43,341 bases of DNA from Paracoccaceae bacterium (GTDB lineage: Bacteria > Pseudomonadota > Alphaproteobacteria > Rhodobacterales > Rhodobacteraceae): contig JAYTCN010000464.1 of NCBI GenBank assembly GCA_043736475.1, positions 1 through 43,341 on the forward strand, written 5' to 3'. A program made the position numbers and the translations under genes. The notes under the pieces are model-generated. The model was not told where the DNA came from. It made no database searches and was given only the letters and a program-made list of their open reading frames with translations. Shown one piece after another: positions 1 through 43,341 of the stretch (within the stretch, counting starts at the first letter, position 1; the number at the start of each line of letters is the position of its first letter).

Positions 1-405
1 CCGTCCAACGCCGCTTTCAGCGCCGAAAAATTCGGGTCAAAGCGGCGGTTGAAACCGATCATCACCGGACGCCCATTGGCGTCGACCACCTTCTGGCAGG
101 CTTGGGCACGGGCGAGGGAAAGGTCCACCGGCTTTTCACAGAGCACGGCCTTGCCGGCGCCCGTCGCGCGCTCGATCAGGTCGGAATGGGTGTCGGTCGA
201 GGTGGCGATCAGCACCGCATCGATCGTCGCATCGTTGAGGATGGCATCGGTGCTGCGCGCCTCGGCCCCGTACTGCGCCGCAAGCTTTTCAGCCGCAGCG
301 GTGTTGATGTCCGCCACGGCGACAAGCGTGCTGGCAGGGGTTGGACGAGATGGCGGTGGCATGTACGTCGGCAATGCGACCGGCGCCGAGAAGAGCTACT
401 TTAAG
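1..405 (-). CDS. Gfo/Idh/MocA-family NAD(P)-dependent oxidoreductase (inositol 2-dehydrogenase-like). About 135 N-terminal codons are present and the gene runs off the window at position 1. It has an apparent 1-nt frameshift near 337-340, so it may be a pseudogene or carry a sequencing error.
   Basis: Hand translation of the reverse strand gives LKVALLGAGRIADVHATAISSN (Rossmann GxGxxG) in one frame starting near 405. The adjacent frame then reads PASTLVAVADINTAAAEKLAAQYGAEARSTDAILNDATIDAVLIATSTDTHSDLIERATGAGKAVLCEKPVD...MIGFNRRFDPNF. The gene is absent from the ORF track because it has no stop inside the window. Confidence 0.6.
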
Positions 406-426
406 TTTTTTGTGTTTCCTTTGGTT

Positions 427-1470
427 TCAAAGATCGATTGATCTTCCCTCGGCCGCGCTGACGCGGGCGGCGTCAAGCACGGCGAGGGTGCGAATTCCTT
501 CCGCCGCCGTCACTGGCGGCGCGCCTTGGTCGCGGACAGCGCGGGCAAAGGCTTGGTAATAGTCGTGGTAGCGGCCCTGCTCGGCCGGGACGCGCTGCTC
601 ACCGGCGGCGGTTCGCAGAACGCCCCAATTCGGCACCGGCTCAAAGCCCCATGCCGCCAGATCATCGGCGGGTCTCAGGCCCGCGAAGATTGCCTGCGCC
701 TGTACATCGGACCCATGCGCGACATAGCTGCCAAGCGCGCTGTAAGCGCGAAGTTCGCGGATGTTCAGGTGGTTCAGCTTGCTGGCCGAGACATGGCTGT
801 GGACGCCGCCCGTGTGGCGCATGGCGATGGTAAAGCCCACGTCGGTCCGGCCCTGCGGCAGATCGGCATGGTCAAGTTGGGCATCGACCGATTTCGCCGG
901 GCCAAGCAGCCACAGCATCTGGTCGACCAGATGGCTGCCAAGGTCGCGCAACAGCCCGCCGGTCGGCCCGGCCTCGAGCGTGGCCGGATCGTCGAAATCC
1001 ATCCGCGAATGGATGCGCCAGACCTTGCCCAGCCGCCCGTCGCCGATCAGCTTGTTCAACGTCTGGATGTCGGAATCCCAGCGGCGGTTCTGAAAGACGC
1101 CGAGAATGACGCCTTTCGCGCGCGCGGCAGCTTCCAGTTCGCGCCCACCCTCGGCGGTAGGGGCGAAAGGCTTGTCGGCGATGACATGCAGGCCTGCGGC
1201 AATCGCCTCCAGCACCAGTGCGCGCCGGGTCTGCGGCGGGGTGGTGATCGTCACCGCATCCAGATTTCCGGCGGCAATCATGGCGGTGAGGCTGGCAAAG
1301 ACCGGTACGCCCGGCGCATCGGCCCGAACCGCGGCCATGGTGCCGGGCGCACGGGCCACGACGCCGGCAAGCTTGACTCCCTTTGCCGCATTGATGAAGG
1401 GGACGTGGAAGTGGCGGCCGCCCGTTCCGTAGCCAACCACACCGATCCGCATACCCGTATATTCGGGCAT
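427..1470 (-). CDS. Gfo/Idh/MocA-family oxidoreductase
   Basis: The ORF is 427..1473. It has an N-terminal Rossmann segment MRIGVVGYGTGGRHF, then HVIADKPF and GVFQNRRWD family-type motifs. The likely ATG at 1468-1470 overlaps the TGA stop of the upstream gene by 1 nt; the TTG at 1473 is the ORF-track start. Confidence 0.85.
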   Translation of the reverse strand: MPEYTGMRIGVVGYGTGGRHFHVPFINAAKGVKLAGVVARAPGTMAAVRADAPGVPVFASLTAMIAAGNLDAVTITTPPQTRRALVLEAIAAGLHVIADKPFAPTAEGGRELEAAARAKGVILGVFQNRRWDSDIQTLNKLIGDGRLGKVWRIHSRMDFDDPATLEAGPTGGLLRDLGSHLVDQMLWLLGPAKSVDAQLDHADLPQGRTDVGFTIAMRHTGGVHSHVSASKLNHLNIRELRAYSALGSYVAHGSDVQAQAIFAGLRPADDLAAWGFEPVPNWGVLRTAAGEQRVPAEQGRYHDYYQAFARAVRDQGAPPVTAAEGIRTLAVLDAARVSAAEGRSIDL

Positions 1471-2357
1471 CAAAGCTTCAGCGCGGCTTCAAATTGCCGG
1501 AATTCGCCGTCCGAAATCGCGACGTTGTGCTGCGGGGCCGGATAGGCCCCCGAATTCACATCGGCAATGAACTCGCGGAAAGCCGAAACGCGCTCCTGTT
1601 GCAGGCGGGCGAATTCGGCGGCGAAGTTGCGATAGGTCTTGGCATGGCGCGGGCGGTGGCCATCGGTGTGTCCCAGCACGTCCTCGGCAAACAGATATTG
1701 CGCATCCGCGCCGGGCCCTGCCCCCATGCCCAGCATGATCATCGGCGTGTTTTTGGCGATCAGCGCGCCCACGCGGTCAGGCACGACCTCCAGCTCGGCA
1801 CCAAAACAGCCGATGGCTTCAAGTTGTTTGACGTGCTGCCAGACCTTCAACGCTTCGGTCGCCGTCTTGCCAACGGCGCGGAACCCCGTCCAGGTGATAT
1901 AGGACGGGATCAGGCCGACATGGGCGACAATCGGGATGTGGTTGTCGCACAGCACTTTCTGGATATCGAGCGAGGCCGAGCAATAGAAGCAATCACCGCC
2001 CATAGCCGAAAAGTGGAAGGCGGCGCGCAGGTAATCCTCCGCCGTGGCCAGGTGACGACCCTCAAACCTGCCCCAGCCGCCATAGGGCAGACCGACCTGC
2101 ACAAAGCATTTTCCCGCCGCCTCGCGCATTTCGGGGCTGTAGAAGCGGCCCTCGATCGACAGCATGTGAATGCCGGCGGCATCGGCCGCCGCCGCTTCTT
2201 CCAGCGTATTGACATAGAGCATGCTGATTTTTTCGCCGCGCGCTTTCATCGCGCGGATATCGGCGACGGTCGGACGGGTGTTTCTGTGGACCACGGGATT
2301 AAACCTCGAACGCGTTGCGGAAGGTGGCAAGGGCGGTTTCGGGATCGCCCGAGGCAA
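1470..2357 (-). CDS. PanB-family protein (3-methyl-2-oxobutanoate hydroxymethyltransferase-like)
   Basis: The ORF is 295 aa. IPIVAHVGLIPSYITWTGFRAVGKT...GCFGAELEVVP...MIMLGMGAGPGADAQYLFAEDVLGH is collinear with the PanB signature (GIPVxGHxGLxPQ...GGxxxQG...ExVP...IGIGAG...GQxLVxxDxLG). The start is uncertain: the ATG at 2357 overlaps the upstream gene, and an alternative GTG lies at 2294. Confidence 0.75.
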   Translation of the reverse strand: MPRAIPKPPLPPSATRSRFNPVVHRNTRPTVADIRAMKARGEKISMLYVNTLEEAAAADAAGIHMLSIEGRFYSPEMREAAGKCFVQVGLPYGGWGRFEGRHLATAEDYLRAAFHFSAMGGDCFYCSASLDIQKVLCDNHIPIVAHVGLIPSYITWTGFRAVGKTATEALKVWQHVKQLEAIGCFGAELEVVPDRVGALIAKNTPMIMLGMGAGPGADAQYLFAEDVLGHTDGHRPRHAKTYRNFAAEFARLQQERVSAFREFIADVNSGAYPAPQHNVAISDGEFRQFEAALKL

Positions 2358-3090
2358 AAGCCTCCATCGCCACCGGGCCGGAATAACCCATCGCTTTCAG
2401 GGCCTTGGCAATGCCGTTCCAGTTCACTTCGCCGGTGCCGGGTTCCATGCGGCCCGGCACATCGGCCACCTGGATCTCGCCGATCCACGGCAGGCATTTG
2501 CGGCACAGCTCGATCAGGTTCCCCTCGCCGATCTGCGCATGATAGAGGTCGAGGTTCAACTGCAAACGCGGGTGACTGACCGAAGAAACCAGCGCCAGGG
2601 TATCTTCGGCCCGGCCAAAAGGCACGCCGGGGTGATTCACCAGCAGGTTCAGGTTTTCCAGCGTGAAAACGACGCCCTCTTCCTCGGCCAAATCGACAAC
2701 GCGGCAAAGAGTGTCGCGGGCTTTCAGCCACATGGCGCCGGTCACGACCTCGATGGGCTGAACCGGAAGGCCCCGGTCGCCAAGCCCGGTGCCGTGCAGG
2801 TTCAGCCGGGCCACGCCCAGCCTTTTGCCGACCTGAACCGTCTCGCGCGCGGTTTTCAGCAACTCGGCCGCGCCCGCGTCATCGGTCAGGTGGCCACGCA
2901 GAAAGCCGTTCATGATGGTGAAATCGGCACCCGTCGCCTCAAGCTTGGCCAGATCATGCTCTGGCCAGTTCCACAGTCCGACGCCGAAGCCCAGATCCTT
3001 CAGACGCGCGCAGCGCCATTCGATCGGACGGTCGCGCCACAGCATTTCGGCGCAGGCGGCAAGTTGGAAAGTCGTGTTCATGTTTGTCAT
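2299..3090 (-). CDS. Xylose-isomerase-like TIM-barrel protein (hydroxypyruvate isomerase / sugar-phosphate isomerase-epimerase family)
   Basis: The ORF track gives 2299..3387, but its first 99 codons are R/G/P-rich junk. The real start is probably MTNMNTTFQLAACAEMLW at 3090. The body (VFTLENLN...HPRLQLNLDLYHAQIGEGNL...IGEIQVADVPGRMEPGTGEVNW) matches the Hyi/AP-endonuclease-2 TIM-barrel pattern. Confidence 0.8.
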   Translation of the reverse strand: MTNMNTTFQLAACAEMLWRDRPIEWRCARLKDLGFGVGLWNWPEHDLAKLEATGADFTIMNGFLRGHLTDDAGAAELLKTARETVQVGKRLGVARLNLHGTGLGDRGLPVQPIEVVTGAMWLKARDTLCRVVDLAEEEGVVFTLENLNLLVNHPGVPFGRAEDTLALVSSVSHPRLQLNLDLYHAQIGEGNLIELCRKCLPWIGEIQVADVPGRMEPGTGEVNWNGIAKALKAMGYSGPVAMEAFASGDPETALATFRNAFEV

Positions 3091-3158
3091 TTCTCGCGAG
3101 GGTGTGATGGTCGTGACTTTGCCGGAATGTTCATATGGTTCCGGCGACGGCGAAGGGA

Positions 3159-4352
3159 TCAGCCCCGCCGGACGGTGACGAAAGCGGCATTGTTGCGGCT
3201 GGACTCGATTGCGGCATGGACAAATTCGACCCCTCGCGCACCGTCCTCGACAGTCGGGAACAAGTATCGGCCTTCTGGGGCCATCTGCCCGTCCTCTTTT
3301 GCAAGAATGGCTTCTGCCATCTCCGAATAGAGATTGGCGAAGGCTTCCAGATAGCCCTCTGGCTGGCCAGCCACGGCGCGTTCCCATTTCCGCGCGGATT
3401 CATCGGTGCCAAAACCGCCGCGTTTCAGGATACGGGTCGGCTCGTTCAGCGGCGAATAGTGCAGAACATTGGGATTTTCCTGATGCCAGCGCAGCCCGCC
3501 CAGACTGCCGAAGACCCGGATCGACAGCCCGTTCTCATTGCCGGGTGCAAGCGAGGTGTTCCACAGCAGACCCCTCGCACCGCCTTCAAACCGAAGATGC
3601 ATGGTCGCGTGATCCTCCAGCTTGTGACCGGGCACCAAGGTCGCCAGATCGGCGGATATTTCGGCGACCCGGCAGCCCGTCACGAATTCGGCCAGGTGAA
3701 AGGCATGAGTCCCCGTGCCCGCGACAAGACTGGATGGCCCGGTGCGCGCCGGATCGTCCATCCAGGGCATACCGTATTCCGGTTCGGTGCCGTACTGCGA
3801 TGCGTATTCGACCACCACGCTGCGGATGTCGCCCAGTTGACCGGACTGGATCATCTGCCGCGCCATGCGGATGATCGGGTAGCCGGAATAGGTATAGGTC
3901 ACGCCAAAAATCGCTCCAGTTTTCCGTGCGATTTTGACCAATTCCCAGGCATCTTCCCGGCGCGTTGTCAGGGGCTTGTCGCAGATCACATTGAAGCCCG
4001 CCTGCAAGAACTCACGGGCGATTTCGAAATGTGTCTCGTTCGTTGTAACGATGGTGACGGCATCCAGCCTGTCGGGCCGCGCAGCTTCGGCGCGCGCCAT
4101 GTCGTGATAGTCGTTGTAGGACCGCTCCGGATCAAGATACCAGTTCTCTGCGGACGCCTGGGCGCGCGCCGGATCGCGCGACAGGGCACCGGCCACCAGT
4201 GTCCAGCGCGAGTCCATGACCGCCGCCGTTCGGTGCAGGGCACCGATAAAGCCGCCAAGGCCGCCACCGACCATGCCAAGGCGCAGTTGCCGCCGGAGCC
4301 GCGTGTTCAATTGCCAGCTGGTGTGAAAACTCTCTGTCAAGTCCATTCTCAT
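3159..4352 (-). CDS. Gfo/Idh/MocA-family oxidoreductase
   Basis: LRLGMVGGGLGGFIGALH forms the Rossmann start, followed by NVICDKPL (EKP-type motif) and a long C-terminal alpha/beta domain. The likely start is MRMDL at 4352, inside the 3159..4427 ORF. Confidence 0.85.
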   Translation of the reverse strand: MRMDLTESFHTSWQLNTRLRRQLRLGMVGGGLGGFIGALHRTAAVMDSRWTLVAGALSRDPARAQASAENWYLDPERSYNDYHDMARAEAARPDRLDAVTIVTTNETHFEIAREFLQAGFNVICDKPLTTRREDAWELVKIARKTGAIFGVTYTYSGYPIIRMARQMIQSGQLGDIRSVVVEYASQYGTEPEYGMPWMDDPARTGPSSLVAGTGTHAFHLAEFVTGCRVAEISADLATLVPGHKLEDHATMHLRFEGGARGLLWNTSLAPGNENGLSIRVFGSLGGLRWHQENPNVLHYSPLNEPTRILKRGGFGTDESARKWERAVAGQPEGYLEAFANLYSEMAEAILAKEDGQMAPEGRYLFPTVEDGARGVEFVHAAIESSRNNAAFVTVRRG

Positions 4353-4442
4353 TTTGGTTGCGTGAAAGCCCGGATCGCTGGCGCGACGACGTTTTGCCCG
4401 GCCCGATGCAGTGCTCGGGCCGGGCAAAGAATTTCTGGAAGA

Positions 4443-5429
4443 TCAGCGCGTTCCTGCCTTCACGCCCAACATCGCAGCATCGACGTTCTCGGTGCTGATG
4501 ATTCCCGGCCCGGTCAGGATCGGTCGCGTGGGAAGGTCGAAACCATAGTTGACGAAGGCGTTGAGAAGGGACACTGCCAGATAGCCCTGCATGTAGGGCT
4601 GCTGGTCGATTGCAAACAGTTGCGTGCCGTCCTTGATGCGTTCGAGATTGGCGCCGTCGAAATCGAAGGTGCCGAGCTTGACCTTGTCCACGCTGCCGGC
4701 CTGCATGATTCCGATGGCTGCACTGTTGGCGTCCCCGGCACTGATGGTGATCAGGCCGTCGATTGTCGGGTCGCCGGTGAGGGCGGCCTTGATCGCCTGT
4801 GCCACCGCGGTCGGGTCGCCAAAGGTGGTTGCCGGCAGGGGCAACTGGTTCGATACGCCGCCGGCCTTGGCCATTCCATCCGCAAGACCCTTGCAGCGTG
4901 CTTCAAGGTTGGCGGCGCCCGGAATGGTGTTGACGCAGAGAACGTTCTTCGACGCATGGGCGGTAAAGAATTCCCCGCCGGCCACGCCGGCCACGTAGTC
5001 ATCATTGCCGATGAAGTTCATGGCGCCCAGCTGCCTGGCACCCTCCATGCTTCCGGCGTTGTAGATGATCAGGGGAACACCGGCATCCGTGACCGCCTTG
5101 AACGCGTCGTCCATGGCTTCCGGCACCCAGTTCGGTCCGACGATGGCACCGGGATTCTGGCTCAGGGCTGATCGGATCAAATTGGCCGCATCAGCGCCAA
5201 GGTTGTCATAGTTCTGCGGGCCAAGCCAGATCACGGAACCGCCCTGGGCCGCGACAACCATGCCGGCATCGTCAGCGCCGCGCTTGACCTTGGACCAGAA
5301 CGGATCGTCGGCCTTGCCGCCGATGACGAAAATCTTGGTCCCGGTATCTTGTGCCATCAGGATGGTGCCGCTGATGGCCAACAGGGCCGTCGTCGCCAGA
5401 ATCTTGACCATTTGGTTCGCTGTTTTCAT
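4443..5429 (-). CDS. Periplasmic sugar-binding protein of an ABC transporter (RbsB/LacI-type periplasmic-binding fold)
   Basis: It has the signal peptide MKTANQMVKILATTALLAISGTILMAQD, then KIFVIGGKADDPFWSKVKRGADDAG and VPLIIYNAG, which are typical of the family. A strong SD (GGAGGAGGAG) lies just upstream of the ATG at 5429. Confidence 0.85.
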   Translation of the reverse strand: MKTANQMVKILATTALLAISGTILMAQDTGTKIFVIGGKADDPFWSKVKRGADDAGMVVAAQGGSVIWLGPQNYDNLGADAANLIRSALSQNPGAIVGPNWVPEAMDDAFKAVTDAGVPLIIYNAGSMEGARQLGAMNFIGNDDYVAGVAGGEFFTAHASKNVLCVNTIPGAANLEARCKGLADGMAKAGGVSNQLPLPATTFGDPTAVAQAIKAALTGDPTIDGLITISAGDANSAAIGIMQAGSVDKVKLGTFDFDGANLERIKDGTQLFAIDQQPYMQGYLAVSLLNAFVNYGFDLPTRPILTGPGIISTENVDAAMLGVKAGTR

Positions 5430-5501
5430 TGTTGTCTCCTCCTCCACGTTGCCGTCGCTTGACGGGTTGCCGATGTTCCCAGGGATTGCCGCCCAAGGCC
5501 G

Positions 5502-6521
5502 TTACGCATCTGCGGGGTTTTTCGCGTTCAGCCGCGCCATCTTCTTCTCGAAGCGGGCCTGCATCAGCGCCTCGCCCGCTTTGGTGCCGTCGTGCCAGCT
5601 GCCGGTCAACTTGTCCAAGGGGATCAGGCCGTCGCCGCCGTAGTTCACTTCGAAGTATTTGTGGTGCAGGTAGTGGGCATAGGCGTGGGAATTGAGCGGC
5701 GTGTCCCTGGTGATCTCCAGCTTCTCAAAGCCGATGTGACCGTTCACCGCCCCGAAGCCCGCGATGTGCAGCTGGTACAGCGCGACAATCGGGTTTGACG
5801 GGATAATCAGGTGCCAAAAGGCGACCGCGTGATACAGGAAACCTTCTACCGGGTGCATCGACAGCGACGACCAGGGCGACGGGTTGACCGAGTTGTGGTG
5901 GACCGAATGGATCCATTTGTACAGGATCGGCGTGTGGAACAGCCGGTGGATCAGGAAGAAATGCACCTCGTGGATCGCCGGGGCGACAAAGACCAGCGCC
6001 GCCAGATACCACGGGCTGTCGGCCCATGCGACCCAGGGTCCATAGCCGTTGGCGAAAGCGTAAAGAAAGATCACCTCGACCACGGTCCACAGCGGGATGG
6101 TGATCAAGAATGACCGCAGGAAGTTGTCGATATTCTGGCTTTTGAACCAGAAGACATCCGAGGGATGGTCGCCGGGAAACTTGCCGTTGTACTTGAACCG
6201 CGCGCCTTGTTTGCGCTTGACGTAATAGAACAGCTCGATCGAGCCATACATGACAAAGATCGCCGCCGCGTTGACCGCATAAAGCCAAAGCGCCCAGCCA
6301 AGGGCGAGGGTTTTCATCACTTCGACGTCGGGAACAACCCAGGCCCAATAAGCCAGCGCGGTCGCCATGTGGAATGCGTTCCACGGCCAGACATAGTCCG
6401 GCAGCCATTTCAGGACAGCCATCAGCTTCGGCGGCCATGCCCAGTAAGGCGCGACCTCGATCCGCCCGTTCGGCGCCCAGTCGCCGCGTTTGTTGCGCGT
6501 GCCAAAACTCAGATCGTCCAT
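5502..6521 (-). CDS. Fatty-acid hydroxylase / sterol desaturase-family integral membrane di-iron enzyme
   Basis: Histidine boxes are present: HEVHFFLIHRLFH, HSVHHNS and HAYAHYLHHKYF. Several hydrophobic helices are visible. The likely start is MDDLSF at 6521, preceded by the SD GGAGGA. Confidence 0.85.
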   Translation of the reverse strand: MDDLSFGTRNKRGDWAPNGRIEVAPYWAWPPKLMAVLKWLPDYVWPWNAFHMATALAYWAWVVPDVEVMKTLALGWALWLYAVNAAAIFVMYGSIELFYYVKRKQGARFKYNGKFPGDHPSDVFWFKSQNIDNFLRSFLITIPLWTVVEVIFLYAFANGYGPWVAWADSPWYLAALVFVAPAIHEVHFFLIHRLFHTPILYKWIHSVHHNSVNPSPWSSLSMHPVEGFLYHAVAFWHLIIPSNPIVALYQLHIAGFGAVNGHIGFEKLEITRDTPLNSHAYAHYLHHKYFEVNYGGDGLIPLDKLTGSWHDGTKAGEALMQARFEKKMARLNAKNPADA

Positions 6522-6572
6522 CGCGTTCCTCCGCCGGGCGGGCGGCACCCGTCCCGGCCAATGCGCTTGCAT

Positions 6573-6768
6573 CCGGGCATTCCGCAGCGTTCGCCCGGCG
6601 TATCGCCCGGCATGTCCGCAGTATCGGCGCGGCTGTTCGCCCTTGTTGCGGCGACGGTAAACGCCTTGACTTGAATCAAATCAAGAACAGATGATATGAC
6701 GTAGCATAATCGTCTCATTAGTATCATACTCTGATGGATACTGCGTTGAAATGATATGGGAGGCCGAC
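6573..6768. promoter_or_regulatory. Divergent promoter/operator region between the catabolic operon and the lacI-family gene
   Basis: This is a locally AT-rich intergenic region. It contains an inverted repeat CTTGA-N6-TCAAG (6670-6685), an imperfect inverted repeat ATGATATGACG...CGTCTCATTAGTATCAT (6691-6727), and an 8-nt direct repeat ATGATATG at 6691 and 6751. Confidence 0.4.
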
Positions 6769-7797
6769 ATGTCACGCCCAATCATCCCGGACCTGGCCAA
6801 GGCCGCCGGGGTTTCAATCGCCACGGTGAACCGGGTGCTTGCCGGTGCCGGAAACGTTCGTCAGGTTACACGACAACGCGTGCAGGAGGCCGCGGAAAGA
6901 ATTGGTTTTTATGGCACCGGCGCAATCCAGCGCCGCGTTGCCGCCAGCCGGCCGAAGTATCGCTTCGGATTCCTGCTGCTGCAGCCGCACCGGTCGTTTT
7001 ACCGGATGGTTGGCGAGGCGATCCGCGACGCCGCCAAGCGGGTCCATGACGCGGATATCGCGGTGCGAATCGAGTTCCTGGAAGACCTTTCACCGCAGAA
7101 TACCGCTGCGCGGGCGCGGGCGCTCGCCGAAGACTGTCAGGCACTATGTATCACCTCGGCCGTCCATCCGCTGGTGACCGAGGCCGTCGACATGGTTCAG
7201 GCGCGCGGCGTTCCGGTTTTCGCCCTGATCTCGCAGCTTGCGGCCACCGGGCAGGTGCATTACGTCGGGCTTGACAACTGGAAGGTCGGCCGCACCGCCG
7301 CTTGGGCGATCGAGAAACTGTCGAAGCGACCGGGCAAACTGGGAATATTGGTCGGCAACCACCGGTACCGCTGCCAGGAAATGAACGAAAGCGGCTTCCG
7401 GTCGTATTTCCGCGAATACGCCCCCGAATTCACCTTGCTTGAACCTTTGTCGACCTTCGAGTCGAGTGCTATCGCCCAAGAGATGACCGAACGGCTGCTT
7501 GGCGAACACCCGGATCTTGCCGGACTTTACGTTGCCGGCGGCGGCATCACCGGAGCCGTGTCTGCGTTGCGCAACAGCGACCGCGCGGGCAAGATCGTGG
7601 CCATCGGCTATCAGTTGATGGATATTACCCGCGCCGCCCTTCTGGATGGAACGCTCTCGCTTGTGATCTCGTGTCCGCTGGCCCGGCTGGCGCATGACAC
7701 GGTGGTCGGCATGATGCAGGCCGTCAAAGCGCGGAACGCCGGGGGCAACTACACCAGCGTCCTGCCGTTCGATCTCCACACCCGCGAGAACATTTGA
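6769..7797 (+). CDS. LacI-family transcriptional regulator
   Basis: The N-terminal HTH is IPDLAKAAGVSIATVNRVLAG..VRQVTRQRVQEAAERIGF, followed by a periplasmic-binding-protein-like effector domain. The ATG at 6769 is preceded by the SD GGGAGG; the ORF-track start is 6751. Confidence 0.9.
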   Translation: MSRPIIPDLAKAAGVSIATVNRVLAGAGNVRQVTRQRVQEAAERIGFYGTGAIQRRVAASRPKYRFGFLLLQPHRSFYRMVGEAIRDAAKRVHDADIAVRIEFLEDLSPQNTAARARALAEDCQALCITSAVHPLVTEAVDMVQARGVPVFALISQLAATGQVHYVGLDNWKVGRTAAWAIEKLSKRPGKLGILVGNHRYRCQEMNESGFRSYFREYAPEFTLLEPLSTFESSAIAQEMTERLLGEHPDLAGLYVAGGGITGAVSALRNSDRAGKIVAIGYQLMDITRAALLDGTLSLVISCPLARLAHDTVVGMMQAVKARNAGGNYTSVLPFDLHTRENI

Positions 7798-8266
7798 ACG
7801 CTTGTCAATGACCGCGCGGAACGACGATGCTGGACCATGGCATTCGATGACCACGTGCGGTCGAGCCAGGCTTGTCGGCCACGAAGTTCGGCGACGCGCC
7901 GCGGACACGCATCGGCCCCGACGTCAGGCGTTTGACCCGGCCGGGACAAGCGGGTTGGTCTTCGCGACGGCAGCGCGGCGGTGACCTTGGCCAGGCGCCA
8001 GATTCCGCGCCGCCGGCTGTTGCGCCGCCCCATTCTGCACTGCCATCACTTTGCGGCCACCGCGCCTGGCGATCACGACAGCCACACGCACTGCCGACCG
8101 GGTTGGGTGCTGCCGGTCGGTTCCCGCCTGACTCTGGCGGGGTCCGGGCAATCCGGGACGGGTTCGCATTCGTCTGGCTGCACCGCCAAACCTTGCCGGC
8201 ACGACCGCAAGCATCGGCGCTCGCAAGCGGTCGGGCATAGGGTTCCGCGCGATAGCCGCGACCTGG

Positions 8267-10693
8267 TTAATACAAGTCGATCCGGAACTTGTTGGCGCGC
8301 CAGTAGACGCCGGCAAGCAAGATCGCGCGTTCCACCGGATCGGTCTCGGCAATTTCTTCACCGCGCAGGTCCAGAACACGTTTCATCTCGGCCCGGCTGC
8401 CGGCACCGAAGGCGCCGTCAACAGCGATTTCGCCGCCAAATTCGTTGACCAGGCGCTGCGAAGCGGCGTTGACGGCGGCAACGGGCAGGTCGGCAAGCAG
8501 CTCGCGCGCCGACGCCGCCGAATCTTTGCCGCTCAGCGCTGCGGCCTTTGCGGCGCGCAGCGCCGCGTCTTCGGGTCCCATGCCGGGGACGTTACCCTCG
8601 GAGATGATCCAGCCCGCGTTGGCGCCGCTCCAGCCGTCGCCCCGCGACAATCCCAAATCGTACCATTCGACGGCGACGGCATGGTTGCCGGATGTGCCGA
8701 GCGCCCCACTGTACCACAGCCTGCCAAGCGAGCCCGGCGCCAGCGGATGACCGCCGCTTGCGGCCTTTTCGAACCAGGTTTCGGCCAATTTCGGGTCACT
8801 TTCCACGCCGGCAAGCCCGTCGAGGTAAACATAGCCAAGATTGTCGAAACCATAGATGTCGCCGCGAGCGGCGGATTCCTTCAGGTATCGAAATCCGCGT
8901 GGCGGGTCCGAATAGGCTGTGTCGGGATCAATGAAGTAGCTGCCCAATTCATTCATCGCGAACGTGTGGCCGAGTTCGAGCGCCCGCGACAAAAGTTCAT
9001 AACCTTCGGTGCGGACCTCGGCGTTACTGCCATAACGCAACAGTTGTTTGCCAAGGGCGTGATAGGCAAACGGGTCGCCGCGCTCGACGCCGACGCGATA
9101 CAAATCCAGCGCCGCTTGCGGTGCCTGTTCGGCGGATTTGCCCGACGTGATGGCTTCCTCCTTGGCGACCAGGACGCCCAGCGCATACCACGCACGGACG
9201 TGGCCGAGGTCCCTGGCTTTCTCAAAATCGGCGCGTGCTGCATCGAACTGCAACAGGGCAAGTTCGGCCCGGCCGCGTTGGTAATGGAATCGGCCCGCTT
9301 CGGGATATGCGGCGATGGCAGCATTGCAGGCCAGGATTGCGGCATCGGGTTCGATTTCGTTCGGATAGAGACCGAGGCCAACCCCATCGGGATCAAGGTG
9401 GTCGCCGGCCGCGCTGTCGCACGGGTCGGCGTCGAGCTTGATTTCAACTTTCGTCTCAACCCCGTTGACCGCCACGCTGAACGTGTCGGCGAGCACCGGC
9501 GCCAGCGGCTGATCTGCTGACGTCGGACTTGGCGCGCTGGTATAGACCAGCTTTTCCAGTTCCGCTGACGCCGCCGAAGGTTGGGTCGCATCGCGGCGCC
9601 GGTTGGCCAGATCGACCAGAGATATGAAACCATTTGCCGGTGGCTGGATAATGGTGATTGTGGCATCCGGATCAGACGCCAGAGCTGCGTTCAGCGCGGT
9701 TCCAATATCCACTTCGCGCTCCAGCGGTGCCTCCAGGACCAGCGTCGGTTGGTCGGGTGAACCGGTTACGGCGCTGACAACACCGGTGGCGACGCTCAAC
9801 ACCAATCCGCGCGTGTCGCCGATGCCGGACGTATCGGGTGTTTCCCGATCGGGGTCACCCGCCGAGCCATTGAGCGTGACGACCTCGACCAGAGTCGAAC
9901 TTTCCCACGGCACTTGTTTGCCTTCCGTCTGGTGGTAAACCGCGCGACGCACGTTTTCCAGCAATTGCCCGACCGGCATATCCGGGTTCGTCCGCGCCGC
10001 TTCGACCAAGGCAGAGGTGAAAGGGCTGTTACCGTTGGCCCCGTCATAAGCCACCATCCCCGGCGCAGTCGCGAACGCCAGCAGCGAATTGATCGGGGCG
10101 GTCAAGGTGTTGAACCCGTCGCGCGTTTCGGCCAACTCGCTCGAAAGGTCGGTGACCAACAAGGTATTGCCGAACGGATTGTTGCGGCAAGAGTCGAGGA
10201 TGACCAATTGCAGCCGCGCCCGCGCACCAAGAATGTTGACAACGCTGCTGAGCGATATTGCTTCAAAGGGCACGTCATAGGCGTTGTCAAGCGCGGCATC
10301 GACCGGAACCAGGTAGTTGCCGCCCGCTATTTGCAGGCCGTGGCCGGCGTAGTAGAAAATCACTTCGCTGTCCTTGTCGACGTCAAACAGGACCCGTCGC
10401 AGCACGCGCTCGAAACCAAACTTATCAAGATTCGTGTAGTCAAAAACGGTGTAACCCCGTTCCCGAAGCAGAGCGCTGACCAGTTCGGCGTCCGCGACGG
10501 CGTTGAGCAGGTCGGGGGCGACCAGATAGTCGCCGTTCCCGATCACGATGGCGTAGTGTTTAAGAACGGGATCCTGCAGATTAACCGGCCGGAACTGTAC
10601 CGGGGCAACCTCGGCGTCCGAATCCTGGGCGGCTGCCGTGCCGAGCAAGCAGGAAAAGCAGATCGCCAGCACGTTCAAAACCAGCTTTGTCAC
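8267..10693 (-). CDS. Exported caspase-family (peptidase C14) protein with Sel1-type repeats and a C-terminal peptidoglycan-binding-like domain
   Basis: A signal peptide ends at ...CLLGTAAAQD. The caspase His/Cys dyad is in context: VIFYYAGHGLQIAGGNYLVPVD and LQLVILDSCRNNPF. There are about 5 Sel1-like repeats (AWYALGVL, AYHALGKQLL, FAMNELGSYF, YGFDNLGYVYLDG...AETWFEKAASGGH, GSLGRLWYSG). The C-terminus RLVNEFGGEIAVDGAFGAGSRAEMKRVL resembles PG_binding_1. The GTG at 10693 sits 7 nt after the SD GGGAGGGG; the ORF-track start is TTG at 10699. Confidence 0.85.
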   Translation of the reverse strand: MTKLVLNVLAICFSCLLGTAAAQDSDAEVAPVQFRPVNLQDPVLKHYAIVIGNGDYLVAPDLLNAVADAELVSALLRERGYTVFDYTNLDKFGFERVLRRVLFDVDKDSEVIFYYAGHGLQIAGGNYLVPVDAALDNAYDVPFEAISLSSVVNILGARARLQLVILDSCRNNPFGNTLLVTDLSSELAETRDGFNTLTAPINSLLAFATAPGMVAYDGANGNSPFTSALVEAARTNPDMPVGQLLENVRRAVYHQTEGKQVPWESSTLVEVVTLNGSAGDPDRETPDTSGIGDTRGLVLSVATGVVSAVTGSPDQPTLVLEAPLEREVDIGTALNAALASDPDATITIIQPPANGFISLVDLANRRRDATQPSAASAELEKLVYTSAPSPTSADQPLAPVLADTFSVAVNGVETKVEIKLDADPCDSAAGDHLDPDGVGLGLYPNEIEPDAAILACNAAIAAYPEAGRFHYQRGRAELALLQFDAARADFEKARDLGHVRAWYALGVLVAKEEAITSGKSAEQAPQAALDLYRVGVERGDPFAYHALGKQLLRYGSNAEVRTEGYELLSRALELGHTFAMNELGSYFIDPDTAYSDPPRGFRYLKESAARGDIYGFDNLGYVYLDGLAGVESDPKLAETWFEKAASGGHPLAPGSLGRLWYSGALGTSGNHAVAVEWYDLGLSRGDGWSGANAGWIISEGNVPGMGPEDAALRAAKAAALSGKDSAASARELLADLPVAAVNAASQRLVNEFGGEIAVDGAFGAGSRAEMKRVLDLRGEEIAETDPVERAILLAGVYWRANKFRIDLY

Positions 10694-10762
10694 GAGCAAC
10701 CCCTCCCGAAATGCCGTGCCGGCCAGACGTTCGCCCGCACGCCCCCAAGGGACGGCAACCGA

Positions 10763-10975
<213 letters not shown>

Positions 10976-11209
10976 CGGTTTCGGTTGCCGCAATCAACCC
11001 ATGAGTTGCGGCGTCCGCATGTTCGGCAAAAATGCTCGGCCGAGTATGCCATTCACCCGCAACTTTTGCACCATTTTTCTTTACCGGCGGGCCGGGGCGG
11101 CCGAGCGTCCGTAAACGGGTTTGCCCAATCCCCGGGCCCCTGTCCCGGATCGGCAGCTTTCAGGGACCAGGGACTGCGCCTGGTAAACGATCGTCCGCAC
11201 GGCGCCCGT

Positions 11210-11827
11210 TCAGCTCATCGCCTGGAATTCCACCCGGCGGTTTTCGCCGGCATCGGGATCGGTCGTGTTGTAGAGGAATTGTTCGCCCACGCCGATGGCT
11301 TCCAGACGGGTGTCGGCGATGCCGCAATCATTGACAAAAAACCGCTCAACTTCTTCGGCCCGCAACAGCGACAGCCGCGAATTGTACTCCGCTCCGCCGC
11401 TGGCATCGGTATGGCCAATGATCCGAAAATGGTTGATGTCGGTATTGACCATGACCGCGCACAGCTGTTGCAGTTTCGGTCGCTGATCGTCGGTCAGGGC
11501 GGCGGAATCAAATCCAAAAACCACCCGAATATTGACCTGACGCTCAGGCGCCAGGACGGCGTTCACGTCCGCGGCCAATACGGTGCCGCCGGATTCCGCC
11601 GTTATCAATGCCTCTTCGGTTGCGACGGCCGCCTCGACGGCTTCGGCGCCAGCCTCGATCACGCTCAGGGACAGGCCACGGGTCTGGCCGTGAGCAGCGG
11701 CCGAAGTAAACATGTCGCGTTGCTGCAGAAACAGCGCCGTCAGCTCGGCGTCGGTCAGGTCTTGCGCGGCCGCTGCCAGGGGCGAAACCACTACCAGCGC
11801 CGCGGCATAAACGAATGATTTCCTCAT
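11210..11827 (-). CDS. OmpA-family (OmpA_C / peptidoglycan-associated) protein with signal peptide
   Basis: The signal peptide is MRKSFVYAAALVVVSPLAAAAQD. The C-terminal part is VVFGFDSAALTDDQRPKLQQL...FRIIGHTDASGGAEYNSRLSLLRAEEVERFF...GVGE...NRRVEFQA, the classic OmpA_C pattern. Confidence 0.9.
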   Translation of the reverse strand: MRKSFVYAAALVVVSPLAAAAQDLTDAELTALFLQQRDMFTSAAAHGQTRGLSLSVIEAGAEAVEAAVATEEALITAESGGTVLAADVNAVLAPERQVNIRVVFGFDSAALTDDQRPKLQQLCAVMVNTDINHFRIIGHTDASGGAEYNSRLSLLRAEEVERFFVNDCGIADTRLEAIGVGEQFLYNTTDPDAGENRRVEFQAMS

Positions 11828-11921
11828 CGCAGAATCCTCCGGATCATAGATGTTTTATCGAGACGAAGAATAGGTTAGGCTCGGTCACAATTCAATTCCT
11901 ATCGAGCCTGGCGCGGGCAAG
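11828..11921. promoter_or_regulatory. Divergent intergenic control region between the ompA-like operon and the pppA operon
   Basis: This is the most AT-rich stretch in this part of the window. It has a 7-nt inverted repeat AGGCTCG (11877-11883) / CGAGCCT (11903-11909) and a direct repeat TATCGAG at 11856 and 11900. Confidence 0.35.
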
Positions 11922-12740
11922 GTGCACCGGGTTTCGGATGCGGACGCCCGGCAACGGGCGCAGATTGGCGGAACCCGTGCAGGCATGACGAATCCGGTTA
12001 CCCTCGTCCCCCGAATTCGGCCTCGCGCCCTTGCCCCGCGCGGTGCTGGCCGAACCCATACCGGGCTGGTGCGGCAGGTCAATGAGGATGCGATCCTGAC
12101 GGACCCCGCCGGTATTCTTTGGGCAGTCGCCGATGGTATGGGCGGCCACGGGCAGGGTGACATTGCTGCCGACGTGGTCATCGACAGCCTGTTGCGGCTG
12201 CCGCATTCGGGTGACCCTCGGCACATGCTCGCCATGGCACTGGAAGACGCCAATGCGATTGTGTTCGACCGCTCGCAGGGTGCGGGCAATGGTATTATGG
12301 GGGCGACGATTGTCGCCGCGGTGGTCGAGGGTGGATCGGCCGTGCTTGCCTGGGTTGGCGACAGCCGGGGCTGCCTGATCCGCGATGGCAAACTGACGCG
12401 GCTGACCAAGGATCATTCGCTGGTACAGGAAATGGTCGATGCCGGCGATTTGCCGCCGGAACTGGCCGAAGCGCACCCGCAGGCAAACGTGGTGACACGC
12501 GCAATCGGCGCGGCGAAGCATGTCGAGATTGATTTCAACCAGACCGCGCTGCGGGCGGGAGACGTGCTGTTGTTATGTTCCGACGGACTGTCGAAATGCG
12601 TTCCCGACGCCCATATCGCGGCGCTGCTGGGAAAGGTCGGTTCGCCGGAGGCCGCCTGCATCGAACTGGTGCGCGCGGCGCTGCGGGCAGGCGGACCCGA
12701 CAATGTTTCGGTCATTGTTGTATTCATGGAAGAGGCCTGA
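11922..12740 (+). CDS. pppA: PP2C-family Ser/Thr protein phosphatase (T6SS PppA-like)
   Basis: GLVRQVNEDA...LWAVADGMGGHGQGDIAADVV...LLCSDGL...GGPDNVSVIVV are PP2C hallmark motifs. The start is either GTG at 11922 or ATG at 11985. It pairs functionally with ppkA and fha elsewhere in the window. Confidence 0.85.
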   Translation: MHRVSDADARQRAQIGGTRAGMTNPVTLVPRIRPRALAPRGAGRTHTGLVRQVNEDAILTDPAGILWAVADGMGGHGQGDIAADVVIDSLLRLPHSGDPRHMLAMALEDANAIVFDRSQGAGNGIMGATIVAAVVEGGSAVLAWVGDSRGCLIRDGKLTRLTKDHSLVQEMVDAGDLPPELAEAHPQANVVTRAIGAAKHVEIDFNQTALRAGDVLLLCSDGLSKCVPDAHIAALLGKVGSPEAACIELVRAALRAGGPDNVSVIVVFMEEA

Positions 12741-12743
12741 GCC

Positions 12744-13619
12744 ATGAAGGCACCAAACCTTATTGCCGTTGCCATTGTCGGCGTCTGTCTGGTGCTGGCG
12801 TTTCTGGCCTGGTCTATTTTTGGCCGCCTGGCGGACGATACAGCGATTGACGGCGAGTTCACGCTGGCGGGACTGCAGGCCGAGCTCGGCTTGCAGAAAG
12901 CCGAGATCGAGGCGCTGCGCGGGCAGGTTGCCGCCGTTCAGGCTGAAATCGACCGGCTGAAAGGCACAGTCGAAATCATGCAGGCTGACCGGGAGCAGAG
13001 CGCGTCCATGCAGCCCGGCGCAGGCTTTGAGGTATTTGGCGAGCCGGAATTCGAAGAAGGGGCCGTTCCGGCGACCGAGGCCTTGAGCGAGCAGATGAAA
13101 CTGGCCAAAGAGCGGTTCAACAAGGGCATCATCCAGCCCAAAAACGCCTTCATGCTGGAAATGCTTGGTCCGCCGAGGCAGGATTATTCGACCGCGTGCC
13201 AGGGCGTATCCAATCCGCGCCTGTCCGCGACGCTGGAGACGCGCCAGATCGGCGGTTTCAAACTGACCATGCTGCGGCCAGCACTCGATTCGGTGGAAAA
13301 GATCATGCTGCGGCTGCAAACCGATGAACCGGAAATCTTTGCCGCACTGGGGACGGCGGGGGGTCTGTGCGTACGATTCATCCGCGGCTCGACCACGTCG
13401 ATTTCCAGCCATTCCTGGGGTGCGGCGGTCGATTTGACGCTTGAAGGCAAACTGGACGCGATGGGCGACGGCGGCACGCAATTCGGTCTGGTCATACTTG
13501 CCGAATTCTTCAACGATGAAGGGTGGTACTGGGGGGCTGGCTACGGGCGCGAGGATTCGATGCATTTCGAGATTGGAGAAGACCTGCTGCGCCAATGGAT
13601 TGCCGGGGGCGAGCTTTGA
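12744..13619 (+). CDS. Membrane-anchored M15-family (VanY / Peptidase_M15_4-like) zinc peptidoglycan peptidase; TagX-like candidate
   Basis: The N-terminal TM helix is LIAVAIVGVCLVLAFLAWSIF, followed by a coiled coil (LQAELGLQKAEIEALRGQVAAVQAEIDRLKG). The C-terminal catalytic motifs are SSHSWGAAVDL (SxHxxGxAxD) and EDSMHFE. The start lies 3 nt after the pppA stop and is preceded by the SD GGAAGAGG. Confidence 0.8.
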   Translation: MKAPNLIAVAIVGVCLVLAFLAWSIFGRLADDTAIDGEFTLAGLQAELGLQKAEIEALRGQVAAVQAEIDRLKGTVEIMQADREQSASMQPGAGFEVFGEPEFEEGAVPATEALSEQMKLAKERFNKGIIQPKNAFMLEMLGPPRQDYSTACQGVSNPRLSATLETRQIGGFKLTMLRPALDSVEKIMLRLQTDEPEIFAALGTAGGLCVRFIRGSTTSISSHSWGAAVDLTLEGKLDAMGDGGTQFGLVILAEFFNDEGWYWGAGYGREDSMHFEIGEDLLRQWIAGGEL

Positions 13620-16114
13620 GCGGCGATGATTTTTCGACGCCCAGAACCGTAATTCGCCCGCGATCAGCGGCGTCGGCACGCCCGCCAGACCCGACGCTGT
13701 TTGACGATCTGGCGCGACCGGTGCTGGCGCTGGCGGAAAGCCTGATGCGCGACCCGGCGCCGAATGCAAACCGGCTGTTGACCGAAGCGCGCGACGTGCT
13801 GGAGGCCTTTGAGAACGAGGCGTTGCGGCGCGGCGTCCACGCGGCCAGCCTTGCCCCGGCCAGATATGCCTTGCTCGTGGTCCTGGACGCCCATGCGCGG
13901 GCCAATCGGCGGATGCCCGTCAAGGCATGGTCAACCGGTGCCATGGCGGCACTGTTCCGCGGCCGCGACACCAATCTGGAGGGGCTGCGCAAAATACGGG
14001 AGCAGGGAGCGCGGGCGGGTGCGGAATATGCCGAGCTTGTGCGCTTCATCGATAAATGTATCGCTGCGGTGGACGGCAGCAGGGCCTACAAACCGGCGCA
14101 AAAGCGCCACGCCAGTGGCCGGGTATTGCTCGCGTTCGCGGCGCTGGCTGTGGTGGTTCTGGCCGGACTGGCGGGCTGGACGGAGTGGCGTTACCGAAAC
14201 GAATTGTTAGCCGAACTACCCGAAGACGCGGCGATTATTGCGGTCGGGGAGAAATTGCAGATTGCAAATTTCGCCGCCGAGATGGATCGCTATGCGGCCA
14301 AGGCCGATTCCGTCGCCGCGCGGGCGGCGGACTCGCCACTGGGGCTTATCCATCGTATTCCCTGGCTCGATCCGGCCAAAGCCGCGCAAGGCCGTCGCGG
14401 TGTGGTGGTGGATGCCCTGCTGCCGAAGCTGATGAGCGATGCGCTGGCGGTTGCGATCGCCTCTGAAGGGTCCGGGATCGCGCTGTACGATACGCTCCGC
14501 GCCTGGTCGATCCTGGCGGGCGAAACCGAATGGAGCCCGGCGTTTTTGCAAGGCTGGCTGGTGTCGCGGGAGGGTCAGGTTCCGGGCCTGGCCGGGCTGG
14601 CGTGGCATGTACCGGCCTTGACCGGTCCGGCCAGGGGAATTGCGGCACCGGACCCGGAATTGCTGGCGCAAGCCCTGGTGTTCGCGGGCGAGGCCAGCGA
14701 AAGCGAGCGCGCCTATCTGGAACTTGAGCGCTCGGAAGCGGCTGCGGATCTGCCACCCTGGAACGCGGTCGCGGCCGTGCCGCGCATCGATGTTGTGCTG
14801 ACGCGCCGATCCGGTCTGGCAATGGGTGATGGCATCGCCGGGCTGTTCAGCGCGACCGGCTGGGATTGGGCGGCAGCCGGGGGCACTGACCAGGCCTTAG
14901 AAGTGGCGCGGGCAGAAACGGCGAGACTGCGGATTGCCGCGCCAGCAGCCACCAGTGATCCGGCCGGGCAGGTTCTGGACCTGCTGCAAAAGGCCACGAT
15001 CAAAACGTGGAAGGATTTTCTTGCCGACCTCCGCGTCAAGCCGTTCTCGGATCAACCGGGCGCGGTGCTGATATCCGGCATTCTCGGCTCATCGGGTTCG
15101 CCTTTGAGCCAATTGGTCAACGAAGTCTGGCAGCAGGCGGGCGGGAATGACCGCACACGATCGCACCCGAACCAGCTGAAGATCGCCACCGAGTTCGGGA
15201 CGACACTGCAGTTTGTCGAACAGGGCAAGATGGCCGATATTTCCCAGATGTTTGCCGCGCTGAACGTGGCGCTGGCTTCGATCGAGGTCGATCAGGAAGT
15301 CGGCGTCCGACGACTGATGGACGTTCAAACGCGAGCCAATTCGATTGCCACCCTGCAGCAGGCACCGGTTCTGGTCGGGCAGATTGTCGAGGATGTGCTG
15401 GCCCAGACCAGCGCATCGAGCCAGGATCTGGTGGACAATGAATTCAACCTGTTGTGGCGCAGCCAAGTCTATCCGCACTGTGGCGAGGTCATGCAATCTT
15501 TCTATCCTTTCGCCGAGGGTGCCGATCTGGGCCGGGCGGATTTTGCCGGCCTGATCGGGCCGGGCGGCGTGCTCGACGGATTCTACACCCGGCAACTGGC
15601 GCGGCTGATGGACACGAGCGCGCATCCGTGGCGTTGGAAACCCGAAGCCCGACTGGCCGGATTCACGCCTGACTCGGCCGCCTTTTTTGAAATATTGGCG
15701 GCCGTTCGGGCTGCCTATTTCGGCAACGGCGCCAGCCTTGACACAGCGGTCAGACTTTCGGCGCTGGCCGAACGCGGTTCGGCGCAAATTTCGATTGGCG
15801 GGGCGAGTGCGCCGGTCGTGACCACCGGCGAACCGGCGGCTTTGGCCTGGCCGGGCCCGCAGCCGGAACTCGGGGTTTCGATTGTCTTTGAAACCGGGAC
15901 CGGCCAGCAATCACGCGATGCTCCGGGTGAATGGGGCCTTTTGCATTTGCTGGACGGATTGCGGATCAGGCAGCGCGATGAAGGTCAGCGGTTCCTGGTT
16001 GATCTGCGCTCGGGCGATGCAAGGCTGTTCGTCGAAATGGCGTTCGATGACCCCGCCAATCCGGTCTCGGGCCGCAGCCTGCTGCGCGGACTGGTCTGCC
16101 CGGCGTTATTGTGA
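13616..16114 (+). CDS. DotU(TssL)-like N-terminal domain + single TM + IcmF(TssM)-like periplasmic domains; an ATPase-less TssL/TssM hybrid paralog
   Basis: The ORF is 13523..16114. The probable TTG start at 13616 overlaps the M15 TGA stop (TTGA); an alternative ATG lies at 13595. The N-terminus SGDDFSTPRTVIRP and ARYALLVVLDAHA parallel TssL in this window (DDPFGLSEDLGRTRIRP, AAWCVGALLDDLA). The TM helix is VLLAFAALAVVVLAGLAGW. The C-terminal part is collinear with TssM: YPFAEGADLGRADFAGLIGPGGVLDGFYTRQLARLMDTSAHPWRWK versus YPFSPGSSIDVNVADFAKIFGPGGLIDVFTNDKLAPYIDTTQKPWAWR. I saw no Walker A motif. Confidence 0.8.
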   Translation: MSGDDFSTPRTVIRPRSAASARPPDPTLFDDLARPVLALAESLMRDPAPNANRLLTEARDVLEAFENEALRRGVHAASLAPARYALLVVLDAHARANRRMPVKAWSTGAMAALFRGRDTNLEGLRKIREQGARAGAEYAELVRFIDKCIAAVDGSRAYKPAQKRHASGRVLLAFAALAVVVLAGLAGWTEWRYRNELLAELPEDAAIIAVGEKLQIANFAAEMDRYAAKADSVAARAADSPLGLIHRIPWLDPAKAAQGRRGVVVDALLPKLMSDALAVAIASEGSGIALYDTLRAWSILAGETEWSPAFLQGWLVSREGQVPGLAGLAWHVPALTGPARGIAAPDPELLAQALVFAGEASESERAYLELERSEAAADLPPWNAVAAVPRIDVVLTRRSGLAMGDGIAGLFSATGWDWAAAGGTDQALEVARAETARLRIAAPAATSDPAGQVLDLLQKATIKTWKDFLADLRVKPFSDQPGAVLISGILGSSGSPLSQLVNEVWQQAGGNDRTRSHPNQLKIATEFGTTLQFVEQGKMADISQMFAALNVALASIEVDQEVGVRRLMDVQTRANSIATLQQAPVLVGQIVEDVLAQTSASSQDLVDNEFNLLWRSQVYPHCGEVMQSFYPFAEGADLGRADFAGLIGPGGVLDGFYTRQLARLMDTSAHPWRWKPEARLAGFTPDSAAFFEILAAVRAAYFGNGASLDTAVRLSALAERGSAQISIGGASAPVVTTGEPAALAWPGPQPELGVSIVFETGTGQQSRDAPGEWGLLHLLDGLRIRQRDEGQRFLVDLRSGDARLFVEMAFDDPANPVSGRSLLRGLVCPALL

Positions 16115-16144
16115 CGGTTCCGGGCCGGACTGTGAATGCCGCGC

Positions 16145-16780
16145 CTACAGCGTGGCCGACAAGCCGGCCGCTATTTGCCGCATCGCCGCTATTCTTTCCG
16201 CCAGCAAGGCAAGTTGCGGGTCAAGAATGGCGGTCGAGCTGCCTTCCGACAACAGCAGCCCGCGGGCCGAACCGAAAAATTCGGCTTGTTGCGAAGCAGC
16301 GGTGACGGCGTTTTCCATCTCGACGGCGTTGCGCTGACCCCGTTCCATGGCGCGTGCTTGCGCTTCCGGACCAGCGGCGGCGATGGCCGCTTGCCGTTCT
16401 GCCACCAAGGCCCGCATCGATGCGATCGCAACTTCGAGTTCGGCATTGGTGGTGGCGATATCCTGCAGAACCTGATCGAGAACCGCCTCCTGCGAGGCAA
16501 ATTCCGCCTGCAGTTGGCGCACATAGCCACCGGCCGCCGCACCGCCAAGCCGACCCAGTTGTGCACCCTGAAATGCCCCTTCCGCCCCGCCGGCGAGACC
16601 GCCCAGCACGGCACCGGCAGCGGCACCGAACAGGCTGCCCTCGCCGACGGTCGATTGCAGGCGCTCGGTGCTTTCGCGCATCTCGCGCTCGGCGGCGGTT
16701 TCCGGTTCCCAGGTCAAATAGGCACCGTCGGTGCAGGCGGCGAGCAGTGCGGCGGCGAGCAAGACTGAAGCTGATTTCAT
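16145..16780 (-). CDS. Lipoprotein with glycine-zipper segment and coiled-coil C-terminal region
   Basis: The sequence is MKSASVLLAAALLAAC (lipobox), then a Gly zipper GAAAGAVLGGLAGGAEGAFQGAQLGRLGGAAAGG, then heptad-like A/E/Q-rich sequence. It lies 9 nt downstream of the beta-barrel gene on the same strand. Confidence 0.7.
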   Translation of the reverse strand: MKSASVLLAAALLAACTDGAYLTWEPETAAEREMRESTERLQSTVGEGSLFGAAAGAVLGGLAGGAEGAFQGAQLGRLGGAAAGGYVRQLQAEFASQEAVLDQVLQDIATTNAELEVAIASMRALVAERQAAIAAAGPEAQARAMERGQRNAVEMENAVTAASQQAEFFGSARGLLLSEGSSTAILDPQLALLAERIAAMRQIAAGLSATL

Positions 16781-16789
16781 CGCCGCCCC

Positions 16790-17734
16790 CTAAAACCGGT
16801 AGCCGAAATTGACTTCGACCCCGTCAAGATCGGTGTTGCTGAACGTATAGGTCAGGCCCAGCCGCATCGAATCCCAGGTGATGCCGTTGTCGGAGTTCTG
16901 GGTGCCGAGCGACACGGCGACGTCGGTCGAGTTCTGGGTATAGACCGCGCCGCCGGTGTAATGGGTGTTGACGACCGAACCTTCCCAGCTGACCGGCAGG
17001 TCGAAAATCACCAAGCTGGTCGGGCCGGACAGGCCGATGCCGTTGCGGAAAATGACGTTGGATATGTCGTATTCGCCGGCGGTAGCGCCGAAAGAGCGGA
17101 TCGTGCTGATCTGGTTGCCGATGGAAACATCCAGATTGCCGATTTGTGTGGCGTAATTCGAGACCACCGACGCACCCGCCAGCCAGGCATTGATCGCCTC
17201 GCCGGTGTCGGATGAGACCCCGACGCGAACCGTCGGCGTCACGATCCAGTTGTCGAGCACGGCGAGCCGGACCCCGGCCCCGAGCGACGCCGAATATATC
17301 CGCGCCGTGCCGGAGCCATAGGTGGTGATATCGGTGTAGGCGAGCGGAAAATCAAAGACCAGGGCATAGCGCGGGTCGGCCAGCGGCCTGGAGTACGAGA
17401 ACGGCAGTTCGGTTTGCCTGACCGAGTATTCCGCCGATGAAACATAAGTATAGCCGAGACCGATGCCGATCAGTGGCGGCAGTTGTGCGCCGCCGGCACC
17501 GGCGGAGACGAAGTCGGGCGACGCGCCGACAAACGAGCCGAGCCGGAAATCGCCCTCGACCATCCGGTGTTGCAGGCTGAGCGGGTTGCCGGCCACCGGG
17601 CTGGTTGGAAAGAGGTAGACACAGGCGGCCTCGGAAAAGTCGTTTTGACCGCAATAATCCTGCGCCGGGGCCGGACTGGCCAGAAACAGCGTCGCGGCGA
17701 TACCGAATTTAGACAGGGCTGACCGAAAACCCAT
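16790..17734 (-). CDS. Predicted outer-membrane beta-barrel protein
   Basis: The likely start is MGFRSALSKFGIAATLFLASPAPAQD (signal peptide) at 17734, preceded by the SD GGAGAGG. Amphipathic strands alternate throughout (RLGLTYTF, VEVNFGYRF), and the C-terminal residue is Phe, as in Bam-dependent OMPs. The ORF track extends to 17815. Confidence 0.7.
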   Translation of the reverse strand: MGFRSALSKFGIAATLFLASPAPAQDYCGQNDFSEAACVYLFPTSPVAGNPLSLQHRMVEGDFRLGSFVGASPDFVSAGAGGAQLPPLIGIGLGYTYVSSAEYSVRQTELPFSYSRPLADPRYALVFDFPLAYTDITTYGSGTARIYSASLGAGVRLAVLDNWIVTPTVRVGVSSDTGEAINAWLAGASVVSNYATQIGNLDVSIGNQISTIRSFGATAGEYDISNVIFRNGIGLSGPTSLVIFDLPVSWEGSVVNTHYTGGAVYTQNSTDVAVSLGTQNSDNGITWDSMRLGLTYTFSNTDLDGVEVNFGYRF

Positions 17735-18002
17735 GTGACCTCTCCGTTGCTTGCCTGATGACGGATGAGCGGGAGCGGTCGGCCCCCGGTAACTTTGCCG
17801 CGAGACTGCTCGCAACGCGCGACAAAAACAAGCCCCTGTTTTGGCAATCCCTTATTTGGAATCAAGACGTTGCAAGCGGCGTTGAATGCGCGGTTTGCCA
17901 AGGGAAATTGCGCCGCGACCCGAATCCGGTGCAAACTGGCGGCAAGTGTGCTAGGCCCAAGATCTGCAAGCGCAGCAATCACATTCCGGGAACAGCCCGT
18001 CC

Positions 18003-19544
18003 GTGCGGCATTTGATTTTCGTCCTGTTGTTCTTGGCGTCACCGCTGGCCGCCGCAGCCGAGGGCCGTGTGGCGCTTCTGATCGGCAATGCAAGCTATGA
18101 GTTGCCCGGGCTGGTGCTGAAAAATCCTGGCAATGATGCGGTGGCGATGGCCGACACTTTGCGCGGCATCGGCTTTCAGGTCACTGAAGTCCTCGATGCG
18201 ACCGGCGCCGCGATGGAACAGGCGCTGGCGGAGTTTGCCGCCGCCGCCCAGGGTGCCGAAGTGGCGCTGTTCTATTACGGCGGCCACGGGGTCGAGATCG
18301 GTGGCGAGAACTACCTGATCGGCACAGATTTTGCCGATCTTTCGCAGGGTTTGGCGCTATCGGCGCTGCCGGTTGCCAGGATCCGCGAAGCGATGAGCGC
18401 GGCCGACCCCGGCATTGGGCTGATCATCCTCGATGCCTGCCGCGACAATCCGTTTGCCCAGGCCGGACTTGCCGCGCCGGGCCTGGCCCGCGCGCAAGGC
18501 GCGCTTGGGTTGCTGATTGCCTTTGCCGCCGAGCCCGGAAAGATCGCGTTCGACGGCAGTGGCGACAACTCGGTTTTCACCGAGGCGCTGCTCGACAATA
18601 TCACCGCCGACGGCGTCGAGGTGCGGATCATGCTTGGCCGGGTGCGCCAACAGGTGGCGATGGCCACCTCGGGCAATCAGGCGCCGCTGGTTGAAGACGG
18701 CACCATCGGCGAAAACTATCTGGGATCGCCTGAAGCCGGCGCGCTGGCTGCCGATGCCTTTGCCGAGGAAATGGCGCTCTGGCGGGTTGCCAGCACGTCG
18801 CCAGACGCAGGCAGGGTGCGGGAATATCTGGTAAAATATCCCGACGGCCTGTTCGTGGCCTTTGCCCGTGACCGGGCGGCCGAGCTGGACCGGCTGGCCA
18901 ACAAGTCGCTCGCCAACAGCACGTTTGCTGATCTGGTCAAATCCGACCCGCAGCGGATCGGTGCGGCACTGCTGGCGCTGGGTTTCTTGCCTGCCGGGGC
19001 GCATTCCGCAAGCGAACTGGCCGCCGGTTTTGCCGCCTATAGCGCCGGTCAGCCGGTTCCGGCCAATGCCAACGTGGCCCAATTATATGCCGATGCAACC
19101 AGCCGGATGGCCTTCCTGGCCGCGGCCACGGCGCAGAAGATCCGGACCGATCTGGTGGCGCTGTCGGCGGTGCAGCGGACGCTGGAGATCAGCGAGGTCG
19201 CGTTGTCCGAGATCCGGACCATTGCCGAGTCCAACCCCGATGCCGAGCCGGTTTTGCAGGCAGCCGAGGCCGATATGGCTGAAATCCGGGCGAGCCGCGA
19301 ACGGATCATGCGGCGCCTTGATGGTACGCGGACATATTACGATGATTTGCTGAAGGCAGCTTACCGGAATTTTGCCTCCGAAACCCGGCAGGTTGGCGAA
19401 AGACAGCAAACCAATGCCAGCGCATCGCCTGTGGAAAAAACTCTGGCCGCCGATATTTCACGATTTGCCCGGCAGGTTGCGGAGCTGACCCCCGATACCG
19501 AGGGGGCCATGGCCTGGCTGGCAGATTTCGTGCCGAAGAGTTAG
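18003..19544 (+). CDS. Exported caspase-family (peptidase C14) protein, second copy
   Basis: The signal peptide is MRHLIFVLLFLASPLAAAAEG (GTG start). The dyad contexts are VALFYYGGHGVEIGGENYLIGTDF and GLIILDACRDNPF. About 270 aa at the C-terminus are A/L-rich and helical, with no domain I can name. Confidence 0.85.
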   Translation: MRHLIFVLLFLASPLAAAAEGRVALLIGNASYELPGLVLKNPGNDAVAMADTLRGIGFQVTEVLDATGAAMEQALAEFAAAAQGAEVALFYYGGHGVEIGGENYLIGTDFADLSQGLALSALPVARIREAMSAADPGIGLIILDACRDNPFAQAGLAAPGLARAQGALGLLIAFAAEPGKIAFDGSGDNSVFTEALLDNITADGVEVRIMLGRVRQQVAMATSGNQAPLVEDGTIGENYLGSPEAGALAADAFAEEMALWRVASTSPDAGRVREYLVKYPDGLFVAFARDRAAELDRLANKSLANSTFADLVKSDPQRIGAALLALGFLPAGAHSASELAAGFAAYSAGQPVPANANVAQLYADATSRMAFLAAATAQKIRTDLVALSAVQRTLEISEVALSEIRTIAESNPDAEPVLQAAEADMAEIRASRERIMRRLDGTRTYYDDLLKAAYRNFASETRQVGERQQTNASASPVEKTLAADISRFARQVAELTPDTEGAMAWLADFVPKS

Positions 19545-19579
19545 ATCCAGTACCCCGCAACCAAACGAAAGGTTCCACC

Positions 19580-19999
19580 ATGAAATCGCTGCTCTTGCTG
19601 ACCGCCACCTTTGGAATTACCGCCTGCACGACCTCCGGCGATCCCGCGGCAGGCGGTTTTGTCTCTGGCGTTTCCGGGGTCGCAAGCGGCTCCTACCAAC
19701 AGCGGATCGAGGCAAAAGAGGCGAGCGTGGCCGAAGGTCAGGCCCGCACGGCCGAATTGCAGGCCGAACTGGCGGCCGCAAGCCAGCAATGGTCGGACTG
19801 GAAACTGAAGCTGGTGCAAACAAGGTCCCGCCTGGCGAATGCAGGGGTCGTCATCCCGGCCAGCACCCAGGCAAAGGTGAATGCATCGCTGGCGTCAACG
19901 CCATCGGGCAACACGGACGAGGCACGACTGGCGGCCCTGCAGGCGGCGATTGCCAATGCGCGGGCGCTGGCGGCGGAACTGGAGGGGTTGTCGGCGTAA
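19580..19999 (+). CDS. Lipoprotein with Gly-rich segment and coiled-coil region
   Basis: The sequence is MKSLLLLTATFGITAC (lipobox), then GDPAAGGFVSGVSGVASGSY, then a coiled-coil-like stretch EAKEASVAEGQARTAELQAELAAASQQ. It lies 35 nt downstream of caspase gene 2. Confidence 0.7.
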   Translation: MKSLLLLTATFGITACTTSGDPAAGGFVSGVSGVASGSYQQRIEAKEASVAEGQARTAELQAELAAASQQWSDWKLKLVQTRSRLANAGVVIPASTQAKVNASLASTPSGNTDEARLAALQAAIANARALAAELEGLSA

Positions 20000-20266
20000 C
20001 GCGGCTCCGATTTGCAGGGTGCCAGACCTTGGCACCGGTCGCAATTGATCCTTGCGGGCGTGCGCCGCGGCGGTCCATCTCCCGGATTGTGGATCACTTC
20101 GCTGCGCTGGTGATGACGACTTGGCCGGCGCCCCCGCCGTTGCCCGCTGCTTTCCCGATCCCGCACCGCACAAATAGTTAACGGCGGCAAAAAACCGCCA
20201 TAACTCCCGCGAAAACCGGCCCCGAAACCGCAAAACCCGCCGCTTTTTGCCCCCGTGGATAAGAAG

Positions 20267-22993
20267 TCATTCAAACGTATAGGTAAAGCCTTTCTCGTCC
20301 GCCCCGACGGTGACTTTTGCCAGCGGTTTACCCTCCAGCGTGCGGTTCAGCACCCCGCGGCTGAGTTCGGGCAAGAGCGTGTTGGTCAGGATGGCGTCGA
20401 TCATCCGCCCGCCCGATTCGATTTCGGTGCAGCGGGCCTTGATCAGGTCCATCACCCCGTCGCCGACCACCAGTTCGGCGTCCTGGCCCGAGCGCAGGCG
20501 GTTGCCGATCTTGCGCAGCTGGTGCCCGGCGATCATCTCGATCATTGAATCGGACAAAGGGTAATACGGGATGGTGATCAGGCGGCCGAGCAAAGCTGCC
20601 GGGAAGACTTTCAGCAAGGGTGCGCGCAGGGCTTTGTTCAGCGCCTCCTGATCGACCGCTGAACGGCCGTTCCCGGTCATGTGCATGATCTCGGCCGAGC
20701 CGACATTCGAGGTCAGGATGATCAGGGTGTTCTTGAAATCGATCCGCCGTCCTTCGCTGTCATCCATCATGCCTTTGTCGAAGACCTGGAAGAAAATCTC
20801 GTGCACGTCGGGATGGGCCTTTTCGACCTCGTCGAGCAGGATCACCGAATAGGGTCGCCGACGCACCGCCTCGGTCAGGATGCCGCCCTTGCCATAGCCG
20901 ACGTAGCCCGGCGGCGCGCCTTTCAGGGTGGAAACGGTATGCGCCTCCTGAAACTCGCTCATGTTGATCGAGATCAGGTTCTGCTCGCCGCCATAGAGGG
21001 TTTCGGCCAGCGCCAGCGCGGTTTCGGTCTTGCCGACCCCCGACGGGCCGCAGAGCATGAACACCCCGACCGGTTTTTCCGGTGCGCCCAATCCGGCCCG
21101 GGTGGTCTGCACCCGGCGGGCGATCTGTTCCATCGCGTGATCCTGGCCGACCACCCGTTCCGACAGGATCTGGGCCAACTGCAGGGCTTTTTCGGTCTGG
21201 CTGGTCAGCATGCGACCCATCGGGATGCCGGTCCAGTCCTGCGCCACCGAGGCGACGGCGTTTTGATCGACCGAGGGCAGGATCAGCGGGGTTTCGCCCT
21301 GGGCCACGGCCAGTTCGGCCATCAATGCTTTCAGCCGGGCCAGATTGGCGTCGCGGTCGGGCGCGGGTTCGGCGGGCGCTTCGGCCGGTTCCTTGGCATC
21401 GGCTTCAGCAAGGCCAGCTTCGCCGTCGTTTGCTTCTGTATCCGCTGTCGCATCCAGCGCGACGCCCTCGCCGCGCAGGGTCGCCCGCAGCTCGAGAATG
21501 TCTTTCACCAGCGCCTTTTCGGCGTCCCAGCGAATTTGCGCCGCCGCCAAAGCCTCGCGAACCGTTACCAGCCCGGCTTCGACTTTCGCCCGGCGTTCGG
21601 CGGCGTCGATGCCGATCGCTTCCTCGCGCCCGATGATGCCTTCCTCGACCAGCAGCGCCGATTCGCGCCGCCGCAAATCCTCCACTTCCGCCGGGGTCGC
21701 GTGCTGGCTGATCGCCACCCGGGCGCAGGCGGTGTCGAGCAGGCTGATCGCCTTGTCGGGCAATTGGCGGGCCGGGATGTAGCGGTGCGACAGGTGGACG
21801 GCGGCTTCCAGCGCCTCGTCGAGAATCTGGACCTGATGGTGTTTTTCCAGCACGCCAGCGACGCCGCGCAGCATCAGCACCGCCGATTCCTCGGAGGGTT
21901 CCTCGATCTTGACCACCTGGAAGCGCCGGGTCAGGGCCGGGTCTTTCTCGATATGTTCCTTGTATTCGGCCCAGGTCGTGGCCGCGACCGTGCGCAACTC
22001 GCCGCGCGCCAGCGCCGGTTTCAGCAGGTTCGCCGCATCGCCGGTACCTGCCGCACCGCCGGCGCCGATCAGGGTATGGGCTTCGTCGATGAACAGGATC
22101 ACCGGGGTTTCGGAAGACTGCACCTCGTCGATCACCGATTTCAGCCGTTTTTCGAATTCACCTTTCACCGATGCCCCGGCCTGCATCAGGCCGATGTCGA
22201 GCATGTGCAAGGCGACATTCTGCAGCCCTGGCGGCACGTCGCCCTGGGCGATGCGCAGGGCAAAGCCTTCGACGACCGCGGTCTTGCCGACCCCGGCCTC
22301 GCCGGTCAGGATCGGGTTGTTCTGGCGGCGGCGCATCAGCACGTCGATGATCTGGCGAATTTCGGGGTCGCGGCCGACCACCGGGTCGATCTTGCCCGCT
22401 TTCGCCCGCTCGGTCAGGTTGGTGGCATATTGCGCCAGCGCCGATTTGCCGCCGGGAGCCGGGCGCGGGGTTTTTTCGGAAGTGGCCGAACCGCCGCCCT
22501 CGAGCGACTGGACCAAGAGGTCGTCCAGCTGTTCGGCCATTGCGTCGGGGTCGATTTTCGCGAATTCGAGGCTGATTTTCAGCAGCAATGCCTCGAGAAC
22601 CGGTTTCTTCATCGCGCCGAGCAGGACATAGGCCGAGCGGACTTCCTGCTGGGAAAACTTCAGCGCGGCAAAACTCCAGGCGGTCTCGACCGCATCGAAA
22701 ATATGCTCGGAAAAATCCGACAGCGACGTGGAGCCATGCGGGAGCCTGTCGGTCATCCGTGCCATGTCGGAAGCAAGCCGGGCGGAATCGATGCCGGCGG
22801 CTTGCAGCAGGATGGCGAAATCGGAGCGCTCCGACAGCGCCAGCTGCTCGATCAGATGGACCAGCTCGACATAGGGATTGCCGCGCATCTTGGCGGTGTC
22901 GGCGGCGGCCTTGAAGGCACGCAGGCAGGTCGGATTCAGTTTTCCGACCAATTCCTTGCGTTTGAAACTTTCCTGCGATCCGCGTTCTTGCAT
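20267..22993 (-). CDS. clpV: T6SS AAA+ ATPase ClpV (TssH)
   Basis: The protein is 908 aa. It has two Walker A boxes (GEAGVGKTAVVEG and CGPSGVGKTETA), a Clp N-domain and a ClpB-type D2-small domain. The SD GGAGG lies upstream of the ATG at 22993. Confidence 0.95.
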   Translation of the reverse strand: MQERGSQESFKRKELVGKLNPTCLRAFKAAADTAKMRGNPYVELVHLIEQLALSERSDFAILLQAAGIDSARLASDMARMTDRLPHGSTSLSDFSEHIFDAVETAWSFAALKFSQQEVRSAYVLLGAMKKPVLEALLLKISLEFAKIDPDAMAEQLDDLLVQSLEGGGSATSEKTPRPAPGGKSALAQYATNLTERAKAGKIDPVVGRDPEIRQIIDVLMRRRQNNPILTGEAGVGKTAVVEGFALRIAQGDVPPGLQNVALHMLDIGLMQAGASVKGEFEKRLKSVIDEVQSSETPVILFIDEAHTLIGAGGAAGTGDAANLLKPALARGELRTVAATTWAEYKEHIEKDPALTRRFQVVKIEEPSEESAVLMLRGVAGVLEKHHQVQILDEALEAAVHLSHRYIPARQLPDKAISLLDTACARVAISQHATPAEVEDLRRRESALLVEEGIIGREEAIGIDAAERRAKVEAGLVTVREALAAAQIRWDAEKALVKDILELRATLRGEGVALDATADTEANDGEAGLAEADAKEPAEAPAEPAPDRDANLARLKALMAELAVAQGETPLILPSVDQNAVASVAQDWTGIPMGRMLTSQTEKALQLAQILSERVVGQDHAMEQIARRVQTTRAGLGAPEKPVGVFMLCGPSGVGKTETALALAETLYGGEQNLISINMSEFQEAHTVSTLKGAPPGYVGYGKGGILTEAVRRRPYSVILLDEVEKAHPDVHEIFFQVFDKGMMDDSEGRRIDFKNTLIILTSNVGSAEIMHMTGNGRSAVDQEALNKALRAPLLKVFPAALLGRLITIPYYPLSDSMIEMIAGHQLRKIGNRLRSGQDAELVVGDGVMDLIKARCTEIESGGRMIDAILTNTLLPELSRGVLNRTLEGKPLAKVTVGADEKGFTYTFE

Positions 22994-23052
22994 GGCCGTC
23001 GAGACCTCCAGGGGTTTGCGTATGATTCACGGTTGAAAAAATGGCGGCGTTG

Positions 23053-23068
23053 CCTGTAGCCTTACAGG
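23053..23068. promoter_or_regulatory. Perfect palindrome CCTGTA-gcct-TACAGG in the clpV / ppkA divergent intergenic region
   Basis: Read directly from the sequence. It lies 60 nt upstream of clpV and about 70 nt upstream of the ppkA ATG, so it is a candidate operator. Confidence 0.3.
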
Positions 23069-23138
23069 ACTTCTTCGTTCCGGGCAAAAGCCGAAACGCC
23101 AGCTTGCCGAGATTTTGTCACTGCCGGAGACAATACGA

Positions 23139-24986
23139 ATGATAGCCCCGCTTCCCGGTGACATTTTCAAGCCCGGCCAGGTGCTGAACAATACCTATGA
23201 AATCGAGGGCATCCTCGGTCGCGGTGGCACCGGCGAGGTTTACCGGGCCCGCAACCAGATTTCCGGCCGGATCGTGGCACTGAAGGCGCTGAACGCCGAA
23301 TTTTCCGGCAATGCCGATTATCTGGAACTGATGAAGCGCGAAGAGGAAATGCGCGACATCATCCACGATGCGGTGGTGCGCTATTCCGACAACAGCCGCA
23401 CCGCCGACGGCCATGTGTTTCTGGTGATGGATTTTGTCGACGGACCGTCGCTGAACGAATTGCTGCATCGCGGCAACGCCAGCCCGCGCGACCTGCTGAT
23501 CGTCTGCCACCGGGTGGCGGGCGGTCTGGTGGCCACGCATGCGCGCCAGATCGTCCACCGCGACCTTTCGCCCGACAACATCATCCTGCGCAAGGGCGAC
23601 CCGGCGCAGGCGGTCATTATCGATTTCGGCATCGCCAAGGATGAGTCGGTGGGTGCGCGCACCATTGTCGGCAACGATTTTGCCGGCAAATACGAATATG
23701 CCGCACCCGAACAGATGGACGGGCGCGCGGAGCCGCGCTCGGACTTGTATGCCCTGGGAGCCTCGCTCCTGGCCACCTATCGCGGCCAGGTGCCGAATGT
23801 CGGCAGCACGCCGGGCGAAGTGGTGCGGCGCAAGGGCAAGGCGCTGGATACTGCGGGTGTGCCCGAGCCGTTAAAGGAACTCATCGACTGGCTGACCCAG
23901 CCCGACGCGGCGCAGCGCCCGGCCAACGCGGCGGCCGTGGTGACGCATCTGGACGAAGTTCTGAAGCCAAAGGGGCGGCAAACAGTATTGACCAAGCCCG
24001 TCGCCCAAAAGTCGCGGCGCGGACGGCGCGGGCTGCTTTTCCTGGTTCCGGTGCTGGCGATCGTCATTGCGGCGGTGGTATTGCTGCCAGCTGAACTGTC
24101 GCGGTGGTTCCCCGACGCCACGGTCGAAACGCCGCCGGTTGTGCCGGAACAGCCGGTGGAACCGAGTCCGGAATCGCCACAGCCGCCACCCGACGACGCG
24201 GCGACGGACACGACGCCACCGCCCGCCGAAGTGTTACCCCCGCCGAAACCCGATCTGCAGGTGGCGGCGATTCTTGATCTTCTGGGCAAATTGAGGGCAT
24301 GTGGCCCGCTGGCGGTGGATTCTGGCGGCCTGACCGCGCTGGCTCCCGCCGCGGCGGTCATCGTGTCGGGCAAGGTCGCCAGCGAGGCCGAGCGCGACAA
24401 GGTGATCGCCGCGCTGGCCAACGTCGCCGACGGTCGCCAGGTCCGCTTTGCCGCAACGCTGCTGACCGCAGAAATCTGCCGCATCCTCGAACTTTTGCCC
24501 GAAACGGCCGGCGGCCAGGTGTCAACGGCATTGAGCCACGACGGCGGCCAGGGCAATTTTACCGGTGTCTATTCAATTGGCGACATGATCATCGCCGATA
24601 TCTTGCTGTCCGAAACCATGGCCGACCAGCACATCTGGGCGTTTCTGGTCGACAACAAGACCGCGCTGAACATCTTGCCCAATGTGAATTTTCCCGAAAC
24701 AAGGGCCGGAAATCTGGGAAATTCCGCAGCCGGGTTGCGCAAAGTCCGGCTGCTTTACACCAGCGCCGAACGCAAGGTGCCCGATCTGTGGGGATACGAG
24801 GTGACCGAAGCTGACATCGGCAAGAAACTGCTGGTCGTCATGCTCTCGCCGCAACCGCTGTTCCCCGGTGCCCGTCCGGCGACGGAATCGGTTGAATCGA
24901 TGGCCGAAGCTCTCGAGCAAGTACTTCTGCAGCCCGAATTCAAGCTGACCGCGATTTCCACCAGTCTGCTCGACCTGCGCGAATGA
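23139..24986 (+). CDS. ppkA: Transmembrane Hanks-type Ser/Thr protein kinase (T6SS PpkA-like)
   Basis: Kinase motifs are present: GRGGTGEVYRARN (Gly loop), VALK, HRDLSPDNIIL, DFGIAK and APEQ. A TM helix (LLFLVPVLAIVIAAVVLL) and a Pro-rich linker follow, then a periplasmic domain of about 240 aa. The ATG is at 23139; the ORF-track TTG is at 23115. Confidence 0.9.
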   Translation: MIAPLPGDIFKPGQVLNNTYEIEGILGRGGTGEVYRARNQISGRIVALKALNAEFSGNADYLELMKREEEMRDIIHDAVVRYSDNSRTADGHVFLVMDFVDGPSLNELLHRGNASPRDLLIVCHRVAGGLVATHARQIVHRDLSPDNIILRKGDPAQAVIIDFGIAKDESVGARTIVGNDFAGKYEYAAPEQMDGRAEPRSDLYALGASLLATYRGQVPNVGSTPGEVVRRKGKALDTAGVPEPLKELIDWLTQPDAAQRPANAAAVVTHLDEVLKPKGRQTVLTKPVAQKSRRGRRGLLFLVPVLAIVIAAVVLLPAELSRWFPDATVETPPVVPEQPVEPSPESPQPPPDDAATDTTPPPAEVLPPPKPDLQVAAILDLLGKLRACGPLAVDSGGLTALAPAAAVIVSGKVASEAERDKVIAALANVADGRQVRFAATLLTAEICRILELLPETAGGQVSTALSHDGGQGNFTGVYSIGDMIIADILLSETMADQHIWAFLVDNKTALNILPNVNFPETRAGNLGNSAAGLRKVRLLYTSAERKVPDLWGYEVTEADIGKKLLVVMLSPQPLFPGARPATESVESMAEALEQVLLQPEFKLTAISTSLLDLRE

Positions 24987-25062
24987 GCGCTGACCGACGC
25001 AGAACTTGCGCGATTCAGCCAAACGTGGCTAAGCTGAGGCCAGCCTTTCTTTCACAAAGCGG

Positions 25063-26214
25063 GTGGCGCTCACAGTGTTCGACCCACAGCCTTGGCTTAG
25101 CCTGATCGATGGCGAAAACCCGTCGGGTGTAGGGCTGCGAAACGATTTGCGTTTCCACGAACTTGAGCGGCTGATGCAGCCACGGGTGGAAGTTGTTCGG
25201 GATGACCGCAACAACCCGGTCTCGCAGGCCGGCGTTCCGGTTGACTGGACCGCAGTGCTGGAAACGGCCAGGCAATTGAGCCAATCGGGACGTGACTTGC
25301 GTTTGCTGGTGATCGTTGTGCGCGCGTTGGCGAACGAGGACGGATTCAGCGGTTTGGGCAACGGATTCGACCTGATCGCCAAAACAATCGAAGCCTTTTG
25401 GGAAACACTGTTCCCCGAACTCCGCGACTCGCCATCGCCCCGTGATGCGGCGCTGCGGCGGATAAATGCGCTGCTGCAGATGGAGAGCGACGCTGACGGC
25501 GTGCTTGGCGATATTTCCCGGAAGATCATATTCAGTCCCCGAGGCTTTGGCGATGTCACCGGCGGCGATCTCGAAATGGGCATGATCGATGGACAAACAA
25601 TGCTGCGCGAGGCGGCGCAGGGCCTGAATCAAAAGGAAAAAGCAGCGCTGGCAGAAAAACACGATGCTCTGGTGCAAAGGGTGAAAAATGCCTGCAAGGC
25701 GCGGTCGGACCAGGACGCCGCCGGGCTGGAAGCCCTGCGCAGCGACGCCGCGGCGGCACTGGCCGCGTTGGGGCGTATGGAGGACGCAGTTGGACAGAAA
25801 CTCGGCAGCAACGGTGCCGGGAGCATCCTGCCCGGTCTGCAGCGATTTTTGAAACGGGTGACCGCAACGCTCGACAACACGAGATTGATGCTGGATGCAA
25901 ACGAACCTAAATTGCCGCCGGTGACAAATGTCACTTCGCAGACTGCTTCCGTTGCGCTACCCTTGGCGCCGGCAACTACAGGAGGCGGGGCAATACCGGA
26001 TCGTCTGAATTCCCGGGGCGAGGTTGAAATGCTGCTCGACCTGATCATTGACTTCTATGACCGAACCGAGCCGTCGAGTCCGATCCCGCATCTGGCGCGG
26101 CGGATCCGTCGGATGGTGCCGATGGATTTTCTGGCCCTGATGGAAGAGATGGCCCCAAGCGGGTTGAAGGAATTCAAATCTTTGGCCGGTGTGGCCGAAG
26201 ACAAAAAAGCGTGA
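25063..26214 (+). CDS. tssA: T6SS protein TssA (ImpA N-terminal domain family)
   Basis: ImpA_N-type N-terminus LIDGENPSGVGLRNDLRFHELERL...VDWTAVLETARQLSQSGRDLRLLV. The gene sits directly upstream of tssBC. It uses a GTG start. Confidence 0.85.
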   Translation: MALTVFDPQPWLSLIDGENPSGVGLRNDLRFHELERLMQPRVEVVRDDRNNPVSQAGVPVDWTAVLETARQLSQSGRDLRLLVIVVRALANEDGFSGLGNGFDLIAKTIEAFWETLFPELRDSPSPRDAALRRINALLQMESDADGVLGDISRKIIFSPRGFGDVTGGDLEMGMIDGQTMLREAAQGLNQKEKAALAEKHDALVQRVKNACKARSDQDAAGLEALRSDAAAALAALGRMEDAVGQKLGSNGAGSILPGLQRFLKRVTATLDNTRLMLDANEPKLPPVTNVTSQTASVALPLAPATTGGGAIPDRLNSRGEVEMLLDLIIDFYDRTEPSSPIPHLARRIRRMVPMDFLALMEEMAPSGLKEFKSLAGVAEDKKA

Positions 26215-26236
26215 CCGACAGGAAAAGGTGAGCAAG

Positions 26237-26776
26237 ATGGCCGAAAGCAAGGCAAAAGTAATCGAACGGAATCGTGCGCCGCGCGTGCAGATTGCGTATG
26301 ATGTCGAACATTATGGCAGTCCGACCACGATCGAATTGCCTTTTGTGATGGGTGTGATGGCCGATTTGTCGGGTGCCAGTGAAACGCCGGAAGCGCAAAA
26401 AGCGGTGCTGGACCGTAATTTCGTCGAGACAGACGCCGGACGCTTCAACAAGTTCATGGAAGCCCTGGGCCCGCGGGTGAAGGCCCGGGTGAAAAACACG
26501 CTTCCCGGCAAGGAAGGCGCGGAGGCCGATGAAGAGATGTTCGTTGACCTGTCCTTCAAGAGCATGGGCGATTTCGCGCCAGACAAGGTGGCCGAACAGG
26601 TGCCGGCGCTGGCCGAAATCCTGAAGATGCGCAAGCAGCTGGAAGAACTGCTTGGTTTCATGGATGGCCGTGTCGATGCCGAGAAACGTATCGCCCAGCT
26701 CCTGGCCAACGAACCATTGCTGCAACAGGTTTCCGATGAGGCCATGAAGGCCAATGCCGGCAAAGTAGAGGATTAA
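26237..26776 (+). CDS. tssB: T6SS contractile sheath small subunit TssB
   Basis: MAESKAKVIERNRAPRVQIAYDVEHYGSPTTIELPFVMGVMADLSG is the canonical TssB/VipA start. The ATG is at 26237, inside the 26189 ORF. Confidence 0.95.
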   Translation: MAESKAKVIERNRAPRVQIAYDVEHYGSPTTIELPFVMGVMADLSGASETPEAQKAVLDRNFVETDAGRFNKFMEALGPRVKARVKNTLPGKEGAEADEEMFVDLSFKSMGDFAPDKVAEQVPALAEILKMRKQLEELLGFMDGRVDAEKRIAQLLANEPLLQQVSDEAMKANAGKVED

Positions 26777-26781
26777 CGCAA

Positions 26782-28290
26782 ATGGCTGAAACAGAAAAAA
26801 AGGCAGGCGGCGCCGCTGCCGAGGCCGAAGCCATCGATCTTGGCGAATTCAGCGCCCTTCTGGAGAAGGACTTCCGGGTCAAGAAAGACGACAGCGACAA
26901 GCTGCAGGGGCTGGTGCGCAACCTGGCGCTGGCCGCCCAAAACCGTTCGGACACGACCACGATTTCCGGCAACGCGGTCAAGTCGATCAAGTCGCTGATC
27001 GCCGGTATCGACAAGATGCTGACCGAGCAAGTCAACGTCATCATGCATTGCGAGGAACTGCGGACAATCGAAGGGTCGTGGCGCGGCCTGCATTATCTGG
27101 TCAATAATACCGAAACCGACCAGAAGCTGAAAATCCGGGTGATGAATATCTCCAAGGACGAACTGGCCGACACGCTGGAAGATTACGAAGGCCAGATGTG
27201 GGACCAGTCGCCGATTTTCCGCAAGGTCTACACCGACGAATATTCGATGTTCGGCGGTGAGCCGTTTGGTGCCCTGATCGGCGGCTACGAGTTTTCCAAC
27301 CATCCGCGCGATGTCGGGATGCTGCGGTCGCTGTCGGGTGTCTGCGCTTCGGCGCATACGCCTTTCATTGCTGCCGCTTCGCCAAAAGTGTTCCGGATGG
27401 ACAGCTGGCAGGAATTGCCGAACCCGCAGGATTTGCAGCAGATCGTGTCCTCGCCCAGCTATGCCTCGTGGCAGAGCCTGCGCGAAAGCGAAGACGCCCG
27501 CTACATCGGCCTGACCTTGCCGCGCGTGTTGGCGCGGCTGCCTTATGGTGCCGATACGGTTCCAGTGAAAGGGTTCTCGTTCGAGGAGGAAATCGCCGGC
27601 GATCACGACAATTACGTCTGGATGAATGCGGCTTTCCCGATGGGGGTGAACATCAACCGCAGCCACAAGCTGTTTGGCTGGGGTACCCAGATCAGGGGCG
27701 TGGAATCGGGCGGGACGGTCATCAACCTGCCGGTGCATTCCTTCCCGACCGACGATGGTTCGGTGGCGATGAAATGCCCGACCGAGATTGCCATCGACGA
27801 CCGGCGCGAGGCCGAACTGGCCAAACTCGGTCTGATGCCGATTCTGCACCGCAAGAACACCGATCTCGCGGCCTTCATCGGTGCCCACAGCTTGCAGGAT
27901 GACGAGGCGCGTGCGGGGCGACTGGTCGATCCCGACGCGCAAGCCAATGAACGGCTGTCGGCTAACCTGCCCTATCTGTTCCCGGTGTCGCGATTTGCGC
28001 ATTACCTGAAGGCGATCGCGCGCGACAAGGTCGGCACGTTCAAGGAACGCGCCGACATGCAGACCTGGCTGACCGAATGGATCAACCGCTACGTGCTGGC
28101 CAATCCGGCCTTTGCCGATGACAAGGCCCGGGCCAAACGCCCGCTGGCGGCGGCGGAGGTGCAGGTTGACAGTGTGGAAGGGCGGCCAGGTTATTATGCG
28201 GCGCGGTTCTATTTGCGGCCGCATTATCAGCTGGAAGGGATCAATGCCTCGCTGCGTCTGGTGTCCGAGCTGCCTTCCGTGAAGTCATAA
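26782..28290 (+). CDS. tssC: T6SS contractile sheath large subunit TssC
   Basis: The protein is 502 aa. WRGLHYLV, FGGEPFGALIGGYEF, LPRVLARLPYG and the C-terminal YYAARFYLRPHYQLEGINASLRLV are typical of TssC/VipB. Confidence 0.95.
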   Translation: MAETEKKAGGAAAEAEAIDLGEFSALLEKDFRVKKDDSDKLQGLVRNLALAAQNRSDTTTISGNAVKSIKSLIAGIDKMLTEQVNVIMHCEELRTIEGSWRGLHYLVNNTETDQKLKIRVMNISKDELADTLEDYEGQMWDQSPIFRKVYTDEYSMFGGEPFGALIGGYEFSNHPRDVGMLRSLSGVCASAHTPFIAAASPKVFRMDSWQELPNPQDLQQIVSSPSYASWQSLRESEDARYIGLTLPRVLARLPYGADTVPVKGFSFEEEIAGDHDNYVWMNAAFPMGVNINRSHKLFGWGTQIRGVESGGTVINLPVHSFPTDDGSVAMKCPTEIAIDDRREAELAKLGLMPILHRKNTDLAAFIGAHSLQDDEARAGRLVDPDAQANERLSANLPYLFPVSRFAHYLKAIARDKVGTFKERADMQTWLTEWINRYVLANPAFADDKARAKRPLAAAEVQVDSVEGRPGYYAARFYLRPHYQLEGINASLRLVSELPSVKS

Positions 28291-28317
28291 CCGTGTTCAA
28301 AGCAAAGGAGAATCGCC

Positions 28318-28767
28318 ATGAAGATCGACGGATTTTTGAAAGTTCCCGATATCCCCGGCCCAAGCATCCGCGACGGTCACGAGGAAGAGATGGAAATCCA
28401 CGGCGTCGAGTTCAAGATGTACGGGCCGCACGACCCTACCTCGCTGAGCCGCAGCGGCCGGGTGGTTATGGAGGCGATCAATTTTTCCAAATATTATGAC
28501 ATGGGCTCGCCGTTTCTGAAGCAGGCGTTGTGGCAGAACAAGACGTTCGGCGAGGTCAAATTCAGCGCTCGGCGCACCATAGAGGGTGAAACCTCGGACT
28601 ATCTGGTGGTGACGCTGACTGACGCCTCGGTGATGACCTACGCGATGCAGCCGAGTACGGATGAGCAGAACAAGATCGAAGAGAAAGTCGGCTTCGCTTA
28701 CAAGTCGATTACCTTCACCTATGATGGCAGTTTCGAAACAATAATGGATGTTCACACTGGCATGTAA
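28318..28767 (+). CDS. hcp: T6SS inner tube protein Hcp (TssD)
   Basis: The protein is 149 aa. MKIDGFLKVPDIPGPSIRDGHEEEMEIHGVEF resembles the Hcp N-terminus (FLKxxxIxGES..xxHxxEIxV). Size and position after tssC fit, and the SD AAGGAG is present. Confidence 0.8.
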   Translation: MKIDGFLKVPDIPGPSIRDGHEEEMEIHGVEFKMYGPHDPTSLSRSGRVVMEAINFSKYYDMGSPFLKQALWQNKTFGEVKFSARRTIEGETSDYLVVTLTDASVMTYAMQPSTDEQNKIEEKVGFAYKSITFTYDGSFETIMDVHTGM

Positions 28768-28792
28768 GTTCGGGATGGGTCAGAATTGAAAG

Positions 28793-29503
28793 ATGTCGAA
28801 TACCGGCAATAATGTGCGGGCGACCCGTGAGGCGGTCCAGCCGTCGCTTTGGGATCGCCTGCAAGATGATTTGCCGGGGATAATTTCTGAAATTTCCGGA
28901 CTGCGTACAGCGCTCGAAAAGGAACTCGGCCCGGAGCTTTTCGTCGCCGTTTCGCTGCGGCGGAGCGTCGAGGCCGACGCGAAATTGACGGCGCCGCAGA
29001 AAGAGCGGCTGCTGCGTCTGAGCCAGCAGGAAGCCCGGCGCGACCGGCTGGAGGCGCGCAGCATCGTTGTGTCGCCCGATGTTTTGCGCGAGGCGGTGCG
29101 GCGCGACATCGAAATGCTGTTCAATACCGAACGTTTTGAATCATCGCTGTTGCTGAGCGATCGCGAATACGCGATGGCACCCGATTCGCCGCCCTCGCTC
29201 GACGGCTTCGACGAAGTCCGGCGCAGCGTGGTCAATTTTGGCGTGCCGTCGTTTTCAGGCCGCTCCAGCCGTGACTTTGACCGCGACAAGCTGGCCCGTG
29301 AAATCAAGGAGATATTGGGCGTCTTTGAGCCAAGGCTGAAGCGCAACTCGATAAATGTCACGGTCAGGGCCGACGAAAAGACCGGGTTGCGCATCGACAT
29401 CGACGCCCTGCTTATCATGTCGCCGACACCGGAACGCATGCGGTTGCGCACGATGATTGATCTTGACAACGGGCGCGCAATTACTGCGGCAGAGCAAGGC
29501 TGA
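28793..29503 (+). CDS. tssE: T6SS baseplate protein TssE (gp25-like), unusually long
   Basis: TssE blocks are present: QPSLWDRLQDD, LREAVRRDIEMLFNTERFE, RSVVNFGVPSF, ILGVFEPRLKRNSINV and LRIDIDALLIM. An extra segment of about 65-70 aa lies between the first two blocks. Confidence 0.8.
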   Translation: MSNTGNNVRATREAVQPSLWDRLQDDLPGIISEISGLRTALEKELGPELFVAVSLRRSVEADAKLTAPQKERLLRLSQQEARRDRLEARSIVVSPDVLREAVRRDIEMLFNTERFESSLLLSDREYAMAPDSPPSLDGFDEVRRSVVNFGVPSFSGRSSRDFDRDKLAREIKEILGVFEPRLKRNSINVTVRADEKTGLRIDIDALLIMSPTPERMRLRTMIDLDNGRAITAAEQG

Positions 29504-31380
29504 TGGACCGGGTATTTCTTGAGTACTACAACGAGGAACTGGTTCACATCCGCGAGCTGGGGCGCGAGTTTGCCGACATTCACCCGGCGGTCGCCAGGAA
29601 CCTTTCGCTGGACACGGTCCCCTGTCCCGACCCCTATGTCGAGCGACTGCTTGAGGGTGTGGCCTTCCTGGCGGCGCGGACCCGGTTAAAAGTCGATGCC
29701 GAGGCGTCGCGCTTCGCGCGCAATGTGCTGGAAGTTCTTTATCCCGACCTGCTCGGCCCTGCGCCGGCGATGTCGATGGCGATTTTGCGACCGGGCCCGC
29801 AAGTCATGACCATGCCGGAGGGGCATGTCGTTGGCCGTGGCACCCGGCTGGCCAGCGGATTGCGCGAAGGCCTGGCCACGCGGGCAACCTATACCACGGC
29901 GCAGGATGTGGCCCTGTGGCCGATCAAGATCGCGCGGGCTGAATACCTGCAAGACCGGGGCGCGATTGCCGCGGCGGGCCTGTCGGATATAGACGGAAAA
30001 AGCGGCGAGTCGGGCCTGCGGCTGGTGATCGCGCGCGACGGCCCCGGCGATATGGCGGAACTCGCCCTCGACCGGATTGATCTGCATTTCGCGGGCAAGG
30101 CGCGGGCGGCGCTTCTGTTCGATGCCGTGCACGGCGCGACGATCGCCGCCGGTGCCAGAGCCGCCGTGAAGGATCAAAGAACCACAAAAATCTCCGGGCC
30201 CGGGCTGGTCGGGATCAACGATGACGAGGCGTTGTTGCCGCGCACGCGTTCGACCTTTGAAGGCTACCGCCTTTTGCGCGAATATTTCCTGATGCCAGAG
30301 CGGTTTTACTTTGCCCGTTTCGAGGGCCTGAAGCCGATCGTGAAATCCTGCGGCAAGAATCACCTGGAAATCGTCGTCCTGTTCCGTCGGCCCTGTCCGG
30401 AACTGGCCGATGTCGCGGTGGCGGATTTCGAATTGTTCGTTGCCCCGGTCATAAACCTGTTCGAACGCGATTGTGACGTGATCGAACTTGACGAACGAAA
30501 GTTCCAGCAGGTCCTGCATGCTGACCGGACGCGAAGCCGCGACTTTGAAATTTACGCCGTCTCGCGCGTCGAGGACGCCGATCTGGAGGGCAGCGACTCG
30601 GAAATTCCTCCGGTATTTGGCATGGTTCAGCCAAAGGGACATGGCATATTCCATGCGACCGAACGCCGGCCGCGCCGACCTGCGGAAGATGAACGCCGCG
30701 ATGGCCAGACCCGGACGTCCTATACGGGCGACGACATGTTCATTTCGGTGTCCCGCCCCCGCCACGCGCCGGCCAGCCGAAGTCTGAAGCGGCTCGCGGT
30801 CAGGGCGCTGTGCACAAACCGGGATCTGCCGATTCTCGATGACAATCCGGCGCTGTCGCTCGAAAGCGGTGATCCGGTTTCGGTGGTGCAATTGCTGTCA
30901 GCCATGCGTCCGCCGCGATCGTCGTTGCCAGCAGTGTTGCCAACTTCTGCTGGCGGGGAATCACGGCTGGACGACCTTTCCTGGCGTTTGATTGGCCAAC
31001 TCTCGCTCAACTTTCTGTCGCTGGCCGAAGAGCAGCCAGGTGCCGAGCCGTTGCGGGCTCTGCTCGGGCTCTATGCCGATCGCGGTGACCCGGCCTTGGC
31101 GCGGCATGCGCGTGCCATTGATCGTGTCTCGGCCCGTCCGGTTATTGACCGGCTGGACCTGGCGGGACCGATGTGTTTCGGCCGCGGCACCGAGGTGACA
31201 CTGCAAGTTGACGAGAATATCCTTTCCGGTCACAGCAGCCTGTTGCTGACGCGGCTGGTTGACAAATTGTTTGCACGCTATGCCGGGATCAATTCCTTTG
31301 TGCGGACCAAGACCCGATTGATGCAGAAACGAGAGGAATTGGCATGGCCGACAATGCCCGGCAACCGATACCTGATCTGA
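29503..31380 (+). CDS. tssF: T6SS baseplate protein TssF
   Basis: The protein is 625 aa. FLEYYNEELVHIRELGREFADIHPAVARNL and DPYVERLLEGVAFLAAR are the canonical TssF N-terminus. The ATG overlaps the tssE TGA. Confidence 0.95.
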   Translation: MDRVFLEYYNEELVHIRELGREFADIHPAVARNLSLDTVPCPDPYVERLLEGVAFLAARTRLKVDAEASRFARNVLEVLYPDLLGPAPAMSMAILRPGPQVMTMPEGHVVGRGTRLASGLREGLATRATYTTAQDVALWPIKIARAEYLQDRGAIAAAGLSDIDGKSGESGLRLVIARDGPGDMAELALDRIDLHFAGKARAALLFDAVHGATIAAGARAAVKDQRTTKISGPGLVGINDDEALLPRTRSTFEGYRLLREYFLMPERFYFARFEGLKPIVKSCGKNHLEIVVLFRRPCPELADVAVADFELFVAPVINLFERDCDVIELDERKFQQVLHADRTRSRDFEIYAVSRVEDADLEGSDSEIPPVFGMVQPKGHGIFHATERRPRRPAEDERRDGQTRTSYTGDDMFISVSRPRHAPASRSLKRLAVRALCTNRDLPILDDNPALSLESGDPVSVVQLLSAMRPPRSSLPAVLPTSAGGESRLDDLSWRLIGQLSLNFLSLAEEQPGAEPLRALLGLYADRGDPALARHARAIDRVSARPVIDRLDLAGPMCFGRGTEVTLQVDENILSGHSSLLLTRLVDKLFARYAGINSFVRTKTRLMQKREELAWPTMPGNRYLI

Positions 31381-32399
31381 CCGCCAAGCGCGGCGAGCCG
31401 CTGACGGGAATAGATTTTTTTCAACTGTTGCGGTTGCTGGAGACTGGCGAAAAGGTTTTTGGCCGAGGTGGCGGACCGGCGCGGGAACCGGCCCGGCTGG
31501 GCCAGCAGGTTCGGCAGAATTTTGCGGTGCAGGATGTCGCGTCGCTGCAGCTGGAAACGGCGGCAGGTCCGGCGAAGGTGCGGGTGATGAACCTTGGGCT
31601 TTTGGGTCCGGAAGGACCGATGCCCCTGCATATGACGCGCTGGGCGCTCGACCGCCTGTCGCAGCGCTGGTTTTCCGGCACCGACGGCGGCCAGACCAGC
31701 GACACGACGTTTGTCGATTTTGCCGATTTATTGCAGCATCGGATGATTGCGCTGTTCTATCGGGCCTGGGCCGACACCAGACCGGAGGTTCAGAGCGGAC
31801 GCGGCAACGGTGACCGCTTTGGCAGCATGCTGCGCGCTTTGGGCGGGATCGGCCTGCCCGGCAGCGAAAGCCGGGATGAACTGGACGCGCTGCGCGGCAG
31901 GCAGGCAGCGGCGCTGGCCCATCAGGTGCACGGGCCCGAGCGCCTGACCAAATTCGTCGCTGCCGCCATTTCCGCCCCGGTGCAACTGGTGGAATATGTC
32001 GGCAACTGGGTGTCGATCCCGGCAAATCTTTGCTCGAGGCTGGGCGCTTCGCACAACCGGCTTGGCAAAGGTGCCGTGGCGGGCGGGCGAACGTTTCAGC
32101 GGCAAAACAAGATCGAGCTGCGTATCGGACCGCTGGGGTTGCAGCGGTTTGCCGAATTTGCTGCAAAAGGCCCCGCTTCGCGCACTTTGCGCCAGGCGGT
32201 TCTGGCCAATCTGGGCCACGGGATTGACGTCGATGTCCGGCTGGTGTTGCGCAAGGAAGAAGTGCCGGACGCAACCATCGGCAACGCGCAATTGTCGCGG
32301 ACCGCCTGGCTTGCACCCAAGCGCCTGACCGATTCCAGCGAGTTGCGGATCGGTCATGTTGCGGGACTGGCGCGCCCGGCCGCACGGGCTGCCGCATGA
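31344..32399 (+). CDS. tssG: T6SS baseplate protein TssG
   Basis: IDFFQLLRLLE, LLGPEGPMPLHMT and the FYRAWA motifs are present. It overlaps the tssF end by 37 nt. Confidence 0.9.
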   Translation: MADNARQPIPDLTAKRGEPLTGIDFFQLLRLLETGEKVFGRGGGPAREPARLGQQVRQNFAVQDVASLQLETAAGPAKVRVMNLGLLGPEGPMPLHMTRWALDRLSQRWFSGTDGGQTSDTTFVDFADLLQHRMIALFYRAWADTRPEVQSGRGNGDRFGSMLRALGGIGLPGSESRDELDALRGRQAAALAHQVHGPERLTKFVAAAISAPVQLVEYVGNWVSIPANLCSRLGASHNRLGKGAVAGGRTFQRQNKIELRIGPLGLQRFAEFAAKGPASRTLRQAVLANLGHGIDVDVRLVLRKEEVPDATIGNAQLSRTAWLAPKRLTDSSELRIGHVAGLARPAARAAA

Positions 32400-33670
32400 G
32401 CCTGCTGCTGACGCTTGAACACGCGCCACATCAGCAGGCTCGCCGTGAATACCGTCACGAAGGCGGTGATTTGACCATTGGCCGCGGTAGCGAGGCAACC
32501 TGGCAGATCGAGGATCCCGAAATGCTGGTCTCGCGGTTTCATTGCCTGATTTCGGGTTCAGGCGGGCACTACCAGGTCACGGATTCGAGCCGGGGCGGCC
32601 TATTCATAGACGGTTCGGACCGGGCGCTTGGGGCCGGCAATTCCGCCAATCTGGAAGATGGCATGCGGCTGAGGCTGGGCGACTATGTGCTGCGGGTGCA
32701 TCTTGCCGCGGCGGCGCCGTCACCCGCCCTGCCAAGCGCGCGCGATGACAGCCCGCCTGCTGCCAGTGCCGGATTCTCCGGCGACGATTTCTTTTCGGTG
32801 CGAACCCCCGCGGCACCGGCGCAGCCGCGACCGAAATCCCTGCCCGATCCGTTTGATGCCCCGCGCCAGTCCGCCGAAAGTTTCCGGGCCGCGCCAAAAT
32901 CGGCGGGCTCGATCGGCTTTGACGACCCGTTCACGCTTGATCCCCGCCCGTCGTCGCCGGTTCAGCCAGCCGCCGACCCCATCGGTTCGGGGTTTTCCGA
33001 CCCATTTGCAATGACGACGCCGCAACCGGCCCGCCCAGCGCCCGCGGAAGACACGCCAGGCATTCCGCCAGCAGACCGTTCGCAGGGCGCGGCCACGCAT
33101 GCGGCATTCATTCGCGGTCTGGGTCTTGATCCCGCTGATTTTGCCGGGGTCGCCCCGGAAGAATTGCTGCAGGCAGCAGGCATGCGCTTCAGATTGCTGG
33201 TCGAGGGGCTGTCGCAATTGCTGAAGAACCGCGCCCAGGAAAAGCAGAATGCGCGCGTTGCCCAGACCATTATCGGCCACTCCGACGTCAATCCGCTCAA
33301 GTTTCTGCCGCATGCCGATGATATGCTTGCCGCTTTGCTGCGCGAAAAATCTCCGGGGTATCTCGCCCCGGAAACGGCAATCACTGCCGCCTTTCGCGAT
33401 CTGGTCGAGCACAATATCCGGTCATGGGAGGGGGTTCAGGCGGCGCTGCGGCGGATGATCGACAGGTTCGACCCAAAAGAACTGGAAGCAGAACTGAAAG
33501 AAAAATCTGCGATTGAGACATTGCTTGCTGGCGGCAAACGCGCGAAACTTTGGCAACTATACGAAGAACGTTTCCAGCAGATTGCCCGTTCGGCAGAAGA
33601 TCGTTTTCTTGGCGAAGTTGGGTCGGATTTCCGCGATGCTTACGAAAAAACAAAAGGCGGGGGCCGGTGA
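32396..33670 (+). CDS. tagH: T6SS FHA-domain protein (Fha / TagH)
   Basis: The N-terminal FHA domain is LTIGRGSEATWQIEDPEMLVSRFHCLISGSGGHYQVTDSSRGGLFIDG...GDYVLRVH. A P/A/S-rich linker and a TagH-type C-terminal domain follow. There is an ATGA overlap with tssG. Confidence 0.9.
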   Translation: MSLLLTLEHAPHQQARREYRHEGGDLTIGRGSEATWQIEDPEMLVSRFHCLISGSGGHYQVTDSSRGGLFIDGSDRALGAGNSANLEDGMRLRLGDYVLRVHLAAAAPSPALPSARDDSPPAASAGFSGDDFFSVRTPAAPAQPRPKSLPDPFDAPRQSAESFRAAPKSAGSIGFDDPFTLDPRPSSPVQPAADPIGSGFSDPFAMTTPQPARPAPAEDTPGIPPADRSQGAATHAAFIRGLGLDPADFAGVAPEELLQAAGMRFRLLVEGLSQLLKNRAQEKQNARVAQTIIGHSDVNPLKFLPHADDMLAALLREKSPGYLAPETAITAAFRDLVEHNIRSWEGVQAALRRMIDRFDPKELEAELKEKSAIETLLAGGKRAKLWQLYEERFQQIARSAEDRFLGEVGSDFRDAYEKTKGGGR

Positions 33671-33723
33671 CGGTGACGATCCTGCCGAACTTCCGGACGA
33701 CCCGAGCAGAAGAAAGGCCGTGA

Positions 33724-35055
33724 ATGACTGACAAGAACAAGGTTGTCTGGTCGGAAGGGCTGTTTTTGCGGACGCAGCATTTCCAGCAGCAGGACCGCTA
33801 CACCGATGCCCTCGTGCGCGGCGCGTTGCGCGCGATCTCGATGCAATCCTGGGGTTTTCGGGGCCTGGAGCTTGATGACTCGGCGCTGGGGGCCGGCCGG
33901 ATTTCGCTGAGCGCGGGTGTGGGCATCCTGCCGGACGGCACACCGTTTTCTATTCCCGAAACCATGGAAGTTCCGCCACCGCTGGCGGTGACCGGCGACA
34001 TGTCGGGTGTCGTCCTGCTTGCGCTGCCTTTGGAAGTTTCTGGTGCAGCGGTCTTCGATCCGGCGCATCTGGATGCTACCGGTGCCCGCTATCGCGGCGT
34101 CATTGCCAATGCCCGCGATGCGGTTCGCGGCGGGGCGGAACCAGAGGAAATCGAGATCGCGCGGCCTGTGTCCCGGCTGATTGCGCCGGGCGAGGAAGCG
34201 GGCGGTTACAGCACGCTGCCGGTGGCGCGTATTGCCGGTCTGAAGGCTGACGGGGCCGTTGCCTTGGCCGAGGGATTTCTGCCGCCCGCATTGATATCCG
34301 GCGCGGTGAAATATTATGGCCAGTTGTTGCGGGAAGTGGTGACCGGGCTCGACCGCATTGCCGATGCGCATGGCGACATGCTGAAGGGCGGGACCTCGCG
34401 TTCGATCGAGAACCTGCTGATTCTGGAACTTGCCAACACGTCTCGTCCGGCTCTGGCCCATATGCTTTCGCAAGACCTGTATCACCCGTCGGAACTTTTC
34501 CGCGAGCTGGCGGGACTGGCCGGAAAGATGGCGACGTATGGATCGGCATCGCGGCGCTTGCAGGACCTGCCGGATTACGACCACATGGACCCGCAGCCAG
34601 CCTTTTCCGCACTGGCGGACGCGCTTCGGTCGTTCATCCTGTCATTGCGGCACGTCGAGCCGAAGTCACGCGCCTTGCCGGTGGCGAAACACGCGACCAA
34701 TGTCTGGAAAGTGCGGATCGATAATCCCGAGATTCTGACCAGCAGCCGCATCGTGCTGCGCATTGGTTCGGAATTGTCGGAAGAAGCCCTGCGCAAGATT
34801 TTCGTCCAGCAAGTGACCGTCGGGTCGGCCGATCAGTTCGAAGCCCTGTGGAAATCGCGATTGCCGGGGATTGCCCTGAAGGCGCTGAATTCGCAACCAC
34901 GCGAAATTCCGTATGACGGCGACCGGTTGTGCCTGGAACTGGATCAGAAAAGCGCCCATTGGCAGTCGCTGCTGGATTCGCCAGGGTTCATCATCGGGGT
35001 CAGCGGGACCTTGCCAAGCGAGCCAAATGTCGATTGTTACGCCGTGAGCAGGTGA
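33724..35055 (+). CDS. tssK: T6SS baseplate protein TssK
   Basis: VVWSEGLFLRTQHFQQQDRY is the TssK signature N-terminus. The protein is 443 aa. Confidence 0.95.
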   Translation: MTDKNKVVWSEGLFLRTQHFQQQDRYTDALVRGALRAISMQSWGFRGLELDDSALGAGRISLSAGVGILPDGTPFSIPETMEVPPPLAVTGDMSGVVLLALPLEVSGAAVFDPAHLDATGARYRGVIANARDAVRGGAEPEEIEIARPVSRLIAPGEEAGGYSTLPVARIAGLKADGAVALAEGFLPPALISGAVKYYGQLLREVVTGLDRIADAHGDMLKGGTSRSIENLLILELANTSRPALAHMLSQDLYHPSELFRELAGLAGKMATYGSASRRLQDLPDYDHMDPQPAFSALADALRSFILSLRHVEPKSRALPVAKHATNVWKVRIDNPEILTSSRIVLRIGSELSEEALRKIFVQQVTVGSADQFEALWKSRLPGIALKALNSQPREIPYDGDRLCLELDQKSAHWQSLLDSPGFIIGVSGTLPSEPNVDCYAVSR

Positions 35056-35059
35056 TCAG

Positions 35060-36394
35060 ATGGTCAAGGATGACCCTTTTGGATTATCCGAGGATCTGGG
35101 CCGGACCCGTATCCGGCCCGCAGCGGCACCGCGCCCGCAGGCACAGCCAAGTTACGCTGTCAGCCAAGCCCCGGTAACGCGCAGCCGAAGCCACCCGAAC
35201 GGCCTGATCAATGCTTTTTCGCCGCTGCTGGAACTGGCGCCGGAACTGGAAAACGCCCGGCCGCCTGAAGATCCGGAATCGTTGCGCTCCCGTATGTTGA
35301 CCGAACTTGGCAACGCGCGTGACACGGCAGTGGTCGCCGGTTCGCCGCTGGCGCGGGCCGACAGCGCCGCCTGGTGCGTCGGGGCATTGCTGGACGATCT
35401 GGCACTTAACACGCCGTGGGGCGGCAATTCTTCGTGGCCGCGGCAACCGTTGGTGGTGTCGCTCTACGGCGATGTTGACGCGGGCACCCGGTTCTTTGAC
35501 CGGCTCGAGGAACTTGAACGCTACCCGAACCGCGATCCCGAGATGCTGGAACTGACCTACATGTGTCTGGCGCTGGGGTTTCGCGGCAAATACCGGGTTC
35601 CGGGACGGGCCGGCGATGGCTCGCTGGTGGCGGTCCGTGCCGCCGCCGCCCGTTTCCTGCGCAATCCCGAAGCCGAGAATGCGCCGCTTTCGCCAAACTG
35701 GAAAGGTGTGGTCGCGGCTGATGAGCCCGCGGGATTCACGGTACCGGTCTGGGTGATCGGCCTGGCCGCGGCCGCTGTGATGACCCTGACATATGCCTTG
35801 CTGTCCCTGAATCTGACACGCCAATCCGAGACCCTTTTCACCCTTGCCCGCGCGCTGCCACCACCCGAGCGCGCCGACATATTCCGCAGCATTCGCATGG
35901 TCGCCCCGGCCGAGCCGGTGGTGATCGAGCCGGTGATCTTTGAGTTGCTGCCCGAATTCGCGGCGGCAGCGCCGCCGGAATTGCTGCCCGCCTTGCAGGG
36001 GCGCGAAGACGTTTCCTTGGCGATCCTGAATATCCAGACCACCAATCCGGAACTTTTCCGATCCGGCAGTGCTGATTTGACCAAAGGTTTTGAGCCGCTG
36101 ATTGCCTCGATCGCGCAGACGATCCTGGCCAATATCGAACTGATTGGCGATGTCACCGTGATCGGGCACACGGACTCTGTTCCGGTGCAGGCGTCCGATC
36201 CTTTCGGCTCGAATCAGCGTCTTTCCGAGGCGCGGGCGGCCCGGATTGCCGAATTGCTGGTGCAAAACGGTCTGGCTGCCGAAACCGTTCGATCGGAGGG
36301 CCGGGCTGCCGAGGAAGCGGTGGCTGACAACGGCACCAGGGAAGGCCGGGCACAGAACCGGCGCGTTGAAATCAAGATCCAGAAAAGATTGTGA
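35060..36394 (+). CDS. tssL: T6SS membrane-complex protein TssL (DotU family) with C-terminal OmpA-like peptidoglycan-binding extension
   Basis: The DotU region is DDPFGLSEDLGRTRIRP...WCVGALLDDLALNTPWG...LTYMCLALGFRGKY. The TM helix is VWVIGLAAAAVMTLTYALLSL. The C-terminus VIGHTDSVPV...SNQRLSEARAARIAELL...NRRVEIKI is OmpA_C-like. Confidence 0.9.
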   Translation: MVKDDPFGLSEDLGRTRIRPAAAPRPQAQPSYAVSQAPVTRSRSHPNGLINAFSPLLELAPELENARPPEDPESLRSRMLTELGNARDTAVVAGSPLARADSAAWCVGALLDDLALNTPWGGNSSWPRQPLVVSLYGDVDAGTRFFDRLEELERYPNRDPEMLELTYMCLALGFRGKYRVPGRAGDGSLVAVRAAAARFLRNPEAENAPLSPNWKGVVAADEPAGFTVPVWVIGLAAAAVMTLTYALLSLNLTRQSETLFTLARALPPPERADIFRSIRMVAPAEPVVIEPVIFELLPEFAAAAPPELLPALQGREDVSLAILNIQTTNPELFRSGSADLTKGFEPLIASIAQTILANIELIGDVTVIGHTDSVPVQASDPFGSNQRLSEARAARIAELLVQNGLAAETVRSEGRAAEEAVADNGTREGRAQNRRVEIKIQKRL

Positions 36395-39300
36395 TGTTCA
36401 TCCTGCGCTTCATCTGGGCAATCCTGACCTCGCGCCGATTGTGGATCTTCATCGGCATCGTGTTGATTTGCGCGCTGATCTGGCTGTTTGGACCGGCAAT
36501 CAGATTTGGCGAAGCCGCACCGCTGGCCGACGAACTGGTGCGGTTGGTCGTGATCCTGCTGGTTGTGCTGATCTGGCTGGTCCGGATGTTTCTGGCCCAG
36601 CGCCGGGCCATCAAGGCCAATCAGGTCTTTGTCTCGGAACTGGCGCGGCCTGATCCGGTGAAATCGGCTGGACCCGGTGCGGAAAACATCGCCGCCATCA
36701 GCAGCAAATTCGCCAATATCCTCGGTGAATTGAAACGACGCAAGCTGGGCGGCAGGAAGTTCCTGCGCGACATGCCCTGGTATGTATTCATCGGTCCGCC
36801 CGGCACCGGCAAGACCACCGCCCTGCGCCAATCGGGCCTGAGTTTCCCGATTGATCTTTCTGACGATCTCAAAGGCGTCGGCGGCACCCGGAATTGCGAC
36901 TGGTTTTTCAGCGAGGAAGCGGTGCTTGTCGATACGGCAGGCCGCTATGTCCAGCAGGAAAGCCAGCCCGACGTCGATGCCGCCGAATGGCTGGGATTCC
37001 TCGATTTGCTGAAGAAACACCGCGGCAAGCGGGCACTGAACGGGGTTATCCTGACGCTGAGTTGCGAGATATTGTCCGCGGGCGATGCCGTCATCCGCGT
37101 CCACGGCCGCGAGATCCGCAAGCGTTTGGCAGAACTGTACCAGCGACTGGAACTGCGGCTGCCGGTCTATCTGATGCTGACCAAGGCCGACCTTTTGAAG
37201 GGTTTTGAGCCGTTCTTCCGCGGATTGACCACGCCGGAACGCGAACAGGTCTGGGGGAGCACGTTTCCGACTGACGGCCAGATTGACTCGATTGTTGTCG
37301 GTCGCGAATTGTCGGCTTTGACCGCGCGGCTGGAAAGGCGGCTGGTGGTCCGGATGGAGGCCGAAGAAAACCTGGCCAACCGTGCCGAGATATTCCGCTT
37401 TCCGGCCCAGATCGAAAGTCTTTCCGCCCCGCTGAAACTGTTGATCGAAAATGTGTTTGGTGAAAGCCGTTACGAGGAAAGCGCCTGGTTGCGCGGGTTC
37501 TATTTCACTTCGGCGACCCAGGAAGGCACGCCGATTGATCGCCTGATCGGTTCGATGGCGGCGACTTTCGGCATCCAGGCACCAATTTCGCCGCCCTCGG
37601 GGCGCAGTGAAAGACGCAGCTTCTTCCTGAAAAACCTGTTGGCGGAGGTCATTTTCAAGGAAGCCGGGCTGGGCATATTCGACGCCAAAGCCGAAGATCG
37701 CCGGAAATGGGCCTGGCGCGGCGTTGCTGGCGCGGCAGCAGCGGTGACGCTGATTGCCGGTCTGACTTTCACCCTGTCCTATCTGACCTACAGGAACGCA
37801 ATTGCCGGGCAAGCGGCTGAACTGGAGAACCTGCAATCCGGCCTGGCCGACATCGCCGCGCGGCAGGCGCCGCTCGATCCGCTCGACCTGGAGGCGGCGC
37901 TGGCGGCGGTTGGCCGGGTGGTGACTGCGGAAAAAGACATGCCGGGCGGTATCGCGGCTTTGATTGGTCCTTCGGCGGCGTCGGAAATCGATGCGGCGCA
38001 AAAATTCGCTTATGACACCGTGCTGCGCAATGTGCTGGAACCCCGGATGATCGCCTTGCTGGAGGCCACGATGTGGCAGCATATCCGCGATCCGGAATTC
38101 ATTCTTGGCGCTCTCAAGACCTATCAGATGGCGACCGGGCTGGCGATTTTTGACGCCGAATTTGCCAAGGACTGGTGGCAAACAGCCCTGCCGGGCTTCG
38201 CGCCGATTGCGCCTTTCCCGACCGATGCGGCGCTGGCAAATCAATTGGCGGCTTTTGACCGGATGGCCAATGAAGAGAACCGCATTGCCCCGGATCAGGC
38301 CCTGCTCGCGGAAGCGGTGCAGACGATTTGTTCGATACCGCTTTCGGTTCGGGCCTATCGTTTGTTGATGTCTGACCCGCTGGTCACCGCCATGCCCGAC
38401 TGGGTTCCCGCCGCGGTTGTCGGGCCGAACGGTGCCAAAGTGCTGTCGCGCCGGTCAGAGAAAACTCTGCGAAACGGTATCGACGGGGCATTTACCTATC
38501 GCGGGTTCCAGGACGCCATACTGCCGCTGATCCCCGAGCTTGCCGCGCAGGCCGAACTGGATCGCACGCTGTTTGCCGGCGGCTGCTCGGAAAGCGCCGA
38601 CGCTAACAGCGGCACCTTGGAAAATGACATGCTGAAACTGTATTATGATGACTTCATTGCCCAGTGGGACAGTTTCCTGCGCGATGTGACCCTGGCGCCG
38701 ATGCCCGATCTGGTCACAGCGACGGCCAATCTGAAGGACCTGGCCACGGCGGATTCATCGTTGAAAAGGCTGCTGGACGCCGTGGTCGCCGAGACCGAGC
38801 TGACCCGCATCGAAGTTGAAGCCGCGGCCAGCGGTCCGCCGCCTGGCCTGATCAACAAGGTTTTGGGCAAGCTTGGCAAGCTCGGGAAACTTGTCAAGAA
38901 AAGCCGGAAACTGGTGGCGTCGAGCGGGGGAACGTCAGCGCCCGGCGTGCTTCCGGGCCAGCAAGTAGCCGACCATTTCAAGGCGTTGAAAGGTGTCGTT
39001 GCCGAGGTCGATGGCCAGCCGCCCGCTCTGGATGCAGTGGTGTTGGCGCTGACCGCGCTGTTCAACGAATTGCAGACGGTTTCCGCCAGCCCCGATCCCG
39101 AAGGTGCATTGCTGGCGCGAGGCGGGCTGGCCGAGCTGACCGGATCGGTGGCAAACCAGACATCATTGTTGCCGGACCCGGTTGACGACTGGTTGACCGG
39201 GATTGCCGGTGACACCATCGGATTTACCGAAGAAGCCGTTATTGGCGAGTTGAATTCGATTTGGCGCGCCGATGTTCTGCCGTCGTGCCGGGCCTATCTT

Positions 39301-39933
39301 TCCGGGCGGTATCCGTTTTCACCGGGCAGCTCCATTGATGTCAACGTGGCCGATTTCGCCAAGATTTTTGGCCCCGGTGGTCTGATCGATGTCTTCACCA
39401 ACGACAAGCTTGCGCCCTACATTGATACCACCCAAAAGCCCTGGGCCTGGCGGGCTGATTTCGGTCTGGATGCCGCCGCGCTCGGTGCCTTTGAACGGGC
39501 GCGCTCGATCCGCGACGTGCTGTTCCCGGGCGGCGCCGGGCCGATCATGGGTTTCACCCTGGAAGCGAAGGCGCTGTCAGCTTCCGCTGCGCGGGTGACC
39601 CTCAACCTTGACGGGCAGGAGCTGGTCTTTGCCAATGCGGGGGCCAAACCGGTGCCGATGACCTGGCCCGGCAAGGACGGGACCAATGTCATCACGATTT
39701 CGTTCGTTCCGGCCGACGGAACCGGTGAACTTGCGGCCTCGGAAACCGGCAGCTGGGCCTGGTTGCGGATGATCAGCAACGGCAGGCTGGCCCCGACCAG
39801 TCAGCCCGATCTTTACGGATTGCGCATCGGCGGCGCGGGGTTTGCCGCCGATTTCGAGCTGCGCGCCAATTCGGTCGACAATCCTTTTGACCTGAAGATG
39901 TTCGGCAATTTCACATGCCCGGAAAACCTCTAG
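36394..39933 (+). CDS. tssM: T6SS membrane-complex protein TssM (IcmF family)
   Basis: About 1180 aa. It has N-terminal TM helices, Walker A GPPGTGKTTAL, ImcF-related and IcmF C-terminal regions. The ATG at 36394 overlaps the tssL TGA; a GTG at 36391 is the ORF-track start. Confidence 0.95.
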   Translation: MFILRFIWAILTSRRLWIFIGIVLICALIWLFGPAIRFGEAAPLADELVRLVVILLVVLIWLVRMFLAQRRAIKANQVFVSELARPDPVKSAGPGAENIAAISSKFANILGELKRRKLGGRKFLRDMPWYVFIGPPGTGKTTALRQSGLSFPIDLSDDLKGVGGTRNCDWFFSEEAVLVDTAGRYVQQESQPDVDAAEWLGFLDLLKKHRGKRALNGVILTLSCEILSAGDAVIRVHGREIRKRLAELYQRLELRLPVYLMLTKADLLKGFEPFFRGLTTPEREQVWGSTFPTDGQIDSIVVGRELSALTARLERRLVVRMEAEENLANRAEIFRFPAQIESLSAPLKLLIENVFGESRYEESAWLRGFYFTSATQEGTPIDRLIGSMAATFGIQAPISPPSGRSERRSFFLKNLLAEVIFKEAGLGIFDAKAEDRRKWAWRGVAGAAAAVTLIAGLTFTLSYLTYRNAIAGQAAELENLQSGLADIAARQAPLDPLDLEAALAAVGRVVTAEKDMPGGIAALIGPSAASEIDAAQKFAYDTVLRNVLEPRMIALLEATMWQHIRDPEFILGALKTYQMATGLAIFDAEFAKDWWQTALPGFAPIAPFPTDAALANQLAAFDRMANEENRIAPDQALLAEAVQTICSIPLSVRAYRLLMSDPLVTAMPDWVPAAVVGPNGAKVLSRRSEKTLRNGIDGAFTYRGFQDAILPLIPELAAQAELDRTLFAGGCSESADANSGTLENDMLKLYYDDFIAQWDSFLRDVTLAPMPDLVTATANLKDLATADSSLKRLLDAVVAETELTRIEVEAAASGPPPGLINKVLGKLGKLGKLVKKSRKLVASSGGTSAPGVLPGQQVADHFKALKGVVAEVDGQPPALDAVVLALTALFNELQTVSASPDPEGALLARGGLAELTGSVANQTSLLPDPVDDWLTGIAGDTIGFTEEAVIGELNSIWRADVLPSCRAYLSGRYPFSPGSSIDVNVADFAKIFGPGGLIDVFTNDKLAPYIDTTQKPWAWRADFGLDAAALGAFERARSIRDVLFPGGAGPIMGFTLEAKALSASAARVTLNLDGQELVFANAGAKPVPMTWPGKDGTNVITISFVPADGTGELAASETGSWAWLRMISNGRLAPTSQPDLYGLRIGGAGFAADFELRANSVDNPFDLKMFGNFTCPENL

Positions 39934-40451
39934 CGCCCGGATATTTTGGCAAGATGCCGCGCAGCGGTGATTTTTTGTTGCGCCGCTTGCCCGGTGATTT
40001 CGCGAAAGTCTGGGACAGGTTCTGCGTGCGGCATCTGGTTCCGCTGATGCAAAAAGACGCTGTCTGGCCGGAAGCGGGCCTGCGGTTTATTCTTGGTGTC
40101 GGCCTGACGGGCGATCGGGCCTTTGCCGGCTTGACCGTTCCGAGCCATGACGCCAGCGGACGATTGTTCCCCCTGACGATTGCCGCCGCCGTCGATTTCA
40201 CCGCCGATCCGGTCCCGATTGCGCAGTATTTTGCCGGCATTACCGGTGCAGCGCTCGACGCTGCCGAGGGGCTGATTGACGCTGGCGAACTGGACCTGGC
40301 GCTGGAAGGCTGCGCCGCGCCGCAACTGCGGCCCGGTCCGCTGGTACCCCTGCTGCTGGCTTTTCCCGGCCATACGCCGATCGAAACTTCGCTGGCCGAC
40401 CCGGCCGCGGCGCTTGCGGCACTGGTTGCCGAGAAAGTGCCGGGTATGTGA
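39915..40451 (+). CDS. tagF: T6SS-associated protein TagF (DUF2094 family)
   Basis: PGYFGKMPRSGDFLLRRLP is the TagF signature (GxxGKxPxxGDF). The protein is 178 aa. It overlaps the tssM end by 19 nt. Confidence 0.85.
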   Translation: MPGKPLAPGYFGKMPRSGDFLLRRLPGDFAKVWDRFCVRHLVPLMQKDAVWPEAGLRFILGVGLTGDRAFAGLTVPSHDASGRLFPLTIAAAVDFTADPVPIAQYFAGITGAALDAAEGLIDAGELDLALEGCAAPQLRPGPLVPLLLAFPGHTPIETSLADPAAALAALVAEKVPGM

Positions 40452-41548
40452 TGCAGATCTACAATCAGACCGGTTTTCCGCATCAGTTCACAATGGGCAT
40501 GGACAAGGAGGGCCGCGAGTTTATCGTGCTGGTGGTCAAGGCGACCTATGATTTTCCCGCCAGCCCTGGCGGCCCGGTTTTGAAATCAGCCGAACAAGTG
40601 CCTTTGGTGCTGGCGGATGTCCCGACCGGCGAGCCCGGCTATTCGGCGACACTGTGGGAGACCGATTTCGCGTTTCGCAAGCCGCGCTGTGATGTTGTGG
40701 CGCAGGGCTGTGCTTATGCCCCGAACGGCCGCCCGGCGGATTCGGTGCGGGTGGGCATCAAGGTCGGAAGCTGGTCGAAAATGTTCGATGTTTATGGCCA
40801 CCGCGAATGGCGCAGCATCGGCCCGGCGTTTGTTTCGACCGCGCCGGTACCGTTCATTCGTCAGCCCTTTGGCTATGACAGTGCTTTTGGCGGCGTTGAC
40901 CGGCTGGACCCGGAGGACAAGCTGCCCGATTCCTACCGGCTCAATCCGGTCGGGCGCGGCTGGTCGCGGACGCGCAACCAGCGCTTCATTCCGGGGCTGG
41001 CGCTGCCGAATACCCAGGCCGTGGACGAGAATGTGACCTCGCCCTTTGGTTCGTACGCGCCGAAAAGTTTCGGCCCGGTGGCGCGCGGCACTCCGGGGCG
41101 GATCGAGTTTGGCGGCACCTATGACGAGAAATGGACCGAGGAGGTGTTTCCGTTCCTGCCGGCCGATTTCGACGAGCGTTATTTCCAGATGACCCTGCCC
41201 GACCAGCAAATCGACCCGCCGCGATCGGGCACCGAAGTGATCCTTGGCAACCTGACCCCGGACAACAAGGTCAACTTCCGCCTGCCGTCGACCGAATTGC
41301 CGGTGACCTTGTTCAAGGGCAATGACAAAGCTTACGAGGGCAACCTCTTGCCCGATACCCTGCTGTTTGACCCGGAAAACCGGCGGTTCTCGATGGTCTG
41401 GCGGGTGTCGGCGCGCTATCAGCGCTCGATCCTCGAATTCACCGAAGCCTGGGTCGGGCCGCCGACCGAGGCGATGCTGCGGGCGCGGCGCGAGGGCCGG
41501 GGCTATATCCGCGCCGCCGGGGCCGAGCTTGAGGAGGAGGACGCGTGA
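40451..41548 (+). CDS. DUF2169-family protein (T6SS effector-loading adaptor family)
   Basis: MQIYNQTGFPHQFTMGMDKEGREFIVLVVKATYDFP is a typical DUF2169 N-terminus. The protein is about 365 aa. The ATG at 40451 overlaps the tagF TGA. Confidence 0.8.
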   Translation: MQIYNQTGFPHQFTMGMDKEGREFIVLVVKATYDFPASPGGPVLKSAEQVPLVLADVPTGEPGYSATLWETDFAFRKPRCDVVAQGCAYAPNGRPADSVRVGIKVGSWSKMFDVYGHREWRSIGPAFVSTAPVPFIRQPFGYDSAFGGVDRLDPEDKLPDSYRLNPVGRGWSRTRNQRFIPGLALPNTQAVDENVTSPFGSYAPKSFGPVARGTPGRIEFGGTYDEKWTEEVFPFLPADFDERYFQMTLPDQQIDPPRSGTEVILGNLTPDNKVNFRLPSTELPVTLFKGNDKAYEGNLLPDTLLFDPENRRFSMVWRVSARYQRSILEFTEAWVGPPTEAMLRARREGRGYIRAAGAELEEEDA

Positions 41549-42588
41549 CAGCGGCGCTCGACATCCTGTCCATCGGCATGGTCACCGCAGTCGGCCTCGA
41601 CGCGCCGTCGTCCTGCGCCGCCATGCGGGCGCGGCTCGACGGGTTCCAGGAGACCCGCTTCATCGGTGCCGGCGGCGACTGGCTGATCGGCGCCCCGGTG
41701 CCGCTGCCAAGGAACTGGCTCGGCGAGAAGCGGCTGGCGCATTTGGCGGCAGGGGCGATTGTCGAGGCGCTGGCGACGGTTCCCAAGGCGCGTGTCGGTG
41801 AAACGGCGCTGATCCTGTGTTTGGCAGAGGAGACGCGGGCCGGGCGACTTGCCCCGGATGGCCAGAGCCTGCTCAAACGCATCGGCGAGATTGTCGAAGT
41901 CTCAACCCACCACCGCTCGCGCATCATCGCGCATGGTCGCCCCTCTGGCATCGTCGCCTTGCAACAGGCGCGCAAGATGCTGGCCGAAGGCGAGGTTGAA
42001 TATGTGATGATCGCCGGGGTGGATTCGTATCTGTCCACCGGTTCGATCGCGCAATATCTCGGCGACCGCCGCCTGCTGACCGCCGACAACCCCAACGGCT
42101 TCATCCCCGGCGAGGCGGCAGCGGCGCTGCTGTGCGGCAAACCCGGCTCGGGCGGACTGGCGCTGCACGGGGTCGGGCTGGCGCGGGAGGCAGCGTTCAT
42201 CTACAACGGGCTTGACGAGGATGGCGCCCATCTGCCGTTGCGCGGCGACGGGATGACGGGGGCGTACCGGGCCGCCTTCCGCGAGACCGGGATCGAGATG
42301 AACCGGCTCGGCTATCGCATCGCCGACCTGATCGGCGAGCAATACTGGTTCAAACAATCGGCGCTGGCCGCGCTGCGGCTGGTCCGCGGCCGGCACGAGT
42401 TCCAGGACATCTGGAGCCCCGGCGAGAGCCTTGGCAACATCGGCGCCGCCGTGGTGCCGGCGATGGTCGGCATGGCGTTCACGGCAGCGCAAAAGGGCTA
42501 TGCGGCGGGCAACCCGGTGCTGGTCGAGGCCAGCGGCGATGACGGCGCCTGCGGCGCGGCGGTGCTGGCGGCAGGGGTGGCGGCGTGA
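41545..42588 (+). CDS. Beta-ketoacyl-synthase-like (thiolase-fold) protein, apparently lacking the catalytic Cys/His/His
   Basis: SIGMVTAVGLDAPSSCAAMRARLDGFQE matches the KAS N-terminus (ITGxGxVSxxG..xxxxxxLxxGxSG). HGRPSGIVALQQARKMLAEGEVEYVMIAGVDS aligns with TACASGxxAIxxAxxxIxxGxxDxxxAGGxE. NPNGFIPGEAAAALL aligns with DRDGFVxGEGAGxLVL. The GTGA start/stop overlap follows an SD GAGGAGGAGG. Confidence 0.65.
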   Translation: MTAALDILSIGMVTAVGLDAPSSCAAMRARLDGFQETRFIGAGGDWLIGAPVPLPRNWLGEKRLAHLAAGAIVEALATVPKARVGETALILCLAEETRAGRLAPDGQSLLKRIGEIVEVSTHHRSRIIAHGRPSGIVALQQARKMLAEGEVEYVMIAGVDSYLSTGSIAQYLGDRRLLTADNPNGFIPGEAAAALLCGKPGSGGLALHGVGLAREAAFIYNGLDEDGAHLPLRGDGMTGAYRAAFRETGIEMNRLGYRIADLIGEQYWFKQSALAALRLVRGRHEFQDIWSPGESLGNIGAAVVPAMVGMAFTAAQKGYAAGNPVLVEASGDDGACGAAVLAAGVAA

Positions 42589-43341
42589 GCAACGTATTCG
42601 CCAACGGGCTGGAGGTATCGGGCAAGGCGGTCAGCGCCCAGACGATAGCGGCGTTTCCGGACGTGTGTTTCACGCCGCCGGAAACACCGGCCACGCCGGT
42701 CGGAGTTCCCATCCCCTATCCCAGTTTTGGGATGGCCTCGGACACCGAAAGCGGCACCGGCACGGTCAAGATCGGCGGCAAGACGGTCAACATCAAGAAC
42801 AAGTCGGACCTCAGCAAGACCAGCGGGACCGAAGCTGGGTGTGCGGCGAAGAAGGGGATCATTACCTCGAAAAACACCGGCAAGGAATATTTCAATTCCT
42901 GGTCTAATGATGTGAAATTCGACGGCGAGCCGGTGATCCGGATGAGCGATCTGGCGACGAATAATCACGCGTCGCCTCCGGGCAATGCTCCGCCTTGGCC
43001 GCATATGGCAGGGTTGAATGTGGCGGGCATAAGCTGCACGGCTATTCTTGCCGAGCATGGCATGAAAGTGCACACTTACCGGCAAGCTTCAGAAGAATGC
43101 GAACCCAAGAATAACCCAGACAAATCGCCAAATCCAAAGTATCAGCAGTCTGATCACATTCTACAGAATGCATGTTTCGTAAATTCGCGCGAAGCGCCAA
43201 ATGGAATCTCAACAGCGAATGATTATTACTTCAAGGACGCGCCATGCGTCTGCATCGCTGACGCGACCGACAAGAGCACCGAGCACGGACGCAAGACCAT
43301 GGCGCAGAATGAATGGACTGCGGATCAGAAAGCGAAACCGG
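42585..43341 (+). CDS. DUF4150 (PAAR-like) domain T6SS effector, N-terminal 252 codons; C-terminal toxin region continues beyond the window
   Basis: Hand translation from the GTG at 42585 (a GTGA overlap with the upstream stop) gives VSNVFANGLEVSGKAVSAQTIAAFPDVCFTPPETPATPVGVPIPYPSFGMASDTESGTGTVKIGGKTVNIKNKSDLSKTSGTEAG...VKFDGEPVIRMSDLATNNH. That is the DUF4150 pattern. A lower-GC segment follows: ...KYQQSDHILQNACFVNS... There is no stop before 43341, so the gene is absent from the ORF track. Confidence 0.75.
   Translation, partial: MSNVFANGLEVSGKAVSAQTIAAFPDVCFTPPETPATPVGVPIPYPSFGMASDTESGTGTVKIGGKTVNIKNKSDLSKTSGTEAGCAAKKGIITSKNTGKEYFNSWSNDVKFDGEPVIRMSDLATNNHASPPGNAPPWPHMAGLNVAGISCTAILAEHGMKVHTYRQASEECEPKNNPDKSPNPKYQQSDHILQNACFVNSREAPNGISTANDYYFKDAPCVCIADATDKSTEHGRKTMAQNEWTADQKAKP

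Follow-up and report, generated by a model that had tools for sequence, protein, structure and literature searches.

The locus described here raises the question of whether a predicted exported caspase-like protease, encoded at the border of a T6SS cluster, belongs to that machine or simply adjoins it. To our knowledge, bacterial caspase homologs are numerous, but a substrate or a physiological role is known for almost none of them, and the exported ones are essentially unstudied. The envelope accessories of T6SS are lineage-specific and position or trigger the machine, and no protease is catalogued among them. An exported C14 protease would be a candidate for proteolytic, post-translational control of T6SS assembly in the Alphaproteobacteria, which, as far as we know, lack TssJ-type and TagQRST-type parts. 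A recurrent link between exported C14 proteases and T6SS edges would provide a system amenable to genetics for identifying a first substrate of this protease family; were the link incidental, the protein would be one more uncharacterised periplasmic protease.

The gene lies on the minus strand of the window, the whole stretch of 43,341 nucleotides that was analysed. An ORF of 810 residues spans 8267–10699 when TTG 10699 is taken as the start. The likely start is GTG 10693, two codons (6 nt) downstream, which is preceded at 6 nt by GGGAGGGG, a good Shine–Dalgarno sequence, and gives an 808-residue product that is 100% identical to the database gene call P0001. The features of the gene are as follows.

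8267..10693, minus strand: coding sequence of the C14–Ig–TPR/Sel1 protein, 808 residues plus stop (ORF, Shine–Dalgarno sequence and P0001 identity)
10625..10693, minus strand: Sec-type signal peptide, residues 1–23, MTKLVLNVLAICFSCLLGTAAA followed by QD (hydrophobicity and AxA heuristic)
9887..10558, minus strand: Peptidase_C14 (caspase-fold) domain (Pfam, MALT1 alignment, residues invariant in homologs)
10340–10342, minus strand: codon of His118 (808-residue numbering)
10187–10189, minus strand: codon of Cys169 (808-residue numbering)
9428..9742, minus strand: Ig-like β-sandwich domain, residues ~318–422 (AF2 model, weak Foldseek matches)
9134..9427, minus strand: invariant Cys/Asp-rich segment followed by TPR helices (residues ~449–520; alignments, AF2 model)
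8549..9133, minus strand: Sel1-like repeat solenoid of about five repeats, residues ~521–715 (Pfam Sel1, PDB matches)
8270..8533, minus strand: C-terminal four-helix domain, residues 721–808 (AF2 pLDDT 90.7; possibly PG_binding_1-like, unproven)

The N-terminus consists of Lys3, a hydrophobic 10-mer (Kyte–Doolittle 2.89) and then AAA with cleavage before QD. This pattern is common to 23 of 28 homologs, the other five resembling truncated gene calls, and the AxAQ column is the consensus in the homolog alignment. The protein is thus predicted by sequence rules to be Sec-exported, and the signal peptide proposed in the preliminary description is upheld. A lipoprotein reading of the N-terminus was ruled out, as there is no conserved lipobox.

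Residues 48–271 match Pfam Peptidase_C14 (PF00656) with E=4.9e-37 and 128.3 bits against a cut-off of 21.4, and the profile is covered almost entirely (positions 2–229 of 233). The motif pair YYAGHG/LDSCR corresponds residue for residue to YYAGHG (His415) and LDMCR (Cys464) of MALT1, so that His118 is equivalent to His415 and Cys169 to Cys464, with an identical spacing of 49 residues; both residues are invariant across the 28 aligned homologs. Two acidic S1 residues are also retained, Asp68 (MALT1 Asp365) and Asp167 (MALT1 Asp462), and both are invariant in the same alignment. The protein is apparently a catalytically competent C14 protease of the metacaspase/paracaspase type, as predicted from these residues, and, since the two acidic S1 residues are conserved, it probably cleaves after Arg or Lys. 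Glu500 of MALT1, which we take to be the third S1-pocket residue, falls outside the HMMER alignment; the invariant Asp217 is a candidate counterpart. The match to NCBIfam NF047832 (EACC1-associated caspase), at 40.9 bits, was far below the cut-off of 140. The caspase/hemoglobinase fold, the His–Cys dyad in the identical motifs YYAGHG and LDxCR, and the two acidic S1 residues are common to MALT1, the metacaspases and the bacterial orthocaspases (MEROPS C14B). Those proteins are cytoplasmic, whereas the present one is predicted to be Sec-exported, and Ig-like, TPR/Sel1 and small helical C-terminal domains replace their death, Ig or p10-type modules.

The C14 domain is followed by a poorly conserved Pro/Ala/Gly-rich linker (residues ~270–317) and by a region with no Pfam match. 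In the AF2 model of this central region (mf79842776c84; pLDDT 89.4) it forms a β-sandwich, with strands from E2 to E104 at pLDDT ~75–92, and the weak Foldseek matches of the domain were to MtxA Big-like and phage collar Ig-like domains. Next comes the Cys/Asp-rich segment DPCD..AGDHLDP.G.G...NE (Cys425...Glu446), whose lettered positions, together with Cys456, are invariant columns in two homolog alignments. AF2 places a short helix and a long loop over the segment and then TPR helices at pLDDT 96–98. The TPR structure matches superpose with an r.m.s.d. of 1.1–1.4 Å over ~66 columns; the Pfam TPR_16/17 matches are weak. The two invariant cysteines would be compatible with an oxidising compartment. 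The solenoid is recognized by Pfam Sel1 (PF08238; 49.5 bits against a cut-off of 30.7), and Sel1 proteins of the PDB align over residues ~500–700 (4bwr, E=5.6e-26; 6ok3, E=1.8e-21; also 8sxq and SEL1L). Five to six repeats are counted by the GD/GH-x-x-A...LG motif, and orthologs at loci L035 and L038 score 98–111 bits for Sel1, with three to four separate repeats.

The C-terminal domain has VDGxFGxxS as a conserved motif and ends in an invariant FRxDLY; in its AF2 model the VDGAFG loop joins helices 2 and 3. Pfam returned no PG_binding_1 (PF01471) match to the C-terminus even at E≤10, and the C-termini of the homologs reached only 13.9–17.5 bits against cut-offs of 23–24.6 (for PG_binding_1 itself, 13.9–17.1 bits against 23). 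The best match of a family profile to the PDB was 1lbu (E=0.046), followed by 7rum, 5tv7 and 4xxt (E to 1.2), all sub-threshold. Foldseek searches with the domain gave nothing significant against the PDB (7rum at rank 13, E=9) or BFVD (a Paracoccus phage endolysin at the top, E=0.44, TMq 0.48). The domain may touch peptidoglycan.

The preliminary description, which had been made from the DNA alone, therefore fared unevenly at the protein level. Its intact C14 His/Cys dyad, its central β-rich region, its roughly five Sel1 repeats and its overall picture of an exported C14 protease with a repeat-based interaction platform all agree with the present data. Its PG_binding_1-like C-terminus is no more than a sub-threshold lead, and the attribute of being cell-wall-tethered depends on this similarity, which never reaches significance.

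The C14+Sel1 architecture has been known since 2012, when a catalogue by Asplund-Samuelsson et al. (PMC3501461) recorded combinations of prokaryotic metacaspase domains with Sel1/TPR repeats, with Sel1 in 6% of 671 sequences. Those architectures often have an N-terminal helix or signal peptide, as here; the survey gave no function for them, reported no T6SS association and describes neither the Ig-like domain nor the invariant Cys/Asp loop nor the C-terminal domain.

The caspase gene forms the outer end of the T6SS cluster. As stated in the preliminary description it is next to T6SS genes, and the full cluster lies to its right-hand side; its other flank is an unrelated LacI and sugar-utilisation block. 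The cluster comprises the following features.

11210..11827, minus strand: OmpA-family (Pal/YfiB-like) gene (Pfam OmpA, E=4.3e-16)
11922–12740, plus strand: PP2C phosphatase gene (pppA), the first gene of a divergent accessory operon at 11922..16114 (Pfam)
12744–13619, plus strand: TagX-like Peptidase_M15_4 gene, M15/VanY class (Pfam, NCBIfam)
13523–16114, plus strand: 'TssM-like' DotU + IcmF-related + IcmF_C fusion (Pfam, NCBIfam)
18003..19544, plus strand: second exported Peptidase_C14 gene, 513 residues (Pfam E=2.9e-33; signal MRHLIFVLLFLASPLAAAA followed by EG, by heuristic)
20267..39933: core T6SS with a threonine-phosphorylation switch (Pfam; Hcp by ORF)
28318–28767: Hcp ORF

The OmpA-family gene is directly upstream of the caspase gene and on the same strand, and the pppA–M15–TssM-like operon is divergent from it. 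The OmpA-family protein has a signal-peptide-like N-terminus with no lipobox Cys and gave sub-threshold matches only in NCBIfam; none of the accessory genes received a curated name from that library. A Gly-rich lipoprotein-like ORF between the OmpA and caspase genes (10763–10975, minus strand) was set aside because it is conserved at no other locus. A lipoprotein encoded at 16145–16780 has a faint TagQ match (21.7 bits against a cut-off of 300); together with an OM barrel it occupies 16145–17815. The core encodes ClpV (minus strand), PpkA, TssA, TssB, TssC, Hcp, TssE, TssF, TssG, Fha, TssK, TssL and TssM, and its PpkA combines a TM helix with a predicted periplasmic domain of ~280 residues.

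The caspase protein belongs to a large 'caspase family protein' family of about 800 residues, found mostly in the Rhodobacterales. Linkage was scored by locus as the presence of T6SS genes within 10 kb. By this measure 16 of the 46 orthologous loci are linked; among other C14 paralogs of that scan the figure is two of 36 (odds ratio 9, p=0.002, with no correction for phylogeny). At least five kinds of arrangement occur among the linked loci. The caspase gene may follow the OmpA gene on the same strand (the window, L002, Tabrizicola and L087), be convergent with it, i.e. inverted at the same position (L081 and L085), be convergent with ppkA (L021), lie directly 3′ of ppkA between tssKLM and tssBC (L038 and L065) or lie directly 3′ of an ImpA_N gene (L035–L037). 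Some of these are embedded within Hyphomicrobiales T6SS clusters: in Aestuariivirga the gene sits between tssKLM-pppA-ppkA and tssBC, and in Labrys it comes after the ImpA_N gene. The most constant neighbour on the T6SS side is the OmpA-family gene, which adjoins the ortholog in L002, L008, L011–L013, L017, L043, L081, L085 and L087. The PP2C/TagX-like/TssM-like accessory module is kept in at least 15 loci. Sampling in reverse, from the TssM-like gene, placed a C14–Sel1 gene near OmpA in three of six informative loci, so about half of the independently sampled OmpA–PppA–TagX-like–TssM-like modules carry the caspase gene.

About two thirds of the orthologs have no T6SS gene inside 10 kb, and the closest long-contig homolog (P0003, 62% identity) sits amid the housekeeping genes lpxK, kdtA and thrS. 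In the tree, T6SS-linked members are spread over at least five clades, interleaved with unlinked ones and with no distinguishing features. All-against-all ORF clustering of 42 loci turned up nothing shared family-wide other than the caspase gene and the ORF antisense to it; beyond the T6SS module the gene has no conserved neighbour. Because the window, L012 and L013 share flanking genes on both sides, some linked cases are not independent. Border hitch-hiking of the gene is possible in the window, given its place at the cluster edge and the synteny of its flanks with the Tabrizicola-type loci. The linkage is recurrent but facultative, and since most orthologs are unlinked and no clade is T6SS-specific, the molecular function of the family cannot be T6SS-specific. 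The co-occurrence expected by the preliminary description is found in other genomes but not as a rule. None of the three outcomes that the description named as refuting it was observed: the C14 match is highly significant, the dyad aligns with catalytic positions and T6SS neighbours occur elsewhere.

Lineage-specific exported accessories encoded beside ppkA are an established theme, as in TssW (PMC12607579) and TagQRST (PMC13584744). Like the caspase protein, TagQRST, TssW and TagX bear signal peptides, are lineage-specific, are dispensable in many systems and are encoded beside ppkA/pppA or membrane-complex genes. None is a caspase-clan protease, and no sequence homology to the caspase protein was detected. 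T6SS accessory factors were reviewed in 2026 (PMC13584744) with no mention of caspase, protease or Sel1, and literature searches on T6SS with caspase/C14/Sel1 and on roseobacter metacaspases found nothing about the present family. TagK was dropped as a caspase-domain accessory, being an AraC-family regulator according to the same review.

We put at about 50% the probability that the caspase protein is a periplasmic family protease which, in this lineage, has optionally been recruited as a T6SS processing or regulatory helper. It would be a Sec-exported C14 cysteine protease, placed in the periplasm by its predicted signal peptide, whose TPR/Sel1 solenoid most likely brings in a protein substrate or partner, and the basic job of the alphaproteobacterial family would be to cleave proteins of the envelope. 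A sizeable minority of lineages would have recruited the gene to that accessory border of PpkA/PppA/Fha-type T6SS clusters which faces the envelope, a border made up of the OmpA-family protein, PppA, the TagX-like M15 peptidoglycan peptidase, the TssL/TssM-like fusion and PpkA. There it would most likely act as an optional processing or regulatory protease that adjusts either how the extra envelope complex is assembled or what PpkA receives as periplasmic input. The domain anatomy, the dyad with the two acidic S1 residues, the export signal as judged by sequence rules and the recurrent but facultative linkage are shown; we infer the localisation, the specificity, any substrate and any effect on T6SS. 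The helper role is plausible and would be optional, and the substrates named in the preliminary description (the lipoproteins, the TssM-like protein and PpkA) are guesses. NlpI–Prc and LbcA–CtpA are pairs of a TPR adaptor and a periplasmic protease that destroy peptidoglycan hydrolases, and TPR-CHAT (Csx29) of type III-E CRISPR is a cytoplasmic, RNA-guided clan CD enzyme fused to TPR. In each a TPR-type platform hands specific protein substrates to a protease, a likeness to the arrangement predicted for the caspase protein. Prc and CtpA are, however, serine S41 enzymes on separate polypeptides, and the caspase protein has the reverse domain order to these systems, with the protease first.

That the protein serves the Rhodobacterales as a general housekeeping or quality-control protease of the periplasm and has no functional connection with T6SS is a serious possibility to which we nevertheless give clearly less than even odds. 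Adjacency would then reflect inherited border synteny, or T6SS islands that repeatedly land near envelope genes. The unlinked majority, the setting of P0003, the tree without a T6SS-specific subclade, the position right at the cluster border and the shared flanks of the window, L012 and L013 all favour this reading; the five or more arrangements with true embedding in the Aestuariivirga and Labrys clusters, the inversion at the same position in L081 and L085 and the roughly nine-fold enrichment over other C14 paralogs speak against it. It is doubtful that the protease is, conversely, a genuine periplasmic part of a T6SS subtype, a proteolytic checkpoint that would cut PpkA in its periplasmic domain, the TssL/TssM-like fusion or the TagX-like wall hydrolase and in this way license or stop firing.

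Two narrower roles follow from particular neighbours. As an analogue of TagR/TagQ, RtkS or TssW, the protein might be a periplasmic sensor or activator of the PpkA–PppA–Fha pathway that binds or clips PpkA in its periplasmic domain. Threonine-phosphorylation (TPP) genes are often the T6SS genes closest to the caspase gene (pppA on the other side of the divergent promoter in the window, ppkA directly upstream in L038 and L065, ppkA convergent in L021), the PpkA of the window has a periplasmic domain to act on and other lineages have exported PpkA-regulating accessories beside ppkA. We regard this as unlikely, because nearly all of these alphaproteobacterial clusters have TPP genes, so that proximity discriminates poorly, L094 has tssKLM-tagF-pppA-ppkA without a C14 gene and Pfam and NCBIfam gave no homology to TagR, TagQ or TssW. 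Control of wall remodelling at the T6SS site, by degradation or processing of the TagX-like M15 peptidase or the OmpA-family anchor in the manner of NlpI–Prc and LbcA–CtpA, would suit the constant adjacency to the OmpA and M15 module, the TPR/Sel1 platform, the weakly PG_binding_1-like C-terminal motif and the S41 (Ctp-type) protease gene that adjoins the Labrys ortholog. The argument is wholly by analogy, peptidoglycan binding is not established by the sub-threshold matches and the Hyphomicrobiales arrangements have no adjacent M15 or OmpA gene, which makes this role quite unlikely. That the protein is a T6SS effector or a Sel1-repeat immunity protein is very improbable, even though Sel1-repeat immunity proteins are reported from Klebsiella T6SS loci and caspase-like toxin domains occur in polymorphic toxins (PMC3482391). 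Signal peptide, conservation pattern and gene context all disfavour it: T6SS cargo carries no Sec signal peptide, effector–immunity pairs evolve fast whereas this 800-residue family is well conserved with an invariant dyad, most members lie outside T6SS loci and no VgrG, PAAR or DUF2169 gene is adjacent, the nearest adaptor-type gene being the DUF2169 gene at the opposite end, about 30 kb away.

The second exported C14 gene within the cluster was missed in the preliminary description. The motifs of its product are YYGGHG and LDACRDNPF. If the checkpoint role were true, the two exported C14 enzymes of the cluster could form a small periplasmic protease cascade.

The reading frame at positions 8267-10699 (minus strand) encodes 810 amino acids. 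A GTG at 10693, 6 nt inside this frame, has GGGAGGGG upstream at the right distance, and the 808-residue product from this start, whose numbering is used here, is identical to the database gene call P0001. The protein matches Pfam Peptidase_C14 over nearly the full profile (E = 4.9e-37; 128 bits against a cut-off of 21.4) and Pfam Sel1 with 49.5 bits against a cut-off of 30.7. As both matches are far beyond chance and P0001 reproduces the product, the frame is a real gene. Residues 42-195 were aligned with the MALT1 paracaspase using phmmer against the PDB (E ~1e-11), with YYAGHG placed on YYAGHG and LDSCR on LDMCR. His118, Cys169, Asp68 and Asp167 pair with MALT1 His415, Cys464, Asp365 and Asp462, respectively, and conversion from chain to protein numbering gives back the known 49-residue spacing between His415 and Cys464. 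All four residues are invariant in A1, an alignment of 28 full-length homologs (44-63% identity), and the C14 domain with an intact His/Cys dyad that had been read from the sequence is confirmed. Asp365 and Asp462 belong to the S1 pocket of MALT1, which has three acidic residues; the third falls outside the alignment. Because Asp68 and Asp167 match these two residues, the protein is predicted to cleave after Arg or Lys, like metacaspases and orthocaspases.

At the N-terminus, MTK is followed by LVLNVLAICFSCLLG and TAAA↓QD, giving one basic residue, a hydrophobic core (top 10-mer Kyte-Doolittle value of 2.89) and an AxA site. This pattern is common to 23 of the 28 homologs; the other five products are shorter, as if their starts had been mis-called. 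No conserved lipobox was found at the N-terminus among the 28. Cys425 and Cys456 are invariant in A1, which fits an oxidising compartment. A signal peptide, as proposed in the preliminary description, and export by the Sec route are therefore predicted from these features.

A model of residues 318-512 was generated with AlphaFold2 (input alignment of 24 sequences; pLDDT 89.4). The central β-rich region noted previously is predicted to be a β-sandwich (residues ~318-422), followed by a short helix, a long loop and TPR helices. Foldseek matches of the sandwich to Ig-like folds were weak (MtxA, E = 7e-4; phage collar proteins). The helical part superposes tightly on TPR structures (r.m.s.d. 1.1-1.4 Å over ~66 columns), and the Pfam TPR matches around residues 450-520 are weak. 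Residues ~520-715 align with multi-repeat Sel1 proteins of the PDB (4bwr, E = 5.6e-26); by motif, five clear repeats and one degenerate repeat were counted, in keeping with the five or so expected. The long loop carries the invariant segment DPCD..AGDHLDP.G.G...NE (9344-9421, minus strand), with a second invariant cysteine 31 residues further on; the two cysteines possibly form a disulfide or metal site.

The last 88 residues are modelled as four helices (pLDDT 90.7), and the homolog alignment shows two features there: the loop VDGxFGxxS is conserved, and the FRxDLY at the end is invariant. It was on this loop that the C-terminus had been called PG_binding_1-like. The full protein gave no Pfam match to PG_binding_1 at E ≤ 1; isolated homolog C-termini reached at most 13.9-17.5 bits against PG_binding_1 or PG_binding_3, and that of the window's protein matched neither. 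With the family profile, PG_binding_1 proteins were four of the six top PDB matches, but at E = 0.046-1.2. Foldseek of the domain against the PDB returned nothing significant, and the top match in a viral structure library was an endolysin (E = 0.44). The likeness points in the same direction throughout and never reaches significance; it is retained as a lead, and tethering to the cell wall is consequently not established. The FRxDLY tail (8270-8287, minus strand) is strictly C-terminal, with alternating hydrophobic residues and an aromatic end, and is reminiscent of an OMP β-signal or a PDZ/TPR-binding C-terminus. The TPR adjoining the DPCD loop superposes best in Foldseek on carboxylate-clamp TPRs, which bind C-terminal peptides.

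A protein search identified more than 1,700 relatives. The best 120 of these are all about 780-840 residues long, combine C14 with Sel1 and, where named, are 'caspase family protein' from Rhodobacterales/Paracoccaceae. The nearest among the matches listed shares 63% identity, and in the tree the protein groups with Amaricoccus-like sequences, which points to a member of the Paracoccaceae from a genus not yet sampled as the probable source. The C14-Sel1 combination was catalogued in prokaryotic metacaspases in 2012, when no function was given for it; many of the examples also have an N-terminal helix or signal (PMC3501461).

The gene lies between the following features of the window.

1-7800: sugar oxidoreductases, a periplasmic binding protein and a LacI regulator, left of the caspase gene
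8267-10693, minus: caspase gene
11210-11827, minus: OmpA-family protein
11922-16114, plus, divergent: operon of a PP2C phosphatase, a TagX-like Peptidase_M15_4 protein and a DotU + IcmF fusion
16145-17815, minus: lipoprotein and probable outer-membrane barrel
18003-19544, plus: second exported C14 protease, dyad intact

To the right is a complete type VI secretion system (T6SS) with a threonine-phosphorylation switch (ClpV, PpkA, TssA, TssB, TssC, Hcp, TssE, TssF, TssG, Fha, TssK, TssL, TssM, TagF and DUF2169). Nearly all products encoded from the caspase gene to ClpV are envelope proteins. With the sugar/LacI block on one side and the T6SS envelope block on the other, the caspase gene is the outermost gene of the cluster.

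Linkage was assessed in 79 loci with 10 kb flanks from a scan of species-representative genomes, probed by tblastn with all neighbours of the caspase gene. T6SS genes lay within 10 kb of the full-length ortholog in 16 of 46 loci (the window and two loci found through protein look-ups among them), against 2 of 36 for other C14 paralogs of the same scan (odds ratio 9, p = 0.002, uncorrected for relatedness). Co-occurrence with T6SS thus recurs, but 30 of the 46 orthologs have no T6SS gene within 10 kb. Across the ortholog loci no conserved neighbour was found beyond T6SS genes. Linked members are scattered over at least five clades of a neighbour-joining tree, interleaved with unlinked ones, and their arrangements differ.

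Arrangement of the caspase gene in linked loci (L numbers are homologous loci from other genomes)
Behind the OmpA gene, in the same orientation: window, Aliiroseovarius, Tabrizicola, L087
Convergent with the OmpA gene: L081, L085
Convergent with ppkA: Ruegeria L021
Directly downstream of ppkA, between tssKLM-tagF-pppA-ppkA and tssBC: Aestuariivirga L038, L065
Directly downstream of an ImpA_N gene: Labrys L035-L037

In a reverse, unbiased sample, metagenomes searched with the TssM-like fusion, six loci had enough flank; a C14-Sel1 gene was near the OmpA gene in three but not in the other three.

Exported, lineage-specific accessories beside ppkA are a known theme: TagQRST are envelope sensors feeding PpkA (PMC13584744), and TssW, whose gene neighbours ppkA, is an outer-membrane protein with a signal peptide that binds PpkA and TssM through their periplasmic domains and sets the position of the machine (PMC12607579). 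TagX, an M15/VanY-type endopeptidase, helps the machine to cross the wall (PMC13584744). A 2026 review of T6SS accessory factors nowhere mentions caspase, protease or Sel1 (PMC13584744), and the literature searched describes no caspase-clan protease in such a role.

In the best-supported reading, the protein is an active C14 protease that is exported, probably cuts after Arg or Lys and uses its repeats as a platform for a protein partner; it belongs to a family that is conserved in alphaproteobacteria and whose core function is not T6SS-specific. In a considerable minority of lineages the gene would have been recruited to the envelope/regulatory edge of T6SS clusters. An incidental linkage is a possibility of real weight, short of even odds: the closest long-contig homolog (62% identity) sits among lpxK, kdtA and thrS, and the flanking genes are common to the window and Tabrizicola-type loci, so that part of the linked cases reflect inheritance and do not count as independent; on the other side stands the excess of linked orthologs over paralogs. 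The Sec signal, the context and the way the sequence is conserved make a T6SS effector or immunity protein very unlikely. The protein is an orthocaspase with interaction repeats, and its gene is a candidate T6SS accessory. Its target may be the periplasmic domain of PpkA; it may instead be the TssM-like complex, the OmpA anchor or the TagX-like hydrolase; or it may be nothing T6SS-related. The preliminary description is largely right in its observations, the C-terminal domain excepted, and partly supported in its interpretation.

The second C14 protein (513 residues) is predicted to be Sec-exported, with YYGGHG and LDACRDNPF intact; Pfam matches nothing in its helical C-terminal region of ~280 residues. 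Further separate C14 genes of this type are found close to T6SS accessory genes in L002 (12545-13198), L031 (17474-18139, adjoining M15) and L034. Beside the embedded C14-Sel1 ortholog of Labrys L035 lies a gene for an S41 (Ctp-type) PDZ protease (13631-15064, minus strand), and beside that of Aestuariivirga L038 a histidine kinase and LuxR-type response regulator pair (12918-14471, minus strand); these Hyphomicrobiales flanks hint at further proteolytic or regulatory partners.

The PP2C/M15_4/fusion module (11922-16114) recurs in at least 15 loci. Its 863-residue fusion joins DotU (TssL-like), IcmF-related and IcmF_C domains without the TssM N-terminal domain and looks like a second, fused membrane-complex paralog; the GTG listed as its start creates a 97-nt overlap with the M15 gene, and the true start probably lies further downstream. 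Within 16145-17815, the lipoprotein has an LAAC lipobox, a Gly-zipper and a faint, sub-threshold likeness to TagQ (21.7 bits against 300); the 341-residue protein starts with a signal peptide and ends in ...GYRF, as outer-membrane β-barrels typically do; the plus-strand frame at 16136-16768 is probably spurious. No match to the TssJ family was found among the frames scanned. Between the OmpA and caspase genes, a 70-residue lipoprotein-like frame (10763-10975, minus strand; MGYKLKTKILRILLGLLAAPLVSAC...) ends in 14 consecutive glycines; it has no tblastn match in any other locus and is therefore perhaps not a genuine gene. At the opposite end of the cluster (40448-42588, plus strand), the DUF2169 gene is followed by a 3-oxoacyl-ACP-synthase-like gene (PRK06147, 427.8 bits against an NCBIfam cut-off of 342), an unusual neighbour for a T6SS; the pair also adjoins T6SS genes in L002 and L021.

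Follow-up and report, generated by a model that had tools for sequence, protein, structure and literature searches.

Assignment of a Paracoccaceae-like T6SS Protein with a TssL-like Domain and a TssM-like Periplasmic Arm to TagM

The 43,341-nucleotide stretch of DNA analyzed here (the window) encodes a protein composed of a DotU/TssL-like cytoplasmic domain, one transmembrane (TM) helix and a TssM-like periplasmic arm, with the NTPase module absent. This layout is borne out alike by sequence profiles, by the predicted structure and by conservation across the family, and the fusion proposed in the first-pass annotation of the window is thereby confirmed. The protein is almost certainly an orthologue of TagM, an accessory protein of the 'group 3' alphaproteobacterial T6SS, and, as part of the same near-certain assignment, a bitopic inner-membrane protein without the first two TM helices and the NTPase domain of TssM. 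As to its role, we tentatively favor an adaptor mechanism, in which TagM would tie the peptidase TagY and the peptidoglycan binder TagN to the canonical TssJLM complex. Taken as a whole, identity and mechanism together, we put the probability of this explanation at about one half.

TagM was named in 2025 in Sinorhizobium fredii USDA257, in a description that is in silico only (Microb Biotechnol 2025;18:e70112, PMC11872809; preprint 10.1101/2023.12.14.571490) and that lists a cytosolic DotU domain, one TM helix, two IcmF domains, a length of about 820 aa and no signal peptide. The architecture of the window protein is thus not new, as had been thought at first, and the family is named but, given the nature of the published description, not characterized. 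Every element of the USDA257 definition recurs in the window protein: the DotU domain, a single TM helix with no signal peptide, PF06761 with PF06744, a length near 820 aa, gene order and orthology. In tblastn comparisons with S. fredii and S. americanum plasmids, identity is 45% over 94–95% of the length, and the S. fredii SMH12 locus shows the gene order of the window together with a TagN of 248 aa, in agreement with the published account. It is from 45% identity over 95% of the length and the identical order clpV / tagN / pppA-tagY-tagM, the 248-aa TagN included, that we conclude orthology.

The open reading frame is intact over 863 codons on the (+) strand, from GTG at 13523 to the stop at 16114. 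The frame and its stop stand as first annotated, while the start probably lies further downstream: the N-termini of TagM homologues align to L32 of the 863-aa ORF, and TTG 13616 overlaps the tagY stop codon TGA as TTGA. On these grounds tagM most likely occupies 13616..16114 (832 aa), or else begins at the alternative ATG 13595, with TTG 13616 as the most likely true start predicted from sequence. The recorded automatic gene call, at 797 aa, starts too late and cuts off an N-terminal motif discussed below. The nearest relative of the window protein is encoded in a Paracoccaceae MAG (70% identity).

On the Kyte-Doolittle scale the TM helix (14117..14185, +; aa 199–221 of the 863-aa ORF) alone exceeds 1.6, and exactly one such segment is found in 71 of 82 family members. 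With about 170 cytoplasmic residues preceding it in the hydropathy scan, TagM fits a single TM helix and no signal peptide. In the AlphaFold models (pLDDT 84 and 87) the helix extends over residues 199–230, and hhalign places it on TM3 of TssM. Pfam detects DotU, IcmF-related and IcmF_C in TagM, and leaves IcmF-related_N (PF14331) unmatched; the Walker A motif is absent here and from 81 of the 82 family members, and no cryptic P-loop domain was found, which upholds the earlier remark that the GPPGTGKT NTPase module is missing.

About 640 residues of the periplasmic part are homologous to TssM, for which the canonical protein of the window (tssM, 36391..39933, +; TIGR03348 1121 bits; Pfam IcmF-related_N with its P-loop, IcmF-related and IcmF_C) served as comparison. 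BLASTP relates the two at E 4e-26, and in the family-against-family hhalign comparison TagM 143–832 (832-aa numbering) is collinear with TssM 411–1180 (probability 99.95%, E 1e-37, 672 columns), the alignment extending from just ahead of the TM helix through the last residue. The collinearity claimed at the outset is thereby established, and the three matches then singled out all fall on aligned columns: ALYDTLRAWSILAG of TagM on LGALKTYQMATGL of TssM, the YPF...PW.W block, and the NP(x)n-CPxxL ends with their conserved Cys pair, the TagM tail ending ...NPVSGRSLLRGLVCPALL. The IcmF-related domain, corresponding to the TssM helical arm, lies at 14414..15136 (+; aa 298–538; PF06761, 97.5 bits) and is matched by hhalign and by Foldseek, the latter with the TssM chains in 6IXH and 6HS7 as targets (E 3e-10). 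The IcmF_C beta domain (15830..16045, +; aa 770–841; PF06744, 40.1 bits) sits within a larger C-terminal domain that profile and Foldseek searches identify as a homologue of the domain by which E. coli TssM binds TssJ at its C-terminus (profile matches with 4Y7L and 4Y7M, both about E 5e-10; TM-scores of 0.77–0.80 against 4Y7L, 4Y7M and 4Y7O). Judged by hhalign and Foldseek, TagM would thus possess both the periplasmic helical arm and the C-terminal TssJ-binding domain of a TssM; the three TM helices of a TssM and the P-loop NTPase domain that separates TM2 from TM3 were not found in it, and against the TssM equivalog TIGR03348 it scores 180.5 bits, below the cutoff of 388.15.

On the cytoplasmic side, a helical domain of six helices (13697..14080, +; aa 59–186 of the 863-aa ORF) resembles TssL weakly but truly. 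Pfam DotU scores 28.8 bits on aa 61–180 (cutoff 27) and 32.9 bits (E 6e-8) when the N-terminal 195 aa are searched alone, the match spanning only positions 3–123 of the 205 in the profile. The TagM family profile matches Vibrio cholerae TssL (4V3I) at E 9e-4, and the best structural matches to the AlphaFold models in Foldseek are TssL cytoplasmic domains (6Y4R, 3U66, 4V3I and 7THW; probability 0.98–1.0, TM-score 0.57–0.69). Comparison with the canonical long-form TssL of the window (tssL, 35060..36394, +; DotU plus OmpA by Pfam and NCBIfam) is less telling: pairwise BLASTP is not significant and hhalign reaches only E 0.024, with a collinear alignment that places ARYALLVVLD on AAWCVGALLDD. Of the early proposal that some 190 N-terminal residues mimic TssL, the fold, the DotU match and this alignment stand, whereas direct pairwise similarity does not. 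TagM scores 24.4 bits against TIGR03349 (TssL/DotU), below its curated cutoff of 89.95, and Pfam finds no OmpA match, and hence no OmpA/MotB-type peptidoglycan-binding domain, in it; the peptidoglycan-binding OmpA role in this cluster would belong to TagN and the long-form TssL.

Members of the TagM family were found in at least 132 Rhodobacterales and Rhizobiaceae species, in nearly all cases alongside a complete canonical T6SS. In a library of 1.84 billion proteins the TagM family (at least 536 bits) separates from TssM (at most 270 bits). TagM evolves faster than TssM, and its periplasmic arm is better conserved than its cytoplasmic domain, the DotU-like domain being the least conserved part. 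The most conserved stretch, 501–600, has index values of 0.67–0.73 in five 20-residue windows, against 0.57–0.88 for aligned TssM, and only in 501–560 does TagM equal or exceed TssM (0.71–0.72 vs 0.57–0.71); a strongly conserved periplasmic block with invariant columns, GGxDRxRSH...FVEQGxM...LNVAL...IVEDVLAQ, is found at 15116..15415 (+). The strong divergence from both TssL and TssM and the loss of the NTPase could suggest a decaying, function-less remnant of a duplicated tssL-tssM pair. Conservation effectively refutes this reading: the frame is intact at more than 80 loci, across those species and two orders, with length and operon position kept, a 24-sequence alignment has a mean column identity of 54% and dozens of invariant residues, and the structure is confidently predicted.

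The surroundings of tagM are equally constant. It is the last gene of an operon that begins with pppA (11922..12740, +; a PP2C Ser/Thr phosphatase by Pfam, Stp1 family by NCBIfam) and continues with tagY (12744..13619, +), predicted to encode a membrane-anchored, TagX-like M15_4 peptidoglycan peptidase with a coiled-coil stalk (PF13539); tagN (11210..11827, −), for an OmpA-type peptidoglycan-binding protein (Pfam OmpA, 59.5 bits), is divergent from pppA. This tagN | pppA-tagY-tagM module recurs at 77–78 of 84 loci (tagN at 78, pppA upstream of tagM at 77, tagY upstream of tagM at 77), and at most of the others a contig end truncates the locus. In 74 of the 77 loci the tagM start codon lies −4 to +6 nt from the tagY stop, and on three contigs picked via TagY instead of TagM, tagM adjoins in all three. 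Canonical tssM, tssL, tssK and tssJ lie within 10 kb of tagM in 52–56 of 84 loci and farther off in the Rhizobium-type layout; since they are co-encoded, TagM is an addition to the core set and not a replacement. At one Amaricoccus locus the module is present and no T6SS core gene lies within 10 kb of it. Two functional suggestions of the first-pass annotation fare poorly against these loci. A second or alternative membrane complex is unlikely, because tagM almost always accompanies one complete canonical tssJ/L/M set and a second core set is lacking, and a link to the neighboring outer-membrane protein (OMP) and lipoproteins loses its footing, as those genes accompany tagM at just 3–4 of 84 loci and the conserved partners, pppA, tagY and tagN, lie on the other side. 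In the T6SS cluster of the window itself, tssJ was not found.

The disordered leader of TagM (pLDDT below 50 for aa 1–53) carries a P-R-T-V-I-R-P motif (13640..13660, +) resembling the invariant G-R-T-R-I-R-P at the TssL N-terminus of the same T6SS group, where the leader motif DDPFGLxxDAGRTR[IV]RP is present at 53 of 55 loci and the window TssL begins MVKDDPFGLSEDLGRTRIRP. The likeness noted at first is real for the window protein and its clade and does not extend to the family: R-T-x-I-R-P occurs in 26 of 84 TagM sequences, the window protein included, and is missing from the other 58, among them all Rhizobium, Sinorhizobium, Paracoccus, Sulfitobacter, Shimia and Ruegeria sequences. Being absent from two thirds of the family, the motif cannot be central to TagM function.

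In the adaptor mechanism that we favor, TagM would not build a machine of its own but would join or dock to TssJLM through its TssM-like arm and TssL-like cytoplasmic domain, and there serve the co-encoded cell-wall module of the peptidase TagY and the peptidoglycan binder TagN. TagY and TagM would be translated from one mRNA, on which the tagY stop and the tagM start overlap or lie almost end to end, and the peptidoglycan would be cut open and anchored again solely at sites of T6SS assembly. Through its place in the pppA operon the module may be produced in step with the threonine-phosphorylation switch, to which the RTxIRP motif may subject TagM itself in the window clade. No other member of the tagN, pppA, tagY, tagM module has homology to the core membrane complex, which makes TagM a concrete candidate for the missing adaptor. 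Three observations temper the proposal: the DotU-like domain is the least conserved part, so that a precise baseplate contact becomes less plausible; TagX-type enzymes function in Acinetobacter, Burkholderia and Ralstonia clusters that have no TagM (PMC5061870), and such an adaptor is therefore no general requirement; and the Amaricoccus locus has the module away from any T6SS core gene.

Gene linkage fits TagM as a plain structural subunit or as a regulator equally well. In the structural case TagM would be a stoichiometric protomer, a single-chain equivalent of TssL plus TssM that co-polymerizes with TssM, for example at one of the two non-equivalent TssM positions per asymmetric unit, with a role independent of peptidoglycan remodeling. 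Collinearity with the complete TssM periplasmic domain (TM3, TssJ-binding C-terminal domain, Cys pair and CPxxL tail included), the TssL fold on the cytoplasmic side, the nearly constant company of canonical TssL and TssM, and the retention of TagM in the window although tssJ is missing are all consistent with such a protomer. We nevertheless consider it unlikely: identity to the co-resident TssM is only 24–26% and TagM evolves faster, the great majority of T6SSs assemble their membrane complex without any TagM-like protein, and the tight tagY-tagM junction favors TagY over TssM as the partner.

Less likely still is a role in regulation or as a decoy within the threonine-phosphorylation pathway: TagM would present its TssL-like face (with RTxIRP in some clades) to PpkA, Fha or TssK and its TssM-like arm to TssJ or TssM and, lacking the NTPase, would modulate firing by capping or sequestering components. 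The operon is shared with the 'off' phosphatase gene in the 77 loci counted above, the leader motif matches that of TssL, the NTPase module is lost, and in Agrobacterium the N-terminal Thr of TssL is phosphorylated by PpkA and the phosphorylated form is bound by Fha (PMC3953482). Against it, most of the family lacks the motif, the Agrobacterium phosphosite DLPpTVVEI differs in sequence and phosphorylation of RTRIRP is not documented, and the best-conserved parts of TagM are periplasmic. Since window-clade TagM keeps the TssL R-T-x-I-R-P motif, a further reading can be entertained, although we think it improbable: TagM of this clade could be a second membrane receptor, switched by PpkA/PppA and bound by Fha. 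Such a single-chain TssL-TssM under phospho-control would nucleate the membrane complex and license TagY to cut peptidoglycan there, and in the tssJ-less cluster it might, jointly with the clade-specific lipoprotein and OMP genes, also assume some of the link to the outer membrane.

The passage of the T6SS membrane complex through the cell wall and its re-anchoring there are only partly understood, from two known cases, the dedicated TagX of Acinetobacter and the recruited housekeeping enzyme MltE of E. coli. In enteroaggregative E. coli this lytic transglycosylase is reportedly recruited and activated by the periplasmic domain of TssM. The tagN-pppA-tagY-tagM module occurs in tractable rhizobia too, and TagM suggests that the TssM periplasmic arm may be able to work on another cytoplasmic 'chassis' without an NTPase, which bears on the purpose of the TssM NTPase. 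The advance made from the window is incremental: TagM is extended from rhizobia to Paracoccaceae, the module and its tight tagY-tagM coupling are defined, and a clade-specific TssL-like motif is flagged.

Set beside known systems, TagM is homologous to TssM/IcmF (TIGR03348) from just before TM3 to the C-terminus, through helical arm, IcmF_C, Cys pair and CPxxL tail, and differs from it in lacking the TM1-TM2 hairpin, the IcmF-related_N P-loop domain and Walker A. Francisella PdpB, likewise an IcmF-like TssM-family protein without a functional Walker A, works without NTPase activity; it keeps the TssM-type N-terminal membrane topology and is the only TssM known in its system, with a separate DotU partner, whereas TagM is an extra protein with a fused DotU-like domain. 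With long-form TssL/DotU (PF09850, TIGR03349) TagM shares the cytoplasmic fold followed by a single TM helix and, in the window clade, RTxIRP; sequence similarity is marginal, the conserved DDPFGL leader is absent, and the TM helix is followed by the TssM arm instead of a short periplasmic tail or an OmpA domain. Lack of an OmpA/MotB-type domain also sets TagM apart from TagL, the TssL-associated peptidoglycan anchor of E. coli. TagX, an inner-membrane L,D-endopeptidase acting on peptidoglycan and essential for Acinetobacter T6SS biogenesis, was proposed by its authors to be controlled by another T6SS component (PMC5061870). By analogy TagX is a functional precedent for the co-encoded TagY, with which it shares its Pfam family (PF13539), predicted or known anchoring in the inner membrane and a gene located in a T6SS cluster; TagX systems lack TagM, and TagM itself is not an enzyme. 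Closest of all is TagM of S. fredii, with the same architecture and the same neighbors tagN (OmpA), pppA, tagY (M15 peptidase) and clpV, from which the window protein differs in its Paracoccaceae-like genome, in a cluster without tssJ and in its N-terminal RTVIRP motif, which is missing from Sinorhizobium and Rhizobium TagM.

Within the window, the longest ORF at the tagM position comprises 863 codons on the forward strand, from a GTG at 13523 to the stop at 16114 (ORF scan). Numbered along this 863-aa ORF, the Pfam matches are DotU at aa 61–180 (28.8 bits, gathering cutoff 27; a scan restricted to the first 195 aa raises this to 32.9 bits, E 6e-8), IcmF-related at aa 298–538 (97.5 bits) and IcmF_C at aa 770–841 (40.1 bits). 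A hydropathy scan finds one strong hydrophobic segment, aa 199–221. The IcmF-related_N domain, which scores 284 bits on the TssM of the window, was not found on the TagM ORF by Pfam, and a cryptic P-loop, sought with a Walker A regular expression, is absent from TagM; over 82 family members this expression gave a single match, taken as chance. The P-loop module is thus missing, as the first-pass annotation had it.

The N-termini of tagM homologues align to position L32 of the 863-aa ORF, TTG 13616 overlaps with the TGA stop of the upstream peptidase gene as TTGA, and in 74 of 77 related loci a start codon lies within −4 to +6 nt of the peptidase stop. On these grounds the start was moved to 13616, and, judged from sequence, tagM most likely spans 13616–16114 and encodes 832 aa. 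The recorded gene call for TagM counts 797 aa and begins at V67, which leaves out the N-terminal motif together with the first part of the DotU-like domain (13523–13721); such a late start may explain the absence of a DotU match from several family members in the databases.

The relation of TagM to TssM (36391–39933) is clear. BLASTP of the two window proteins returns E 4e-26, and hhalign of family alignments made from the fetched loci aligns the TagM-type and TssM families over 672 columns (probability 99.95%, E 1e-37), collinearly from TagM 143 and TssM 411, just before the TM helix, to the last residues of both. The NP-x(n)-CPxxL ending and a Cys pair are common to the two, and the three periplasmic TssM matches picked out in the first-pass annotation all fall on aligned columns. 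The TagM family profile matches the C-terminal domain of E. coli TssM (4Y7L, 4Y7M; E about 5e-10). For the full-length AlphaFold model of TagM (mean pLDDT 84), structural matches include TssM chains from the experimental membrane complexes 6IXH and 6HS7 (E 3e-10) as well as the TssM C-terminal domain on its own (TM-score 0.77–0.80). Compared with this, the likeness to TssL is weaker but holds. Pairwise BLASTP of the window TssL and TagM gave no significant match, and the DotU assignment is therefore based on profiles and structure. Whereas hhalign of the TagM N-terminal family with the TssL family (E 0.024, low probability) shows collinearity only, the TagM family profile matches Vibrio cholerae TssL (4V3I, E 9e-4), and an AlphaFold model of the N-terminal 205 aa (pLDDT 87) has as its best structural matches the TssL cytoplasmic domains 6Y4R, 3U66, 4V3I and 7THW (probability 0.98–1.0, TM-score 0.57–0.66). 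Pfam, hhalign, profile and structural comparisons together bear out the proposed hybrid architecture.

The resemblance noted earlier between SGDDFSTPRTVIRP and DDPFGLSEDLGRTRIRP is real when TagM and TssL of the window are compared, TagM carrying PRTVIRP within a disordered leader, but does not extend to the family: the RTxIRP motif occurs in only 26 of 84 TagM sequences and is absent from all those of Rhizobium, Sinorhizobium, Paracoccus, Sulfitobacter, Shimia and Ruegeria. RTxIRP was on this count rejected as a family-wide putative phosphosite and is a clade-specific feature at most. In Agrobacterium, PpkA phosphorylates TssL at Thr14, which lies in a different sequence (DLPpTVVEI), and so yields the form that is bound by Fha (PMC3953482); by analogy, a phospho-switch at the TagM motif is conceivable. 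In the TssL proteins of this T6SS group, the DotU domain is itself preceded by an N-terminal leader that hardly varies, DDPFGLxxDAGRTR[IV]RP (53 of 55 loci; window 35060–35120), the conservation of which suggests a candidate site for binding or phosphorylation, perhaps one recognised by Fha or PpkA. No mention of this leader was found in the literature consulted on these systems.

TagM is encoded by the final gene of a small operon, preceded by pppA (PP2C phosphatase, 11922–12740) and tagY (M15_4 peptidase, 12744–13619), with the OmpA-domain gene tagN (11210–11827, reverse strand) divergent from pppA. Of 84 tagM-bearing loci, 78 have tagN and 77 have pppA, and a contig end truncates most of the others. 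Conversely, three of three contigs chosen via TagY rather than TagM have tagM directly downstream; the TagY search gave 777 matches over threshold and, among the matches listed, close relatives only. In 52–56 of the 84 loci, canonical tssM, tssL, tssK and tssJ are found no more than 10 kb away; in the Rhizobium-type layout they are more distant. In an Amaricoccus MAG (JAXMDF010000005.1, 7411–12460) the tagN/pppA/tagY/tagM module stands alone: the 10 kb to each side contain no T6SS core gene, and a PIN toxin pair lies downstream. This copy is either detached or a relic.

The window (62% G+C) carries a T6SS cluster with a threonine-phosphorylation pathway, comprising tssA, tssB, tssC, hcp, tssE, tssF, tssG, fha (32396–33670), tssK, a long-form tssL (35060–36394), tssM, tagF, DUF2169, clpV (20267–22993, reverse strand) and ppkA (23115–24986). 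Here tagF is followed directly by the DUF2169 adaptor gene and a thiolase-like gene (39915–42588). In 52 related loci tssJ sits between fha and tssK, unlike the window, where tssK directly follows fha (junction 33670/33724, region 32396–35055) and tblastn with two TssJ proteins of related loci found no tssJ in the 43 kb. In 61 related loci vgrG directly follows tagM; none was detected anywhere in the window. The gene for the spike has to be located elsewhere or past the window end. Between tagM and clpV are genes for a glycine-zipper lipoprotein (16145–16780, reverse strand; weak TagQ-like and YiaD-like matches), a 341-aa putative outer-membrane protein (16790–17815, reverse strand; no Pfam match) and a caspase-family Peptidase_C14 protein (18003–19544, forward strand). 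This insert is found only in the closest relatives (L003, L004 and partly L005) and might be related to the missing tssJ. The outer-membrane protein and lipoproteins had been put forward as partners of TagM; they lie beside tagM in only 3–4 of 84 loci, all of the window's own clade, and hence are not conserved partners. The window has caspase-like Peptidase_C14 genes at 8267–10699 (reverse strand) and 18003–19544, one of them fused to Sel1 repeats, and such genes stand beside these T6SS clusters in 33 of the 84 loci, often just upstream of tagN. To our knowledge no link between such caspase-like proteins and T6SS has been described.

Sequence evolution is faster in TagM than in the TssM of the same cluster. 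The least conserved part of TagM is the cytoplasmic DotU-like domain (conservation index 0.24–0.66), and its most conserved parts are periplasmic blocks, with an index of 0.67–0.73 over residues 501–600 of the 832-aa form; over residues 501–560 conservation equals or exceeds that of TssM. TagY shares PF13539 with Acinetobacter TagX, an L,D-endopeptidase of the inner membrane that is indispensable for T6SS; its authors speculated that TagX is controlled in space by another T6SS component (PMC5061870). From this conservation pattern, the TagY/TagX kinship and that speculation, we infer, as the likeliest of the mechanisms considered, that TagM would be an accessory inner-membrane subunit: it would dock on the TssJLM complex via its TssM-like arm and TssL-like domain, and would couple TagY and TagN to the T6SS assembly site. 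Rival readings take TagM as a stoichiometric protomer of the membrane complex or give it a regulatory or decoy role in PpkA/PppA/Fha signalling. The second, independent membrane complex proposed in the first-pass annotation is unlikely, since only one core gene set accompanies tagM, and a decaying paralogue is effectively excluded by the conservation of TagM.

A scan of one genome per species, from which 80 loci were kept, places relatives of TagM in 132 species, with Rhodobacterales hosts including Tabrizicola, Rhodobacter, Rhodovulum, Paracoccus, Sulfitobacter, Shimia, Ruegeria, Amaricoccus and others, and Rhizobium, Sinorhizobium and Ensifer beyond that order; the closest relative of the window protein is from a Paracoccaceae MAG (70% identity). 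Among the 1.84 billion representative proteins of a sequence library there are about 25 full-length TagM clusters (779–863 aa, 536–1196 bits), followed after a steep fall in score by canonical TssMs (about 1180 aa, at most 270 bits). Lower-scoring matches of 800–900 aa, considered as other DotU+IcmF fusions, proved to be shortened canonical TssMs that keep part of the P-loop domain and lack DotU, and no second DotU-IcmF family was seen in this library. TssW of Acidovorax (mBio 2025) was likewise set aside, since it is an outer-membrane protein encoded in clusters of Betaproteobacteria and is unrelated to TagM. On plasmids, tblastn with TagM returned 38 records, mostly of Rhizobium and Sinorhizobium (94–96% coverage, about 45% identity), where these relatives are annotated 'ImcF-related family protein'.

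The architecture is no longer a discovery: TagM has already been named in S. fredii, from an in silico description as a cytosolic DotU domain, one TM helix and two IcmF domains (PMC11872809), and the window protein is a new, Paracoccaceae-type member of that family. Beyond this paper, no other publication and no experiment on TagM was found. The conserved tagN/pppA/tagY/tagM module, the tight coupling of tagY and tagM, and the clade-specific TssL-like motif offer clear and testable ideas about the passage of a T6SS through the cell wall. In the S. fredii paper TagN is described as a 248-aa protein with signal peptide and OmpA domain and TagY as an M15 peptidase; in the authors' view these proteins may contribute to attaching the secretion system to peptidoglycan (PMC11872809). 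The S. fredii SMH12 locus, used for comparison in place of that of USDA257, reads clpV, a 248-aa OmpA ORF, pppA, peptidase and an 840-codon ORF, a module identical to that of the window.
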